From an uncultured Nitrososphaerota archaeon (lineage in GTDB: Archaea > Korarchaeota > Korarchaeia > Korarchaeales > Korarchaeaceae), in assembly GCA_964480775.1 (NCBI GenBank), contig CAYZRF010000009.1:1-32000 (forward strand): DNA of 32,000 bases, in the 5' to 3' direction. The translations under genes were made by a program, and so were the position numbers. Positions within the stretch are counted from its first letter, which is position 1; every line of letters starts with the position of its first letter. Shown here one piece after another: positions 1 through 32,000 of the stretch. The notes under the pieces were generated by a model. That model worked only from the letters and a program-made list of their open reading frames with translations, searched no databases and was not told the origin of the DNA.

Positions 1-361
1 AGACAGGAACGAATGTTGCTGTAGCAAGTCCATGATAGGCCCTTATGGCAGCTAGTTGGAAAGAGTTTCGTACGAATAAATAAAACAAAGGAGCAGTAGC
101 AAAAACAAAGCCGCCCGCCCTTAACAAGACCTTTCTCCCATATTTATCTGATAGAGATCCAGCGATCACGTTCGTAAATATTCCAACGAACGTGGATATT
201 GAGGCTATGAATCCGATTTCAGCTGTGTGTATGCCTAAGCTCTCAGCAAAAAGGGGAAGAGTGGGAGATTTGGACATAGTTGAACTTAGTATGGCAAAAA
301 AGCCAGCTATTGAGAGGGCGGTAAATAACCTTCTTGATCTAGAACTCAAATCCTCTTTCAC
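1..361 (-). CDS. MFS transporter, N-terminal part (gene runs off the left window edge)
   Basis: Absent from the ORF track because it has no stop in the window. Reverse-strand translation from GTG at 361-359 reads MKEDLSSRSRRLFTALSIAGFFAILSSTMSKSPTLPLFAESLGIHTAEIGFIASISTFVGIFTNVIAGSLSDKYGRKVLLRAGGFVFATAPLFYLFVRNSFQLAAIRAYHGLATATFVPV, open to base 2. It has hydrophobic helices and MFS motif A (G-x-L-S-D-K-x-G-R-K). A TAG lies 10 codons upstream of the GTG. Confidence 0.75.
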   Translation of the reverse strand, partial: MKEDLSSRSRRLFTALSIAGFFAILSSTMSKSPTLPLFAESLGIHTAEIGFIASISTFVGIFTNVIAGSLSDKYGRKVLLRAGGFVFATAPLFYLFVRNSFQLAAIRAYHGLATATFVPV

Positions 362-660
362 CTCTTTTATCAGAAATTCAATTCTTTCTAACTAATTGAT
401 ACCCTTTAACAGCTCTTTATTCTCTTCTTTGAGCCTTTTTGCTTTAAAGTTAGCATATTGAATTCCTTGATTAAATAAGTATTTGATGTCCTACCAACAT
501 TAACGAAACTTCCGATCATCAAATTCATGATGTGTCTGTTTATTTTGAACCATCTAAAATAAAATCTATTATTTCATTTTATAGAAACGAGACCTTATGC
601 TAGAGCTGCGAAACCATTAAAGAATTTCTTACCAAAATAAGTTGCCAAAGAGGAGAGGGA

Positions 661-963
661 ATGCCAGAACAGGAGGAAATCTCCTTCAAGAGAGAAGTTG
701 GCTGGCTAGGATCCTTTGCAATGGGAATATGCTAACGTTGGAGCAAATGAGTTAAGAAAGGAGGGTTTTAACACGAGAGCGAAGGTTGCAGTTGCCAGAG
801 ATGTAGCCGGTGCCATAGTAGAGGATGTAAAAGAAGGAGATTACAACTTGGTGGTTATGCTGAAGAGAAAGAGGGAAAGTTAAGGAGGTTGATCTTAAAG
901 GGAGTTAGTGAGAGGGTTGCATCTGTAGTAAGAGTTCCGGTCATTACTTTGTTGATGGAGTGA
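661..963 (+). pseudogene. Decayed amino-acid-permease/UspA-domain fusion gene (internal deletion plus frameshifts)
   Basis: ATG at 661 gives MPEQEEISFKREVGWLGSFAMGIC*, which resembles a permease N-terminus. A shifted frame continues YANVGANELRKEGFNTRAKVAVARDVAGAIVEDVKEGDYNLVVMLKRKRES*. A third frame continues KLRRLILKGVSERVASVVRVPVITLLME*. The last two together form the C-terminal half of a universal-stress-protein domain (D-x-I-V-M...G-S-V-S-E-x-V...P-V-l pattern). No transmembrane core lies between the pieces. Confidence 0.5.
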
Positions 964-1003
964 TTGTCAAACACCAAGCAAGCTTTGAGGGTTTGATCCC
1001 AAA

Positions 1004-2758
1004 CTATGCTGGGAACCACTCTATTTCCTTTGTTTTTTCAACATACGCAGATATTATGTCTGTCTTAGCGACAAATCCGACCAGTTTCTTTTTGTCTTTC
1101 CTATCCACAACTGGAAAATGGCTTCCTCTCCTTATGTCTATTCTCATTAGTGCTTCTCTTAATGTTTCCTCAGGATAGAGAGTTAGAGGATCTCTTATCA
1201 TAATTTTCTCCACGCTAATGTCCCAGAGGCCAGAAGTCATAGCATCATTTATCTCGTTATGAGTAACTAGGCCGATGAGCCTTCCTTTCTCATCTAAGAC
1301 TGGAAAGCCGTGGAACCCTTTCTTCTCCATAAGTTCATAAACTTCCTTTACTTTCATTTCTTTCGTTACAGTAACTAGATCATCTCCTTTCTTCATTATT
1401 TCTTTTATCAGCGTCATATCCAAAACATCTGGTGGCTTTTCTGGCTTCGCCTTTACTCCCTTTCTAATAAGCTTTTCGAGATATATGTTTCTACCAGAAA
1501 ATACGACTATGGCATCGCTTACAACGCAGGATAACAGTAGCGGTAGAATTATCTCATAGTCCCGGGTCATTTCAAAGAGTATTATTATTGAGGTCAAGGT
1601 AGCCCTACTTACTCCAGAGAAGAGGGCAGCCATACCTGCCAAGGCGTATGCACTCGAGCCAGCAGTTAAGTTTGGAAACAACAAGTTCATTACGTATCCA
1701 TATGCGCCTCCTAACATTCCGCCGATGAAGAGAGAAGGCGCAAAAACACCTCCAGAGCCCCCAGCCCCTAGAGTTATTGATGTAGCCAAAATCTTTGCGA
1801 AAACAAGCAGTATCATGAGTTTTAGTTCAAGTTTTTCCTCTATAACAGCTACTAATGCGTTCGTGAGAGGAGGTAGAAGATTTTCACCATAACCGACCCC
1901 TAAGACGTGGGGTAGAAATATTCCAACTATTCCAAGAATAAAACCACCTAGCGCAGGTATCAAATAAGGAGGAATTGCTTTTAGCTTTTCGAAAAAGTCT
2001 TCAAACCTATATAAAACATCTATTTCAAGTATTCCAACTAGACCAGCAATAACTCCAAGACCTAGATATAAAGGTAGTTCGCTGTAACTCCTCAAGGAAT
2101 AATTTAAAGGTCCTAGCGCCGGATAATCCCCTAGAAATCGTCTTGCAAGGGAAGTAGATGTTACTGTTGCTACAACTGCTGGTATAAATGATCTAGTCCT
2201 AAATTCTGCCAAGATAACTTCCATAGCAAAGAAAATGCCAGCTATCGGTGCGTTAAATGTTGCAGCTATTCCAGCGCCAGCACCACATGCCACCAAAACC
2301 CTAAGTTTTTCCGGAGAGATTCCAAGGATCTGTCCTATGGCGGAACCTGCAGACGCTCCTATTTGAGCTATGGGCCCCTCTCTCCCTGCAGAACCTCCAG
2401 ATCCTATGCATATGGCTGAAACTAATGGCTTAACTAACGCAACTCTCGGTCGGATCCTCCCTCCTCTTGTACGTACTGCTTCCATGATCTCTGGGACGCC
2501 ATGCCCCTTTGTTTCTGAGGCAGCAAGATATATGATTGGCCCTATAATTAGTCCGCCTATGGCTGGAGCAACTATATAGTAGCCTTTACCTAAGAACCCA
2601 AATATTCTCGGTCCCGCTCCGTAGAATATGTTTATGAAGAAATTGATTAGCCATCTGAAAAATATGGCTCCGATTCCAGATACAAGACCAACAAAAACAG
2701 CTAATAGAGTAAGAAAGAGATAGCTCTCCCTGAATCTCTGCAAGTCAATTGTTCTCAT
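1004..2758 (-). CDS. ClC-family voltage-gated chloride channel/antiporter with C-terminal tandem CBS domains
   Basis: 584-aa ORF with ATG start. ClC selectivity-filter blocks are present: GHGVPE, GREGPIAQIG, GGVFAPSLFIGG. About 10 hydrophobic helices are followed by a soluble ~130-aa tail with two CBS-like repeats (HGFPVLDEKGRLIGLVT; HFPVVDRKDKKKLVGFV). Confidence 0.92.
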   Translation of the reverse strand: MRTIDLQRFRESYLFLTLLAVFVGLVSGIGAIFFRWLINFFINIFYGAGPRIFGFLGKGYYIVAPAIGGLIIGPIIYLAASETKGHGVPEIMEAVRTRGGRIRPRVALVKPLVSAICIGSGGSAGREGPIAQIGASAGSAIGQILGISPEKLRVLVACGAGAGIAATFNAPIAGIFFAMEVILAEFRTRSFIPAVVATVTSTSLARRFLGDYPALGPLNYSLRSYSELPLYLGLGVIAGLVGILEIDVLYRFEDFFEKLKAIPPYLIPALGGFILGIVGIFLPHVLGVGYGENLLPPLTNALVAVIEEKLELKLMILLVFAKILATSITLGAGGSGGVFAPSLFIGGMLGGAYGYVMNLLFPNLTAGSSAYALAGMAALFSGVSRATLTSIIILFEMTRDYEIILPLLLSCVVSDAIVVFSGRNIYLEKLIRKGVKAKPEKPPDVLDMTLIKEIMKKGDDLVTVTKEMKVKEVYELMEKKGFHGFPVLDEKGRLIGLVTHNEINDAMTSGLWDISVEKIMIRDPLTLYPEETLREALMRIDIRRGSHFPVVDRKDKKKLVGFVAKTDIISAYVEKTKEIEWFPA

Positions 2759-2863
2759 TTTTTCATCTAAATCGCAAAATACTCAGAAGTAGGATAAAAT
2801 ATTTTTACTTTATACTAACTCACGAATGCCCAGCCCATTTTATATAATAACGCCCAAAGGTTT

Positions 2864-3259
2864 TTACAGTGTCTCAAAGGCAAACTCAGAAACAATTTTT
2901 GCGATTTTCTCTGATGCTCTCCTGAGTTCAAGCATGACAAGACCCATCTTAGCATTTTTGGGTAAAATTGCCATTACCATTACGTCTGGACCCGCCCCCA
3001 TAAGCATAGCATAGCCAGTTTCCCCTATTACTAGAACCCTTTCAACTCCTCCATGTCCAAACTCCATTGCTACTCTTTCTCCAATAGCTAGCATGGATGC
3101 ACTCATCGCACCAACTACTTCCTCTTCTGGCCCTTCTGATCTAAATTTGCTTGCTACTGGGAGACCATCCCTCGTCAATATTGCTACGCCAGAAACTTCT
3201 GGCACTTCACCTATGAAATCGTTCAGGATCTTTTCAAGTGCAATTCTTTTACTCATCAT
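2864..3259 (-). CDS. Roadblock/LC7 (MglB-like) domain protein
   Basis: 131-aa ORF. It shows the typical Roadblock pattern: L..F....PEV.GVAILTRDGLPVAS...... then ...AMSASMLAIGERVA...G......V.V.GE.GY. Confidence 0.75.
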   Translation of the reverse strand: MMSKRIALEKILNDFIGEVPEVSGVAILTRDGLPVASKFRSEGPEEEVVGAMSASMLAIGERVAMEFGHGGVERVLVIGETGYAMLMGAGPDVMVMAILPKNAKMGLVMLELRRASEKIAKIVSEFAFETL

Positions 3260-3363
3260 AACACAGAATTTTGGAACTCAATAATCCATAAATCTTATGA
3301 GTGAATGAACCTAGTACTTCTTGAATTAGTTCCAGCATAGTAGTCCTAAGGAGTGGTTTTAGC

Positions 3364-4551
3364 TTGAATAAACTGAAACAAGAGCCGCTGAAGGATTTAG
3401 CATTGATTCCATGGTTTTTAAGATCGTATCTTTTGATTCCTAGTATTTATCTTGTGTACTTATCCATTGGTATTTTAGCTAGGTTCGTACCTCCACTATC
3501 AAAACTTCTTTCAAAGATGTTCCCCAGCTTCTGGTTTCCATCAGTAATCATCTGTTTTTTATCTATTTTTGTTTTGTATGTGTCTGGGAAGAGTTTATTT
3601 CCATTAAAAAGGGAGTTCAGATGGATAATACTGTTTTTTTCAATTCTATTGGATTCTCTCGGAAGCTTAGGTATCTCTGAATTTCTAGGCGTCATAGCCC
3701 AGATTGTAATAGTTCTTACGGTAGCAAAGTTCTGGAGATATGAAAGAAGCTTGCTTTGTGGAGCCCTGATAGGTTCTACAGTTTCATTCCTGTTTCTGAT
3801 TATAGGAGGAGTGCCTCTTCTTAATCCTAGATTAAGAGTCTCGATATCCTCTTCTCCTCTTAGAGCTAGCTTCCAAGTCAGTTCAATTTTTGCTGCGGCT
3901 TATTCCTCTTCTAAGTATGGAAAAAGAGGTCTTTATGTTCTTTTTCCTCTTTCTATCATGGCTATATTGCTAGGCTATAAAGGAAATCTGGCATCAATTG
4001 TGATAGCTGCACTCATTGCAGGAATGATATCTTCAGAAGTAAAAATCAAGGAAGCTCTTTCCATTTCTACAATTCTTGCTCTAATCCTGTTCTTTGTAGG
4101 AACCTTCGTAGCAAGGCTAAACTATGGATCCTGGATGGTTCCCTGGTTTCTTTACCTTGTATATAGGGCAGGATTGACCGTCCATGTCTTTCAGGAGGTA
4201 GCAAAAGCATCAGTTCCCTTTGGATTGACTCGTGGTTGGGCTATGCTTGATCCGACTAAAAAGGTCATAGCCGATATCATAGGTACGCCGAGGAATGTAG
4301 GGATAACAGCCACTCTTATAGGACCAGCTACACTAGATTTTGGCGTTTTAGGTGCGGTTTCTCTTTCGATTCTTTTAGGAATCTATATGAGAGCAATGCA
4401 CCCCTCAAGAAAATCTAACATTCAGGTTGCCTTGTATTCGGCATCTCTATCGAGAATCGTAACACTTATTGATATAGGCGTTAGTTTTGTGGATCTATCC
4501 TTTTTTCTCTCTCTCCTCTATTTGTCTCTGGAGTCAAGAGAAGAATCTTGA
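3364..4551 (+). CDS. Polytopic integral membrane protein, function unknown
   Basis: 395-aa ORF with roughly 10-11 hydrophobic segments. No catalytic motif recognised. The ORF-track start is TTG, so the start is uncertain. Confidence 0.55.
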   Translation: MNKLKQEPLKDLALIPWFLRSYLLIPSIYLVYLSIGILARFVPPLSKLLSKMFPSFWFPSVIICFLSIFVLYVSGKSLFPLKREFRWIILFFSILLDSLGSLGISEFLGVIAQIVIVLTVAKFWRYERSLLCGALIGSTVSFLFLIIGGVPLLNPRLRVSISSSPLRASFQVSSIFAAAYSSSKYGKRGLYVLFPLSIMAILLGYKGNLASIVIAALIAGMISSEVKIKEALSISTILALILFFVGTFVARLNYGSWMVPWFLYLVYRAGLTVHVFQEVAKASVPFGLTRGWAMLDPTKKVIADIIGTPRNVGITATLIGPATLDFGVLGAVSLSILLGIYMRAMHPSRKSNIQVALYSASLSRIVTLIDIGVSFVDLSFFLSLLYLSLESREES

Positions 4552-4598
4552 GAGCTTTACCTTTTTAGAATTGAAAGATGTTACTTTCAAGATGAAAA

Positions 4599-5348
4599 AT
4601 GGGGATTCAACCATATATAATGTGTGGGCCAGGGGATGTTGCGAAATATGTTCTTCTTCCAGGAGATCCCAAGAGAGCTGAGAAGATAGCTAAGTTTTTT
4701 GATGAATACAGGTTAGTAGCGGAATATAGGCAGTACGTCACTTTCTCAGGGACTTACAAGGGAATATCTGTTTCGGTTACTTCAACGGGAATCGGGTGTC
4801 CTGCCGCAGCTATTGCTGTTGAGGAGCTAGCTAGAATAGGCGCGAAGTATTTCATAAGAGTAGGAACTACGGGCGCCATACAACCAGAAATAGAGATAGG
4901 AGACATTATAGTTGCTACAGCCGCTGTTAGAGCAGATGGAACAACAAGAGCGTATGTTCCATTGGAGTATCCGGCAGTAGCGAACTCTGAAGTCGTTAAT
5001 TCTCTCTTAATTGCTGCAGAAAGACAAGGCATTGATGTAAGATCTGGAATAATACTGACTGGAGACGCCTTTTATGCTGAGGACTTAAACGCTATGAAGA
5101 TGTGGGGTACATCAGGTGTGCTTTCAGTAGAAATGGAAGCGGCAGCCATATTTGTCTTATCTCAGATAAAAGGGCTGAAGGCTGGAGCCATTTTAGCTGT
5201 AGATGGAAACATAATAAAAGGAACAAAGAAAGGTGAATTTAAGAGAGGAGAGAAAAAAGGTGAATTAGATCCAAGAGTTCAGAAAGCTATTGAACTTGAG
5301 ACTAAGATAGCACTTGAAGCTATAAGAATTCTGGAGGAAAAGACCTAA
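4599..5348 (+). CDS. Nucleoside phosphorylase, PNP/UDP family (uridine or purine nucleoside phosphorylase)
   Basis: 249-aa ORF with ATG start. Family blocks present: GDVAKYVLLPGDPKRA, TYKGISVSVTSTGIGCPAAAIAVEEL, FIRVGTTGAIQ, VEMEAAAIF. It is a paralogue of the ORF at 29154-29936. Confidence 0.88.
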   Translation: MGIQPYIMCGPGDVAKYVLLPGDPKRAEKIAKFFDEYRLVAEYRQYVTFSGTYKGISVSVTSTGIGCPAAAIAVEELARIGAKYFIRVGTTGAIQPEIEIGDIIVATAAVRADGTTRAYVPLEYPAVANSEVVNSLLIAAERQGIDVRSGIILTGDAFYAEDLNAMKMWGTSGVLSVEMEAAAIFVLSQIKGLKAGAILAVDGNIIKGTKKGEFKRGEKKGELDPRVQKAIELETKIALEAIRILEEKT

Positions 5349-5349
5349 A

Positions 5350-5778
5350 CTACACCTCGAGAGGAAGGGAAACCAAAACAGAGGACGCAACTCCTCTAAA
5401 CCTCTCGAATATTTGGGCTGCCCGTCTTGCACCTATCAGAATCCTTTCATACAATTCTTCAACAGTCAAACCAGCCATCTCTGCCTTCTCTCTATTTAGA
5501 TCATAGGGTCCTCTTATCCACAAAGATATCATTGTCCCGAAATTTCCAAGCCTTATATGCGGCAAACCTAGGACATCAGCGTTCTCACAAGGGAAAAGTG
5601 CGTGTCCCTCTGCTCTCCTTGATGGAATGAAGCCAACTGCCGTTAATTCATGAAGGATCTCCTCATAGAGTCTAGACGCAGGTTCCCCCGAAATCGAGGC
5701 AACGAGTTGGATCTGAGCCAATCTATCTCGCATATCTTGAATTCCTGGCATGATTACCATTATGTATAAACTTATCAC
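5350..5778 (-). CDS. Hypothetical protein
   Basis: 142-aa ORF with balanced composition and no recognisable motif. The ORF-track start is GTG at 5778. In-frame ATGs at 5760, 5751 and 5733 are alternative starts, and a TTTATACATAA box overlaps the first codons. Confidence 0.45.
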   Translation of the reverse strand: MISLYIMVIMPGIQDMRDRLAQIQLVASISGEPASRLYEEILHELTAVGFIPSRRAEGHALFPCENADVLGLPHIRLGNFGTMISLWIRGPYDLNREKAEMAGLTVEELYERILIGARRAAQIFERFRGVASSVLVSLPLEV

Positions 5779-5839
5779 ATTAATAGCTCTTTCCCTACTA
5801 ACAAAAGTCTAAGAATGGAAATGCTGGAAGTGGTGAACT

Positions 5840-6646
5840 TTGAAGAGACTTAAGCGTCAGTTCGAAGCTTATTCAGGGATCATTTTGGACTTAGATGGAG
5901 TAATTTGGGTGGGGAAAAGACCAATTTTAGAGGCTGTTGAAGCTGTCAAGGAACTAAGAACTTACGGAAAAAAGGTGCTTTTTGTCACAAATAATTCAAC
6001 AAGAAGCAGAAAGGACTATGAAAAAAGACTTAGAGATCTTGGTCTGAAGGTTAGCATAGAAGAAATTATGAACAGTGGTTATGCAACGGCCCTACTACTA
6101 AAGGAAAGGTATGGTGGCGGGAAAGCTTATGCCGTCGGTGAAAAAGGGCTCATTGAAGAGTTAGAGGGCCAAGGACTACGAGTTATCCATAAAGACGAAT
6201 GTTGGGAGAACGGCGCTGATTTCGTGGTAGTTGGCATGGATAGAAGTTTCGATTACTGGAAAATAGCAACAGCCATGAGAGCTATAAGACAAGGAGCTCT
6301 TTTCATAGCAACAAACGCTGACAAGACTTTTCCAAGTGAGAAAGGATTATTACCAGGAGCTGGCACCATGGTCGCTGCAATATCCACTGCATCAGGAAAA
6401 GAGCCAGACATCGTGGTTGGTAAGCCCAGCAGGCACATTTTTGAGATGGCTATCAGAAAGTTGAACTTGAGGAAAGAAGAGACTTTAGTAATAGGAGATA
6501 GGATCGATACTGACATAGAAGGAGCCCATAAGGCTGGAATCAAATCTTTGCTCATCTTAACAGGAGTAACAAGTAGAGAAGAGGTTGAAAAATCAAAGAT
6601 AAAGCCTGATTTCATTCTGAATTCAATGAAAGAACTCTTTGTTTGA
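5840..6646 (+). CDS. HAD-superfamily hydrolase, subfamily IIA (NagD/phosphoglycolate-phosphatase-like sugar phosphatase)
   Basis: 268-aa ORF. HAD motif I is LDLDGVIW, motif II is FVTNNS, and motif III/IV is GKP...VIGDRIDTDIEGAHKAG. TTG start in the track. Confidence 0.88.
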   Translation: MKRLKRQFEAYSGIILDLDGVIWVGKRPILEAVEAVKELRTYGKKVLFVTNNSTRSRKDYEKRLRDLGLKVSIEEIMNSGYATALLLKERYGGGKAYAVGEKGLIEELEGQGLRVIHKDECWENGADFVVVGMDRSFDYWKIATAMRAIRQGALFIATNADKTFPSEKGLLPGAGTMVAAISTASGKEPDIVVGKPSRHIFEMAIRKLNLRKEETLVIGDRIDTDIEGAHKAGIKSLLILTGVTSREEVEKSKIKPDFILNSMKELFV

Positions 6647-6656
6647 AACTAACTTA

Positions 6657-7394
6657 CTACTCCCAATAAAGCAAGCTTTTCTTTCTACTAACTTTAATTT
6701 CTTTTGCCTCATCATAAGGAGTTGTAAACACCTCCACGATGTGTCTGGCTATCTTCTTTCCAATTCCTTTTACCTCTGCTAACTCCGCCAGATTTGCGTT
6801 TGCTACTCTTCTCAATGTTTTGAATCTCTCAATTATAGCTCTTGCCTTTACAATCCCGAGACCACGTATTGTACCAAGAACCTCAACTTGCTCATCTGCA
6901 AGCGTCTTACTCTTCTTTACTACTCTTAAACTAGGTTTAACCCCAGTTTCCATCTTTTTAGCAAGGAGATAAAGGGTTTTTGGTACAAGGTATTCGTCTG
7001 GAACCACTATCGTAGGAACTCCAGAAAGGGCTAGCTCGTTCTGTATTCCGAGGTAAACATTCCAAACTAAGCTTGGATCTCTTCCCATTGATCTAAACCT
7101 CCTCCACACCACTTTAGGATCTCCTGTTATCATTAGAGAGAAGGGCACCTCTTGGTGAGCCAAAGCGTCAAGTTGGTCGAAAAGCCTCTTAGATATCACG
7201 CTGTTCACTAGATCCAAAACGCTCTTTCTTTCGAGCAATAAAATGTGATCTCCCCCTTTCACCAAGAAGTCTCCCGCTTCTAACCATGAGATTTCTACTG
7301 TTACACCCATTTCTCTTATTTTTTCAGCCCATCCCTTTGACAGATTCTCCCTCTTGTCAACGAGTATTTTCATCGCTCTGTTTTCAATTACCAA
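6657..7394 (-). CDS. xpf: Short archaeal XPF/ERCC4-type structure-specific endonuclease (nuclease domain + HhH2)
   Basis: 245-aa ORF. ERCC4 active-site block GDFLV...LLLERKSVLDLVNSVISKRLFDQL is present. The C-terminal tandem helix-hairpin-helix is LGTIRGLGIVKARAII...LAEVKGIGKKIARHIVEVF. There is no helicase domain, which matches the crenarchaeal-type short form. Confidence 0.88.
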   Translation of the reverse strand: MVIENRAMKILVDKRENLSKGWAEKIREMGVTVEISWLEAGDFLVKGGDHILLLERKSVLDLVNSVISKRLFDQLDALAHQEVPFSLMITGDPKVVWRRFRSMGRDPSLVWNVYLGIQNELALSGVPTIVVPDEYLVPKTLYLLAKKMETGVKPSLRVVKKSKTLADEQVEVLGTIRGLGIVKARAIIERFKTLRRVANANLAELAEVKGIGKKIARHIVEVFTTPYDEAKEIKVSRKKSLLYWE

Positions 7395-7463
7395 TCACTC
7401 CAAATAACTCTTGATATACCAGTCTAGTCCTGTCAAGATAATTCCCAAAATTATATTCTGGGT

Positions 7464-8264
7464 TTGGCTATTATCATAGGTTCGGTGGTGGATTTGAGCA
7501 AAATCGTGTTCATTACAGCAATTTTCGGAGATATTTCCGTTGATGTCGATCATTTACTTCACGATCCTAGAGTTCAAGAGACTCTTTTGAGAATTGAGAG
7601 AGGAGAAGGGCAGGAATTAGAAGAAATCAACGGAGTTAAGGAGCTTAAAGAAATTGGTCTCATCGAAGAGAACTCGCTTAACTTTCCGCTGATTCTGAAG
7701 GAGAATTTCTCAGAAATGAACCCTGAAATTAGCTCACTAGCCAACGAGATAGCAGAGTTGGTTTATCATGGATTATCGGGGCTTGTTGGCAATTCTAAGA
7801 AATTGTTAAGCATTGCCGCACTAGGGGAACTGGATGTGACCTTGGATGATGTTCTCTTAGGAAGAATAAATGCCCTAGCAATCGATTCTGGGCAACTTAT
7901 TGTTTGTGGGTTTGAAGGAGCTGAGCCCATGGCTTATAGAAGTACATTTACCGATGTAGATGAAGGGCTCTCGTGCAAGATCGAGGTTGGAAAGCCCATG
8001 TCTGAGGTGAAATCTTCTTTAGATGCTAACTCACAAATCTTTGCTGGTAGTAGTTGGATGCTTGACCTAGCTGAAAGTATACTCGAGTGGTGCTTGCCAG
8101 AAGCAGAAACTTGGGCAGAAGACCTGAATTTTAAGGAGTTAAAGCTTGATATGTTCCTCTATGGTCTAATTAAGCTAGTTTACAACAGAGCCATGATGTT
8201 GCTCGGAAAGAAGGGAAAAATTCTCTGGGATGTAACTCTAAAGTATACTATCGTAGGACTATAA
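7464..8264 (+). CDS. Hypothetical acidic protein
   Basis: 266-aa ORF, E/D/L-rich, with no recognised motif. The TTG start in the track is uncertain. It is divergent from xpf across a 69-nt spacer. Confidence 0.45.
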   Translation: MAIIIGSVVDLSKIVFITAIFGDISVDVDHLLHDPRVQETLLRIERGEGQELEEINGVKELKEIGLIEENSLNFPLILKENFSEMNPEISSLANEIAELVYHGLSGLVGNSKKLLSIAALGELDVTLDDVLLGRINALAIDSGQLIVCGFEGAEPMAYRSTFTDVDEGLSCKIEVGKPMSEVKSSLDANSQIFAGSSWMLDLAESILEWCLPEAETWAEDLNFKELKLDMFLYGLIKLVYNRAMMLLGKKGKILWDVTLKYTIVGL

Positions 8265-8373
8265 AGGCCTCAGTCCGCCCATCATTCTTCATTGATCCGC
8301 TGAAGGAATTTTCATCACAGGCCACTTTAGATTTTAAGGAGGTTGGATAAAAGATTATGTTCCTAAAGATAAT

Positions 8374-11130
8374 TTAATCTCGGCGATTTGGCGTCCATCT
8401 CATCTTGAACTTTCTCTCGAACAATTTTGGATAGAGTAGCAGACCTCCTGAAGATGCACCAAGTACAATAATCCACTCTTTGAGACCTAGACTAGAAGTC
8501 TCGAAGATTATTTGTAAGAACGGAACGTAAATTACTACAAGCTGAAGGAGTAGAGATATAGTTACTGCTAAAAACAACGTTTTATTTGCTATAAGTCTTT
8601 CTTTGGAGGCGAAAATATAGCGTTCTGGCGATCTACAGTTAAAGGAGAGGAACATCTCGAAGAAGACAGCAACAGTAAAGGCTACAGTTCTTGCAAGAGA
8701 AATGTCTCCTGTTGTTTTGTATAGATAGTAGAAGGGTAGTAAAGATGCTATAGCAGCTATAATTGCAGCAACAAGTATAAATTCGAACATTCCGTGATAG
8801 ATCTCCTCTTTGGGATCCCTGGGTGGCTTTTTCATCACATCTGGATCTGGAGGATCCATCCCCAAGGCAAGTGCAGGCAACCCGTCGGTGACTAAGTTTA
8901 TCCACAAAATCTGAACTGGAAGAAAAGGAACTGGAAGCTTGGCCAAGGCTGCTATGAACACTACCCCTATCTCATCCCAATTTGCTGAAAGTAGAAGTCT
9001 TATGAACTTTCTTATGTTTCCATATATCGTTCTACCCTCTTCAATGGCTGCTACAATCGTTGAGAAGTTATCGTCTGCTAACACCATATCTGCTGCCTCT
9101 TTTGTAACATCTGAGCCCCTAATTCCCATAGCTATCCCTATATCAGCTCTCTTTACTGAAGGAGCATCATTTACGCCATCTCCAGTCATTGCTACAATGT
9201 GATCCTTTCTTTTGAGGGAGTCAACTATTCTGAGTTTGTGTTTAGGAGATACTCTAGCAAAAACAGCTACTTTCTCTATCACTTCGTCAAGTTCCTCATC
9301 GCTCATATTTTCCAGCTCTTCTCCTGTGATGACCATGGAGTCTCCTTCCTCTATTATGCCTACTTCCCTTGCTATAGCCTCAGCAGTTAGTTTGTGATCT
9401 CCTGTGACCATTATGACTTTAAGACCTGCTTGTTTAGCTAGCTTAACGGCCTCTCTTACCTCTGCTCTAGGAGGATCTATCATCCCCACAATACCTAGAA
9501 ATATCATGTCCTTCTCGACTTCTTCCCGACCATATCCATCTTCTAATGCCTTAGACGCCATTGCCAGAACTCTCATCGCCTTTTTAGCCATATTTTCAAC
9601 TCTTGAGAGGATTTCTTTCTTAATATCCTCGTTTAACTGTTCTATCTTTCCGTTTATTAGAATTCTATTACATACTTTCAGTACAGCCTCCGGTGCCCCC
9701 TTAGAATAGGCAATCAGACCCTCTGATGTCTCATGTATTGTAGTCATCATTTTCCTAGTTGAGTCGAAGGGAACCTCGTCCACTCTTGGCTCTTTCTTCT
9801 CCAAAGATTCTTTCACTAATCCTCCCTTTGCACCAAGAACCAAGAGAGCTAATTCAGTCGGATCGCCACTTATGTGAAATTCTTCCCCAATGGAAACTAA
9901 AGAAGCGTCGTTACAGAGGATTCCTGTTTTCAAAAGCAATTTAAGGTGAGGCAGGTCCTCCGGGGATATCTCGCGTGAGGAGTTTCCTTCTTTTAGTATG
10001 AATTTTCCCTCTGGTATGTATCCTTCCCCGGTAACAGTTACGTCCCTGTCACAAATCCAGACCTCTCTTACAGTCATTTCGTTCCTAGTTATAGTTCCTG
10101 TCTTGTCGCTACATATTACGGTTGCACTCCCAAGTGTTTCTACGGCTGCAAGCCTTCTCACTATGGCTTTTCTTCTTGCCATCCTCCTCATTCCCATAGC
10201 TAATGTTACAGTTACAACAGCAGGTAGACCTTCTGGGACAGCTGAAACTGCTAGGCTTATTGACGTAAGAATGGCATCTTCAAGAACTCTGAGGCTGTGC
10301 AGCCCACCATACTCGATTATCTCGGATATTGCAACTATCGCGCATAACACAAGGATAAAAAGCCCTAGTTTCTTTCCGAATCTGTCCAAACGTTCTTGAA
10401 GCGGAGTTGCTCTTTCTTCTTCCTCTTTAAGCATCTCAGCTATTTTACCAACCTCTGTTTGCATGCCAGTTGCGACAACAACACCAAGACCATGACCATA
10501 TGAAACTGTTGTAGAGGAATAGACCATGTTTTTCCTTTCTGGAAGAGGAATCTCTTCATCGAGAATGATAGAAGGGTCTTTCTCTACGGGAACTGATTCT
10601 CCTGTTAGAATAGATTCATCAACTCTTAAATTGTAGGATTCTATGAGCCTGCAGTCGGCTGGGACTTTATCGCCTACTCTTAAGACTACAATGTCGCCCG
10701 GGACAAGCTCCCTAGCCGGAACCGTTATTTCTAGACCTTCTCTTATCACTTTTGCTTTTGGAGCTGCAAGTCTCTTCAATGCTTCAAGAGATTTCTCCGC
10801 TCTATATTCTTGAAAAGTTCCCAAGACTGCGTTAAGTAGTAGTATTGTAGCAATAGCTCCTGCATCGATATAGTCCTTCATAATCAAGGAAAAAACTATG
10901 GCAAAAAGAAGAATCCCAACAAGGAAGCTCTTAAACTGAGCTAGAAATATGCTAAAGGTAGTCTTCTTCTTTTTCTCCTCTATCTCGTTGTACCCATAAA
11001 TTTGAAGCCTTTTTTTGGCTTCTTCTTTGCTTAATCCTTTTCGAGATGAATCAAGTAATCTTAAGACTTCCTCGGAGCTTAACGTGTGCCATTTTACGTT
11101 TCTGGGGTTGGAGTTATCTCTTTGATTCAT
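8374..11130 (-). CDS. P-type ATPase, type II (Ca2+/cation-transporting, SERCA/PacL-like)
   Basis: 918-aa ORF. Motifs present: TGES (actuator), VPEGLPAVVT (TM4 PEGL), CSDKTGTITRN (phosphorylation site), MVTGDH, MTGDGVNDAPS (hinge). It has an N-terminal cation-ATPase-N-like segment and 10 predicted TM helices. Confidence 0.94.
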   Translation of the reverse strand: MNQRDNSNPRNVKWHTLSSEEVLRLLDSSRKGLSKEEAKKRLQIYGYNEIEEKKKKTTFSIFLAQFKSFLVGILLFAIVFSLIMKDYIDAGAIATILLLNAVLGTFQEYRAEKSLEALKRLAAPKAKVIREGLEITVPARELVPGDIVVLRVGDKVPADCRLIESYNLRVDESILTGESVPVEKDPSIILDEEIPLPERKNMVYSSTTVSYGHGLGVVVATGMQTEVGKIAEMLKEEEERATPLQERLDRFGKKLGLFILVLCAIVAISEIIEYGGLHSLRVLEDAILTSISLAVSAVPEGLPAVVTVTLAMGMRRMARRKAIVRRLAAVETLGSATVICSDKTGTITRNEMTVREVWICDRDVTVTGEGYIPEGKFILKEGNSSREISPEDLPHLKLLLKTGILCNDASLVSIGEEFHISGDPTELALLVLGAKGGLVKESLEKKEPRVDEVPFDSTRKMMTTIHETSEGLIAYSKGAPEAVLKVCNRILINGKIEQLNEDIKKEILSRVENMAKKAMRVLAMASKALEDGYGREEVEKDMIFLGIVGMIDPPRAEVREAVKLAKQAGLKVIMVTGDHKLTAEAIAREVGIIEEGDSMVITGEELENMSDEELDEVIEKVAVFARVSPKHKLRIVDSLKRKDHIVAMTGDGVNDAPSVKRADIGIAMGIRGSDVTKEAADMVLADDNFSTIVAAIEEGRTIYGNIRKFIRLLLSANWDEIGVVFIAALAKLPVPFLPVQILWINLVTDGLPALALGMDPPDPDVMKKPPRDPKEEIYHGMFEFILVAAIIAAIASLLPFYYLYKTTGDISLARTVAFTVAVFFEMFLSFNCRSPERYIFASKERLIANKTLFLAVTISLLLQLVVIYVPFLQIIFETSSLGLKEWIIVLGASSGGLLLYPKLFERKFKMRWTPNRRD

Positions 11131-11346
11131 TTTATCACCTTAGAACTTCTCGAAGCATTATTGGAACCGCTTATTGACCCTTCCTTAGATCTATTTATTT
11201 GTGATGTTTCGGTCTAAGTCAAATTTCGTGGATAGACTACTATGTTTAAGGCGATCTAACATTTATGATGAATGGGACTTTGAGTTAAGTTAATAGCTGT
11301 TTCTTTCTTTATGAGATGATCTAATCATCAGGGCAAGGGTTGAAGG

Positions 11347-11859
11347 GTGGAATCCATTAACAGTGGAAATGAAAGGGAAAAACCAGGCGAAGTAATTAAA
11401 GATGATACAAAAAGAATAGAGAACATAGCGAGACGCCTTCTTAAGGAAACGAAGGGTTCAAAAGAAGAGATAATCAGGTGGATGCGTGAAGTTTTAGATA
11501 GAAAAGGTCTGGAAGTCTTAATAGATCTTCTTGAAGGGATGACTGACGCTTTAAGGATGTTAATACTCATAGTCAGCGGGGAAACCATCGAGTTCCTACC
11601 TACTTTGGGCGACGTCCACTATCTCAAAGTTATGACACATGAAGACGGCATGGAGAGAAAATTAGGCCCTAGAGGAGATATTGGAATATACAGTCTTCCT
11701 TTGCATGAGGGAAAGTCAAGCAAGAAGGTTGTTGGTCACATTTGCGTTGCACTTCACATTCCAACTGGAAAGGGAGTTTTGTGGCTCGTACCTAATGTAG
11801 TCTCTGCCGCAGCATCTATAGAGTCGGACTTGCTTGCTTGGAAATTTATGGAAACTTAA
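11347..11859 (+). CDS. Hypothetical protein
   Basis: 170-aa ORF with GTG start in the track; the first in-frame ATG is about 45 codons in. No motif recognised. A 6-bp hairpin (GATGAT-cta-ATCATC, 11315-11329) lies just upstream. Confidence 0.4.
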   Translation: MESINSGNEREKPGEVIKDDTKRIENIARRLLKETKGSKEEIIRWMREVLDRKGLEVLIDLLEGMTDALRMLILIVSGETIEFLPTLGDVHYLKVMTHEDGMERKLGPRGDIGIYSLPLHEGKSSKKVVGHICVALHIPTGKGVLWLVPNVVSAAASIESDLLAWKFMET

Positions 11860-11887
11860 TGGATTCAGTGAGTATTAGTTTTCAGTG

Positions 11888-12367
11888 TCAAAATTTCTCG
11901 GCAGATCCCACAGATGCTAACACAGCTACAGCGAATGCACCAACTATCCCGTCACCGTTTCCACCTAATTCGAGCAATTGGATTCCTGTTTGTTCTGACA
12001 CTTCTAAAACAAGTTTTTTAGGAATTTTCGAATTTAGGGATGCCTTTGCAAGCTTAACAGCCAAAGGAAACGCTCTATCCATAACTACCGCTAGGCCAGG
12101 ATCGCTTTCGTTCGATGAAAGATCCATCACCAGCCCACCCACAAAATCCATAGCCTCTCCTGGATCCATTCTCACCTTGATAGCGTATGCTGCATTATCG
12201 TTGTCAAACCCTATCTCTTTGAGCTTAGGAAGTTGTAATTTGAATATCTCCACGTTATATCCCTGCAAACGAAGTTGGTGTGCTATTTTGCTGGCTATAG
12301 AGCCAGTGTCCTCGGAATCTTCACCATCTAAGTCATCTAGTCCTATCCATAAGATGGGTACAGACAT
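11888..12367 (-). CDS. Hypothetical protein, last gene of the polyferredoxin-AOR transcription unit
   Basis: 159-aa ORF with ATG start, 56 nt downstream of the AOR stop on the same strand. The N-terminus is ILWIGLDDLDGEDSEDTGSIASKIA. I prefer it to the fully overlapping antisense ORF (11838-12371), which is Ser/Pro-rich and low in complexity. Confidence 0.5.
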   Translation of the reverse strand: MSVPILWIGLDDLDGEDSEDTGSIASKIAHQLRLQGYNVEIFKLQLPKLKEIGFDNDNAAYAIKVRMDPGEAMDFVGGLVMDLSSNESDPGLAVVMDRAFPLAVKLAKASLNSKIPKKLVLEVSEQTGIQLLELGGNGDGIVGAFAVAVLASVGSAEKF

Positions 12368-12423
12368 TTAAATCGCCTTTTTCCAGAGAAAAAATGAACC
12401 GTTCTTTCGAATTGTTTAGTAAT

Positions 12424-14184
12424 TTAAATGATATCCCACTCTTTCAGGGTGTTGCTGAAGTGTTTTAGACCACGTTCAAAATACTCTTCTTCAAGGATAC
12501 CATGAGGTGTGGGAACCTCCAAGATCCTTCTTGGAGCCTTTAGTTCTGTTGGATCGAACCCCATTTGAATCTTAAGGGAATATCTCTGTTTGTATATGTC
12601 TCTTCCAAGTCTATGGAGTTCTTCAGGAGGAACTGGTATGCCTAAGGGGTCTAGTGCTTCCGACACCGTCTCGACATCGTATATGCCTCTCGCAAACAGA
12701 CAAATTACTAGGCTGTTGAGAACCATTCTCCAACTCTCCTCCTTGATCAATTTTTCGACTAGCTCTTCTGGAGGTGGAAGCTCACTGATTTTTTGATCAA
12801 GGGAGTATCCAGCATTGTCAAGATGACTATGCCTGCCTCCGACAAGAAAGCCGAGGTAAGCTGCGGGTCCTGTGTGATATCCGGGCATTTCATTCCCACC
12901 GAAGAAAAGTGCAAATTCCTCTCCTCCAAAACGTTTAGATGCATTCCTAACTCCTAAAGCCAACTCTCTATAGAACTCGTTTGGCTGTTCTACGACCATT
13001 TTTACGGCCTTAATATATGACTCATAGTTGCCCCATTTTAGTCTAAGGAGAGTTTTTCTCTCGGAAATCAGCCCCCTTTCAAGGGCTTCTGTAGCCCAAG
13101 CAAGGCAAACACCAGTGCTTATGGCGTCTAATCCAACTGACTCGACAAAATGCAGAAGCTTCAAGAAGTCCTCTCTATTTCCTATGCCTAACATGCTGCC
13201 CAGGGCGTATGCCAGCTCATAGTCATACGAGATGAATACAGTCTTGTAGAAGAAGGGTTCATGTGGGTAGGGTTCCCTTAACGCTGCAAGATGAATGCAC
13301 GCAACTGGGCATCCTGAACAAGCAATTCTTCTTCCTAAAACCTTTGAAGCCATCTCTTCTCCGCTTATGTTCTCAGCCTGCTCAAATCTGCCTGATTTAA
13401 GGTTCATAGTTGGTAAGGCACCAAGCTCATTTAACGGCAAGACATTCATCGTGGTTCCTAGTTCGTGGTACTTTTTCATCAACCCAGATCTAACGGCTTT
13501 CTCGAAGATCTTATCGTAAACTTTCCTGTAAGCAACCTTATCTTCTACCTTTAAGGCCTTCCTTCCCGAGATAACGATGGCCTTTAGTTTTTTAGAACCA
13601 AACACGGCTCCCAAGCCTAGTCTTCCGAAATGTCTGAAAGATTCTACCATTACTGATGCGTACCTAACCAGCTTTTCTCCTGCGGGACCTATCCTAAGAA
13701 TGCTTCTGTAACCCGCACTTGGCTCCCTTTCAGCAATCACTCTTCCAACTGTAAAACTGCTTGTCATTCCCCACAATGCACTTGCGTCCCTGAAGTGAAC
13801 CCTGTCCTCGTGAATTGCTAAGTATATGGGAGTTTCGCTAGCCCCTCTTATTACAATAGCCATGTAGCCTGCAAGCTTGATCGAAACGCTACTCCTTCCA
13901 CCCGCATACGATTCGCCTAAGTTCCCAGTAAGAGGACTTTTGAAGAGGGCAACAGTCTTGGATCCAAGAGGATACGCTGCATTGAAGGGGCCTACTGCGA
14001 GTATTATGGAATTCTCTGGACTCAAAGGATCGACTGACGTCATGTTCTCTTCTTTCAGTAGTTGAATTCCTAAACCGATCCCTCCAAGCCATTCCTCTAC
14101 TAAGTCATCTCTCTCTTCGACCCAGCTCGTTCTTCTGTTTAGATCTATGTACAGAACTTTTGAGAAAGGCTTCGGTTCGTACAT
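12424..14184 (-). CDS. Aldehyde:ferredoxin oxidoreductase family enzyme (tungstopterin, AOR/FOR-like)
   Basis: 586-aa ORF. The N-terminal AFOR_N pattern is LGGIGLGIQLL...DPLSPENSIILAVGPF...FKSPLTG...GG. The [4Fe-4S] motif is ACSGCPVACIH and the pterin-binding block is GLDAISTGVCLAWA. The ATG follows the upstream stop directly (TGAATG) and is preceded by GAGGAGGTGA. Confidence 0.92.
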   Translation of the reverse strand: MYEPKPFSKVLYIDLNRRTSWVEERDDLVEEWLGGIGLGIQLLKEENMTSVDPLSPENSIILAVGPFNAAYPLGSKTVALFKSPLTGNLGESYAGGRSSVSIKLAGYMAIVIRGASETPIYLAIHEDRVHFRDASALWGMTSSFTVGRVIAEREPSAGYRSILRIGPAGEKLVRYASVMVESFRHFGRLGLGAVFGSKKLKAIVISGRKALKVEDKVAYRKVYDKIFEKAVRSGLMKKYHELGTTMNVLPLNELGALPTMNLKSGRFEQAENISGEEMASKVLGRRIACSGCPVACIHLAALREPYPHEPFFYKTVFISYDYELAYALGSMLGIGNREDFLKLLHFVESVGLDAISTGVCLAWATEALERGLISERKTLLRLKWGNYESYIKAVKMVVEQPNEFYRELALGVRNASKRFGGEEFALFFGGNEMPGYHTGPAAYLGFLVGGRHSHLDNAGYSLDQKISELPPPEELVEKLIKEESWRMVLNSLVICLFARGIYDVETVSEALDPLGIPVPPEELHRLGRDIYKQRYSLKIQMGFDPTELKAPRRILEVPTPHGILEEEYFERGLKHFSNTLKEWDII

Positions 14185-14619
14185 TCATCTCACCTCCTCA
14201 AGAGCTATCACATTGTAAGGGCAGTAGTTCGCGCAATAGCCACAGTACACGCAGATTATGGGCTTGTTTACCTCTTCATCCCAGAAGATTGCTCCAAAGG
14301 GACATGCTTCAACACAATAACCGCAAGCTATGCATTTTTCGGGCTTAAGGATGACGCCTCCCCCTTTTCTAGGCACGAGAGCATCTTCAGGACATACTTT
14401 TGCACATGGAGGCTCTGAGCAGGCTCTGCAAACCACTACGATAAAGCCTTTCTCCATGCCTCCGGCACTTTTAACGTGTATCGCTGACTTTCCATAACCA
14501 ACTTCAGCGAATCTTCTAGTGCAGGCAAGCATACATGAAGCGCAGCCTACGCATAAATCAGAATCTAGAACTGAGAGGCGTTTCGTCAAATATATCCCAA
14601 GTTTGATGTAAATCCTCAC
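14185..14619 (-). CDS. Polyferredoxin-type iron-sulfur protein (four 4Fe-4S cluster motifs), putative electron-transfer subunit of the AOR-family enzyme
   Basis: 144-aa ORF with Cys clusters CVGCASCMLAC, CRACSEPPCAKVCP, CIACGYCVEACP and CVYCGYCANYCP. Its stop abuts the AOR start. The track start is GTG at 14619; the TTG 10 codons downstream (MTKRLSVLD...) is an alternative. Confidence 0.88.
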   Translation of the reverse strand: MRIYIKLGIYLTKRLSVLDSDLCVGCASCMLACTRRFAEVGYGKSAIHVKSAGGMEKGFIVVVCRACSEPPCAKVCPEDALVPRKGGGVILKPEKCIACGYCVEACPFGAIFWDEEVNKPIICVYCGYCANYCPYNVIALEEVR

Positions 14620-14760
14620 TCAAAAACACATCTTTTACATTTGAAAAATAGTGGATTGCTTTCCTCCAGAAAATTAAGATATTATGTGCTGGAAAGGTTC
14701 CAGTCAGACAACTAAGGATCCTTTTAACAAACAATTGAGGACAGATTAAACGAGGAATCC

Positions 14761-14776
14761 TTTTTATTGAAAATTA
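14761..14776 (+). promoter_or_regulatory. Candidate TATA box for tpiA (leaderless-type spacing)
   Basis: TTTTTATTGAAAATTA is centred about 26 nt upstream of the tpiA ATG at 14792, with no GGAGG box in between. The same spacing recurs at three other first genes in the window. Confidence 0.35.
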
Positions 14777-14791
14777 ACGAGTTTTGTTGGA

Positions 14792-15496
14792 ATGAGAGAT
14801 AGACTTCCCGTAATTCTAGTGAACCTGAAGCTTTACGAACAGTCTATAGGTCAGAAAGCTTTTGAAATAGGCAAAGCGGCAGAGTCAGTTTGGAAGGAGA
14901 GTGGAGTTCTTATAGGGATTGCACCCAATGCTTTGGACGCCGCTACGCTAGCAGAGAAGCTGGAAATTCCAATTTTCGTTCAACACGTTGATTCTACCCC
15001 TTTTGGGGCTTTTACTGGTCATATAAGCCCACTACAACTTAAAAAATACGGAATAGCTGGAAGCCTATTGAATCACAGCGAAAAAAGGCTGAAATTAAGT
15101 GATATCTCTTGGATTAACCAAAAACTGGTGGAAGAAGGCTTAATTTCCATAATATGCGCCTCTACACCAAAAGAAACTCTCTCAGTCGCTCTACTGCAGC
15201 CTACTTCTGTTGCTATAGAGCCTCCAGAACTTATTGGAACTGGAATCCCGGTATCCAAGGCAAGACCAGAGACTGTAACCGAAACCTTAGATTTAGTTAG
15301 GTCGTTCGCTCCTGACGTCAAAGTATTGTGCGGTGCGGGTATTTCTACAGGAGAAGACGTTGAGAAGGCAATTAAGCTTGGAACAGACGGTGTCCTTCTT
15401 GCTTCTGCTGTGGCAAAACACCCAAATCCAAGGAAAAAGTTGATGGAGCTAGCTAATGGGGCTCTGAAGGCTTCAGATGCATGCTCTAAAAGGTAA
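14792..15496 (+). CDS. tpiA: Triosephosphate isomerase, archaeal short form
   Basis: 234-aa ORF with ATG start. Blocks present: VILVNLKLY (catalytic Lys region), LLNHSEKR (His), VAIEPPELIGTG (catalytic Glu, archaeal signature), VLCGAGIS, GVLLASAV. Confidence 0.93.
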   Translation: MRDRLPVILVNLKLYEQSIGQKAFEIGKAAESVWKESGVLIGIAPNALDAATLAEKLEIPIFVQHVDSTPFGAFTGHISPLQLKKYGIAGSLLNHSEKRLKLSDISWINQKLVEEGLISIICASTPKETLSVALLQPTSVAIEPPELIGTGIPVSKARPETVTETLDLVRSFAPDVKVLCGAGISTGEDVEKAIKLGTDGVLLASAVAKHPNPRKKLMELANGALKASDACSKR

Positions 15497-15578
15497 GTAT
15501 CTGCTACTGCTATTTCAGCATAAACAGATCATATCATGATACCATCGCCCTATACGTGTTTATCTTCAATATTCCATT

Positions 15579-16553
15579 CTAGAAAGACCTCGCTGCTTTC
15601 ATAAACGCGTGTATATTCTCCAGAGGTGCAAAATAGGGGACATCGCATCCTGTGCTTACTATTAAGTTTCTGAAATCAGACATTCGTTTCAACATGTCTC
15701 CAACTTCCGTCTCTACCACGCCTTGTGGTCTTGTAGCCAACTTCATAGGAGAGTAATTTCCGAACAGAATTACAGCTTCAGGAACTTTTTCGGCAGCAAC
15801 TCTAAGATCTATATTGTCATCAAAGCTCAGAATGTGCGCTCCTGTCTCTACCATATCTAAAAGCAGGTGATTTGCCCTGCCACATATGTGTAGAGCCCAA
15901 GTGGGCCCTACTTTCTCGATTATCCTCGAAATGTAGGGCTTGGAGAACCTTCTGAAGTCTTCATTTGAGATGGAACTTGACATGGGTTCTGCCAAGACCA
16001 AAAGGTCTGTGATGGGAGCTAGTTCCCTTGCATAGCTCAGAATAACATCTGTTGAAAAGGACATGATTTCATCCAAGAGATCGGGTTTTTTCCTAACCAT
16101 TCTCATCAATCTACCGAATCCAACAAGCTGGCCAGCAAGGGTAAAAGGTCCTGACACGTAGAACCCGACAAACGCGTTTCTTCTAAGTTTTTGCATTAGT
16201 TCAGCTGTTCTAATCATGAGAGGGAGCCTTCCGCTAGTTTTCGGATTGGGAACCTCTAATCCCTCAAGATCGGCGCTTGACTCTAGCTTCAAGTGCTCGA
16301 CCACAGTAGGGGCGCTGTTTTCCTTCATGGAAACTTTTACGCCAACTGATTCGGCTTCTACAGTTAGGTCCATGAGTGGAAATACTATATCAAGACCGAA
16401 TTCCTCAAAAGAAGCTTTCATAAGCTTCATATGGAGCTCTGGCTCTCCAAGACATTCGTTTGCCTTTCCATTTATTAACTTAAGGCTTGGATAAGCTACC
16501 AGCGGTGCTACTAACAACTTCTCGCCCGATAGGACCCGATCTACTATATCCAT
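15579..16553 (-). CDS. URO-D-family methylcobamide methyltransferase (MtaA/MtbA-like MT2)
   Basis: 324-aa ORF. It has the MtaA-like block FPLMDLTVEAESVGV and zinc ligands H222-x-C224 (ALHICGR) and C303 (STGCDVP). The ATG is preceded by CAGGAGGAGG, 20 nt after the upstream gene's stop. Confidence 0.82.
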   Translation of the reverse strand: MDIVDRVLSGEKLLVAPLVAYPSLKLINGKANECLGEPELHMKLMKASFEEFGLDIVFPLMDLTVEAESVGVKVSMKENSAPTVVEHLKLESSADLEGLEVPNPKTSGRLPLMIRTAELMQKLRRNAFVGFYVSGPFTLAGQLVGFGRLMRMVRKKPDLLDEIMSFSTDVILSYARELAPITDLLVLAEPMSSSISNEDFRRFSKPYISRIIEKVGPTWALHICGRANHLLLDMVETGAHILSFDDNIDLRVAAEKVPEAVILFGNYSPMKLATRPQGVVETEVGDMLKRMSDFRNLIVSTGCDVPYFAPLENIHAFMKAARSF

Positions 16554-16573
16554 GAAGCCTCCTCCTGATTAGA

Positions 16574-17953
16574 TTAAGGTTTACTTACGCCTAATTCCTC
16601 TAATTCCTTCCAAACCCTTTCATATATGGCGAGCCAGTCTGGAACTGGTTTAAGAGTTACCAGGTTAGTGAGCTCCTTAAAACTGCGTCCCTTTGGAGGA
16701 TCCCTTAACCTTCCCTCGTACTTTGGTAAGAGCTCCTTAACGACATAGTTAACATCGGAGAGCTTCATTCCGGCAGATGCTTTCAATATTTCTGCGCAGA
16801 ACTTATTCTCAAGCCCACTACAATAATTAGGATATTTACATGCAGCTGGTCTTGTTCCGATCACGATAGCAGCCCCAGATACTGCTTCGGCGAGGGAGAT
16901 GCAAGCTGTCTCATACAAGATCATATCAGTTCCTGGACCAGCCACCTGACTGGTTATTCCTAGAACCATTGAGCGGCTGTTTCTAGATTTGGCTTGATTA
17001 GCTACGCTCGTAGCCCAAAGAGCTTCCCTTCCGCAGTTTCCAAAGTATCTTCCATCTAATATTGTGCTCTCTATAACAGTTGGTTGCATTGATGCTGCCT
17101 GTAGGATGTGGGCTGCAATTGCGCCTAAGGCTGCCCCTTCAGGAGGGCCGAAATATCCACCTATAGTTGTCATGTGCCCTGCTTCAATTGAAGTACCTGT
17201 AATCAGGGCAACGGCTACTCTGTGCAATATCCTATGTGGTAGGGTGATGGGCTCAGGTATTAGACATATGGCAAGCGTGCACTCTGGCTCAAATCCCCCT
17301 GGTAGGAAACCTCCGAAGAAGCCATACTCTGTAGGTGCTCCTTCAACCCCAAACACAGGCATTCCAGGCCTTCCAGCCCTATGAAGGGCCTCTTTAACAA
17401 GCTTTGCCTCGTAAAATCCCGCCAGGGTCTCATAGGGCGTCCTTGATCTAACCTCCCTTCCGTGAAGCCTGTCTAGACAGGCACCTAGAAGCATGTCCAC
17501 AACCCTGTATTGGGCGATTGACTGACAGATTGGGACATAAAGCTCCTCTGAGACAGAGAGCCCTAGAGCAGACATGGCTGCTATAGGAGGACTCGGGTCC
17601 TCGGGCACCCTGACCTTGATAGTGATCCTATCCTTTCCCTTTCCCAATGAGACCTCGGATACTGCATTTTTTAGCGCTTCCTCTATCTCCTCTTCGGTGA
17701 ACTTGACAATTCTCTCAGTCTCAGGGCAGAACATTCCCAGCTCAACCGCAAGAGAGAAACCTGCCTCCCAGAACTCATCAGCTAAACTGAGATCCATGTT
17801 TATGGGATTGTTTGGATCGAACGTCCTCTCTAACCCGTGATCCTTTAATACCCTCATGGTTGTTCTGGGAACTAACTTGTAGTCCCACTCCTTTCTTGAG
17901 ATGGGAGGTCCTATTAGGGTCCTGTCCATAACCTCTAACAGCTTCGATACCAT
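16574..17953 (-). CDS. MtmB-family (monomethylamine methyltransferase-like) protein lacking pyrrolysine; putative substrate:corrinoid methyltransferase (MT1)
   Basis: The ORF is open from GTG at 17971 (465 aa). ATG at 17953 (459 aa) is the likelier start, with GGAGGTGA 8 nt upstream inside the end of the corrinoid-protein gene. Blocks match recalled M. barkeri MtmB: KEWDYKLVP / DDWDLMKIP, RIVKFTEEEI / RIVKYTEDEI, PYETLA / PYEVLA, AGRPGMPVFG / AGRPGMGV(Pyl)G, AGPGTDMILYE / AGPCTEMCLLE, GRSFKE...LEELGV / GKTFQE...LEDLGL. There is no in-frame TAG. Confidence 0.8.
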   Translation of the reverse strand: MVSKLLEVMDRTLIGPPISRKEWDYKLVPRTTMRVLKDHGLERTFDPNNPINMDLSLADEFWEAGFSLAVELGMFCPETERIVKFTEEEIEEALKNAVSEVSLGKGKDRITIKVRVPEDPSPPIAAMSALGLSVSEELYVPICQSIAQYRVVDMLLGACLDRLHGREVRSRTPYETLAGFYEAKLVKEALHRAGRPGMPVFGVEGAPTEYGFFGGFLPGGFEPECTLAICLIPEPITLPHRILHRVAVALITGTSIEAGHMTTIGGYFGPPEGAALGAIAAHILQAASMQPTVIESTILDGRYFGNCGREALWATSVANQAKSRNSRSMVLGITSQVAGPGTDMILYETACISLAEAVSGAAIVIGTRPAACKYPNYCSGLENKFCAEILKASAGMKLSDVNYVVKELLPKYEGRLRDPPKGRSFKELTNLVTLKPVPDWLAIYERVWKELEELGVSKP

Positions 17954-17961
17954 TGAATTGG

Positions 17962-18651
17962 TCACCTCCACTCCCCAACTAGAACGGGCTTCTCAACCTC
18001 CTTTCCTCTTTCCTTCAATAGGTTACAGAGCTTTACAGCACCTTCCGCGTCCTTAGCCCATCCATCTGCCCCTATCTCCTTAGCCCACTCTGGATAGACT
18101 GCTGCTCCACCGACTATGACGTAATATTTGTCTCTGATTCCCATGTCCACTAGTCTCTGAATTACATCCCTCATGTAAAACATGGAAGGGCTCAATAGAC
18201 ACGAAATCGCAATGAAATCAGCCTCCGCCCTCTCAGCTTCCTCCACAAACTTCCTAGGTTCAACGTCAGATCCAAGGTCGAATACCTCATAGCCATTTGC
18301 CCTAAGCAAGGATGCTACTATGTTCTTCCCAATGTCGTGGATATCCCCGTAAATCGTCCCTATGACAACTTTTCCTTTCCTGAATTCCTGAGCTCTTTCA
18401 CTTAACTTTGGAATTATGATGTTTAAGGCTGCATAAGCTGTATCTGCTGCTAATACCAAATCAGGTAGGAATAGCTCTAACTTCTCGTATTTCTCCCCAA
18501 CTGTATCAAGGCCCTTCTTTAATCCCTCATTTATTATCTCTAGCGGGTCTATTCCTGCTTCAAGCGCTCTTTTAGTTGCTTCTTTTATGCCTTCTTCATC
18601 ACCATTAACAACCAAGTCTTTTAATCGATCTAGCAGTTCCTGCTTTCCCAT
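17962..18651 (-). CDS. Corrinoid (cobalamin-binding) protein of methyltransferase systems (MtmC/MtbC/MtaC-like)
   Basis: 229-aa ORF with ATG start. It has an N-terminal helical B12-binding_2 cap and a Rossmann-like domain carrying the D-x-H-x-x-G motif (GDIHDIGKN: D103, H105, G108), followed by the SCLLS and VIVGGAA blocks. Confidence 0.92.
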   Translation of the reverse strand: MGKQELLDRLKDLVVNGDEEGIKEATKRALEAGIDPLEIINEGLKKGLDTVGEKYEKLELFLPDLVLAADTAYAALNIIIPKLSERAQEFRKGKVVIGTIYGDIHDIGKNIVASLLRANGYEVFDLGSDVEPRKFVEEAERAEADFIAISCLLSPSMFYMRDVIQRLVDMGIRDKYYVIVGGAAVYPEWAKEIGADGWAKDAEGAVKLCNLLKERGKEVEKPVLVGEWR

Positions 18652-18670
18652 ATTCCCCTTATAGGCGGCT

Positions 18671-18684
18671 AAAAAATAAAAATA
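18671..18684 (-). promoter_or_regulatory. Candidate TATA box for the corrinoid methyltransferase operon
   Basis: On the reverse strand, TATTTTTATTTTTT is centred about 26 nt upstream of the corrinoid-protein ATG (18651). It lies in the 86-nt spacer after the Yip1-like gene. Confidence 0.35.
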
Positions 18685-18737
18685 GGATTAAGTGCAGAAA
18701 CCGAGATATGAGCCTTCTTAATACCTTGATTTTCAAT

Positions 18738-19409
18738 TTAGATAGTTGGAAGGTAAATGGACCCTATCAGATAGATTAATGTGGGTATTGCGACAATAAA
18801 AGTCGCTTTATAGTAAGATAGATTGTGTTCTTCCTTAACAGCTAGGACAGAGAGAGCCAGAAACCAGATTAACATTACCAAACCGAAGATCCTGTTTATG
18901 GCCATGCCTACCTCGGTTGGCTTAGTAGCCATCAAGTTCTTTAAGAACTCAGCTTTTTCAGCAGAACTCATACTTTCAATAGGGATATCAGGAATTTTTG
19001 GAGAATACAGAGCCATAGCTAGCAAATTTGATGCTGAAGAGAAAATTTGGGGGGTGCGACACCAACCAATAAGTTCTAAAAGCTTTTCAAATGTACCTGA
19101 TCCCTTTATAGCCTTAGCAATTAGGTGAAAAACTCCAGAGATTACGAACCAAGCTGTAAATGAGAAAATAAGGGTTCCATACACAAGTCGGATTCCAGAA
19201 AAGCCCTCTAATCCAACTTCGCTTGGATCAATTTGCATTATATCGAGAATTTTCATAACAGAGATGAAGGTTGCCAGCCCAGTCAGCAGACCTTGAGATA
19301 GAATTATGACAAATGGCCCCAGGAGAGAGAGTTTCCCTTCCTTCATTTCCTTCAAAGTTGGTACAGGTCTTAGGATGATGCCCTTGATTTTCACCAAGAT
19401 CCTCAGCAT
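18738..19409 (-). CDS. Yip1-domain-like membrane protein
   Basis: 223-aa ORF. A short soluble N-terminus (ILRPVPTLKEM) is followed by five hydrophobic helices, which is Yip1-family-like topology. No catalytic motif recognised. Confidence 0.5.
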   Translation of the reverse strand: MLRILVKIKGIILRPVPTLKEMKEGKLSLLGPFVIILSQGLLTGLATFISVMKILDIMQIDPSEVGLEGFSGIRLVYGTLIFSFTAWFVISGVFHLIAKAIKGSGTFEKLLELIGWCRTPQIFSSASNLLAMALYSPKIPDIPIESMSSAEKAEFLKNLMATKPTEVGMAINRIFGLVMLIWFLALSVLAVKEEHNLSYYKATFIVAIPTLIYLIGSIYLPTI

Positions 19410-19510
19410 CTCTCATAGTGAGTGAGGGGTGCTATTAATGGTTGCTCTTCCAGACTCGTGAGGTGATAAATGTTTATTCTGATCAAAGCTGTCATTGAGA
19501 ACTCGTTAGG

Positions 19511-21514
19511 TTACGTTTGGTAAGGAGATTTTGAGGGTTTTTTGTTGTATGTTCTAAGTTCGATTGCAGTTGGTATTGAAAAGACAAAAGCTACCAAAGC
19601 CAGCCATCCAGAGATGTTTGATTCAACAATCTCTGCATTGAGAATTTTTTCCCACGAAATCTCATTTATTTGGCCGTCTTTCCCTATTTTGATCGTTGCT
19701 ACATTCTCATAAACTCTCTCTTGCCAAGTTCCCAAATGATACAACCAGATTTTGAGGGAAATTCCTCCCTCTGTTATCCCGCTGTGACGCATAACCTCCT
19801 CTAAACTCTCTACATAAATGTTTGAAACTATCTGATCAGATTCCACCTCCGATTCTCCTGAGGAAATTTCAACCACGTCTACGCTCAAAACCCAACGGAC
19901 TTTGATCTCATGGGCTTCATCTCGCTGTTTAACCCAAATCTCAATGCTTGAAGGCCTTCCAACTACCCTCAAATTTGAGGGCTCAGTCCTATGACAGCCG
20001 CAGGAATATTGAGGAAACTCCACGAAAGTTCCGTCCGGCCATCTAACAACCACTTGAGCTTTCCAGCTTGGAATTGAGAGAGAAAACCAAAGTATGGACA
20101 TACAAGTTAAGGCAAAGAGAATGATCGCTAGATAACGCTTGCCTTTTGACCATATAGCTGCTGATACTAAGACAAATGGGAAGCAAAAGAAGGCCTTTAG
20201 AGGATCCGATCTCGCCAAACAAAGCGAGGCTATTGCTCCCATCGAAAATATTAAGGTGAGACGGGAATTGAATGACCTAACTTTTTCTAAATCCAAGAAC
20301 GGAATAATTACTCCTGCCGCTCCTAGAGAAGCTCTAATCAGCACAGGAGTGTCGTAACTAGTTGCTAAGAAATATGTCCCCAGAGACAATAGCAAGATGC
20401 CTGATATCAGGTCAATAATAGTTACCTTTGTTCCTATCCATCTCTTCATTGTTCTTGACTTTAATCCTGCCCAAACGCTAAGTAATATGGCAATTAAAGG
20501 CGAGATGAATACAGAGTTGTAAAGAATGAGTGCTAGAAAGGCTCTAGTCTTATTAATGCCGACTAAGAATGAGGAAGCAAGAAGATAAGGTCCCATGGAG
20601 CAAGGAAGTAATGTAAAGCTAACCAAGGCTCCTAAGGTAATTGCCTCAACGGAGCTTGCAGAACCCTCAAAGACCTCAAATCTTCTAATAGTGATTTTTC
20701 TCAGAGGCTTAGGCAAAGGAGCCCTATGAATCCCTGATTGAAAGTTTCTCAACTCGAAAACGCCTAGAGCTATGAGGGCAGCACTGAAGAGGGGGATGAG
20801 GGTCCTCAGAAGGGAGGCAATGGTCAGGAGCCCCAGACCCAGAAGGAAGTAACATAGATAAACTGTGGCGATAAAGGCAACACCTGACCTAAGCGCTCTT
20901 CTCCTTCCACCAGAAGCCATAGAGAGGACCAAAAGGGTAGCAAATACCACGAAAGTGCAGGGGTTCACTGAATCCGCAGCCGCTAAAATAAAGAACTCTT
21001 TAAGCTCAAATTGAATTGAAGATGGCTTTGATTTGAAAATTTCCTCTAATCTCTTAACTTCTTCTCCTTCTAGATATCTTAGCTCATGTTCTTTGTAAGA
21101 AACTAACACAGATCCAGGACTTATCCTTCCTTCTAGTGAACTTAGGAATTCTTGGTCATGATAACCAGCCAAGATTGCCACAAGACTGTCCTGAGAAAAG
21201 ACTACAACTAAAGGAGCTGCTCGAACCCCTTGAGGAAAGGCAAGTTCATAGATCTCATCTACTATGGCGGCTATTTCAGCTCCTTCTGGACCAGATAACT
21301 CATAGAAAACAATTGATTCATTTCCGAATAGTTCTGATATGGTTTTAAGCTCCGACCCGCACTCAGAGCATCCAATTGTTCCGTATACAACAAAAGTCAA
21401 ATTAGGCTGTGCATAAATGGAAGCCAGTTGTGTTGAAAAAACCATGGCTATTAGCAAAGCAACTAAGATCTTCATCAAGATTAAGCTTGCGATCCTTCTT
21501 TTTTTGCCTTTCAA
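19511..21514 (-). CDS. Fusion protein: signal anchor + thioredoxin-like CxxC domain + CcdA/DsbD-type thiol:disulfide transporter core + extra TM helices + C-terminal extracytoplasmic domain
   Basis: 667-aa ORF. C49-S-E-C52 sits in a Trx-like context (VVYGTIGCSECG). The DsbD/CcdA signature cysteines are in TM helices: DSVNPC186TF and LLPC305SMGP. Additional helices follow, then a ~150-aa beta-rich segment with a CGC motif and a final TM anchor. Confidence 0.7.
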   Translation of the reverse strand: MKGKKRRIASLILMKILVALLIAMVFSTQLASIYAQPNLTFVVYGTIGCSECGSELKTISELFGNESIVFYELSGPEGAEIAAIVDEIYELAFPQGVRAAPLVVVFSQDSLVAILAGYHDQEFLSSLEGRISPGSVLVSYKEHELRYLEGEEVKRLEEIFKSKPSSIQFELKEFFILAAADSVNPCTFVVFATLLVLSMASGGRRRALRSGVAFIATVYLCYFLLGLGLLTIASLLRTLIPLFSAALIALGVFELRNFQSGIHRAPLPKPLRKITIRRFEVFEGSASSVEAITLGALVSFTLLPCSMGPYLLASSFLVGINKTRAFLALILYNSVFISPLIAILLSVWAGLKSRTMKRWIGTKVTIIDLISGILLLSLGTYFLATSYDTPVLIRASLGAAGVIIPFLDLEKVRSFNSRLTLIFSMGAIASLCLARSDPLKAFFCFPFVLVSAAIWSKGKRYLAIILFALTCMSILWFSLSIPSWKAQVVVRWPDGTFVEFPQYSCGCHRTEPSNLRVVGRPSSIEIWVKQRDEAHEIKVRWVLSVDVVEISSGESEVESDQIVSNIYVESLEEVMRHSGITEGGISLKIWLYHLGTWQERVYENVATIKIGKDGQINEISWEKILNAEIVESNISGWLALVAFVFSIPTAIELRTYNKKPSKSPYQT

Positions 21515-21637
21515 AGGGTCCTCTGTTTGTTTTAGAGTTGGAAATAATATAGGGTTTTCCCATTAAGAGGGTCAAAGTGATAGGTCTTAAGAGTAAGCCC
21601 ATGTTAGATCTTAACTCGACAAAGGGAGGAATACCAC

Positions 21638-22456
21638 ATGTCTAGATTTGAAAGCTTTTACAAGCTATTTAACACAAAAAAGCCAATCATAGGAATGGTC
21701 CATCTGCCGCCTCTCCCAGGCTCACCCCGATACAACGGGGATATGGAAGGTTTGATCAAAAGGGCCGTCTCAGATGCTAGGGCTCTTGAGGATGGGGGGG
21801 TAAATGGACTGATTGTGGAGAACTATGGCGATAAGCCTTTTAGAAGAGATAAAGTCGGACCCGAAACAGTTTCTGCAATGACTTTAGTTCTGAAGAGCGT
21901 GTTAGAGGCAACATCTCTGCCAGTCGGAGTTAATGTGCTTAGAAGCGATTGTGTCTCTGCTCTAGCTATAGCTTCAGTAACTGGAGCAAAGTTCATCAGG
22001 TGTAATGTTTTTACCGATACCTTGGTCACGGATCAAGGCATTATTCAGCCCTGTGCATGGGAAGTCTTGAACTTAAGGGCGTTTCTCAAATCTAAGGTCA
22101 TGGTGTTCGCTGATGTTCTTAGCAAACATGCTAGGCCCTTAGTCCACCTGACAATAGAGGAATCAGCAAGAGCTGCCGCCTATAGAGGAATGGCCGACGC
22201 CATAATAGTAACTGGAACGGAGACCGGGGTTAGTCCGGATCCTGAGAGGGTTAAGAGGATTAAGGAGGCTGTTTCGGATGTTCCGCTCCTAATTGGAAGT
22301 GGTCTCAACCCAGATAACGCTGTAACACTGTTAAAACATGCAGATGGGGCTATCGTTGGCACATATTTCAAGGAAAAAGGTTTTGTAGAAAATAAAGTCG
22401 ACACGGAGAGGGTAAGAACCCTCATAAAAACCATAAAGATGCTCGATCATAGGTGA
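21638..22456 (+). CDS. BtpA/SgcQ-family TIM-barrel protein
   Basis: 272-aa ORF. The ATG is preceded by GGGAGGA 7 nt upstream. The family N-terminal block is KPIIGMVHLPPLPGSPRY; later blocks are VENYGD.PF and GSGLN..N......ADGAIVGT.FK. Confidence 0.85.
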   Translation: MSRFESFYKLFNTKKPIIGMVHLPPLPGSPRYNGDMEGLIKRAVSDARALEDGGVNGLIVENYGDKPFRRDKVGPETVSAMTLVLKSVLEATSLPVGVNVLRSDCVSALAIASVTGAKFIRCNVFTDTLVTDQGIIQPCAWEVLNLRAFLKSKVMVFADVLSKHARPLVHLTIEESARAAAYRGMADAIIVTGTETGVSPDPERVKRIKEAVSDVPLLIGSGLNPDNAVTLLKHADGAIVGTYFKEKGFVENKVDTERVRTLIKTIKMLDHR

Positions 22457-22460
22457 GTGA

Positions 22461-23816
22461 ATGGATCTCCTGAATGGAGACTGGTGGAAAGCTGGCGCTG
22501 GCCCTGGAGGTTTGTGTCTAAATGGTCTAAAGGCCATCATTACTATGGAACCCTCAAATCCGATTATTTGGAATGGTCACATTTGTGTCGAGGATGGATT
22601 GATAAAGAGCATAGGTGTTGGTAAGGGACCAAGGGCAGAGGTAGAAATAGAGACTCATGGGAAGGTAGCTATTCCTGGCATGATAGATCTCCACTCCCAT
22701 TCTACTCAATCTTTTCTAAGGGGTGTATTCGATGAGATATGCCTCATGGAGTGGTTAAACGAAACCGATGTATCCTATTCGAGAGCAAAAAGAGAATTGC
22801 TTGAAATATCATCTACGATCTCTTTTCTCGAAAGATTGAAGGGAGGAGTCACCACAGTAGTGGATATGGAGCCCTTTCCCGAGATAATTGCTCGAGCTTC
22901 TGAAAAGATTGGTTTGAGGACCGAAATCTCCGTTCTGATGGCTGATACCCCAGAACTTCCTAGTCAAGAGGTTTCATCGCTAGAACAGGAGTTGAAAAAG
23001 GCTAAAAGTGCTATACAAAAGTTTCAGAGAAATCAAAAGTTATGGGTATCTCTAGCTCCCGTAGGTTTTCCTGCAGCCTCAAATGAACTTTTTAAGAGAT
23101 CTGCAGAACTCGCAAAGGAAAAAGGACTAAGGCTCCATACTCATGTTGCTGAGAGCAGAATAAACGCAAACCTATGCAAGAGAAGAAATAGGAGGAGCGA
23201 AATTGAGCTTCTAGAGGATCTTGGATTCTTAGGTCCAAAAACTCAACTTGCCCATGCTATCTGGATAAGCGAGACGGATATCGAGACTCTTTCAAAATAT
23301 AGAACTGCAGTCGTTCATTGCCCTTCAAGCAACCTGAAGCTCGCAGCAGGCGTGTCGAAAGTACCTGAGATGATAAAAATGGGAGTTAAAGTTGGACTTG
23401 GGCTTGATGGAGCAGCTAGCAACTCCAGCCAAGATATGTTCCAAGAGATGAGAATCGCATCAACATTACATAAAGGGGTTAAAGGAAATCCAAAAGCCGT
23501 GAAAGCCGAAGAAGCACTTAATATGACGACTGTACAAGCTGCAAAAATACTTAGACTTGAAAAAACGTTAGGAAAGATATCTCCTGGCTATTGGGCTGAT
23601 TTTTCTCTAATTGATGTGTCACAACCCAGGTACTTACCAATAGAGGCCATAAGGTCGCACATAGTTTATTCAGCCCAAGCTTCCGATGTTTTCGGTGTAA
23701 TAGTTGGGGGAGAAGTTCTTGTTTGGGAAAGAACGCACACCAGTTTTGACGAAACTTCCCTCTTAAAGAGAGCAGGTGAACTTTTCTCAGAGTTCCTGAA
23801 CGGTGTGCTCCTTTGA
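22461..23816 (+). CDS. Metal-dependent amidohydrolase of the MtaD/SsnA/chlorohydrolase (nucleobase/nucleoside deaminase-like) group
   Basis: 451-aa ORF. Blocks present: KAIITMEP...VEDGLIKSIG, IPGMIDLHSHSTQSFLRG (HxH), LHTHVAES, VVHCPSSNLKLAAG, GLGLDGAASN. The ATG lies 4 nt after the BtpA stop. TTG at 22512 is an alternative start. Confidence 0.85.
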   Translation: MDLLNGDWWKAGAGPGGLCLNGLKAIITMEPSNPIIWNGHICVEDGLIKSIGVGKGPRAEVEIETHGKVAIPGMIDLHSHSTQSFLRGVFDEICLMEWLNETDVSYSRAKRELLEISSTISFLERLKGGVTTVVDMEPFPEIIARASEKIGLRTEISVLMADTPELPSQEVSSLEQELKKAKSAIQKFQRNQKLWVSLAPVGFPAASNELFKRSAELAKEKGLRLHTHVAESRINANLCKRRNRRSEIELLEDLGFLGPKTQLAHAIWISETDIETLSKYRTAVVHCPSSNLKLAAGVSKVPEMIKMGVKVGLGLDGAASNSSQDMFQEMRIASTLHKGVKGNPKAVKAEEALNMTTVQAAKILRLEKTLGKISPGYWADFSLIDVSQPRYLPIEAIRSHIVYSAQASDVFGVIVGGEVLVWERTHTSFDETSLLKRAGELFSEFLNGVLL

Positions 23817-24925
23817 TCTCAAGGAAAAAGTTTACGTCACTGTACATTTCGACTTTTCTATTGACAACAGGCGTGGGAGCAACTATTCCAGCCCTAGCTC
23901 AAAAGGTCTACCTAATATCTTCATCAGACGAACTTGTCTCGCTAGTGATTGGAACTTGGGGTCTCTCTTACACAATATTGAGCGCTCTTTCTGGTTATTT
24001 AATTAACTTTTTTGGAAGAAAAGGGGTTTCTTTCCTTGGTTTGCTAGGTGCGTCTGTTTCTGGTATTATAATGGAGTTATCTAACTCTGTATCTGCGCTT
24101 GCCTCATCAAGATTCCTTACAGGGGCTTCTGAAGCTCTTGTCCTTAATTCTTTCATCACTATAACCTCTTTTGAATCCTTAGAAAAGAGAGAAGGCTGTC
24201 TTGGTCTACTGTATGCTTCTATGGGTCTTGGATTGTTCTCGGGACCTTTTTTCTACTCTTACTTCTTGGGATCAGATCCCAAAAAAGGCTTTTTCTTGTT
24301 GATTCTTCTTCCTCTTATGTCAATACTCCTTCTTCCATCATATCAAGAGGGATTTTCAATGGATAGGTCGTCTCACCCTAACTTAAGAAAAGTAGCTATC
24401 CCTTTAACTGTGTCTCTACTAATAGGGGCATTGGAAGGATATTTTCAAGGGTCGGGAGTGAGCCTTGTTAGAGCTTGGGGGCATGATCCCTCGGATTTTG
24501 GAAAGATTTTGTCCCTCTATTTTGCGTTTAGCATTGTCGTCCAAGGCACGATGCCCTTCTTGACCAAAGTTTTTAGGGCGGATAGCTGGGCAGTTAGCTT
24601 TTCTATATGGACAATCTTCACATCGAGCCTGCTCATCGAGTTAAGGTCCAAAAAATTTCCTTTCTTATTCTCTGGCTTATTTGGGGCTTCTATTGCCGTT
24701 TGTAGCGTAGCTTTAACTTCATTATTATCTGAATTAACTACAGAGAAGGAAAGAGCATTTGCTATAGGGATGTCGAGTTCAACTTATTCACTGGGCTACT
24801 TTATTTCTCCTATTTTCGTCTTTATATTCAAAAATCAGGTTTTTGGAGTGTTCTTTATGTCTATACTACTTTTTCTCTTAGCAGCAATCATTAGATTTCC
24901 GTTAAGACCTTCTAACGAGATTTAA
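23813..24925 (+). CDS. MFS-type transporter
   Basis: 370-aa ORF with about 11-12 hydrophobic helices and a motif-A-like block, SGYLINFFGRKGV. The TTG start overlaps the amidohydrolase stop (TTGA). Its 3' end overlaps the convergent ecfA gene by 14 nt. Confidence 0.65.
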   Translation: MISRKKFTSLYISTFLLTTGVGATIPALAQKVYLISSSDELVSLVIGTWGLSYTILSALSGYLINFFGRKGVSFLGLLGASVSGIIMELSNSVSALASSRFLTGASEALVLNSFITITSFESLEKREGCLGLLYASMGLGLFSGPFFYSYFLGSDPKKGFFLLILLPLMSILLLPSYQEGFSMDRSSHPNLRKVAIPLTVSLLIGALEGYFQGSGVSLVRAWGHDPSDFGKILSLYFAFSIVVQGTMPFLTKVFRADSWAVSFSIWTIFTSSLLIELRSKKFPFLFSGLFGASIAVCSVALTSLLSELTTEKERAFAIGMSSSTYSLGYFISPIFVFIFKNQVFGVFFMSILLFLLAAIIRFPLRPSNEI

Positions 24926-25736
24926 GAAATTTCCGAATTACTTCTGCGGCCTCGTCAACCGTCAAGAACTTTTTTGGGAATTTCCCAACCTTGAGGTTTA
25001 GCTCCACAACCTGTGGAGGTCTTATGAAAGCCTTTCGCAAAGTCTCATAGTCATATAAGACTTCTTCTACCGATCCATCCTTCAAGATCCTACCATCTGC
25101 CATCAAAATAACTCTTTTAGCAGTTCTGGCAACGAATCTCATGTCATGAGTTATTACTACAACAGTTTTACCTTCTTCATTGAGTCTTATGCATAGATCG
25201 CTTAGAACCTTTCTTCCAACATGATCTTGACCTGTTGTTGGTTCGTCTAAAACGAACACCTCAGGATTCATCGACAATATTGAGGCAACCGTTAGAAGCT
25301 TCCTCTTTCCGAAATCTAAATCATAAGGATGCATTTCTTCAGTTCCTTCCAATCCAACAACCTTCAAAGCCTCTTTTACTCTTCTATCCACCTCTTCCTC
25401 ACTTAAGTCCAAGTTTCTAGGACCATATGCAACTTCTTCGTAAACAGTACTCATAAATATCTGGTGAGCTGGGTTTTGGAACACATATCCGACCTTCGCT
25501 ACTATTTTATGGGTTGGGGTCTCTTTAGTGTCCATTCCTGCAACAACAACTCTACCCTTCGTAGGTTTTAAGAGTCCATTGAAATGTTTCGCCAAAGTTG
25601 TCTTTCCTCCACCATTCTGGCCTATCAAAGCAAGGATCTCTCCAGGATGGATCTCTAGGTTAATCTCTTTTAACGCAACGACTTCTGGACTGTATTCGAA
25701 CCAAACGTCCTCAACCCTAATTATTGGTTCAGTCAT
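24912..25736 (-). CDS. ecfA2: ECF-transporter ATPase component with degenerate ABC signature motif
   Basis: 274-aa ORF. Walker A is GQNGGGKTT, Q-loop is FQNPAHQ, Walker B is VFVLDEPTTGQD and H-loop is ITHD. Where LSGGQ is expected the sequence reads LDFGK. The start overlaps the upstream stop (TAATG). The symbol reflects gene order only. Confidence 0.88.
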   Translation of the reverse strand: MTEPIIRVEDVWFEYSPEVVALKEINLEIHPGEILALIGQNGGGKTTLAKHFNGLLKPTKGRVVVAGMDTKETPTHKIVAKVGYVFQNPAHQIFMSTVYEEVAYGPRNLDLSEEEVDRRVKEALKVVGLEGTEEMHPYDLDFGKRKLLTVASILSMNPEVFVLDEPTTGQDHVGRKVLSDLCIRLNEEGKTVVVITHDMRFVARTAKRVILMADGRILKDGSVEEVLYDYETLRKAFIRPPQVVELNLKVGKFPKKFLTVDEAAEVIRKFLKSR

Positions 25737-26590
25737 TAACTTAACGCCTCCTTATAGAGATCTATTGCTTCATCTAGCGTTATTGGGTAATCTTCTCTTG
25801 ATACCCCCAACTCATTTCTGAGAAGGTGCGTGAGTTCAGTTACCGAAGGCGGATCTACCCCTATCTCCTTAAGTTTCTCTACGCTTGACAAAACTCTCTT
25901 TCCCTCACCTTTTAATACCATTTCCCCATCATATAGCGCTATAATCTCATCTGCAAATGTTGCAAGTTCCTCTATCTCATGCTCAGCGACTACTATCGTT
26001 TGACCTCCAGCAGCAAGTTCCTTAACAGTTTCGAAAACCTCAAACTTTCCTATGGGATCTAGTTGGGCAGTTGGTTCATCAAGTACCAGTATCTCGGGTC
26101 TTACTGCTAAAACGGTTGCTATGGCTAGCCTTTGTTGCTGTCCTCCAGAGAGTTCGTAAGGTGATCTTCCCTCCAGACCTTTTAATCCAACCGTTTCTAT
26201 AGCTTCTTTGACCCTTTTATCAATCTCTTCTTTAGGAAATCCGAGCATGGCAAGACCAAAAGCAACTTCTTCCTCTAATGTAGTTGCAACTCCCGATAGC
26301 TGATCTAGTGGATCCTGAAATACGATTCCTACCTTCGTCGAGAGCTCCGCTATGGTGTGTTTAAGGGTATCCATTCCAGCGACGATAACTTTGCCAGACA
26401 TTCTGCCGCCAAAGAACTGAGGCACAATTCCGTTTAGAGAAAGGCATAAAGTTGTCTTTCCAGCTCCGTTTGGACCTATTATCCCTAAAACTCCTCCTCT
26501 CTTAACTTTGAAGGAGATGTGCTTAAGCACATTCTCCCTCGTAGGGTAGGAATAAGTGACATCTTCAACAATGACCGGATACTCTTCCAA
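25736..26590 (-). CDS. ecfA1: ECF-transporter ATPase component (canonical motifs)
   Basis: 284-aa ORF. Walker A is GPNGAGKTT, Q-loop is FQDPLDQ, the signature is LSGGQQQR, Walker B is ILVLDEPTAQLD, and the H-loop histidine sits in AEHE. TTG start. The symbol reflects gene order only. Confidence 0.9.
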   Translation of the reverse strand: MEEYPVIVEDVTYSYPTRENVLKHISFKVKRGGVLGIIGPNGAGKTTLCLSLNGIVPQFFGGRMSGKVIVAGMDTLKHTIAELSTKVGIVFQDPLDQLSGVATTLEEEVAFGLAMLGFPKEEIDKRVKEAIETVGLKGLEGRSPYELSGGQQQRLAIATVLAVRPEILVLDEPTAQLDPIGKFEVFETVKELAAGGQTIVVAEHEIEELATFADEIIALYDGEMVLKGEGKRVLSSVEKLKEIGVDPPSVTELTHLLRNELGVSREDYPITLDEAIDLYKEALS

Positions 26591-26613
26591 TCTAATCGCC
26601 TCTTCCCATAAAA

Positions 26614-27564
26614 CTATCTCCCATAAACAACTCTGGAAACTAGGAGATCAATGAAGGCCTTACCATCAAGGTCAACGCAGACATTGGCATTCGCAGGTCT
26701 CTTAAAGGATTCCGGAAGCCATTCTCTAAGATCTGCCAGAGTTTCGCCGCGCGTTAAAGTACCGCAGACTTCAACATCTACATGAAGCCTCTTAAACTTG
26801 AAGATTTCTGGCTTTATCATATAGCTTAGGGCCATTGGATCGTGCATAGGAACTGGTTCTATAAGATAGACGAATCTTCTCAGCATCTTTTGTATTAACT
26901 CTCCCGTCTTAGTTCCTGCCTTGCCTATCTCTTCATAGAGGGATTTGCTTATCCCCGCATCTGGCCTCATGGTAACATCAAGACCGAAGGCGTAGATCTC
27001 TGCTCCTGAATTAAAGACTATTTTCGCTGCCAAAGGATCTGTAGCAATGTTGAACTCGGCTCTTGGACTTTCATTTCCATATCCCCAAGGAGTTGTTGCA
27101 TAGGCTCCACCCATTATAACGATAGAAGACAGTTTATTGGCAATATTGGGTTCAAGAAGCAATGCCATTGCAACATTGCTAAGAGGTCCAGTTGCTACGA
27201 TACTTATCTCCTTTGGACCACTGTCCATAACTTTCTCTCTTATGAAGTCAACAGCATGGCCCTTCGCAGGTTTCATACGGGGTTCTGGGAGATTAACGTC
27301 TCCAAGTCCATCTTGGCCGTGAACAAATTCAGCTGTCCTAAGTTCTCCAAACATAGGTCCTTTCATACCAGCAAATACTGGGACTTTCTCTAATCCCATA
27401 AATTCAAGCATTTTGAGGGCATTTTTCGTGGTTAATTCAAGAGGAACATTTCCTCCTACCGTTGTGATTCCTAAAATCTCCAATTCTGGAGATCTGCAAG
27501 CAAGCATTATAGCGATAGCATCGTCTATTCCAGGATCCATGTCCAGAATTACTTTCTTACCCAT
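26614..27564 (-). CDS. Inosine-uridine-preferring-type nucleoside hydrolase (IU-NH family)
   Basis: 316-aa ORF with ATG start. It has the N-terminal aspartate cluster ILDMDPGIDDAIAI (DxDxxxDD), then GNV, ATGPLSN and HDP blocks. Confidence 0.92.
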   Translation of the reverse strand: MGKKVILDMDPGIDDAIAIMLACRSPELEILGITTVGGNVPLELTTKNALKMLEFMGLEKVPVFAGMKGPMFGELRTAEFVHGQDGLGDVNLPEPRMKPAKGHAVDFIREKVMDSGPKEISIVATGPLSNVAMALLLEPNIANKLSSIVIMGGAYATTPWGYGNESPRAEFNIATDPLAAKIVFNSGAEIYAFGLDVTMRPDAGISKSLYEEIGKAGTKTGELIQKMLRRFVYLIEPVPMHDPMALSYMIKPEIFKFKRLHVDVEVCGTLTRGETLADLREWLPESFKRPANANVCVDLDGKAFIDLLVSRVVYGR

Positions 27565-27566
27565 AT

Positions 27567-28415
27567 TTATCCCGCTACCACATATTTGAGATGAACAATG
27601 GGTGAATTCCCGTATTTCAAATAGATATACACAACTAAAATGGTCAAAGCTGCCATTCCAGCCATGAAAACGAAATCTTCCATTTGAAAAGTTATCTCCT
27701 TCAAAGGAGTCTTTTTAGTGGGGGCGGTAAAACCTCTCGACTCTAAAGTTATTGCTCTCGTCTGAACTCTATTCAATGAAGACAGAGTTAAAGGAACTAC
27801 CAAAGCTATGTAATTCTTGAACTTCTTTACAAGACCCACATCGGTCTTAAGACCTCTAGACACTTGAGCCTGAAAGATTGTTCCAACCTCATCTGCTAAA
27901 ATTGGAATGAGTTGGACTGCTGCAGTAAACATGTAAGCCAGCTTATACGACATTTTCATTTTCGTTATGGTAGAAGTTATCTCCGCCAGTGGAGTAGTCA
28001 AGTAGAAAAGCATCGCTGAACCTATGCAAACTCCCACCCTTGCAGGCCAGGTTATTGCATACGCTAATCCTTCATAATAAAAGGAAAATTCTCTGCCAAA
28101 TAACTTAATCGTAAAGAGAACTGTTTCATTACCCTGAAAACCTGCTGAAGGTGACAAGATAATTATCCCAACTAATATCCACGGAATCACTATTACGGCT
28201 TCAGTTAGATAGATCTGTTTGTGTATCTTTGCAATTCTTGCGCACATAAGTAGTGCGACAAGCAGCACTGAGACAAGTACATAATCATAGAAAAGGTAGG
28301 CTATTATAGATATCCACCAGAAAAAGATGAATTTTGTCCTTCCATCGAGCCGATGAAAAAAGGTGTTGCCTGCTGTATAAGCTCTCTTCAATAATAAGCT
28401 TCCTACAGCACTCAA
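27567..28415 (-). CDS. ecfT: ECF-transporter transmembrane T component (EcfT/CbiQ family)
   Basis: 282-aa ORF. LDGRTKF is near the N-terminus and several TM helices follow. The conserved coupling-helix arginine motifs are QAQVSRGL and TRAITLESRGF. Confidence 0.85.
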   Translation of the reverse strand: MSAVGSLLLKRAYTAGNTFFHRLDGRTKFIFFWWISIIAYLFYDYVLVSVLLVALLMCARIAKIHKQIYLTEAVIVIPWILVGIIILSPSAGFQGNETVLFTIKLFGREFSFYYEGLAYAITWPARVGVCIGSAMLFYLTTPLAEITSTITKMKMSYKLAYMFTAAVQLIPILADEVGTIFQAQVSRGLKTDVGLVKKFKNYIALVVPLTLSSLNRVQTRAITLESRGFTAPTKKTPLKEITFQMEDFVFMAGMAALTILVVYIYLKYGNSPIVHLKYVVAG

Positions 28416-28458
28416 CTACATCACCAAAAAAGAGGAAAGGGGGAATTTATATAAACAA

Positions 28459-29049
28459 TTATCTCTTTGCCAAGACGAAGCGCTTAGGAACCCTGCTTGC
28501 GACGATAAGAGCTAAGATCCATGAGATTGATTTGTCTATTAGCTCAGTCGCCACATTCTGAAGATAGTATGCCAGAAGCTGATTCCCGGTGGCACTCAAA
28601 ACACCAAAGTAAACTATTGCTGTTGGTTTCGCTAGAGGACCGGCACCAAACGTGTAGAGCCCTATTGCTGTACATTGGATTGAGTAAACAAAACCTAACC
28701 ATAGGAAGGCAGGAATGAGCTTCAATGGTTTCTTTAGGTCATCCCAACCGAGTTTCATGAACATAAAGGACCATATGGCTATTGCTATGTTACATGTCCC
28801 CCAGATCCAAGCTGGTAGACCCCACACAGTCATAGCCATAATAAGGTTGTAAAGGAAACCTCCTATTGCTCCAACCCACACACCCGAGATCAGTGTTCCC
28901 AACATCGTAGCCCAGGTGTCTCCCCAAATGGGTAGTTTGAGAGTCTCTACTATTACCCCTGTCACGTAGTTCAGTCCTGCAATTACTGGAATCATTACTA
29001 GAGCCATTATCTTTGCCCCAGTAGGCACAACTTCCCTACTTTCTGACAT
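28459..29049 (-). CDS. ECF-transporter substrate-capture (S) component-like membrane protein, specificity unknown
   Basis: 196-aa ORF with six hydrophobic helices. It shows the S-component-like pattern LPIWGDTWATMLGTLISGVWVGAIGGFLYNLI and lies directly upstream (43 nt) of ecfT. Confidence 0.6.
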   Translation of the reverse strand: MSESREVVPTGAKIMALVMIPVIAGLNYVTGVIVETLKLPIWGDTWATMLGTLISGVWVGAIGGFLYNLIMAMTVWGLPAWIWGTCNIAIAIWSFMFMKLGWDDLKKPLKLIPAFLWLGFVYSIQCTAIGLYTFGAGPLAKPTAIVYFGVLSATGNQLLAYYLQNVATELIDKSISWILALIVASRVPKRFVLAKR

Positions 29050-29153
29050 ACCGCATCATCTTCCTCGTTTCGTTAGTTGGCTAACCTGTCGCCTGATATA
29101 ATATTAAGATTTCCCCTTTTTCACCAAAAAAGAAATGTAGGTGTGGTAAAAGG

Positions 29154-29936
29154 TTAAACTATCAAACCACCTTTGTCCAATAGAACAATAGCTTCTAAAG
29201 CCACTCTTATCATGTTCTTTTCCCCTGATATAGCCTTACCTTCTTTCGTTTCAGTTGCTTGAACCGCATATTCCCTAATTCCTTCGGCTGGTTCCTCTCC
29301 GAATTCATCAACAACATTTACTATGCATCCTGCCTTTATTCCTCTGAGCCTTCCTACCGTCATAAGTGTTGCTGCTTCCATTTCAGCAGCTATAACCCCC
29401 ATTTTGTGCCAAAATTGATCCATTTTTCTTATTTTACCTGAATAAAGCGCATCTTCACTTCTAGTGATTCCTACCCAGTATTTGAAGCCTATTTCGTCTT
29501 TGAGCGAATCTGCTGCTCTAACTAGAGCCACATATACTTCTGGATCTGGAACTGCTGGATATCGGACTGGAACGTACTGCTTGCTAGTTCCATCCTCTCT
29601 TACGACTCCTTGGGATATAACGAGGTCCCCTATTTTGATACCTGGCTGAAGAGCCCCACAGCTTCCTACACGAATTATTACTTTTGCCCCCACGTTTGCA
29701 AGCTCCTCTACTGCTATAGCGGTGCTAGGTCCACCAATTCCTGATGATGTGGCTGATACTCGAATTCCCTTGTACGTTCCAGTTATTGTTCTGAACTCCC
29801 TGTTGAATGCAATTTGCTTGTAATCATCTAACAGCTCACCTATCCTTAGCACCCTTCCTGGATCACCAGGCATCAACACGTATTTAGCGACATCTCCCTT
29901 CCTGCACAAAATATGTGGCTGAAGCGTTCCTTCCAT
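29154..29936 (-). CDS. Nucleoside phosphorylase, PNP/UDP family (second copy)
   Basis: The ORF track extends to 30044 (296 aa). Alignment with the paralogue at 4599-5348 begins at M37 (MEGTLQPHILCRKGDVAKYVLMPGDP vs MGIQPYIMCGPGDVAKYVLLPGDP), and an A/T box sits about 26 nt upstream of that ATG, so I call the start at 29936. Blocks present: TYKGIRVSATSSGIGGPSTAIAVEEL, IIRVGSCGALQ, AEMEAATL. Confidence 0.85.
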   Translation of the reverse strand: MEGTLQPHILCRKGDVAKYVLMPGDPGRVLRIGELLDDYKQIAFNREFRTITGTYKGIRVSATSSGIGGPSTAIAVEELANVGAKVIIRVGSCGALQPGIKIGDLVISQGVVREDGTSKQYVPVRYPAVPDPEVYVALVRAADSLKDEIGFKYWVGITRSEDALYSGKIRKMDQFWHKMGVIAAEMEAATLMTVGRLRGIKAGCIVNVVDEFGEEPAEGIREYAVQATETKEGKAISGEKNMIRVALEAIVLLDKGGLIV

Positions 29937-29954
29937 AGATTCTGAAGGTTCATG

Positions 29955-29967
29955 TAATTCTAATAAA
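29955..29967 (-). promoter_or_regulatory. Candidate TATA box for the second nucleoside phosphorylase gene
   Basis: On the reverse strand, TTTATTAGAATTA spans -31 to -19 relative to the ATG at 29936. The spacing matches the other first-gene A/T boxes in the window. Confidence 0.3.
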
Positions 29968-30082
29968 CTTGTTTGAGATTCCAGATTATGAAATCTCTTT
30001 TCACGAAAAACTATAAACACCTCCTTGTTGCACTCACTCTCCACCCCTCAGTTTCAAAGCATGATGGTGCGTCTTCGCATTT

Positions 30083-31021
30083 TTATCCACGAAAACTACT
30101 TTGTTTCTCCTTAAGAAAGGCCTCAAGCTCTTCCAAGGTTGGAAGGGCTTCTTGGGCTCCTATCTTAGTGGTTGCTAGAGCTCCAGCATGATTCGCCATA
30201 AAAACAGCTTCGTTTAGGTTTTTTCCTGAAGCCAAAGCAAATGCAAGAGCACCACAAAAGGCATCACCAGCACCTGTTGTATCAACGGCTTTAACACTAA
30301 CTCCTGGGATAATTTTATGCTCATTCTTATCAACAAGCAGGGCTCCTTTTTTCCCAAGCGTTATAACTACGGCGTTTATACCAAATCCTAATAATTTTCT
30401 TCCCGCCTCTATAGCAGAATCTAAATCTTTTACAGGTATTCCAGTGAGAATTTCTGCTTCTACCTCGTTTGGAACAATTACATCCACTGATTCTAATAGC
30501 TCCTTAGGTAAGGACCTTGCGGGGGCAGGATTCAGAATTACCCTAAGGCCAATCTGTTTTGCGAGCGTAGCAGCATATTGAACAGTTTCTGTTGGAATCT
30601 CTAATTGAAGAAGGAGCACAGATGTCCTTTTCATTAGATCCTTTATCCTATTAACATCTTCAGGTGAACACCGAGAATTGGCTCCAGAGGCTACAGCTAT
30701 CAAATTCTTTCCAGCCTGATCAACCATTATAAGAGCGACTCCTGTATGTGCATTTTTGTCAATTGTTAGATAATCCACATTTACGCCTTTATCCTTGAAG
30801 TTCTTCAGAAGTATTCTTCCAAAATCATCGTCTCCTACCCTACCAACAAAATAAGACTCTGCTCCCAACTTTGAAGCTGCGACTGCTTGATTTGCACCTT
30901 TTCCTCCTGGAGACATCTTAAATTTCCCGCCAATTACAGTTTCTCCAACTACTGGGAGTTTTCTTAGTTTTACAATGAGATCCATGTTAGCAGAACCTAC
31001 TACAACAATCCTAGGACCCAA
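30083..31021 (-). CDS. rbsK: Ribokinase (PfkB family)
   Basis: 312-aa ORF. Blocks present: IVVVGSANMDL, PGGKGANQAVAA, and the C-terminal anion-hole/catalytic block VDTTGAGDAFCGA. TTG start. Confidence 0.88.
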   Translation of the reverse strand: MGPRIVVVGSANMDLIVKLRKLPVVGETVIGGKFKMSPGGKGANQAVAASKLGAESYFVGRVGDDDFGRILLKNFKDKGVNVDYLTIDKNAHTGVALIMVDQAGKNLIAVASGANSRCSPEDVNRIKDLMKRTSVLLLQLEIPTETVQYAATLAKQIGLRVILNPAPARSLPKELLESVDVIVPNEVEAEILTGIPVKDLDSAIEAGRKLLGFGINAVVITLGKKGALLVDKNEHKIIPGVSVKAVDTTGAGDAFCGALAFALASGKNLNEAVFMANHAGALATTKIGAQEALPTLEELEAFLKEKQSSFRG

Positions 31022-31201
31022 GGAACCACCGGCATTCCTTTCACGAAGAACTCAAAAAAGTGTTGCAGTTTGAAATACTTGTTGACACAATCCGCATTTT
31101 AAACCTATTTGAAGCTCCTAAAGACAGTTTAATAGTAGTTTAGGCCCAAAATTCAGATTATTTTCAAGTCTAGAATGGAAACAATCTCACTAACCAAAGA
31201 G

Positions 31202-31213
31202 ATTAATTAATTT
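31202..31213 (+). promoter_or_regulatory. Candidate TATA box for the edge-truncated amidohydrolase gene
   Basis: ATTAATTAATTT is centred about 26 nt upstream of the ATG at 31233, in the 211-nt divergent spacer shared with rbsK. Confidence 0.3.
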
Positions 31214-31232
31214 CTCAAAAGTTGGAATTTAG

Positions 31233-32000
31233 ATGGCTGATATCCTTATCAGACGTGGAATTGTAGTTCCCATGACTGAGAGAAAGATCTTGAAAGAAAC
31301 TTCAATTGCGGTAAGAGAAGGAAGAATTGTTGCTATGGGACCAGACGACACCATTAGAAGGGAATTTCCATCGGATATAGAGATAGATGCGTCCGATCAC
31401 ATAGTAATACCTGGTCTCATCAATACTCACACCCATCTCGCAATGACATTATTCAGAGGGGTGATGGATGGAGTTTCAGGCATGGAATGGCTCGACAGAG
31501 CGTGGTCCATAGAATCAAATCTCACTAGAGACGATGTATACTGGGGATCCTTGTTAGGTTGCTTAGAGATGATAAAAGGAGGAACCACCTGTTTTGCGGA
31601 TCACTACTTCTTCATGGATACAGTGGTAGACGCTGTTAAGGAGTCCTTTATTAGAGCTGCCTTAGCTCAAGCAATAATTGAAGAAGGAGGGCCTATGGGC
31701 ATAGATACCACGCTTGAGGGAAGTTTAAACTTTGCAAAGCGATATGATGGAGCGGCAAAGGGAAGGATAACTTGCATGCTTGGTCCACACTCTGCTTACA
31801 CTTGTAGTCCGGATCTATTGAAGGAAGTAAGAGGACTATCAGAGGAAACAGGTCTAAGGGTTCACATACACTTATCTGAAGGTATGTCTGAGTTAAGGAT
31901 TGTAAAAGAAAAGTATAAAACAACTTCAATAAGGTTACTCAACCAAATAGGACTTCTTAACCCAAAATTGCTGGCAGCTCATGTAGTCTTTGCCGATAAA
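31233..32000 (+). CDS. MtaD-like amidohydrolase (methylthioadenosine/adenosine/nucleobase deaminase family), 5' part; runs off the right window edge
   Basis: Absent from the ORF track because it has no stop in the window. Translation from ATG 31233 is open for all 256 codons: MADILIRRGIVVPMTERKILKETSIAVREGRIVAMG...HIVIPGLINTHTHLAMTLFRG...GGTTCFADHY...RVHIHLSEG...LLAAHVVFADK. It has the canonical HxH and HxxE blocks of this family. Confidence 0.85.
   Translation, partial: MADILIRRGIVVPMTERKILKETSIAVREGRIVAMGPDDTIRREFPSDIEIDASDHIVIPGLINTHTHLAMTLFRGVMDGVSGMEWLDRAWSIESNLTRDDVYWGSLLGCLEMIKGGTTCFADHYFFMDTVVDAVKESFIRAALAQAIIEEGGPMGIDTTLEGSLNFAKRYDGAAKGRITCMLGPHSAYTCSPDLLKEVRGLSEETGLRVHIHLSEGMSELRIVKEKYKTTSIRLLNQIGLLNPKLLAAHVVFADK

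What the first reader, a model, noticed from the sequence alone, without database searches (positions are those of the whole stretch)
15579..18651. Three-gene corrinoid methyltransferase operon built around a pyrrolysine-free MtmB-family protein
Seen: three tightly packed reverse-strand genes form one apparent transcription unit. They are a corrinoid protein (18651-17962), a 459/465-aa protein (17953 or 17971 to 16574) and a URO-D-family protein (16553-15579). Spacers are 8 nt and 20 nt, GGAGG boxes precede genes 2 and 3, and an A/T box lies about 26 nt upstream of gene 1. Gene 1 has the cobalamin D-x-H-x-x-G motif. Gene 2 looks MttB-like at first glance. From memory, however, it matches the conserved blocks of Methanosarcina monomethylamine methyltransferase MtmB (RIVKFTEEEI/RIVKYTEDEI; AGRPGMPVFG/AGRPGMGV-Pyl-G; AGPGTDM/AGPCTEM; GRSFKE..LEELGV/GKTFQE..LEDLGL), and it has no in-frame TAG. 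Gene 3 keeps the MtaA/MtbA zinc ligands. Established: MT1 + corrinoid protein + MT2 is the architecture of methylotrophic C1 systems. Pyrrolysine is the residue proposed to activate methylamine in MtmB. Pyl-free members of the unrelated MttB family turned out to be quaternary-amine demethylases. Inference: this is an MtmB-derived demethylase system acting on a substrate other than monomethylamine, or activating it differently. I know of no biochemically characterised Pyl-free MtmB homologue.
Basis: partly seen in the sequence, partly recalled or inferred. Interest (0 to 1): 0.85.

Follow-up and report, generated by a model that had tools for sequence, protein, structure and literature searches.

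The report
Pyrrolysine-free MtmB corrinoid methyltransferase operon
An uncultured hydrothermal-sediment archaeon carries a vitamin-B12-dependent methyl-transfer operon whose first enzyme has the monomethylamine methyltransferase fold but lacks pyrrolysine, and gene neighbourhoods across many phyla suggest it takes methyl groups from imported purine-like compounds rather than from methylamine.

Summary
Three co-oriented, tightly packed genes encode a corrinoid protein (17962-18651), a Pyl-free MtmB-family protein (16574-17953) and an MtaA-like zinc methyltransferase (15579-16553). Gene 2 matches Pfam MtmB over its full length (269 bits). Its model superposes on M. barkeri MtmB (TM 0.95) and not on MttB (about 0.5). 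Phe replaces Pyl202.

A Pyl-free MtmB homologue has now been characterised: MtqB, acting on tetramethylammonium and choline (2026). By indirect evidence, our protein lies in a different deep superclade, about 27% identical to MtmB1. The three-gene operon is conserved only in this Korarchaeota-labelled lineage and one Chloroflexia locus. The corrinoid-MtmB pair is conserved in 70 of 81 loci.

New result: in 48 of 81 loci from archaea and bacteria, the pair sits beside AtzT-like purine-base-type ABC importers, purine/triazine-type amidohydrolases, xanthine-dehydrogenase-type hydroxylases or adenine deaminases, often with RamA. Two Pyl-proximal control homologues instead sit beside PylC, an ammonium transporter or TAG-split MtbB.

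The best reading is a three-component demethylase for an imported N-methylated heteroaromatic compound. This is inferred, not shown. It is a new variant of a known kind, with moderate-to-high interest.

The parts
17962..18651 (-). Gene 1: corrinoid (B12-binding) protein, 229 aa, with D103-x-H105-x-x-G108
   Evidence: Pfam B12-binding_2 plus B12-binding. The closest solved relatives are 1Y80, MttC 7XCN and MtmC 3EZX. NCBIfam pyl_corrinoid scores 204.7 bits, just under its cut-off of 215.3.
16574..17953 (-). Gene 2: Pyl-free MtmB-family methyltransferase (MT1), 459 aa; alternative starts GTG 17965 and GTG 17971; Phe at the position of Pyl202
   Evidence: Pfam MtmB 268.8 bits over the full length, and the only family hit. 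phmmer to 1L2Q/1NTH gives E 1e-54. The AF2 model has pLDDT 96.4. Foldseek gives TM 0.95/0.96 and rmsd 1.5 A to 1NTH.
15579..16553 (-). Gene 3: MtaA/MtbA-like URO-D-family methyltransferase (putative MT2), 324 aa, with the triad His222/Cys224/Cys303; ends in TAG
   Evidence: Pfam URO-D 192.9 bits. NCBIfam MtaA/CmuA 149.6 bits, below its cut-off of 235. MtaA 4AY7 E 7e-29 with the LHICG and GC motifs aligned. The triad is conserved in all relatives checked.
17962..17969 (-). GGAGGTGA Shine-Dalgarno-like box overlapping the end of gene 1, 8 nt before the ATG of gene 2 (suggests translational coupling)
   Evidence: Read directly from the sequence.
16558..16565 (-). GGAGGAGG Shine-Dalgarno-like box before gene 3
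   Evidence: Read directly from the sequence.
18671..18684 (-). A/T-rich box (ATTTTTATTTTTT), candidate archaeal TATA element centred about 25 nt upstream of the gene 1 ATG
   Evidence: Read directly from the sequence. Promoter function was not tested.
18738..21514 (-). Co-oriented upstream genes conserved with the operon in this lineage: a Yip1-domain membrane protein (18738-19409) and a 667-aa membrane protein with no Pfam hit (19511-21514)
   Evidence: Pfam. The same order occurs in L001 and L084. A link to the methyltransferase system is not shown.
21638..24925 (+). Divergent unit BtpA / amidohydrolase (22461-23816) / MFS transporter. The amidohydrolase is of the type that recurs next to corrinoid-MtmB pairs elsewhere.
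   Evidence: Pfam. NCBIfam best matches are 5'-deoxyadenosine deaminase, N-ethylammeline chlorohydrolase and 8-oxoguanine deaminase, all below cut-off. PDB best matches are MTA/SAH deaminase 4F0R, 8-oxoguanine deaminase/AtzB 7WW2 and guanine deaminase. The unit is conserved in L084.
24912..31021 (-). Context: nucleoside-salvage-type cluster with two ABC ATPases, an inosine-uridine nucleoside hydrolase (26614-27564), an EcfT/CbiQ component, a 196-aa unknown protein, a PNP-family phosphorylase and a PfkB kinase
   Evidence: Pfam. The association with the operon is inferred only.
12424..14619 (-). Context: aldehyde:ferredoxin oxidoreductase plus a 4Fe-4S ferredoxin. AOR recurs near corrinoid-MtmB pairs in 10 of 83 loci.
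   Evidence: Pfam; census.

Best explanation
The three genes encode a corrinoid-dependent, three-component methyl-transfer (demethylase) system in a Korarchaeota-labelled Thermoproteota archaeon.

Proposed mechanism.
1. Gene 2 is a TIM-barrel enzyme with the MtmB fold but Phe in place of pyrrolysine. It acts as MT1. It binds a methylated donor and lets the Co(I) form of the gene 1 corrinoid protein remove the methyl group.
2. Gene 3 is an MtaA-like enzyme whose conserved His/Cys/Cys triad matches the motifs that, from memory, bind zinc in MtaA. It acts as MT2 and passes the methyl group from methyl-Co(III) to an acceptor, most likely a thiol.
3. A RamA-type activase encoded elsewhere in the genome would rescue oxidised Co(II).

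Shown here: the family, fold and motifs of all three proteins; the absence of Pyl; the tight operon structure; conservation of the corrinoid-MT1 pair.

Inferred: the donor is not free monomethylamine. It is probably an imported N-methylated compound that needs no Pyl activation. The best candidate is a planar N-methylated N-heteroaromatic compound, such as a methylated purine base or nucleoside (for example 7-methylguanine, 1-methyladenine or N6-methyladenine) or a pyridinium betaine. I put about 0.3 on that specific substrate class. The confidence given for this entry applies to the general mechanism.
For: Family, fold and motifs.

Pyl-free status. There is no in-frame TAG and Phe sits at position 202. 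TAG is an ordinary stop in 6 of 29 window ORFs, including gene 3. PMC12180501 reports under 5% TAG stops in Pyl-using methanogens and 17-18% in non-users. The Pyl-aligned column is unconserved across the superclade (F, H, W, Q, G, E, T, I).

Conservation of the pair. A corrinoid gene lies at a median distance of 4 nt from the MtmB-like gene in 70 of 81 loci. The full operon is kept in L001 and L084/L085. A similar corrinoid/MtmB/MT2/RamA operon occurs in Chloroflexia L048. MT2 relatives at 47-48% identity sit next to Bmp-ABC, RamA and corrinoid genes.

Substrate inference.
- 48 of 81 loci carry at least one purine or N-heterocycle marker. That is 29 of 46 archaeal and 19 of 35 bacterial loci, and 28 of 42 loci with full flanks.
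- The associated Bmp binding proteins are closest to AtzT (binds guanine at 110 nM, also adenine and 2-hydroxyatrazine) and to adenine-bound 3S99 (PMC6834077). They keep the aromatic sandwich.
- The amidohydrolases are closest to MTA/SAH deaminase, 8-oxoguanine deaminase/AtzB and guanine deaminase.
- XDH-type Mo hydroxylases occur in 10 loci and adenine-deaminase-like genes in 4.
- Some loci are tight operons, for example corrinoid/MtmB/Bmp/ABC/permease/permease, with RamA further downstream, in Verrucomicrobiota (L041).
- Two control Pyl-free homologues from the Pyl-proximal superclade instead neighbour PylC plus an ammonium transporter, or a TAG-split MtbB.
- The only characterised Pyl-free MtmB uses permanently cationic quaternary amines (PMC13044021).
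Against: - No biochemical data exist for this superclade.
- In the window itself no Bmp transporter and no RamA lie within 32 kb. The amidohydrolase is 3.8 kb away, in a divergent unit, and the nucleoside genes are 6 kb or more away, so the window's own context is weaker than that of its relatives.
- Guilt by association cannot separate direct demethylation of a methylated purine from use of a breakdown product.
- The background frequency of Bmp and amidohydrolase genes in these genomes was not measured.
- Many loci are related, so the counts are not independent. Single-linkage clustering at 55% identity gives 18 clusters, of which 10 have Bmp.
- The acceptor of MT2 is unknown, and URO-D-family enzymes can also act as MT1 (MtsA; O-demethylase MT I, from memory).
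- 14 of the 42 loci with full flanks show none of the markers.
Confidence: 0.6

Rival explanations
1. It is a true monomethylamine:corrinoid methyltransferase that works without pyrrolysine. The methylamine could be supplied by the neighbouring AtzB/deaminase-type amidohydrolase, which would release it from N-methylamino-heterocycles such as N6-methyladenine.
For: The protein has the MtmB family and fold, and MAG studies annotate such genes as mtmB for MMA use (PMC10321748). The Glu aligned to MtmB1 Glu205 is retained in the window subclade. The recurrent amidohydrolases resemble enzymes that cleave alkylamines from rings, namely the hydroxydechloroatrazine ethylaminohydrolase of 7WW2. A Lys-for-Pyl MtmB next to PylC and an ammonium transporter exists in Methanomassiliicoccaceae, so Pyl-free forms in methylamine contexts do occur.
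Against: Pyl is thought to be needed to activate methylamine. No conserved substitute occupies that column. No ammonium or methylamine transporter or pyl gene is near the pair in this superclade, in contrast to the two controls. Docking of MMA into the one characterised Pyl-free member was unfavourable, at -0.2 kcal/mol (PMC13044021).
Confidence: 0.12
2. It is an MtqB-like quaternary-amine methyltransferase acting on tetramethylammonium, choline or a similar aliphatic quaternary amine.
For: MtqB is the only Pyl-free MtmB homologue with a demonstrated function, and it is also encoded next to its corrinoid protein (PMC13044021). Pyl-free MttB relatives all use quaternary amines (established knowledge).
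Against: The window protein is only 27% identical to MtmB1 and 21-29% identical to all Pyl-proximal Pyl-free proteins, the region where the paper places the MtqB clade. It falls in the other deep superclade. No BCCT or choline-type transporter is nearby, and the context is purine-like. The MtqB sequence itself could not be obtained, so this placement is indirect.
Confidence: 0.1
3. Gene 3 is not the MT2 of this system. Either it is adjacent by chance, or it is a second substrate-activating methyltransferase (MtsA-like for methylthiols, or O-demethylase-MT1-like) that shares the corrinoid protein. The real MT2 would then be encoded elsewhere.
For: An adjacent URO-D gene is rare: MT2 lies within 6 kb in only 5 of 81 other loci. 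In the closest genome relatives an MtaB-like MT1 sits at that position. Gene 3 scores below the NCBIfam cut-offs for MtaA, MtbA and CmuA.
Against: A 20-nt spacer with a strong SD box links gene 3 to gene 2. The arrangement is kept at 81% identity. An independent corrinoid/MtmB/MT2/RamA operon occurs in Chloroflexia (L048), and MT2 relatives at 47-48% identity lie beside Bmp, RamA and corrinoid clusters. The MtaA-type His/Cys/Cys triad is conserved.
Confidence: 0.12
4. The transporter association reflects cofactor supply rather than substrate import. The Bmp or ECF systems would import corrinoid lower-ligand bases (purines, benzimidazoles), cobalt or cobalamin for the corrinoid protein, so they would say nothing about the methyl donor.
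For: AtzT-like binding proteins bind purine bases, and some corrinoids carry purine lower ligands (established knowledge). ECF modules with CbiQ/EcfT sit beside the pair in 4-6 loci and also in the window.
Against: The co-occurring catabolic enzymes (deaminase-type amidohydrolases, XDH-type hydroxylases, a kynurenine-formamidase-type cyclase, a creatininase-family hydrolase) and MarR regulators in the same operons look like a degradation pathway. The polar ligand contacts differ from those AtzT uses for guanine.
Confidence: 0.06

Closest known systems
MtmB1, monomethylamine:corrinoid methyltransferase of Methanosarcina barkeri (PDB 1NTH, 1L2Q)
   Same: Same Pfam family (PF05369), length and fold (TM 0.95, rmsd 1.5 A). 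The GRPGM loop, the GP-T-M motif and the N- and C-terminal blocks are shared. Both are encoded next to a cognate corrinoid protein.
   Different: Only 27% identical. Pyl202 is replaced by Phe with no in-frame UAG. The protein lies in a separate deep superclade. Its genomic context is purine-type, not methylamine/Pyl-type. The host is a non-Methanosarcina Thermoproteota archaeon that uses TAG as an ordinary stop.
MtqB/MtqC/MtqA, the tetramethylammonium/choline:CoM methyl-transfer system of Methanococcoides methylutens Q3c/NaT1 (PMC13044021)
   Same: A Pyl-free MtmB-family MT1 is paired with an adjacent corrinoid protein, and an MtaA/MtbA-type MT2 completes the system. It shows that Pyl-free MtmB homologues can be active demethylases of pre-activated, cationic N-methyl donors.
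   Different: The paper reports that MtqB branches near the Pyl-MtmBs, whereas the window protein is in the other superclade (indirect test). The MtqA gene (ACT9XH_RS07150) carries a locus tag distant from mtqBC (RS04770/RS04775), whereas here MT2 is in the operon. Neighbours and host differ.
Pyl-free MttB-superfamily methyltransferases (MtgB, MtpB, MtcB, MtyB)
   Same: Same logic: loss of Pyl accompanies a switch to other N-methyl donors, within a three-component corrinoid system.
   Different: A different fold family. There is no Pfam MttB hit, and Foldseek gives a TM-score of only about 0.5 to MttB/MtgB structures 7XCL, 7XCN, 9YCE and 2QNE.
MtaA, methylcobalamin:CoM methyltransferase of Methanosarcina mazei (PDB 4AY7)
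   Same: Gene 3 shares the URO-D fold family and the LHICG and GC motifs.
   Different: Similarity is low (E 7e-29). Gene 3 scores below the NCBIfam equivalog and subfamily cut-offs. The acceptor is unknown, and it is not known whether the host makes coenzyme M.
Ga0180325_111810, a Pyl-free MtmB-superfamily protein of 'Ca. Formimonas warabiya' DCMF (PMC9768040)
   Same: Another Pyl-free MtmB-superfamily protein that is clearly expressed. It was the most up-regulated protein on dichloromethane, and its role appears to lie outside MMA metabolism.
   Different: It is bacterial. Its function is also unknown, and its relationship to the window clade was not tested.

Membership tests
Pfam PF05369 MtmB family / MtmB fold | Full-length profile-HMM match above the gathering score, with no better-scoring family | tested here: met
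   268.8 bits against a cut-off of 25, profile positions 4-449 of 450, and the only family hit.
Pfam PF05369 MtmB family / MtmB fold | Three-dimensional fold of MtmB | tested here: met
   AF2 model pLDDT 96.4. TM 0.95/0.96 and rmsd 1.5 A to 1NTH/1L2Q, with the next-best fold (MttB) at about 0.5.
Monomethylamine methyltransferase MtmB sensu stricto | UAG-encoded pyrrolysine at the active site (Pyl202 of MtmB1) | tested here: not met
   No in-frame stop. Phe aligns to Pyl202.
Monomethylamine methyltransferase MtmB sensu stricto | Host encodes pylTSBCD and avoids TAG as a stop codon | tested here: inconclusive
   No pyl gene in the 32-kb window. TAG ends 6 of 29 ORFs.
Monomethylamine methyltransferase MtmB sensu stricto | MMA-dependent methylation of the cognate corrinoid protein | not testable with these tools
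   Requires an enzyme assay.
MtqB (tetramethylammonium/choline:corrinoid methyltransferase) | Pyl-free MtmB homologue encoded beside its corrinoid protein | tested here: met
   PMC13044021.
MtqB (tetramethylammonium/choline:corrinoid methyltransferase) | Clusters with ACT9XH_RS04775 in the clade that branches near the Pyl-MtmBs | tested here: inconclusive
   The MtqB sequence was not obtainable. Indirectly, the window protein lies in the other superclade, 27% identical to MtmB1 and 21-29% identical to the Pyl-proximal Pyl-free proteins. This leans towards 'not met'.
MtqB (tetramethylammonium/choline:corrinoid methyltransferase) | QMA- or choline-dependent corrinoid methylation | not testable with these tools
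   Requires an enzyme assay.
Three-component corrinoid methyltransferase system (MT1 + CoP + MT2 + activase) | Corrinoid protein with B12-binding domains and the DxHxxG motif | tested here: met
Three-component corrinoid methyltransferase system (MT1 + CoP + MT2 + activase) | MT1 gene adjacent to and co-oriented with the corrinoid protein gene | tested here: met
   An 8-nt spacer with an SD box overlapping the stop codon. The pair is conserved in 70 of 81 loci.
Three-component corrinoid methyltransferase system (MT1 + CoP + MT2 + activase) | MT2 of the MtaA/MtbA (URO-D) type with an H-x-C...C zinc site | tested here: met
   Scores fall below the NCBIfam MtaA/CmuA cut-off, so the match is at family level only.
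Three-component corrinoid methyltransferase system (MT1 + CoP + MT2 + activase) | RamA-type reductive activase | tested here: inconclusive
   None in the window or in the flanks of L001 and L084. One is present beside homologous pairs in 18 of 83 loci.
MttB superfamily (Pyl-free quaternary-amine methyltransferases) | MttB-family profile match and fold | tested here: not met
   No Pfam MttB hit. TM about 0.5 with rmsd above 11 A to MttB and MtgB structures.

The most novel reading that the evidence does not exclude
The large, uncharacterised superclade of Pyl-free MtmB homologues to which this gene belongs consists of corrinoid-dependent demethylases of N-methylated purines or related N-heteroaromatic compounds. 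Examples are 7-methylguanine, 1-, 3- or N6-methyladenine or their nucleosides, and pyridinium betaines. The substrates would enter through AtzT-like purine-type ABC transporters. After demethylation they would be processed by deaminase-type amidohydrolases and XDH-type hydroxylases. This would give anaerobic archaea and bacteria (Korarchaeia, Caldarchaeales, Hadarchaeota, Bathyarchaeia, Chloroflexota, Verrucomicrobiota) a route to harvest C1 units from nucleic-acid modification debris. The many paralogues per genome (at least 11 in one Hadarchaeota MAG) would then correspond to different methylated bases.
Probability: 0.3. Interest if true: 0.85.

Novelty: new variant of a known kind. Interest (0 to 1): 0.6.

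Why it matters
Genes of this type are routinely annotated as "mtmB" in metagenome-assembled genomes of Bathyarchaeia and similar groups. They are then counted as evidence for monomethylamine use and for non-methanogenic methylotrophy in subsurface carbon budgets (PMC10321748).

This analysis shows that the clade lacks pyrrolysine, has no conserved residue in its place, and lives in a purine-type rather than a methylamine-type genomic context. Those metabolic inferences are therefore probably wrong for this clade.

What Pyl-free MtmB homologues do is an open question. One function was published in 2026, and the rest of a 1,061-sequence tree is unassigned. The conserved linkage to AtzT-like binding proteins, purine-type deaminases and Mo hydroxylases turns that question into a short list of testable substrates. 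If confirmed, it would reveal an unrecognised anaerobic sink for methylated nucleobases and a new source of C1 units in sediments and hot springs.

Tried and rejected
- MttB-like reading of gene 2: rejected. There is no Pfam hit, and the TM-score is about 0.5.
- Orthology to the characterised MtqB: I could not get the MtqB sequence. The paper's text holds no sequence, and a search seeded with MtmB1 returned unnamed candidates. Only an indirect test was possible, through the two-superclade tree.
- Suspicion that Lys at the Pyl site in Pyl-proximal homologues was a translated TAG: rejected. L089 has a real Lys codon.
- A genome survey with the 17-sequence alignment failed because no stretch was conserved enough. 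It succeeded with 9 sequences.
- NCBIfam has no model that hits gene 2.
- tRNA and Rfam scans of the window found nothing, so there is no tRNA-Pyl, riboswitch or known RNA element.
- Literature searches linking MtmB to nucleosides, or corrinoid methyltransferases to methylated nucleobases, found nothing relevant.
- The bacterial promoter/terminator scanner was not used, because the host is archaeal.
- A proper genomic background rate for Bmp and amidohydrolase genes could not be computed, because only the loci, not whole genomes, were available.
- Active-site geometry could not be examined, because model coordinates are not exposed by the tools.

Full report
OBSERVATION

Direct reading of the sequence confirms the junction details:
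- Gene 1 ends ...TGG AGG TGA at 17964-17962.
- The box GGAGGTGA (17969-17962) overlaps that end and lies 8 nt before the ATG at 17953.
- A 20-nt spacer holding GGAGGAGG (16565-16558) precedes the ATG of gene 3.
- An A/T run (about 18684-18671) is centred about 25 nt upstream of gene 1.

Homologue N-termini (MVSKLLEV... against MVLRLLDV...) favour the 17953 start. One gene caller chose GTG at 17965, which overlaps gene 1 by 4 nt. Gene 1 carries D103-I-H105-D-I-G108.

Pfam gives B12-binding_2 plus B12-binding for gene 1. It gives MtmB (PF05369) at 268.8 bits over profile positions 4-449 of 450, and nothing else, for gene 2. It gives URO-D at 192.9 bits for gene 3.

GENE 2 IS AN MtmB-FOLD PROTEIN WITHOUT PYRROLYSINE

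phmmer against the PDB finds M. barkeri MtmB1 (1L2Q/1NTH) at E = 1e-54 over residues 14-462. An AlphaFold2 model built on a 56-sequence alignment is confident (pLDDT 96.4, pTM 0.94). It superposes on 1NTH/1L2Q with TM 0.95/0.96 and rmsd 1.5 A over 453 columns at 27% identity. MttB and MtgB structures reach only a TM-score of about 0.5.

The ORF has no in-frame stop. TAG is an ordinary stop codon in 6 of 29 window ORFs, including gene 3. PMC12180501 reports that Pyl-using methanogens use TAG for under 5% of stops, against 17-18% in non-users. No pyl, mcr or ramA gene lies in the window, and there is no tRNA or Rfam hit.

GENES 1 AND 3

Gene 1 is closest to 1Y80, MttC (7XCN) and MtmC (3EZX). It scores just under the NCBIfam pyl_corrinoid cut-off, at 204.7 against 215.3 bits.

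Gene 3 is closest to MtaA (4AY7, E = 7e-29). LHICG and GC align to the motifs that, from memory, bind zinc in MtaA. His222, Cys224 and Cys303 are conserved in all relatives examined. It scores below the NCBIfam MtaA/CmuA/MtbA cut-offs, so it is MtaA-like at family level only. A zinc site of this kind typically activates a thiol (established for MtaA, MtbA and MetE-type enzymes). The acceptor here is inferred to be a thiol, but that is not shown.

SOURCE ORGANISM

Exact or near-identical proteins come from MAGs labelled "Candidatus Korarchaeota archaeon" or "Thermoproteota archaeon" (RLG47696 DRN92_02650, RLG46402 DRN90_06555 and others). An 81%-identity relative of gene 3 lies in Guaymas Basin hydrothermal metagenomes (L084/L085). 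A short-form XPF nuclease and an archaeal-type TIM in the window fit a Thermoproteota host.

WHAT IS ALREADY KNOWN

Kashyap et al. (Front Microbiol 2026, PMC13044021) showed by proteomics, N-terminal sequence identity to the lost strain NaT1 and enzyme assay that MtqB of Methanococcoides methylutens Q3c is a Pyl-free MtmB homologue. It demethylates tetramethylammonium and choline. They call it the first function for any non-Pyl MtmB. [quoted passage not shown]

A Pyl-free MtmB-superfamily protein was also the most up-regulated protein on dichloromethane in 'Ca. Formimonas warabiya' (PMC9768040). MAG surveys list such genes as mtmB for monomethylamine use without discussing Pyl (PMC10321748; PMC8065059).

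WHERE THE WINDOW PROTEIN SITS

An exhaustive HMMER search of 1.84 billion representatives finds a modest family: 829 clusters at E <= 1e-3 and 184 at E <= 1e-30. Word-indexed searches seeded with gene 2 and with MtmB1, followed by a neighbour-joining tree, show two deep superclades.
- The first holds MtmB1, the TAG-truncated Pyl forms and a set of full-length Pyl-free proteins that are 41-57% identical to MtmB1.
- The second holds the window protein. It is 27% identical to MtmB1 and 21-29% identical to all Pyl-proximal Pyl-free proteins.

The closest relatives of the window protein are at 98% (the same species) and 71-74% (P0002-P0004, metagenomic). Below that come genome relatives at 57-64%, from MAGs labelled Caldarchaeales, 'Ca. 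Terraquivivens', Methanomethylicia, Nitrososphaeria, Hadarchaeota and 'Ca. Hecatella' (Bathyarchaeia). Bathyarchaeia, Chloroflexota, Verrucomicrobiota, Actinomycetota and Bacillota follow at lower identity.

The Pyl-aligned column is not conserved in this superclade. It is F in the window and P0003, H in the 57-65% subclade (P0006, P0010, P0021, P0042), and W, Q, G, E, T or I elsewhere. I could not obtain the MtqB sequence, so non-membership of the MtqB clade rests on the paper's description plus this tree.

IS THE THREE-GENE OPERON CONSERVED?

Only locally. It is intact, with the same flanks, in the 98% contig L001 and in L084/L085. In 81 other loci the results are as follows:
- A corrinoid gene lies at a median distance of 4 nt from the MtmB-like gene in 70.
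- A URO-D gene lies within 6 kb in only 5.

One of those five is a Chloroflexia operon, corrinoid/MtmB/MT2/RamA (L048). Its MT2 is the most similar to gene 3 among the genome loci, at 181 bits.

In the closest genome relatives (L002-L014, L083) the layout differs. RamA is divergent. Corrinoid, MtmB-like and MtaB-like genes follow, the last scoring 544 bits to the NCBIfam MtaB model. A convergent Bmp-ABC transporter comes next.

MT2 relatives at 47-48% identity sit beside Bmp-ABC, RamA and corrinoid genes. One follows an adenine deaminase. The conserved unit is therefore the corrinoid-MT1 pair. The in-operon MT2 is a lineage feature, but this MT2 type is independently linked to the same wider system.

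A RECURRENT GENOMIC CONTEXT

A phmmer census of all ORFs in 83 loci found the following near the pair:
- Bmp-family (PF02608) binding proteins in 32 loci
- their CUT2-type permeases in 28
- a particular amidohydrolase type in 25
- RamA in 18
- AOR in 10
- ECF modules in 5-6

Later seeds added xanthine-dehydrogenase-type Mo hydroxylases in 10 loci and adenine-deaminase-like proteins in 4. In Chloroflexota there is also a kynurenine-formamidase-type 'cyclase' plus a MarR regulator, sitting between the MtmB-like gene and the amidohydrolase/Bmp genes.

Overall, 48 of 81 loci carry at least one of these markers: 29 of 46 archaeal, 19 of 35 bacterial, and 28 of 42 loci with at least 4 kb on both sides. 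Several are tight operons, for example Verrucomicrobiota L041: corrinoid, MtmB, Bmp, ABC, permease, permease, with RamA further downstream, and a divergent amidohydrolase.

The associated binding proteins from three very different hosts all match AtzT (6PI5) and 3S99 best. They match these better than the nucleoside binders PnrA/TmpC and BmpD. AtzT binds guanine (KD 110 nM), adenine and 2-hydroxyatrazine, and 3S99 holds adenine (PMC6834077).

Mapping AtzT's contact residues shows that the aromatic sandwich is retained. Tyr45 is Trp in 28 of 30 proteins, and Trp194 is kept in 27 of 30. The polar contacts change: Asn220 becomes Glu or Asp in 21 of 30, and Phe98 becomes Trp in 14 of 30. That suggests a planar aromatic ligand that is not plain guanine.

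The amidohydrolases, including the window's at 22461-23816, are closest to several enzymes, always below equivalog cut-offs:
- MTA/SAH deaminase
- 5'-deoxyadenosine deaminase
- 8-oxoguanine deaminase / hydroxydechloroatrazine ethylaminohydrolase
- atrazine chlorohydrolase
- guanine deaminase

As a control, two Pyl-free proteins from the other superclade sit in classical methylamine contexts. P0131 has a true Lys codon at the Pyl site and lies beside PylC, an ammonium transporter and a corrinoid protein. P0140 lies beside a TAG-split MtbB and a corrinoid protein. Neither has Bmp or amidohydrolase neighbours. That is only two controls.

Searches of the held library found no paper linking MtmB homologues to nucleosides or corrinoid methyltransferases to methylated nucleobases.

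THE WINDOW'S OWN CONTEXT

It is weaker than that of its relatives, but it points the same way. The operon, together with the upstream Yip1 gene and a 667-aa membrane-protein gene, is divergent from a BtpA/amidohydrolase/MFS unit (21638-24925). Further on lie ECF-type transporter genes with an embedded inosine-uridine nucleoside hydrolase, a PNP-family phosphorylase and a PfkB kinase (24912-31021). AOR plus a ferredoxin lie downstream (12424-14619). There is no Bmp transporter and no RamA within 32 kb. The 73% relative L081, by contrast, has the pair flanked on both sides by Bmp-ABC transporters, with AOR and amidohydrolases nearby.

MECHANISM

The shown elements establish a canonical MT1 / corrinoid protein / MT2 relay.

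The donor is inferred. Pyrrolysine is thought to activate methylamine by forming a charged adduct. The Pyl-free enzymes characterised so far (MtqB, and the Pyl-free MttB relatives MtgB, MtpB, MtcB and MtyB) all use donors whose nitrogen is already quaternary (established knowledge; PMC13044021).

Combining that chemical logic with the context, the most economical hypothesis is an imported N-methylated heteroaromatic compound. Several methylated purines (m7G, m1A, 3-methyladenine) and pyridinium betaines carry such a cationic N-methyl group. N6-methyladenine does not, but it could be handled through amidohydrolase-released methylamine, which is the main rival.

The large paralogue numbers fit a multi-substrate family. 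There are at least 11 genes in one Hadarchaeota MAG and at least 7 in 'Ca. Hecatella'.

I put about 0.6 on the general mechanism (a three-component demethylase whose donor is not free MMA). I put about 0.3 on the purine or N-heteroaromatic substrate class.

VERDICT

The system is a new variant of a known kind. Its architecture is standard, the Pyl-free MtmB class is already recognised and one member is characterised. This superclade is uncharacterised, is probably mis-annotated as monomethylamine-specific, and shows a cross-phylum genomic linkage to purine-type uptake and catabolism that I did not find described.

Interest is 0.6. It stays substantial because the context turns an open question into a specific experiment.

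Noticed in passing
window 24912-31021 (-): An ECF-type transporter operon (two ABC ATPases and EcfT/CbiQ) has an inosine-uridine nucleoside hydrolase gene embedded between the ATPase and T-component genes. A 196-aa protein with no Pfam hit follows (a possible S component), then a PNP-family phosphorylase and a PfkB kinase. It looks like a nucleoside uptake and salvage cluster.
   Followed up: partly
window 19511-21514 (-): A 667-aa multi-pass membrane protein with no Pfam hit and an N-terminal CSEC (CxxC-like) motif. Together with the Yip1 gene, it is conserved directly upstream of the operon in L001 and L084 (668-712 aa). Its function and any link to the methyltransferase system are unknown.
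   Followed up: no
L084 10077-10669 versus window 15497-15578: In the 81% relative, a VapBC-type toxin-antitoxin pair (PIN plus VapB) is inserted between the MT2 gene and the convergent TIM gene. The window has only an 82-nt intergenic gap there.
   Followed up: no
L089 3122-4510 (Methanomassiliicoccaceae MAG, GCA_009784745.1): A full-length MtmB homologue has a genuine Lys codon, not TAG, at the pyrrolysine position (GRPGMGI-K-G). It is encoded next to PylC, an ammonium transporter and a corrinoid protein. This is a Lys-for-Pyl variant in an organism that carries a pyrrolysine-biosynthesis gene. Several related sequences (P0125-P0133) share the Lys.
   Followed up: partly
L002-L014 and L083 (Caldarchaeales / 'Ca. 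Terraquivivens' / Methanomethylicia-labelled MAGs): A conserved cluster: divergent RamA, then one corrinoid protein followed by two different MT1-type genes (MtmB-like, then MtaB-like at 544 bits to the NCBIfam MtaB model), then a convergent Bmp-ABC transporter. Two methyl-donor enzymes appear to share one corrinoid protein.
   Followed up: partly
L009, L015, L016, L018, L019, L025, L026, L028 (one Hadarchaeota MAG, CAYUMT01); L010, L017, L022, L033, L059 ('Ca. Hecatella orcuttiae'): Strong paralogue expansion of Pyl-free MtmB homologues within single genomes: at least 11 and at least 7 genes, some in tandem. This recalls the MttB-superfamily expansions in quaternary-amine-using bacteria.
   Followed up: partly
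L048 2212-5089 and L069 2418-5205 (Chloroflexia MAGs); 10 loci in all: Xanthine-dehydrogenase/aldehyde-oxidase-type molybdenum hydroxylase genes lie directly upstream of the corrinoid-MtmB pair. L048 also has a creatininase-family hydrolase between RamA and the amidohydrolase.
   Followed up: partly
window 12424-14619 (-): The aldehyde:ferredoxin oxidoreductase gene directly abuts its upstream 4Fe-4S ferredoxin gene (14185/14184), and a GGAGGTGA box precedes the AOR start. AOR genes recur near corrinoid-MtmB pairs in 10 of 83 loci in both archaea and Chloroflexota. The reason is unknown.
   Followed up: no
A1/A2 alignments, window gene 2 residue W313: A Trp (ALWA motif) is invariant across the window's superclade but aligns to Met in MtmB1, and it is lost from the invariant list once Pyl-proximal sequences are added. 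It is a candidate superclade-specific active-site residue. It was not examined structurally.
   Followed up: no

Follow-up and report, generated by a model that had tools for sequence, protein, structure and literature searches.

A pyrrolysine-free member of the MtmB superfamily in an archaeal corrinoid operon, with phenylalanine at the pyrrolysine column and a probable methyl donor other than monomethylamine

The window analyzed here (the whole 32-kb stretch of DNA, with 29 ORFs) contains an operon with the gene order corrinoid protein, MtmB-like protein, and MtaA-like protein (Table 1), which is shared by a syntenic contig (L007) with 98% identity. The product of the central gene, 465 amino acids (aa) long from GTG 17971 and 459 aa from ATG 17953, is called a "hypothetical protein" in its NCBI record and is matched by none of the NCBIfam models. 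The Pfam MtmB family spans residues 12 to 461 of the 465 aa (268.8 bits; E value, 1.1e-79), and a phmmer search of the PDB matches it to MtmB1 (1L2Q/1NTH; E value, 1.2e-54), with 27% identity. The structural superposition on MtmB proposed in an earlier sequence-only reading of this DNA was made by Foldseek with an AF2 model (pLDDT, 97.4), which matches 1NTH, 1L2Q, and 1TV2 over 453 columns (TM, 0.94 to 0.96; rmsd, 1.5 Å). Such values, together with a score of 268.8 bits against the Pfam gathering threshold of 25 bits, place the kinship to MtmB far beyond chance. The protein has an MtmB-type TIM-barrel fold and is a full-length member of the MtmB superfamily.

The sole in-frame stop is the TAA at codon 466, and TAG is absent from the ORF. 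The possibility of a mis-split amber gene, already dismissed in the sequence-only reading, is ruled out by this full-length, TAG-free ORF; unlike this product, true pyrrolysine (Pyl) MtmBs are represented in the protein database by pieces of about 245 aa that follow the TAG. The 32-kb window holds no tRNA gene of any kind and therefore no pylT, and none of its 29 ORFs has a Pyl-related Pfam match. Translation likelier starts at ATG 17953 than at GTG 17971, because a Shine-Dalgarno-like motif lies shortly upstream of the ATG and the homologues start near query residue 7. The overlap of this motif with the stop codon of the corrinoid gene suggests translational coupling of the two genes.

The upstream gene encodes the putative cognate corrinoid protein of the MtmB-like protein; its NCBIfam matches (pyl_corrinoid/MtgC/MtbC-like) are all under their cut-offs. 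The downstream product matches the NCBIfam mtaA_cmuA subfamily below the cut-off and is likewise below the MtaA and MtbA equivalog cut-offs. Its closest PDB entry is MtaA (4AY7; E value, 7e-29), with LHICG and GC aligned. A His-Cys-Cys zinc site of this kind marks the S-methyltransferases of the UroD family (PMC10418091). A connection with the "mlp" type-1 gene clusters was dropped, as the UroD-family enzymes of those clusters act on methyl-selenide and MtmB is unmentioned in that study (PMC10418091). No reductive activase of the RamA/RACo type is encoded within the 32-kb window; in relatives of the His subclade (see below) the activase gene is adjacent, and here one may be encoded outside the window.

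Table 1. Features of the corrinoid operon and its surroundings in the window
Feature	Position	Strand	Basis or remark
MtaA/CmuA-family (URO-D fold) methylcorrinoid methyltransferase, candidate MT2	15579..16553	-	Pfam URO-D, 1e-56
Zinc ligand C303 of the MtaA-like protein	15645..15647	-	Alignment to 4AY7
H-x-C zinc-ligand pattern (H222 and C224) of the MtaA-like protein	15882..15890	-	Alignment to 4AY7
Pyl-free MtmB-superfamily methyltransferase gene	16574..17971	-	Pfam PF05369, 1L2Q match, AF2 model
TTT codon, Phe207 (Phe201 from ATG 17953)	17351..17353	-	Column of MtmB Pyl202
Corrinoid protein (B12-binding_2 and B12-binding)	17962..18651	-	Pfam
Shine-Dalgarno-like motif GGAGGTGA	17964..17971	-	Overlaps TGA stop of corrinoid gene; 8 nt upstream of ATG 17953
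DxHxxG motif (DIHDIG), corrinoid protein residues 103 to 108	18328..18345	-	Sequence
cog0402-type amidohydrolase (MTA/SAH/adenosine-deaminase-like)	22461..23816	+	Pfam; NCBIfam matches all under cut-offs

The claim of the sequence-only reading that a Phe codon occupies the pyrrolysine column of MtmB was borne out by independent alignments. In the phmmer alignment, query residues 117 to 219 pair with residues 112 to 214 of the 1L2Q/1NTH chain without a gap, so that AGRPGMPVFGVEG lies over AGRPGMGVXGPET and F207 falls on X202, and three independent MAFFT alignments (122, 240, and 30 sequences) place the residue in the same column. The reverse strand reads ...GGA ATG CCT GTG TTT GGG GTT GAA GGA... 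at this site, which lies within a short strand (residues 206 and 207) of the AF2 model. At the columns aligned to E229, E259, Q333, and Y335 of MtmB, which we take to be the residues contacting Pyl, the query has A, G, I, and S, in an alignment that is gapped around 259. A bona fide MtmB requires UAG at the residue-202 position, where TTT is found instead. The proposed numbering also stands: codon 207 from the GTG is codon 201 from the ATG and adjoins Pyl202 in the numbering of the literature (PMC9842639). The argument also holds that Phe cannot form the methylammonium adduct and that the substrate or the strategy would therefore have to differ, in agreement with published work on the Pyl-free MtqB (PMC13044021).

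The Pyl column is variable even among close homologues, with Tyr at 71% identity, Trp at 65 to 67%, and His at 55 to 65%, and the clade of the query is limited to F, Y, or W, except for a sister subclade, which has His. Among GTDB representatives, no match exceeds 64% identity. Across 125 representatives of the family, which comprises 833 clusters at 50% identity, the column is hypervariable with 19 different residues. A search seeded with MtmB1 retrieved full-length Pyl-free relatives that are 41 to 57% identical to MtmB1 and carry Q, C, K, T, M, L, I, F, H, D, or E in this column; at 27% identity, the query lies outside this MtmB1 neighborhood. Phe as a conserved signature is thus ruled out, and what marks the clade is aromaticity at the Pyl position rather than Phe itself. 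The sequence-only reading had taken variation of the Phe among close homologues as a sign that the residue is not part of a functional pocket. The variation is present, but a pocket role is still argued for, because within the clade it is confined to aromatic or imidazole side chains and covaries with neighboring barrel-strand positions. Just 14 columns divide the F/W/Y group completely from the His group; this column is among them, as are positions 132/133, 163/164, and 234 on neighboring strands, whose nearness to residue 207 was deduced from the strand order of the model. Such a pattern looks like that of a pocket-lining specificity residue and not of a catalytic residue.

In nearly all of more than 50 related loci, a corrinoid gene lies immediately upstream of the MtmB-like gene. 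The operon of the His subclade has a RACo gene next to genes for a corrinoid protein, an MtmB-like protein, and MtaB, in that order. Paralogy is extensive, with at least 15 MtmB-like copies in a single Hadarchaeota metagenome-assembled genome (MAG), each differing in the column residue; at locus L030 three tandem copies have one common corrinoid gene, and the paralogues at locus L026 also have a corrinoid gene in common. Of 21 distinct clade loci, 14 (a raw count) have genes of Bmp-type ABC importers within about 6 to 7 kb, in at least six arrangements, although eight of the 14 have one common architecture. Examples of the adjacent genes for Bmp binding proteins are L008 5986..6924 and L001 6097..7200. 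Such importers are also found near several more distant loci, one of them from Acidimicrobiia. The solved relatives nearest to the Bmp binding protein include AtzT, whose structure has guanine bound, and NupDABC, an archaeal transporter of the BMP family, imports nucleosides. An amidohydrolase gene lies directly downstream of MtmB-like genes at six loci (L008, L010, L027, L033, L040, and L043) and within 6 kb at three bacterial ones (L038, L046, and L050). The window itself encodes no Bmp transporter, and its amidohydrolase, whose top PDB match is the MTA/SAH deaminase 4F0R (8e-61), is outside the operon; the link of this gene to the MtmB-like gene is weak because it is 4.5 kb away on the opposite strand. 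Orthology with the operon-linked amidohydrolases is unsupported at 27 to 34% identity, and those copies are themselves diverse. The window holds a nucleoside-salvage-like island.

The query has in common with MtmB of M. barkeri the Pfam family, the TIM barrel, the GRPGM-x-V-[X]-G strand motif, and a gene placed after that of the cognate corrinoid protein. It differs in having Phe and no TAG where MtmB has UAG/Pyl202, and in its host, a Thermoproteota/Korarchaeota-labelled MAG rather than a methanogen of the Methanosarcinales. The first and only Pyl-free member of the superfamily with a demonstrated function is MtqB of Methanococcoides methylutens Q3c, characterized in 2026, which transfers methyl groups from tetramethylammonium or choline to cob(I)alamin and has only residual activity on monomethylamine (PMC13044021). 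Its docked ligand sits at the place of the Pyl adduct (0.8 to 1.0 Å from the adduct nitrogen), ringed by aromatic and sulfur-containing residues, and its clade has conserved Met, Cys, and aromatic pocket residues (PMC13044021). Like the query, MtqB (459 aa) is encoded beside its corrinoid protein and has aromatic residues in its predicted pocket, as the query has one at the Pyl column. MtqB reportedly branches near the Pyl MtmBs, the query is in a clade remote from them (27% identity to MtmB1), and the two differ in transporter and enzyme neighbors. The Pyl-free MttB superfamily (MtgB, MtpB, MtcB, and MtyB) is likewise a larger Pyl-free branch that diversified into substrate-specific methyltransferases (MT1s), for glycine betaine, proline betaine, carnitine, and gamma-butyrobetaine (PMC9768040). 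It is, however, a separate sequence family (TM of about 0.5 and 11 to 15% identity by Foldseek), with Pyl on a different side of the barrel (PMC9842639), and all known substrates of its Pyl-free members are quaternary amines. A bacterial relative, unlike the archaeal query, is found in "Ca. Formimonas warabiya" DCMF: its locus L046 is 44% identical, and the copies there have Thr or Ile in the Pyl column. The Pyl-free MtmB-superfamily protein Ga0180325_111810 of this bacterium is strongly induced on dichloromethane and is suspected of a non-methylamine role because the induction occurs without monomethylamine (PMC9768040).

We propose that the MtmB-like protein is most likely the MT1 of a three-component corrinoid methyl-transfer system, with the corrinoid protein and the MtaA-like zinc enzyme as its partners, and we read its methyl donor as a compound other than monomethylamine. 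This role and the direction of transfer are what we infer; the role is supported by the massive paralogy, in which the residue of the Pyl column changes from copy to copy. The MtaA-like enzyme would pass the methyl group to a thiol, coenzyme M or another, as the presumed acceptor. Phe207/201 lies on the strand of the barrel to which pyrrolysine is anchored in MtmB and can form no covalent adduct. Its ring would most likely provide the floor or wall of the space vacated by the long side chain of pyrrolysine, and this putative substrate pocket may hold the substrate by stacking or cation-pi contact. As to the donor class, other S-, O-, or N-methyl compounds take the larger share of the probability; an N-methylated heteroaromatic (purine- or nucleoside-like) compound is a tentative candidate, and a quaternary amine, as for MtqB, is a rather doubtful one.

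Exchanged roles, with the MtmB-like protein on the acceptor side (MT2) carrying the methyl group from the methyl-corrinoid to a pterin (H4MPT or H4-folate) or another acceptor and the UROD- or MtaB-family neighbor as MT1, seem improbable. They would make the His-subclade operon a complete methanol system and would allow the aromatic ring to stack on the pterin, and UROD-family enzymes can indeed be MT1s (PMC10418091); a neighbor of this family acting as MT1 (of the MtsA or O-demethylase type) could alter the role of the MtmB-like protein. However, an MT2 that serves a universal cofactor would be expected to be single copy and conserved, which fits poorly with a highly paralogous family, a hypervariable pocket column, and several paralogues with one common corrinoid gene. 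The order of corrinoid gene and methyltransferase gene, with its apparent translational coupling, resembles the mtmCB order of Methanosarcina, and the UROD protein of the window carries the His-Cys-Cys site characteristic of enzymes that methylate thiols. It is very hard to credit, in turn, that the protein is a monomethylamine methyltransferase working without pyrrolysine, for example on methylamine released locally by a neighboring amidohydrolase, even though cog0402-type amidohydrolases adjoin many family members and some amidohydrolases release methylamine from N6-methyladenine. The residues at the presumed Pyl-contact positions, acidic or polar in MtmB, are small or hydrophobic here, the hypervariable column argues for many substrates and not one, and a protein matched by no NCBIfam model has no equivalog support for an MtmB call. 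Such genes are routinely annotated as mtmB or as monomethylamine methyltransferase in databases and in metagenome papers, and MtqB retains a small monomethylamine activity (PMC13044021), but Pyl is held to be necessary for methylamine activation (PMC13044021, PMC9842639).

The preferred MT1 reading leaves the donor to be weighed, and the only characterized Pyl-free MtmB points to quaternary amines. An MtqB-like methyltransferase for tetramethylammonium, choline, or a similar compound, with the ring at the Pyl column as part of a cation-pi aromatic box, would accord with the docked ligand of MtqB and with F, Y, or W at this column. We consider it unlikely, given the distance of the query from MtmB1 compared with the reported position of MtqB near the Pyl MtmBs, a large sister subclade with His, which is a poor cation-pi partner, and clade-linked transporters of the Bmp type, whose characterized relatives bind purines or nucleosides; no betaine- or choline-type transporter was found in the neighbor tables of the related loci examined. 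N-methylated heteroaromatic substrates are hinted at because the pair of corrinoid and MtmB-like genes repeatedly adjoins Bmp-type importers and cog0402 amidohydrolases in the relatives. Taken solely from these gene neighborhoods, it is a speculative proposal that the query clade and much of the surrounding archaeal and bacterial Pyl-free branch are corrinoid-dependent demethylases of such compounds, which may include methylated purines, nucleosides, and related bases scavenged from necromass. Codiversifying Bmp-type transporters would import the substrates, the ring (aromatic or imidazole) that has taken the place of Pyl would stack on that of the substrate, and the cog0402 deaminase-like amidohydrolases, likewise codiversifying, would process the compounds further. 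A limited literature search returned no relevant work on corrinoid-dependent demethylation of methylated nucleosides; the process, if true, would be an anaerobic counterpart of oxidative nucleobase demethylation and a new substrate class for corrinoid methyltransferases.

The query adds one more member to a pyrrolysine-free MtmB branch recognized for years, and it is nothing new in kind. Metagenome studies routinely score such genes as "mtmB" and take them to mean that Bathyarchaeia, Korarchaeia, Hadarchaeota, and other lineages use monomethylamine or are methylotrophic (for example, PMC10321748). The inference from "mtmB" to methylotrophy is unsafe because the Pyl column is occupied here by a plain and variable residue. 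The clade-specific residues at this column, together with the links to purine/nucleoside importers and deaminases, suggest a substrate panel and targets for mutagenesis with which the family may be de-orphaned.

A phmmer search of all PDB sequences matched the MtmB-like protein to M. barkeri MtmB1 (1L2Q/1NTH) at E 1.2e-54, aligning residues 117 to 219 with chain residues 112 to 214 without gaps and placing AGRPGMPVFGVEG over AGRPGMGVXGPET. The X in this block is chain residue 202, the number assigned to the pyrrolysine (Pyl) of MtmB (PMC9842639). Residue 207 of the query shares one column with Pyl202 in MAFFT alignments of 122, 240, and 30 sequences as well, and Phe207 is thus the occupant of the Pyl column, which none of the four alignments puts elsewhere. 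Family membership is clear from the Pfam MtmB score (268.8 bits; cut-off, 25) and from an AlphaFold2 model built from 100 homologues (mean pLDDT, 97.4), which superposes on 1NTH/1L2Q/1TV2 with a TM score of 0.94 to 0.96 and an rmsd of 1.5 A over 453 columns at 27% identity (Foldseek). The model displays a short strand at residues 206 and 207, in agreement with the barrel beta-strand on which Pyl202 of MtmB is anchored (PMC9842639).

The strand read and the alignments together confirm the sequence-only reading that a Phe codon stands in place of the MtmB UAG. This TTT (17353..17351) lies within the reverse-strand stretch GGA ATG CCT GTG TTT GGG GTT GAA GGA, and it is codon 207 counted from GTG 17971 or codon 201 counted from ATG 17953. 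The ORF was also correctly said to have no TAG, since the terminal TAA is the sole in-frame stop. Two features favour ATG 17953 as the start: a GGAGGTGA motif, which shares bases with the TGA stop codon of the corrinoid gene upstream, is located 8 nt before it, and the ∼460-aa homologues begin at about query residue 7.

Coordinates of the methyltransferase operon and other features of the window
Feature	Coordinates	Strand	Remarks
Aldehyde:ferredoxin oxidoreductase (AOR) and 4Fe-4S ferredoxin	12424..14619		∼1 kb beyond the operon; triosephosphate isomerase gene between
MtaA/CmuA-family URO-D-fold protein	15579..16553	-	Third operon gene
MtmB-like gene	16574..17971	-	465 aa; middle operon gene
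Corrinoid protein	17962..18651	-	B12-binding_2 and B12-binding domains; DIHDIG at residues 103-108
Multi-pass membrane protein	19511..21514	-	667 aa; no Pfam match at E <= 1e-3
cog0402 amidohydrolase (deaminase-like)	22461..23816	+	Best solved match MTA/SAH deaminase (4F0R)
MFS transporter	Within 22461..32000		
ECF-type module, two ABC ATPases	24912..26590		
IU-nucleoside hydrolase	26614..27564		
ECF-type module, CbiQ/EcfT	27567..28415		
ECF-type module, 196-aa ORF	28459..29049		No Pfam hit
PNP_UDP_1	29154..30044		
PfkB kinase	30083..31021		
Second amidohydrolase	From 31233		Truncated

The Pyl column is highly variable across the family. Among 120 homologues drawn from a 90%-clustered collection it holds H (38), T (16), F (10), W (9), I (8), G (6), and others. 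When 1.84 billion 50%-cluster representatives were searched exhaustively with HMMER, 833 family members were found at E <= 1e-3, and 125 near-full-length representatives carry 19 different residues at this column (L 23, G 15, I 14, V 10, S 8, T 7, A 7, M 6, F 5, and others), which therefore rules out Phe as a family signature. Five full-length proteins (P0288, P0289, P0290, P0294, and P0296; P0294 is named as from Methanomassiliicoccaceae) are 45 to 49% identical to true MtmB1 and carry a Lys in precisely the Pyl position (GMAIKGPETPLS); as read from protein sequences, this Lys may be encoded by AAG or may reflect the way in which TAG was translated.

A neighbour-joining tree of the 64 sequences closest to the query reveals a more ordered pattern. 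Variation among close homologues had been named in the sequence-only reading as an argument against a functional pocket, and the residue does vary (Y, W, and H), yet within the query's clade it is invariably an aromatic or imidazole ring: Phe in the query, P0001-3, P0032, P0048, and P0051, Tyr in P0004, the sister sequence (71% identical to the query), Trp in P0005, P0009, and P0040, and His throughout a tight 34-sequence subclade. Just 14 columns, 207 among them, fully split the F/W/Y sequences from the His subclade; the others include 132/133 (A-M versus E/D-G), 163/164 (G-A/C versus A-P), and 234 (A versus G), positioned at or right after the barrel strands flanking the 207-bearing strand in the model. 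By strand order in the model, the pattern looks like that of a specificity-determining pocket residue. The residues aligned to MtmB E229, E259, Q333, and Y335, which we take to be Pyl contacts, are A, G, I, and S, a replacement that would fit loss of the whole Pyl-supporting environment.

We read the MtmB-like protein as a putative substrate-specific methyltransferase (MT1) of a corrinoid methyl-transfer system, rather than the acceptor-side enzyme (MT2); its methyl donor would be a compound different from monomethylamine. It would pass the methyl group to the upstream corrinoid protein, from which the MtaA-like enzyme would deliver it to a thiol. The corrinoid-then-B gene order with translational coupling, presumably matching the mtmCB order of Methanosarcina, favours MT1 over MT2, as do the near-universal pairing of the two genes in more than 50 loci and an extreme paralogy in which the Pyl-column residue differs copy by copy. 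At least 15 MtmB-like copies occur in a single Hadarchaeota MAG, and in locus L030 a single corrinoid gene is common to three tandem copies. This residue diversity is comparable to the published substrate spread of Pyl-free MttB enzymes (PMC9768040). The paralogues of the Hadarchaeota MAG CAYUMT01 (L019, L023, L026-L033, L036, L040, L043, L055, and L056), many of which are in tandem, show W, F, H, I, L, T, N, S, Q, A, Y, E, and V, one kind per copy, and several are next to a Bmp binding protein or amidohydrolase of their own. In the MtaA-like protein of the window, LHICG and a GC farther on are conserved in the alignment with M. mazei MtaA (4AY7; E 7e-29); they make up the His-Cys-Cys zinc pattern tied to S-methyltransferases of its superfamily (PMC10418091).

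No RamA/RACo activase, tRNA, or Pyl genes were found within the 32-kb window. On visual inspection, two motifs of the 667-aa membrane protein, CSEC at the N terminus and a proline-cysteine motif in a transmembrane segment, may recall thiol-disulfide transporters of the DsbD/CcdA type. Six more contigs, of various lineages (L001, L003, L014, L015, L024, and L047), likewise have an AOR gene next to an MtmB-like locus. Contig L007 is 98% identical to the window and fully syntenic, and the database records in its 90% cluster bear the name 'hypothetical protein' and come from MAGs labelled 'Thermoproteota archaeon / Candidatus Korarchaeota archaeon'. When one genome of each GTDB species was scanned, no match exceeded 64% identity; the best came from a Methanomethylicia MAG, Ca. 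Terraquivivens (Caldarchaeales), and Nitrososphaeria, with lower ones in Hadarchaeota and Ca. Hecatella.

The gene neighbourhoods of the relatives are strikingly consistent. In the His subclade (Caldarchaeales/Terraquivivens, Nitrososphaeria, and a Methanomethylicia MAG; most of these lineages are not known as methanogens), a divergent RACo/RamA-like activase gene precedes the operon of corrinoid protein, MtmB-like protein, and MtaB. The MtaB-family gene (NCBIfam MtaB, 544 bits, under the 720 cut-off) always comes next after the MtmB-like gene in L003, L004, L012-L018, L021, L022, and L025, and thus two TIM-barrel methyltransferases share one corrinoid protein. Beyond the operon, a Bmp-family binding-protein gene in convergent orientation is accompanied by those for two BPD_transp_2 permeases and a fused double ABC ATPase (L003, L012-L016, L022, and L025), often with AOR. 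In the F and W members (L001, L010, and L008/L020 of Ca. Hecatella), an importer of the same type flanks the corrinoid/MtmB-like pair, and a ∼450-aa cog0402 amidohydrolase follows. The importer is within ∼6 to 7 kb in 14 of 21 distinct loci at >=54% identity, 8 of the 14 being one architecture and not independent, and less closely related Hadarchaeota loci and one Acidimicrobiia bacterium (L048) also have it. In the close relatives L057 and L058 only the pair is conserved.

Amidohydrolases recur in Hadarchaeota, Clostridia, Formimonas, and Anaerolineales loci. Those adjoining MtmB-like genes are diverse paralogues (25 to 45% identical), which suggests that cassettes of binding protein, methyltransferase, and amidohydrolase diversify as units. 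In a single case, a Hadarchaeota MAG (L059 = L023), a RuBisCO large-subunit gene (6151..7422) lies ∼1.2 kb from a tandem MtmB-like pair; if it is of form III, it would be part of the nucleoside/AMP degradation pathway, as form III RuBisCO of archaea is. The closest solved relatives of the Bmp binding protein include AtzT (6PI5), which co-purified with guanine, and Thermococcus takes up nucleosides through NupDABC, an archaeal transporter of the BMP family (PMC12628685).

The first function for a Pyl-free MtmB homologue was reported in 2026 for MtqB of Methanococcoides methylutens Q3c, which demethylates tetramethylammonium and choline with small monomethylamine activity; docking put the ligand nitrogen ∼1 A from the Pyl-ammonium adduct position, amid aromatic and sulfur-containing residues (PMC13044021). 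In 'Ca. Formimonas warabiya' grown on dichloromethane, the most strongly induced protein is a Pyl-free MtmB-superfamily member (PMC9768040), and environmental genomics papers score such genes as plain mtmB, equated with monomethylamine use (e.g., PMC10321748). The earlier proposal that Phe cannot form the methylammonium adduct, so that substrate or strategy would differ in this protein, is sound chemistry and matches the field, and the sequence-only interpretation as a whole is partly supported. The proposal is not new, and the query is a further member of a known Pyl-free branch.

The window itself contains a nucleoside/base salvage-like island (22461..32000), whose first amidohydrolase is 4.5 kb from the MtmB-like operon on the opposite strand; no Bmp importer occurs in the 32-kb window. 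Gene neighbourhood hints that the clade's substrates might be N-methylated purine- or nucleoside-like compounds, a proposal we consider rather unlikely to hold.

Follow-up and report, generated by a model that had tools for sequence, protein, structure and literature searches.

A conserved archaeal gene cluster combining a dedicated ECF transporter with nucleoside-cleaving enzymes: a probable importer of ribonucleosides

Introduction

ECF systems are classically high-affinity, low-capacity scavengers of micronutrients. The original prediction for the archaeal cluster described here treated them as chiefly vitamin and metal importers, a background that overlooked precedents for riboside import, such as QrtT, which is encoded beside QueK (PMC11130926, PMC11477304). 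QrtT is an ECF substrate-capture (S) component of Clostridioides difficile that imports queuosine for subsequent cytoplasmic hydrolysis; its gene adjoins that of the IU-nucleoside hydrolase (IU-NH)-type enzyme QueK, and queK-qrtT-queL is the sole experimentally supported pair of an ECF importer and an IU-NH, with QrtT taking Q, q and preQ1 (PMC11130926, PMC11477304). This queuosine salvage is the closest precedent for the archaeal importer: in QrtT/QueK(/QueL) and in the group I QrtTUVW systems an ECF S gene likewise lies beside a gene of the IU-NH family. The two systems nevertheless differ in several respects. QrtT is a member of PF12822, whereas the archaeal S protein, compared with QrtT by description, falls outside the thresholds of that family, and in C. 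difficile QrtT uses a shared ECF module, whereas T, A and A' genes of its own accompany the archaeal S gene. QrtT is further under the control of a preQ1 riboswitch and paired with a queuine lyase, whereas no riboswitch was found at the archaeal cluster and its partners are a ribokinase, uridine-phosphorylase-like enzymes and deaminases, with RuBisCO and ribose-1,5-bisphosphate (R15P) isomerase in relatives. These different partner genes therefore point to bulk nucleoside catabolism or salvage.

Within the archaea, the BMP-family ABC system NupDABC of Thermococcus kodakarensis has been proposed to import nucleosides that feed the pentose bisphosphate (type III RuBisCO) pathway (PMC12628685). 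NupDABC is of the classical ABC type, comprising NupD, an extracytoplasmic binding protein, and permeases of the NupABC type, whereas the archaeal cluster encodes no binding protein and has the S/T architecture of ECF transporters.

Results

The window, i.e., the whole stretch of 32,000 nucleotides that was analysed, carries seven co-directional genes on the minus strand, flanked by two amidohydrolase genes on the plus strand. The features are as follows:

31233..32000, plus strand: MtaD/DadD-like amidohydrolase (nucleoside/base deaminase family), 5' part, ATG at 31233; NCBIfam PRK06038, 1.2e-75
30083..31021, minus strand: ribokinase (RbsK); PF00294 (PfkB), 9e-79; TIGR02152
29154..30044, minus strand: uridine-phosphorylase-like nucleoside phosphorylase (PNP_UDP_1; PNP); PF01048, 6.5e-41
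29050..29153, minus strand: intergenic region of 104 nt, read in the sequence
28459..29049, minus strand: S component (196 aa) from an unclassified family; weak match to NF045596 and predicted fold
27567..28415, minus strand: EcfT, transmembrane coupling component; PF02361 CbiQ, 3.7e-29
26614..27564, minus strand: inosine-uridine-type (IU-type) nucleoside hydrolase, between ecfT and ecfA; PF01156, 6.6e-94
25736..26590, minus strand: EcfA (ABC ATPase 1); PF00005, 6.4e-31; TIGR04520
24912..25736, minus strand: EcfA' (ABC ATPase 2); PF00005, 6.1e-28; TIGR04521; TAATG overlap with ecfA
22461..23816, plus strand: second MtaD-like amidohydrolase, in the neighbourhood; PF01979, 9.7e-61

The layout agreed with the original prediction throughout: all seven genes lie on the minus strand, the spacers recomputed from the ORF coordinates had the values claimed (PNP-S, 104 nt; S-T, 43 nt; T-NH, 2 nt; NH-A, 23 nt), the overlap of the two ATPase genes reads TAATG, and the MtaD-like gene starting at 31233 is divergent from the ribokinase. 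In the region between PNP and S, the PNP stop is followed by an oligo-T run; there are also a purine-rich stretch and a TATA-like AT-rich element, TTAATATTATAT, at about 29096-29107, some 47 nt ahead of the start of S. The transporter operon probably has a promoter of its own here. A search for Rfam families, and hence for riboswitches, gave none in 24000-32000 at E<=1, and no tgt, queL or radical-SAM gene was found in the neighbourhood of the cluster.

The S protein has about six transmembrane helices. It had no match in Pfam at 0.01, whether to the vitamin-specific families or to the generic PF12822 (8.2 bits only), and a profile of the archaeal S family found no match among PDB sequences at E<=10. 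Its sole NCBIfam match, and the only curated model matched, was NF045596 (CD3073 family putative ECF S component; 1.1e-14), a model whose substrate is unknown, and its score of 54.5 bits, where the cut-off is 180, places the protein outside that family. The AlphaFold2 model (pLDDT 89.6, pTM 0.85) predicts an ECF S-component fold: its ten best matches by Foldseek in the PDB were the S components RibU and ThiT (TM 0.50-0.64, probability 1.00), and weaker matches included FolT and other ECF S chains. The small six-helix fold is common to these solved vitamin-specific proteins and the archaeal S protein, but sequence identity to RibU and ThiT was only 11-18%. The protein thus belongs to no vitamin-specific family, a classification that left the proposed nucleoside importer standing, and it represents a small, previously unclassified family in Thermoproteota archaea.

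The remaining transporter subunits are EcfT and the two ABC ATPases. EcfT also matched TIGR02454 (1.5e-21), and its translation contains two Ser-Arg-Gly coupling-helix motifs, QVSRGL and LESRGF. The best NCBIfam matches of the ATPases were TIGR04520 ECF_ATPase_1 for EcfA (241.7 bits) and TIGR04521 ECF_ATPase_2 for EcfA' (255.2 bits); EcfA has the Walker A sequence GPNGAGKTT and the canonical signature LSGGQ, while EcfA' has GQNGGGKTT and a degenerate signature, LDFGK. The four genes S, T, A and A' lie close to one another, and since they are encoded together, the importer is of the dedicated (group I) type, as had been proposed.

Among the enzymes, the hydrolase matched PF01156 across its full length, its closest solved structures being CU- and IU-nucleoside hydrolases, and UriH, RihC and RihA were nearly tied in NCBIfam (236-260 bits, all under the cut-offs). 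Its metal-binding motif, DMDPGIDD, begins at residue 8, too near the N-terminus for a signal peptide to precede it; the enzyme is therefore cytoplasmic, and a nucleoside has to come into the cell before the enzyme can act on it. The kinase scored 372.2 bits on the ribokinase model TIGR02152, above the cut-off of 299.65. PNP scored 214 bits on the uridine phosphorylase model TIGR01718, below its cut-off of 280, and its best PDB matches were the uridine phosphorylases 4lnh and 3qpb. The PNP ORF begins with GTG, but the true start may be later, because the PF01048 domain begins at residue 54 and an ATG occurs at codon 37 (about 29936). The divergent amidohydrolase, which runs off the end of the window, also matched 5'-deoxyadenosine deaminase (4e-50), with all its scores below the cut-offs. 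The NCBIfam scores of hydrolase, PNP and deaminase are all under the equivalog cut-offs, which counts against fixing the substrate as purine, pyrimidine or modified nucleoside.

Just downstream, on the plus strand, the second MtaD-like amidohydrolase gene is joined by a gene of the BtpA family and one for an MFS transporter; none of the three figured in the original prediction. The second amidohydrolase (best PDB match the MTA/SAH deaminase 4f0r, 8.2e-61) is plausibly part of the system. Within the window the MFS gene borders the cluster, which counts against reading the cluster as a nucleoside importer, although this gene is not conserved across relatives.

Synteny was analysed in 34 species-level archaeal loci carrying a homologue of the S gene, many of which share phylogeny and are not independent events, a point that weakens the preferred interpretation. 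As far as the contigs permit, S is always accompanied by T, A and A' genes of its own, and EcfT is the next gene after S in every relative whose contig reaches that far. An IU-NH gene lies inside the ECF block or at most 186 bp away in 25 of the 34 loci, while none was found in 110 kb of flanks more than 5 kb from the block, so that the arrangement is not due to chance; the association is kept across at least eight gene orders. NH or PNP occurs in 28/34 loci, a PfkB kinase in 19/34, an amidohydrolase no more than 5 kb from the ECF block in 10/34, and any nucleoside or ribose enzyme within 5 kb in 31/34. The synteny postulated for relatives is therefore strongly conserved, a result that likewise left the proposed importer standing. 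No nucleoside enzyme was present within 5 kb at the remaining three loci, L014 (Infirmifilum, with an MFS gene as neighbour), L016 (where the contig stops after T) and L017, and none was seen at the Infirmifilum loci L045 and L046 either. In Thermofilum loci, genes for type III RuBisCO (645 bits, cut-off 497) and R15P isomerase (377, cut-off 314) are divergent from S-T-A-A', with NH and a ribokinase (329, cut-off 299.65) downstream; the linkage to RuBisCO and isomerase recurs in a Bathyarchaeia locus (L033).

A bacterial S family (alignment A2) is homologous to the archaeal one (hhalign probability 99.4%, E 6.7e-22) at about 21-32% identity, and its genes also lie in S-T-A-A' operons with a PfkB kinase (ribokinase) and an IU-NH (RihA-like). 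The families differ in the conserved loop-1 motif, which is DTWAT in archaea and DMIGT in bacteria, and the operons of the bacterial family additionally encode TrpF-like, HAD and Fe-ADH proteins as well as an RbsR-like regulator.

Discussion

The gene context suggests that the substrate of this dedicated importer is probably one or more ribonucleosides, and the best reading, more widely worded, is a system that takes up ribonucleosides or some related N-riboside. The cluster would then most likely represent a previously undescribed route of nucleoside uptake. A nucleoside would be bound outside the cell by the S subunit, which would topple within the EcfT scaffold, with ATP turnover by the EcfA/EcfA' heterodimer powering the transport cycle. 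In the cytoplasm, the co-transcribed hydrolase would split it into base and ribose, or the uridine-phosphorylase-like enzyme into base and ribose-1-phosphate; ribokinase would convert ribose to ribose-5-phosphate, and the MtaD-like amidohydrolases would deaminate adenosine-type nucleosides or released bases. Flux would thus run inward and may serve salvage or carbon supply. Bulk nucleoside catabolism through an ECF importer would be unusual, which counts against this reading.

The bacterial precedent would point to a different use of similar genes, in which a modified or cofactor N-riboside would be imported and the IU-NH-type hydrolase would free a valuable base or precursor; candidates would be a 7-deazaguanine nucleoside (queuosine, archaeosine or preQ0 riboside), nicotinamide riboside, alpha-ribazole or aminoimidazole riboside. 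Trace micronutrients are typical ECF cargo, the one ECF/IU-NH pair with experimental support serves such salvage, the hydrolase matches no NCBIfam equivalog above cut-off, and the extra TrpF-like, HAD and Fe-ADH enzymes of the bacterial homologues suggest a special riboside. We nevertheless consider it unlikely, as the neighbourhood lacks tgt, queL, radical-SAM genes and a riboswitch, the S protein has no significant PF12822 membership, and the conserved partners are bulk-catabolic (ribokinase and uridine-phosphorylase-like enzymes, with type III RuBisCO and R15P isomerase in relatives); to our knowledge, queuosine is not used in archaea. It is less probable still that the ligand is free ribose or a vitamin-type compound and the nucleoside genes mere co-regulated neighbours. 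The kinase in 19 of the loci, the RbsR-like regulator over the bacterial homologues and the binding of riboflavin and thiamine by the structurally nearest S components would accord with such a ligand, but a cytoplasmic N-glycosidase kept so close in 25 loci despite many rearrangements finds no easy explanation unless the substrate is glycosidic, the low identity to RibU and ThiT and the lack of a vitamin-specific Pfam match argue against a vitamin, and we know of no ECF importer for sugars.

The original prediction had named a ribonucleoside or an MTA-like nucleoside. The S fold and the synteny support the former, whereas the latter is less favoured because the bona fide ribokinase and the IU/CU-type hydrolase point to unmodified ribose. 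An importer for methylthioadenosine (MTA), 5'-deoxyadenosine or another adenosine modified in like manner at the 5' position, for which the predicted MtaT ECF system offers a comparison, would account for the two flanking MtaD/DadD-like amidohydrolases, one of them closest to an MTA/SAH deaminase in the PDB, and for enzymes of that type near the ECF block in ten relatives. It is highly improbable, however: the kinase clears the ribokinase cut-off and is not a methylthioribose kinase, the most conserved partner is the hydrolase rather than an MTA nucleosidase or phosphorylase, PNP reached just 14.6 bits on the MTAP model, the IF-2B-family genes of relatives score as R15P isomerase and not as MTR-1-P isomerase, and MTA and 5'-deoxyadenosine are endogenous by-products for which no importer is needed.

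The relatives reveal a connection that the original prediction could not see, between the putative ribonucleoside importer and the pentose bisphosphate pathway (type III RuBisCO) by which archaea degrade nucleosides. There, rather than in the window, ribose-1-phosphate could pass on by way of R15P isomerase and type III RuBisCO to 3-phosphoglycerate. Thermofilum species lack purine biosynthesis and need external sources (PMC5823990), and the loci with a protein assigned by UniRef to T. pendens carry S-T-A-A', NH, PfkB and PNP.

Organization of the gene cluster

All seven minus-strand ORFs of the original prediction, which had claimed an ECF-type importer tied to nucleoside breakdown, were found at their predicted positions, and the spacers of 43, 2 and 23 nt as well as the 1-nt TAATG overlap of the two ATPase genes were verified in the sequence. 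The divergent MtaD/DadD-like amidohydrolase gene was also confirmed, and three genes absent from that prediction lie just downstream of the cluster.

Genes of the ECF cluster and its flanks (coordinates, strand, description)
From 31233, continuing past the window end, divergent: MtaD/DadD-like amidohydrolase
30083-31021, minus: ribokinase (RbsK); PfkB 9e-79; TIGR02152 372.2 bits, passing the equivalog cut-off of 299.65
29154-30044, minus: PNP/UDP-family nucleoside phosphorylase (PNP); closest to uridine phosphorylases in both NCBIfam and the PDB
28459-29049, minus: 196-aa membrane protein, predicted S component, preceded by a 104-nt gap
27567-28415, minus: EcfT; PF02361 (CbiQ) 3.7e-29
26614-27564, minus: inosine-uridine-type nucleoside hydrolase (IU-NH); PF01156 6.6e-94, profile positions 1-296 of 297
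25736-26590, minus: EcfA; top NCBIfam match TIGR04520 (ECF_ATPase_1), 242 bits, below the equivalog cut-off
24912-25736, minus: EcfA'; top NCBIfam match TIGR04521 (ECF_ATPase_2), 255 bits, below the equivalog cut-off
23813-24925, plus: MFS transporter
22461-23816, plus: second MtaD-like amidohydrolase
21638-22456, plus: BtpA/SgcQ-family protein

The EcfT translation contains both Ser-Arg-Gly coupling-helix motifs (QVSRGL and LESRGF), and Walker A, Walker B and H-loop motifs were found in both EcfA and EcfA', the signature motif of EcfA' being degenerate. In the hydrolase, the metal-binding motif DXDXXXDD occurs as DMDPGIDD at residues 8-15, and the nearest PDB structures are CU- and IU-type nucleoside hydrolases. 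The UriH, RihC and RihA models of NCBIfam score this protein about equally, all below their cut-offs, and no single nucleoside class is favoured by models or structures. The GTG start of PNP is doubtful because the Pfam domain starts at residue 54 and an ATG is available at codon 37.

The 104-nt gap shows an oligo-T run past the PNP stop codon, as well as a purine-rich stretch and, some 47 nt upstream of the start of S, a TATA-like element. We infer from this that rbsK-PNP and S-T-NH-A-A' (NH, the hydrolase gene) are transcribed as two separate units. A search of 24000-32000, including this gap, against Rfam gave no RNA family or riboswitch at E<=1. Scans for promoters and terminators returned counts at or below shuffle expectation, using bacterial models that are uninformative for an archaeon. 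The window has two, and only two, copies of the 12-mer CTTTTTTGGTGA, at 28421-28432 and 29121-29132 on the minus strand, each lying just 3' of a stop codon (of S and PNP, respectively). As a repeat it was not retained as a signal, two matches being reached in 7 of 100 shuffles and thus not significant alone; a role as an oligo-T terminator or attenuator of archaeal type is conceivable.

On the downstream flank, the MFS gene and ecfA' converge, sharing 14 nt at the 3' end of ecfA'. The BtpA/SgcQ gene, encoding a TIM-barrel protein, lies directly upstream of the second amidohydrolase gene. BtpA and a divergent PfkB-type kinase gene recur beside NH and S in relatives (BtpA at L001, 1223-2026; L004, 14-631; L006, 8144-8926), and BtpA may be an enzyme of the ribose or nucleoside module.

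Fold and family of the S component

Structure prediction of the 196-aa protein (AlphaFold2, 24 homologues) gave a confident model, with pLDDT 89.6 and pTM 0.85. When this model was compared with the PDB by Foldseek, the best ten matches were the ECF S components RibU and ThiT (probability ~1.0, TM 0.50-0.64, identity 11-18%), with FolT and other ECF S chains among the weaker matches. By its modelled fold and its place beside EcfT, the protein is thus assigned as an S component.

Sequence searches placed it apart from the named families. It matched no Pfam family at E<=0.01 and scored 8.2 bits against the generic PF12822, not reaching the cut-off of 30.7, while 19 of 25 family members matched PF12822 weakly (best E 3.7e-4). 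The sole NCBIfam match was NF045596, the CD3073 family of putative ECF S components (54.5 bits, cut-off 180), for which we know of no substrate. The S-family profile had no match at E<=10 among PDB sequences. Four Trp residues are invariant across the family. The classification called for by the original prediction was carried out, and no vitamin-specific family was matched in Pfam, NCBIfam or PDB sequences. Vitamin-specific types (RibU, ThiT, BioY, QueT, CbiM etc.) were ruled out for want of any such match, and at sequence level the protein falls outside all characterised specificity families.

Group I ECF transporter status

The label of dedicated (group I) transporter holds, since S, EcfT, EcfA and EcfA' are encoded together, with NH between EcfT and EcfA, and without a binding protein: no Pfam family of extracytoplasmic binding proteins was found among the neighbours of the cluster. 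By every testable criterion the predicted transporter is an ordinary group I ECF system.

The ATPase motifs were compared between the window, loci L001-L034, an unrelated ECF module in L006 and the bacterial locus L047. In place of LSGGQ, EcfA' of the window has LDFGK, with LDYGK, LDYGQ and LNYGQ variants in nearly all of 31 aligned sequences. EcfA retains LSGGQ, and its H-loop context, AEHE, is unusual. The two ATP sites are therefore predicted to differ, one being degenerate and the other of consensus type. The degenerate EcfA' signature is not specific to this system, because the unrelated L006 module (LLNKGE) and the bacterial one in L047 (DLTPAQ) have it too.

Distribution and conserved neighbourhood

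Among public records, the nearest is Thermoproteota archaeon B15_G15, a MAG from the Guaymas Basin whose S is 94% identical and whose genes follow the same order. Homologues with at least 47% identity were found in Bathyarchaeia, Caldarchaeales/Nitrososphaeria, Thermofilaceae, Infirmifilum and Baldrarchaeota, and they group into about 120 clusters at 90% identity. Among 1.84 billion representatives of 50%-identity clusters, the top match of S was at 1e-95 and the next at 1e-46, a drop consistent with a tight, small family. The same representative search returned proteins of about 430 aa carrying an S-like domain at the C-terminus. The '[Eubacterium] cellulosolvens' label of record P0055 was set aside as a sign of close bacterial members, near-identical relatives lying on Bathyarchaeia contigs.

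Synteny in relatives, the second check attached to the original prediction, was analysed in 34 species-representative archaeal loci (S identity at least 47%), with homologues of the window proteins located by tblastn; many of these loci come from related lineages, so that the counts are not independent. A nucleoside or ribose enzyme lies near the ECF block in 31 of the 34. The order S then EcfT, together with EcfA and EcfA', was found in 27 loci, and the other seven contigs end at most 111 bp past the last gene seen. IU-NH is placed inside the ECF block or at most 186 bp away in 25/34, and none was found in the 110 kb of flanking sequence situated beyond 5 kb from the block. NH or PNP occurs in 28 loci, a PfkB kinase in 19 and an MtaD-like amidohydrolase in 10. 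At least eight gene orders keep the association.

Gene orders that keep the association of the ECF block with nucleoside enzymes
NH between EcfT and EcfA: window, L001, L003
NH upstream of S, divergent: Caldarchaeales
Amidohydrolase-NH-S-T-A-A', all co-directional
S-T-NH with A'-A divergent
S-T-PNP-PfkB with NH-A'-A divergent: Bathyarchaeia
ECF block with two PNPs and an amidohydrolase, without NH: Thermofilaceae MAGs
S-T with BtpA-NH divergent and PfkB kinase adjoining: L004, L006
RuBisCO and ribose-1,5-bisphosphate (R15P) isomerase divergent from S-T-A-A', NH and ribokinase downstream: Thermofilum

That the association is kept across so many rearrangements argues for functional coupling of the ECF block with the nucleoside enzymes, as opposed to inherited accident. 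No nucleoside enzyme was found within 5 kb in three of the 34 loci, namely L014 (Infirmifilum), L016 (a truncated contig) and L017, nor in the Infirmifilum loci L045 and L046. In Infirmifilum, an MFS gene non-orthologous to that of the window is divergent from S (L014, 8805-9851; L045, 6755-7867). In Bathyarchaeia clusters, a conserved 340-aa protein is encoded between PNP and the PfkB kinase (L038, 11817-12839, minus; also L026, L027, L029, L031, L032 and L034), and it had no match in Pfam, NCBIfam or PDB sequences.

Link to type III RuBisCO in relatives

Type III RuBisCO and R15P isomerase belong to the pentose bisphosphate pathway by which archaea degrade nucleosides. In Thermofilum, genes for both are divergent from S-T-A-A' (RuBisCO, TIGR03326, 645 bits vs. 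a cut-off of 497; isomerase, TIGR00511, 377 bits vs. 314), with IU-NH and ribokinase genes downstream of the importer. Independently, RuBisCO and two IF-2B-family genes adjoin EcfT in the Bathyarchaeia locus L033, and RuBisCO or R15P isomerase was also found in L024 and L006. The top model for the Bathyarchaeia PfkB kinase was ATP-dependent ribose-1-phosphate kinase, with a score below the cut-off. Neither RuBisCO nor R15P isomerase was present among the Pfam-annotated ORFs of at least 100 aa in the window. In Thermococcus, the pentose bisphosphate pathway supports growth on nucleosides imported via a BMP-type ABC transporter (PMC12628685), whereas the importer described here is of the ECF type.

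The window also contains a second uridine-phosphorylase-like gene (4599-5348, plus; TIGR01718, 229 bits, below cut-off) and, near it, a HAD-IIA phosphatase gene (5840-6646, plus) whose top model is the TK1734-type 2-phosphoglycolate phosphatase (243 bits vs. 475). Since phosphoglycolate is a by-product of the RuBisCO oxygenase reaction, this pair may be a further trace of nucleoside/RuBisCO metabolism.

Bacterial and DPANN relatives

Profile-profile comparison revealed that a bacterial PF12822 family, represented in Mediterraneibacter gnavus and Halanaerobiaceae, is homologous to the archaeal S (probability 99.4%, E 6.7e-22). It too is encoded as S-T-A-A', followed by a TrpF-like isomerase, a PfkB kinase, a RihA-like IU-NH, a HAD phosphatase and an Fe-ADH (L053/L054 of M. 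gnavus, 4838-14645; L055/L056; L047). An RbsR-like regulator and a ribokinase adjoin the operon and are fused to each other in M. gnavus; at L047, a GntR regulator takes the place of the RbsR-like one. The substrate of these operons is probably an unusual riboside, and with their N-ribohydrolase and ribose-type kinase they extend the link of the S lineage beyond archaea.

DPANN homologues (36-39% identity) are encoded in a conserved five-gene operon (L035, 6460-12307; L036, 3752-9624; L037, 6391-12310), where the gene for the S-like protein is accompanied by those for an MMPL transporter, a CARDB-like protein, a 232-aa unknown and a ParA/MinD-like ATPase that has a winged helix. Being without EcfT or EcfA, they were regarded as a different system and excluded as support.

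Predicted substrate and alternatives

Gene context makes a dedicated ECF importer of ribonucleosides the most likely identity of the system. The analysis shows the gene identities, the S fold, the operon structure and the synteny, and from the context we infer the substrate and whether the role is salvage or carbon supply. The hydrolase is without a signal peptide, because its metal-binding motif already lies at residues 8-15, and its substrate must therefore enter the cytoplasm; no transporter other than the ECF system is conserved alongside the hydrolase. An imported nucleoside would be split by NH into base and ribose, ribokinase would yield ribose-5-phosphate, the Udp-like phosphorylase would yield ribose-1-phosphate, and the amidohydrolases would deaminate adenosine-type nucleosides or bases. 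That the substrate is a canonical ribonucleoside is, on this gene context, probable.

The nearest precedent is the queuosine salvage system QrtT-QueK of Clostridioides difficile (operon queK-qrtT-queL, with QrtT as the S component), the only ECF/IU-NH pairing with experimental support, in which QrtT imports queuosine and so sets a precedent for riboside import by an ECF transporter (PMC11130926, PMC11477304). Both systems have a gene of the IU-NH family beside S, adjacent in 25/34 relatives of the window system, and salvage of a micronutrient riboside in the same manner is one alternative. A system of that kind would be expected near queL or tgt, or under a preQ1 riboswitch. Neither queL nor tgt was found among the ten proteins annotated between 21638 and the window end, nor a preQ1 riboswitch by Rfam in 24000-32000, and the conserved partners of the window-type system are bulk-catabolic; we thus consider such salvage unlikely. 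Import of methylthioadenosine (MTA) or 5'-deoxyadenosine would suit the deaminases on both flanks, but a bona fide ribokinase and an IU/CU-type hydrolase do not fit it, and the MTAP model gives the phosphorylase 14.6 bits, which leaves this reading very improbable. Free ribose or an unrelated ligand, hardly more credible as the substrate, would not explain why a cytoplasmic N-glycosidase is adjacent in a near-obligate manner.

The original prediction had held that such an importer would fit a host dependent on external nucleosides. Purine biosynthesis is reported to be absent from Thermofilum species (PMC5823990), which fits that idea for some carriers. A wider proposal is possible, if rather doubtful: that the archaeal family and its Clostridia homologues form an S superfamily spanning two domains and specialised for ribosides, in which the Thermoproteota importers are the main entry of environmental nucleosides and serve, beyond micronutrient scavenging, carbon and energy supply via NH and ribokinase and via the type III RuBisCO pentose bisphosphate pathway, while also meeting the purine needs of auxotrophs such as Thermofilum.

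Relation to known transporters

Among ECF systems, CblT has been described as an importer of alpha-ribazole and MtaT as a predicted importer of MTA. The novelty here lies in the S family and in the substrate class predicted for it, the machinery itself being ordinary. In Thermoproteota, many of which have nucleoside-degrading enzymes and type III RuBisCO, this family is tied to nucleoside catabolism and the pentose bisphosphate pathway; the named NCBI records found for it carry the label 'hypothetical'. A full-text literature search returned no account of an archaeal ECF nucleoside importer or of the gene arrangement in the window, and the literature searched contained no assigned nucleoside uptake route for these Thermoproteota. 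The first archaeal nucleoside transporter, the Thermococcus BMP-type ABC system, was reported only in 2025 (PMC12628685).

Nucleoside acquisition by most archaea is poorly known, a gap that this family would fill if S binds nucleosides. In that case the substrate range of ECF transporters would widen from vitamins and metals to common nucleosides, a single 196-aa protein would be a testable candidate, about 120 clusters of mostly unnamed or 'hypothetical' proteins would gain a function, and a pointer would be given to the related family in gut Clostridia.

Other features of the window

Pfam gave no match for the ORFs at 19511-21514 (minus), 7464-8264 (plus), 11347-12371 (plus) and 5350-5778 (minus), one of which encodes 667 aa. 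Elsewhere in the window, the following genes were recognised, including a methyltransferase set at 15579-18651 on the minus strand.

Further genes of the window (coordinates, strand where recorded, description)
1004-2758: ClC channel with CBS domains
8374-11130: P-type cation ATPase
12424-14619: aldehyde:ferredoxin oxidoreductase and ferredoxin
15579-16553, minus: URO-D/MtbA-like protein
16574-17971, minus: MtmB-like protein, 465 aa; PF05369 1.1e-79, whole profile covered
17962-18651, minus: corrinoid-binding protein

The MtmB homologue is uninterrupted by any in-frame stop, which suggests a non-pyrrolysine form.
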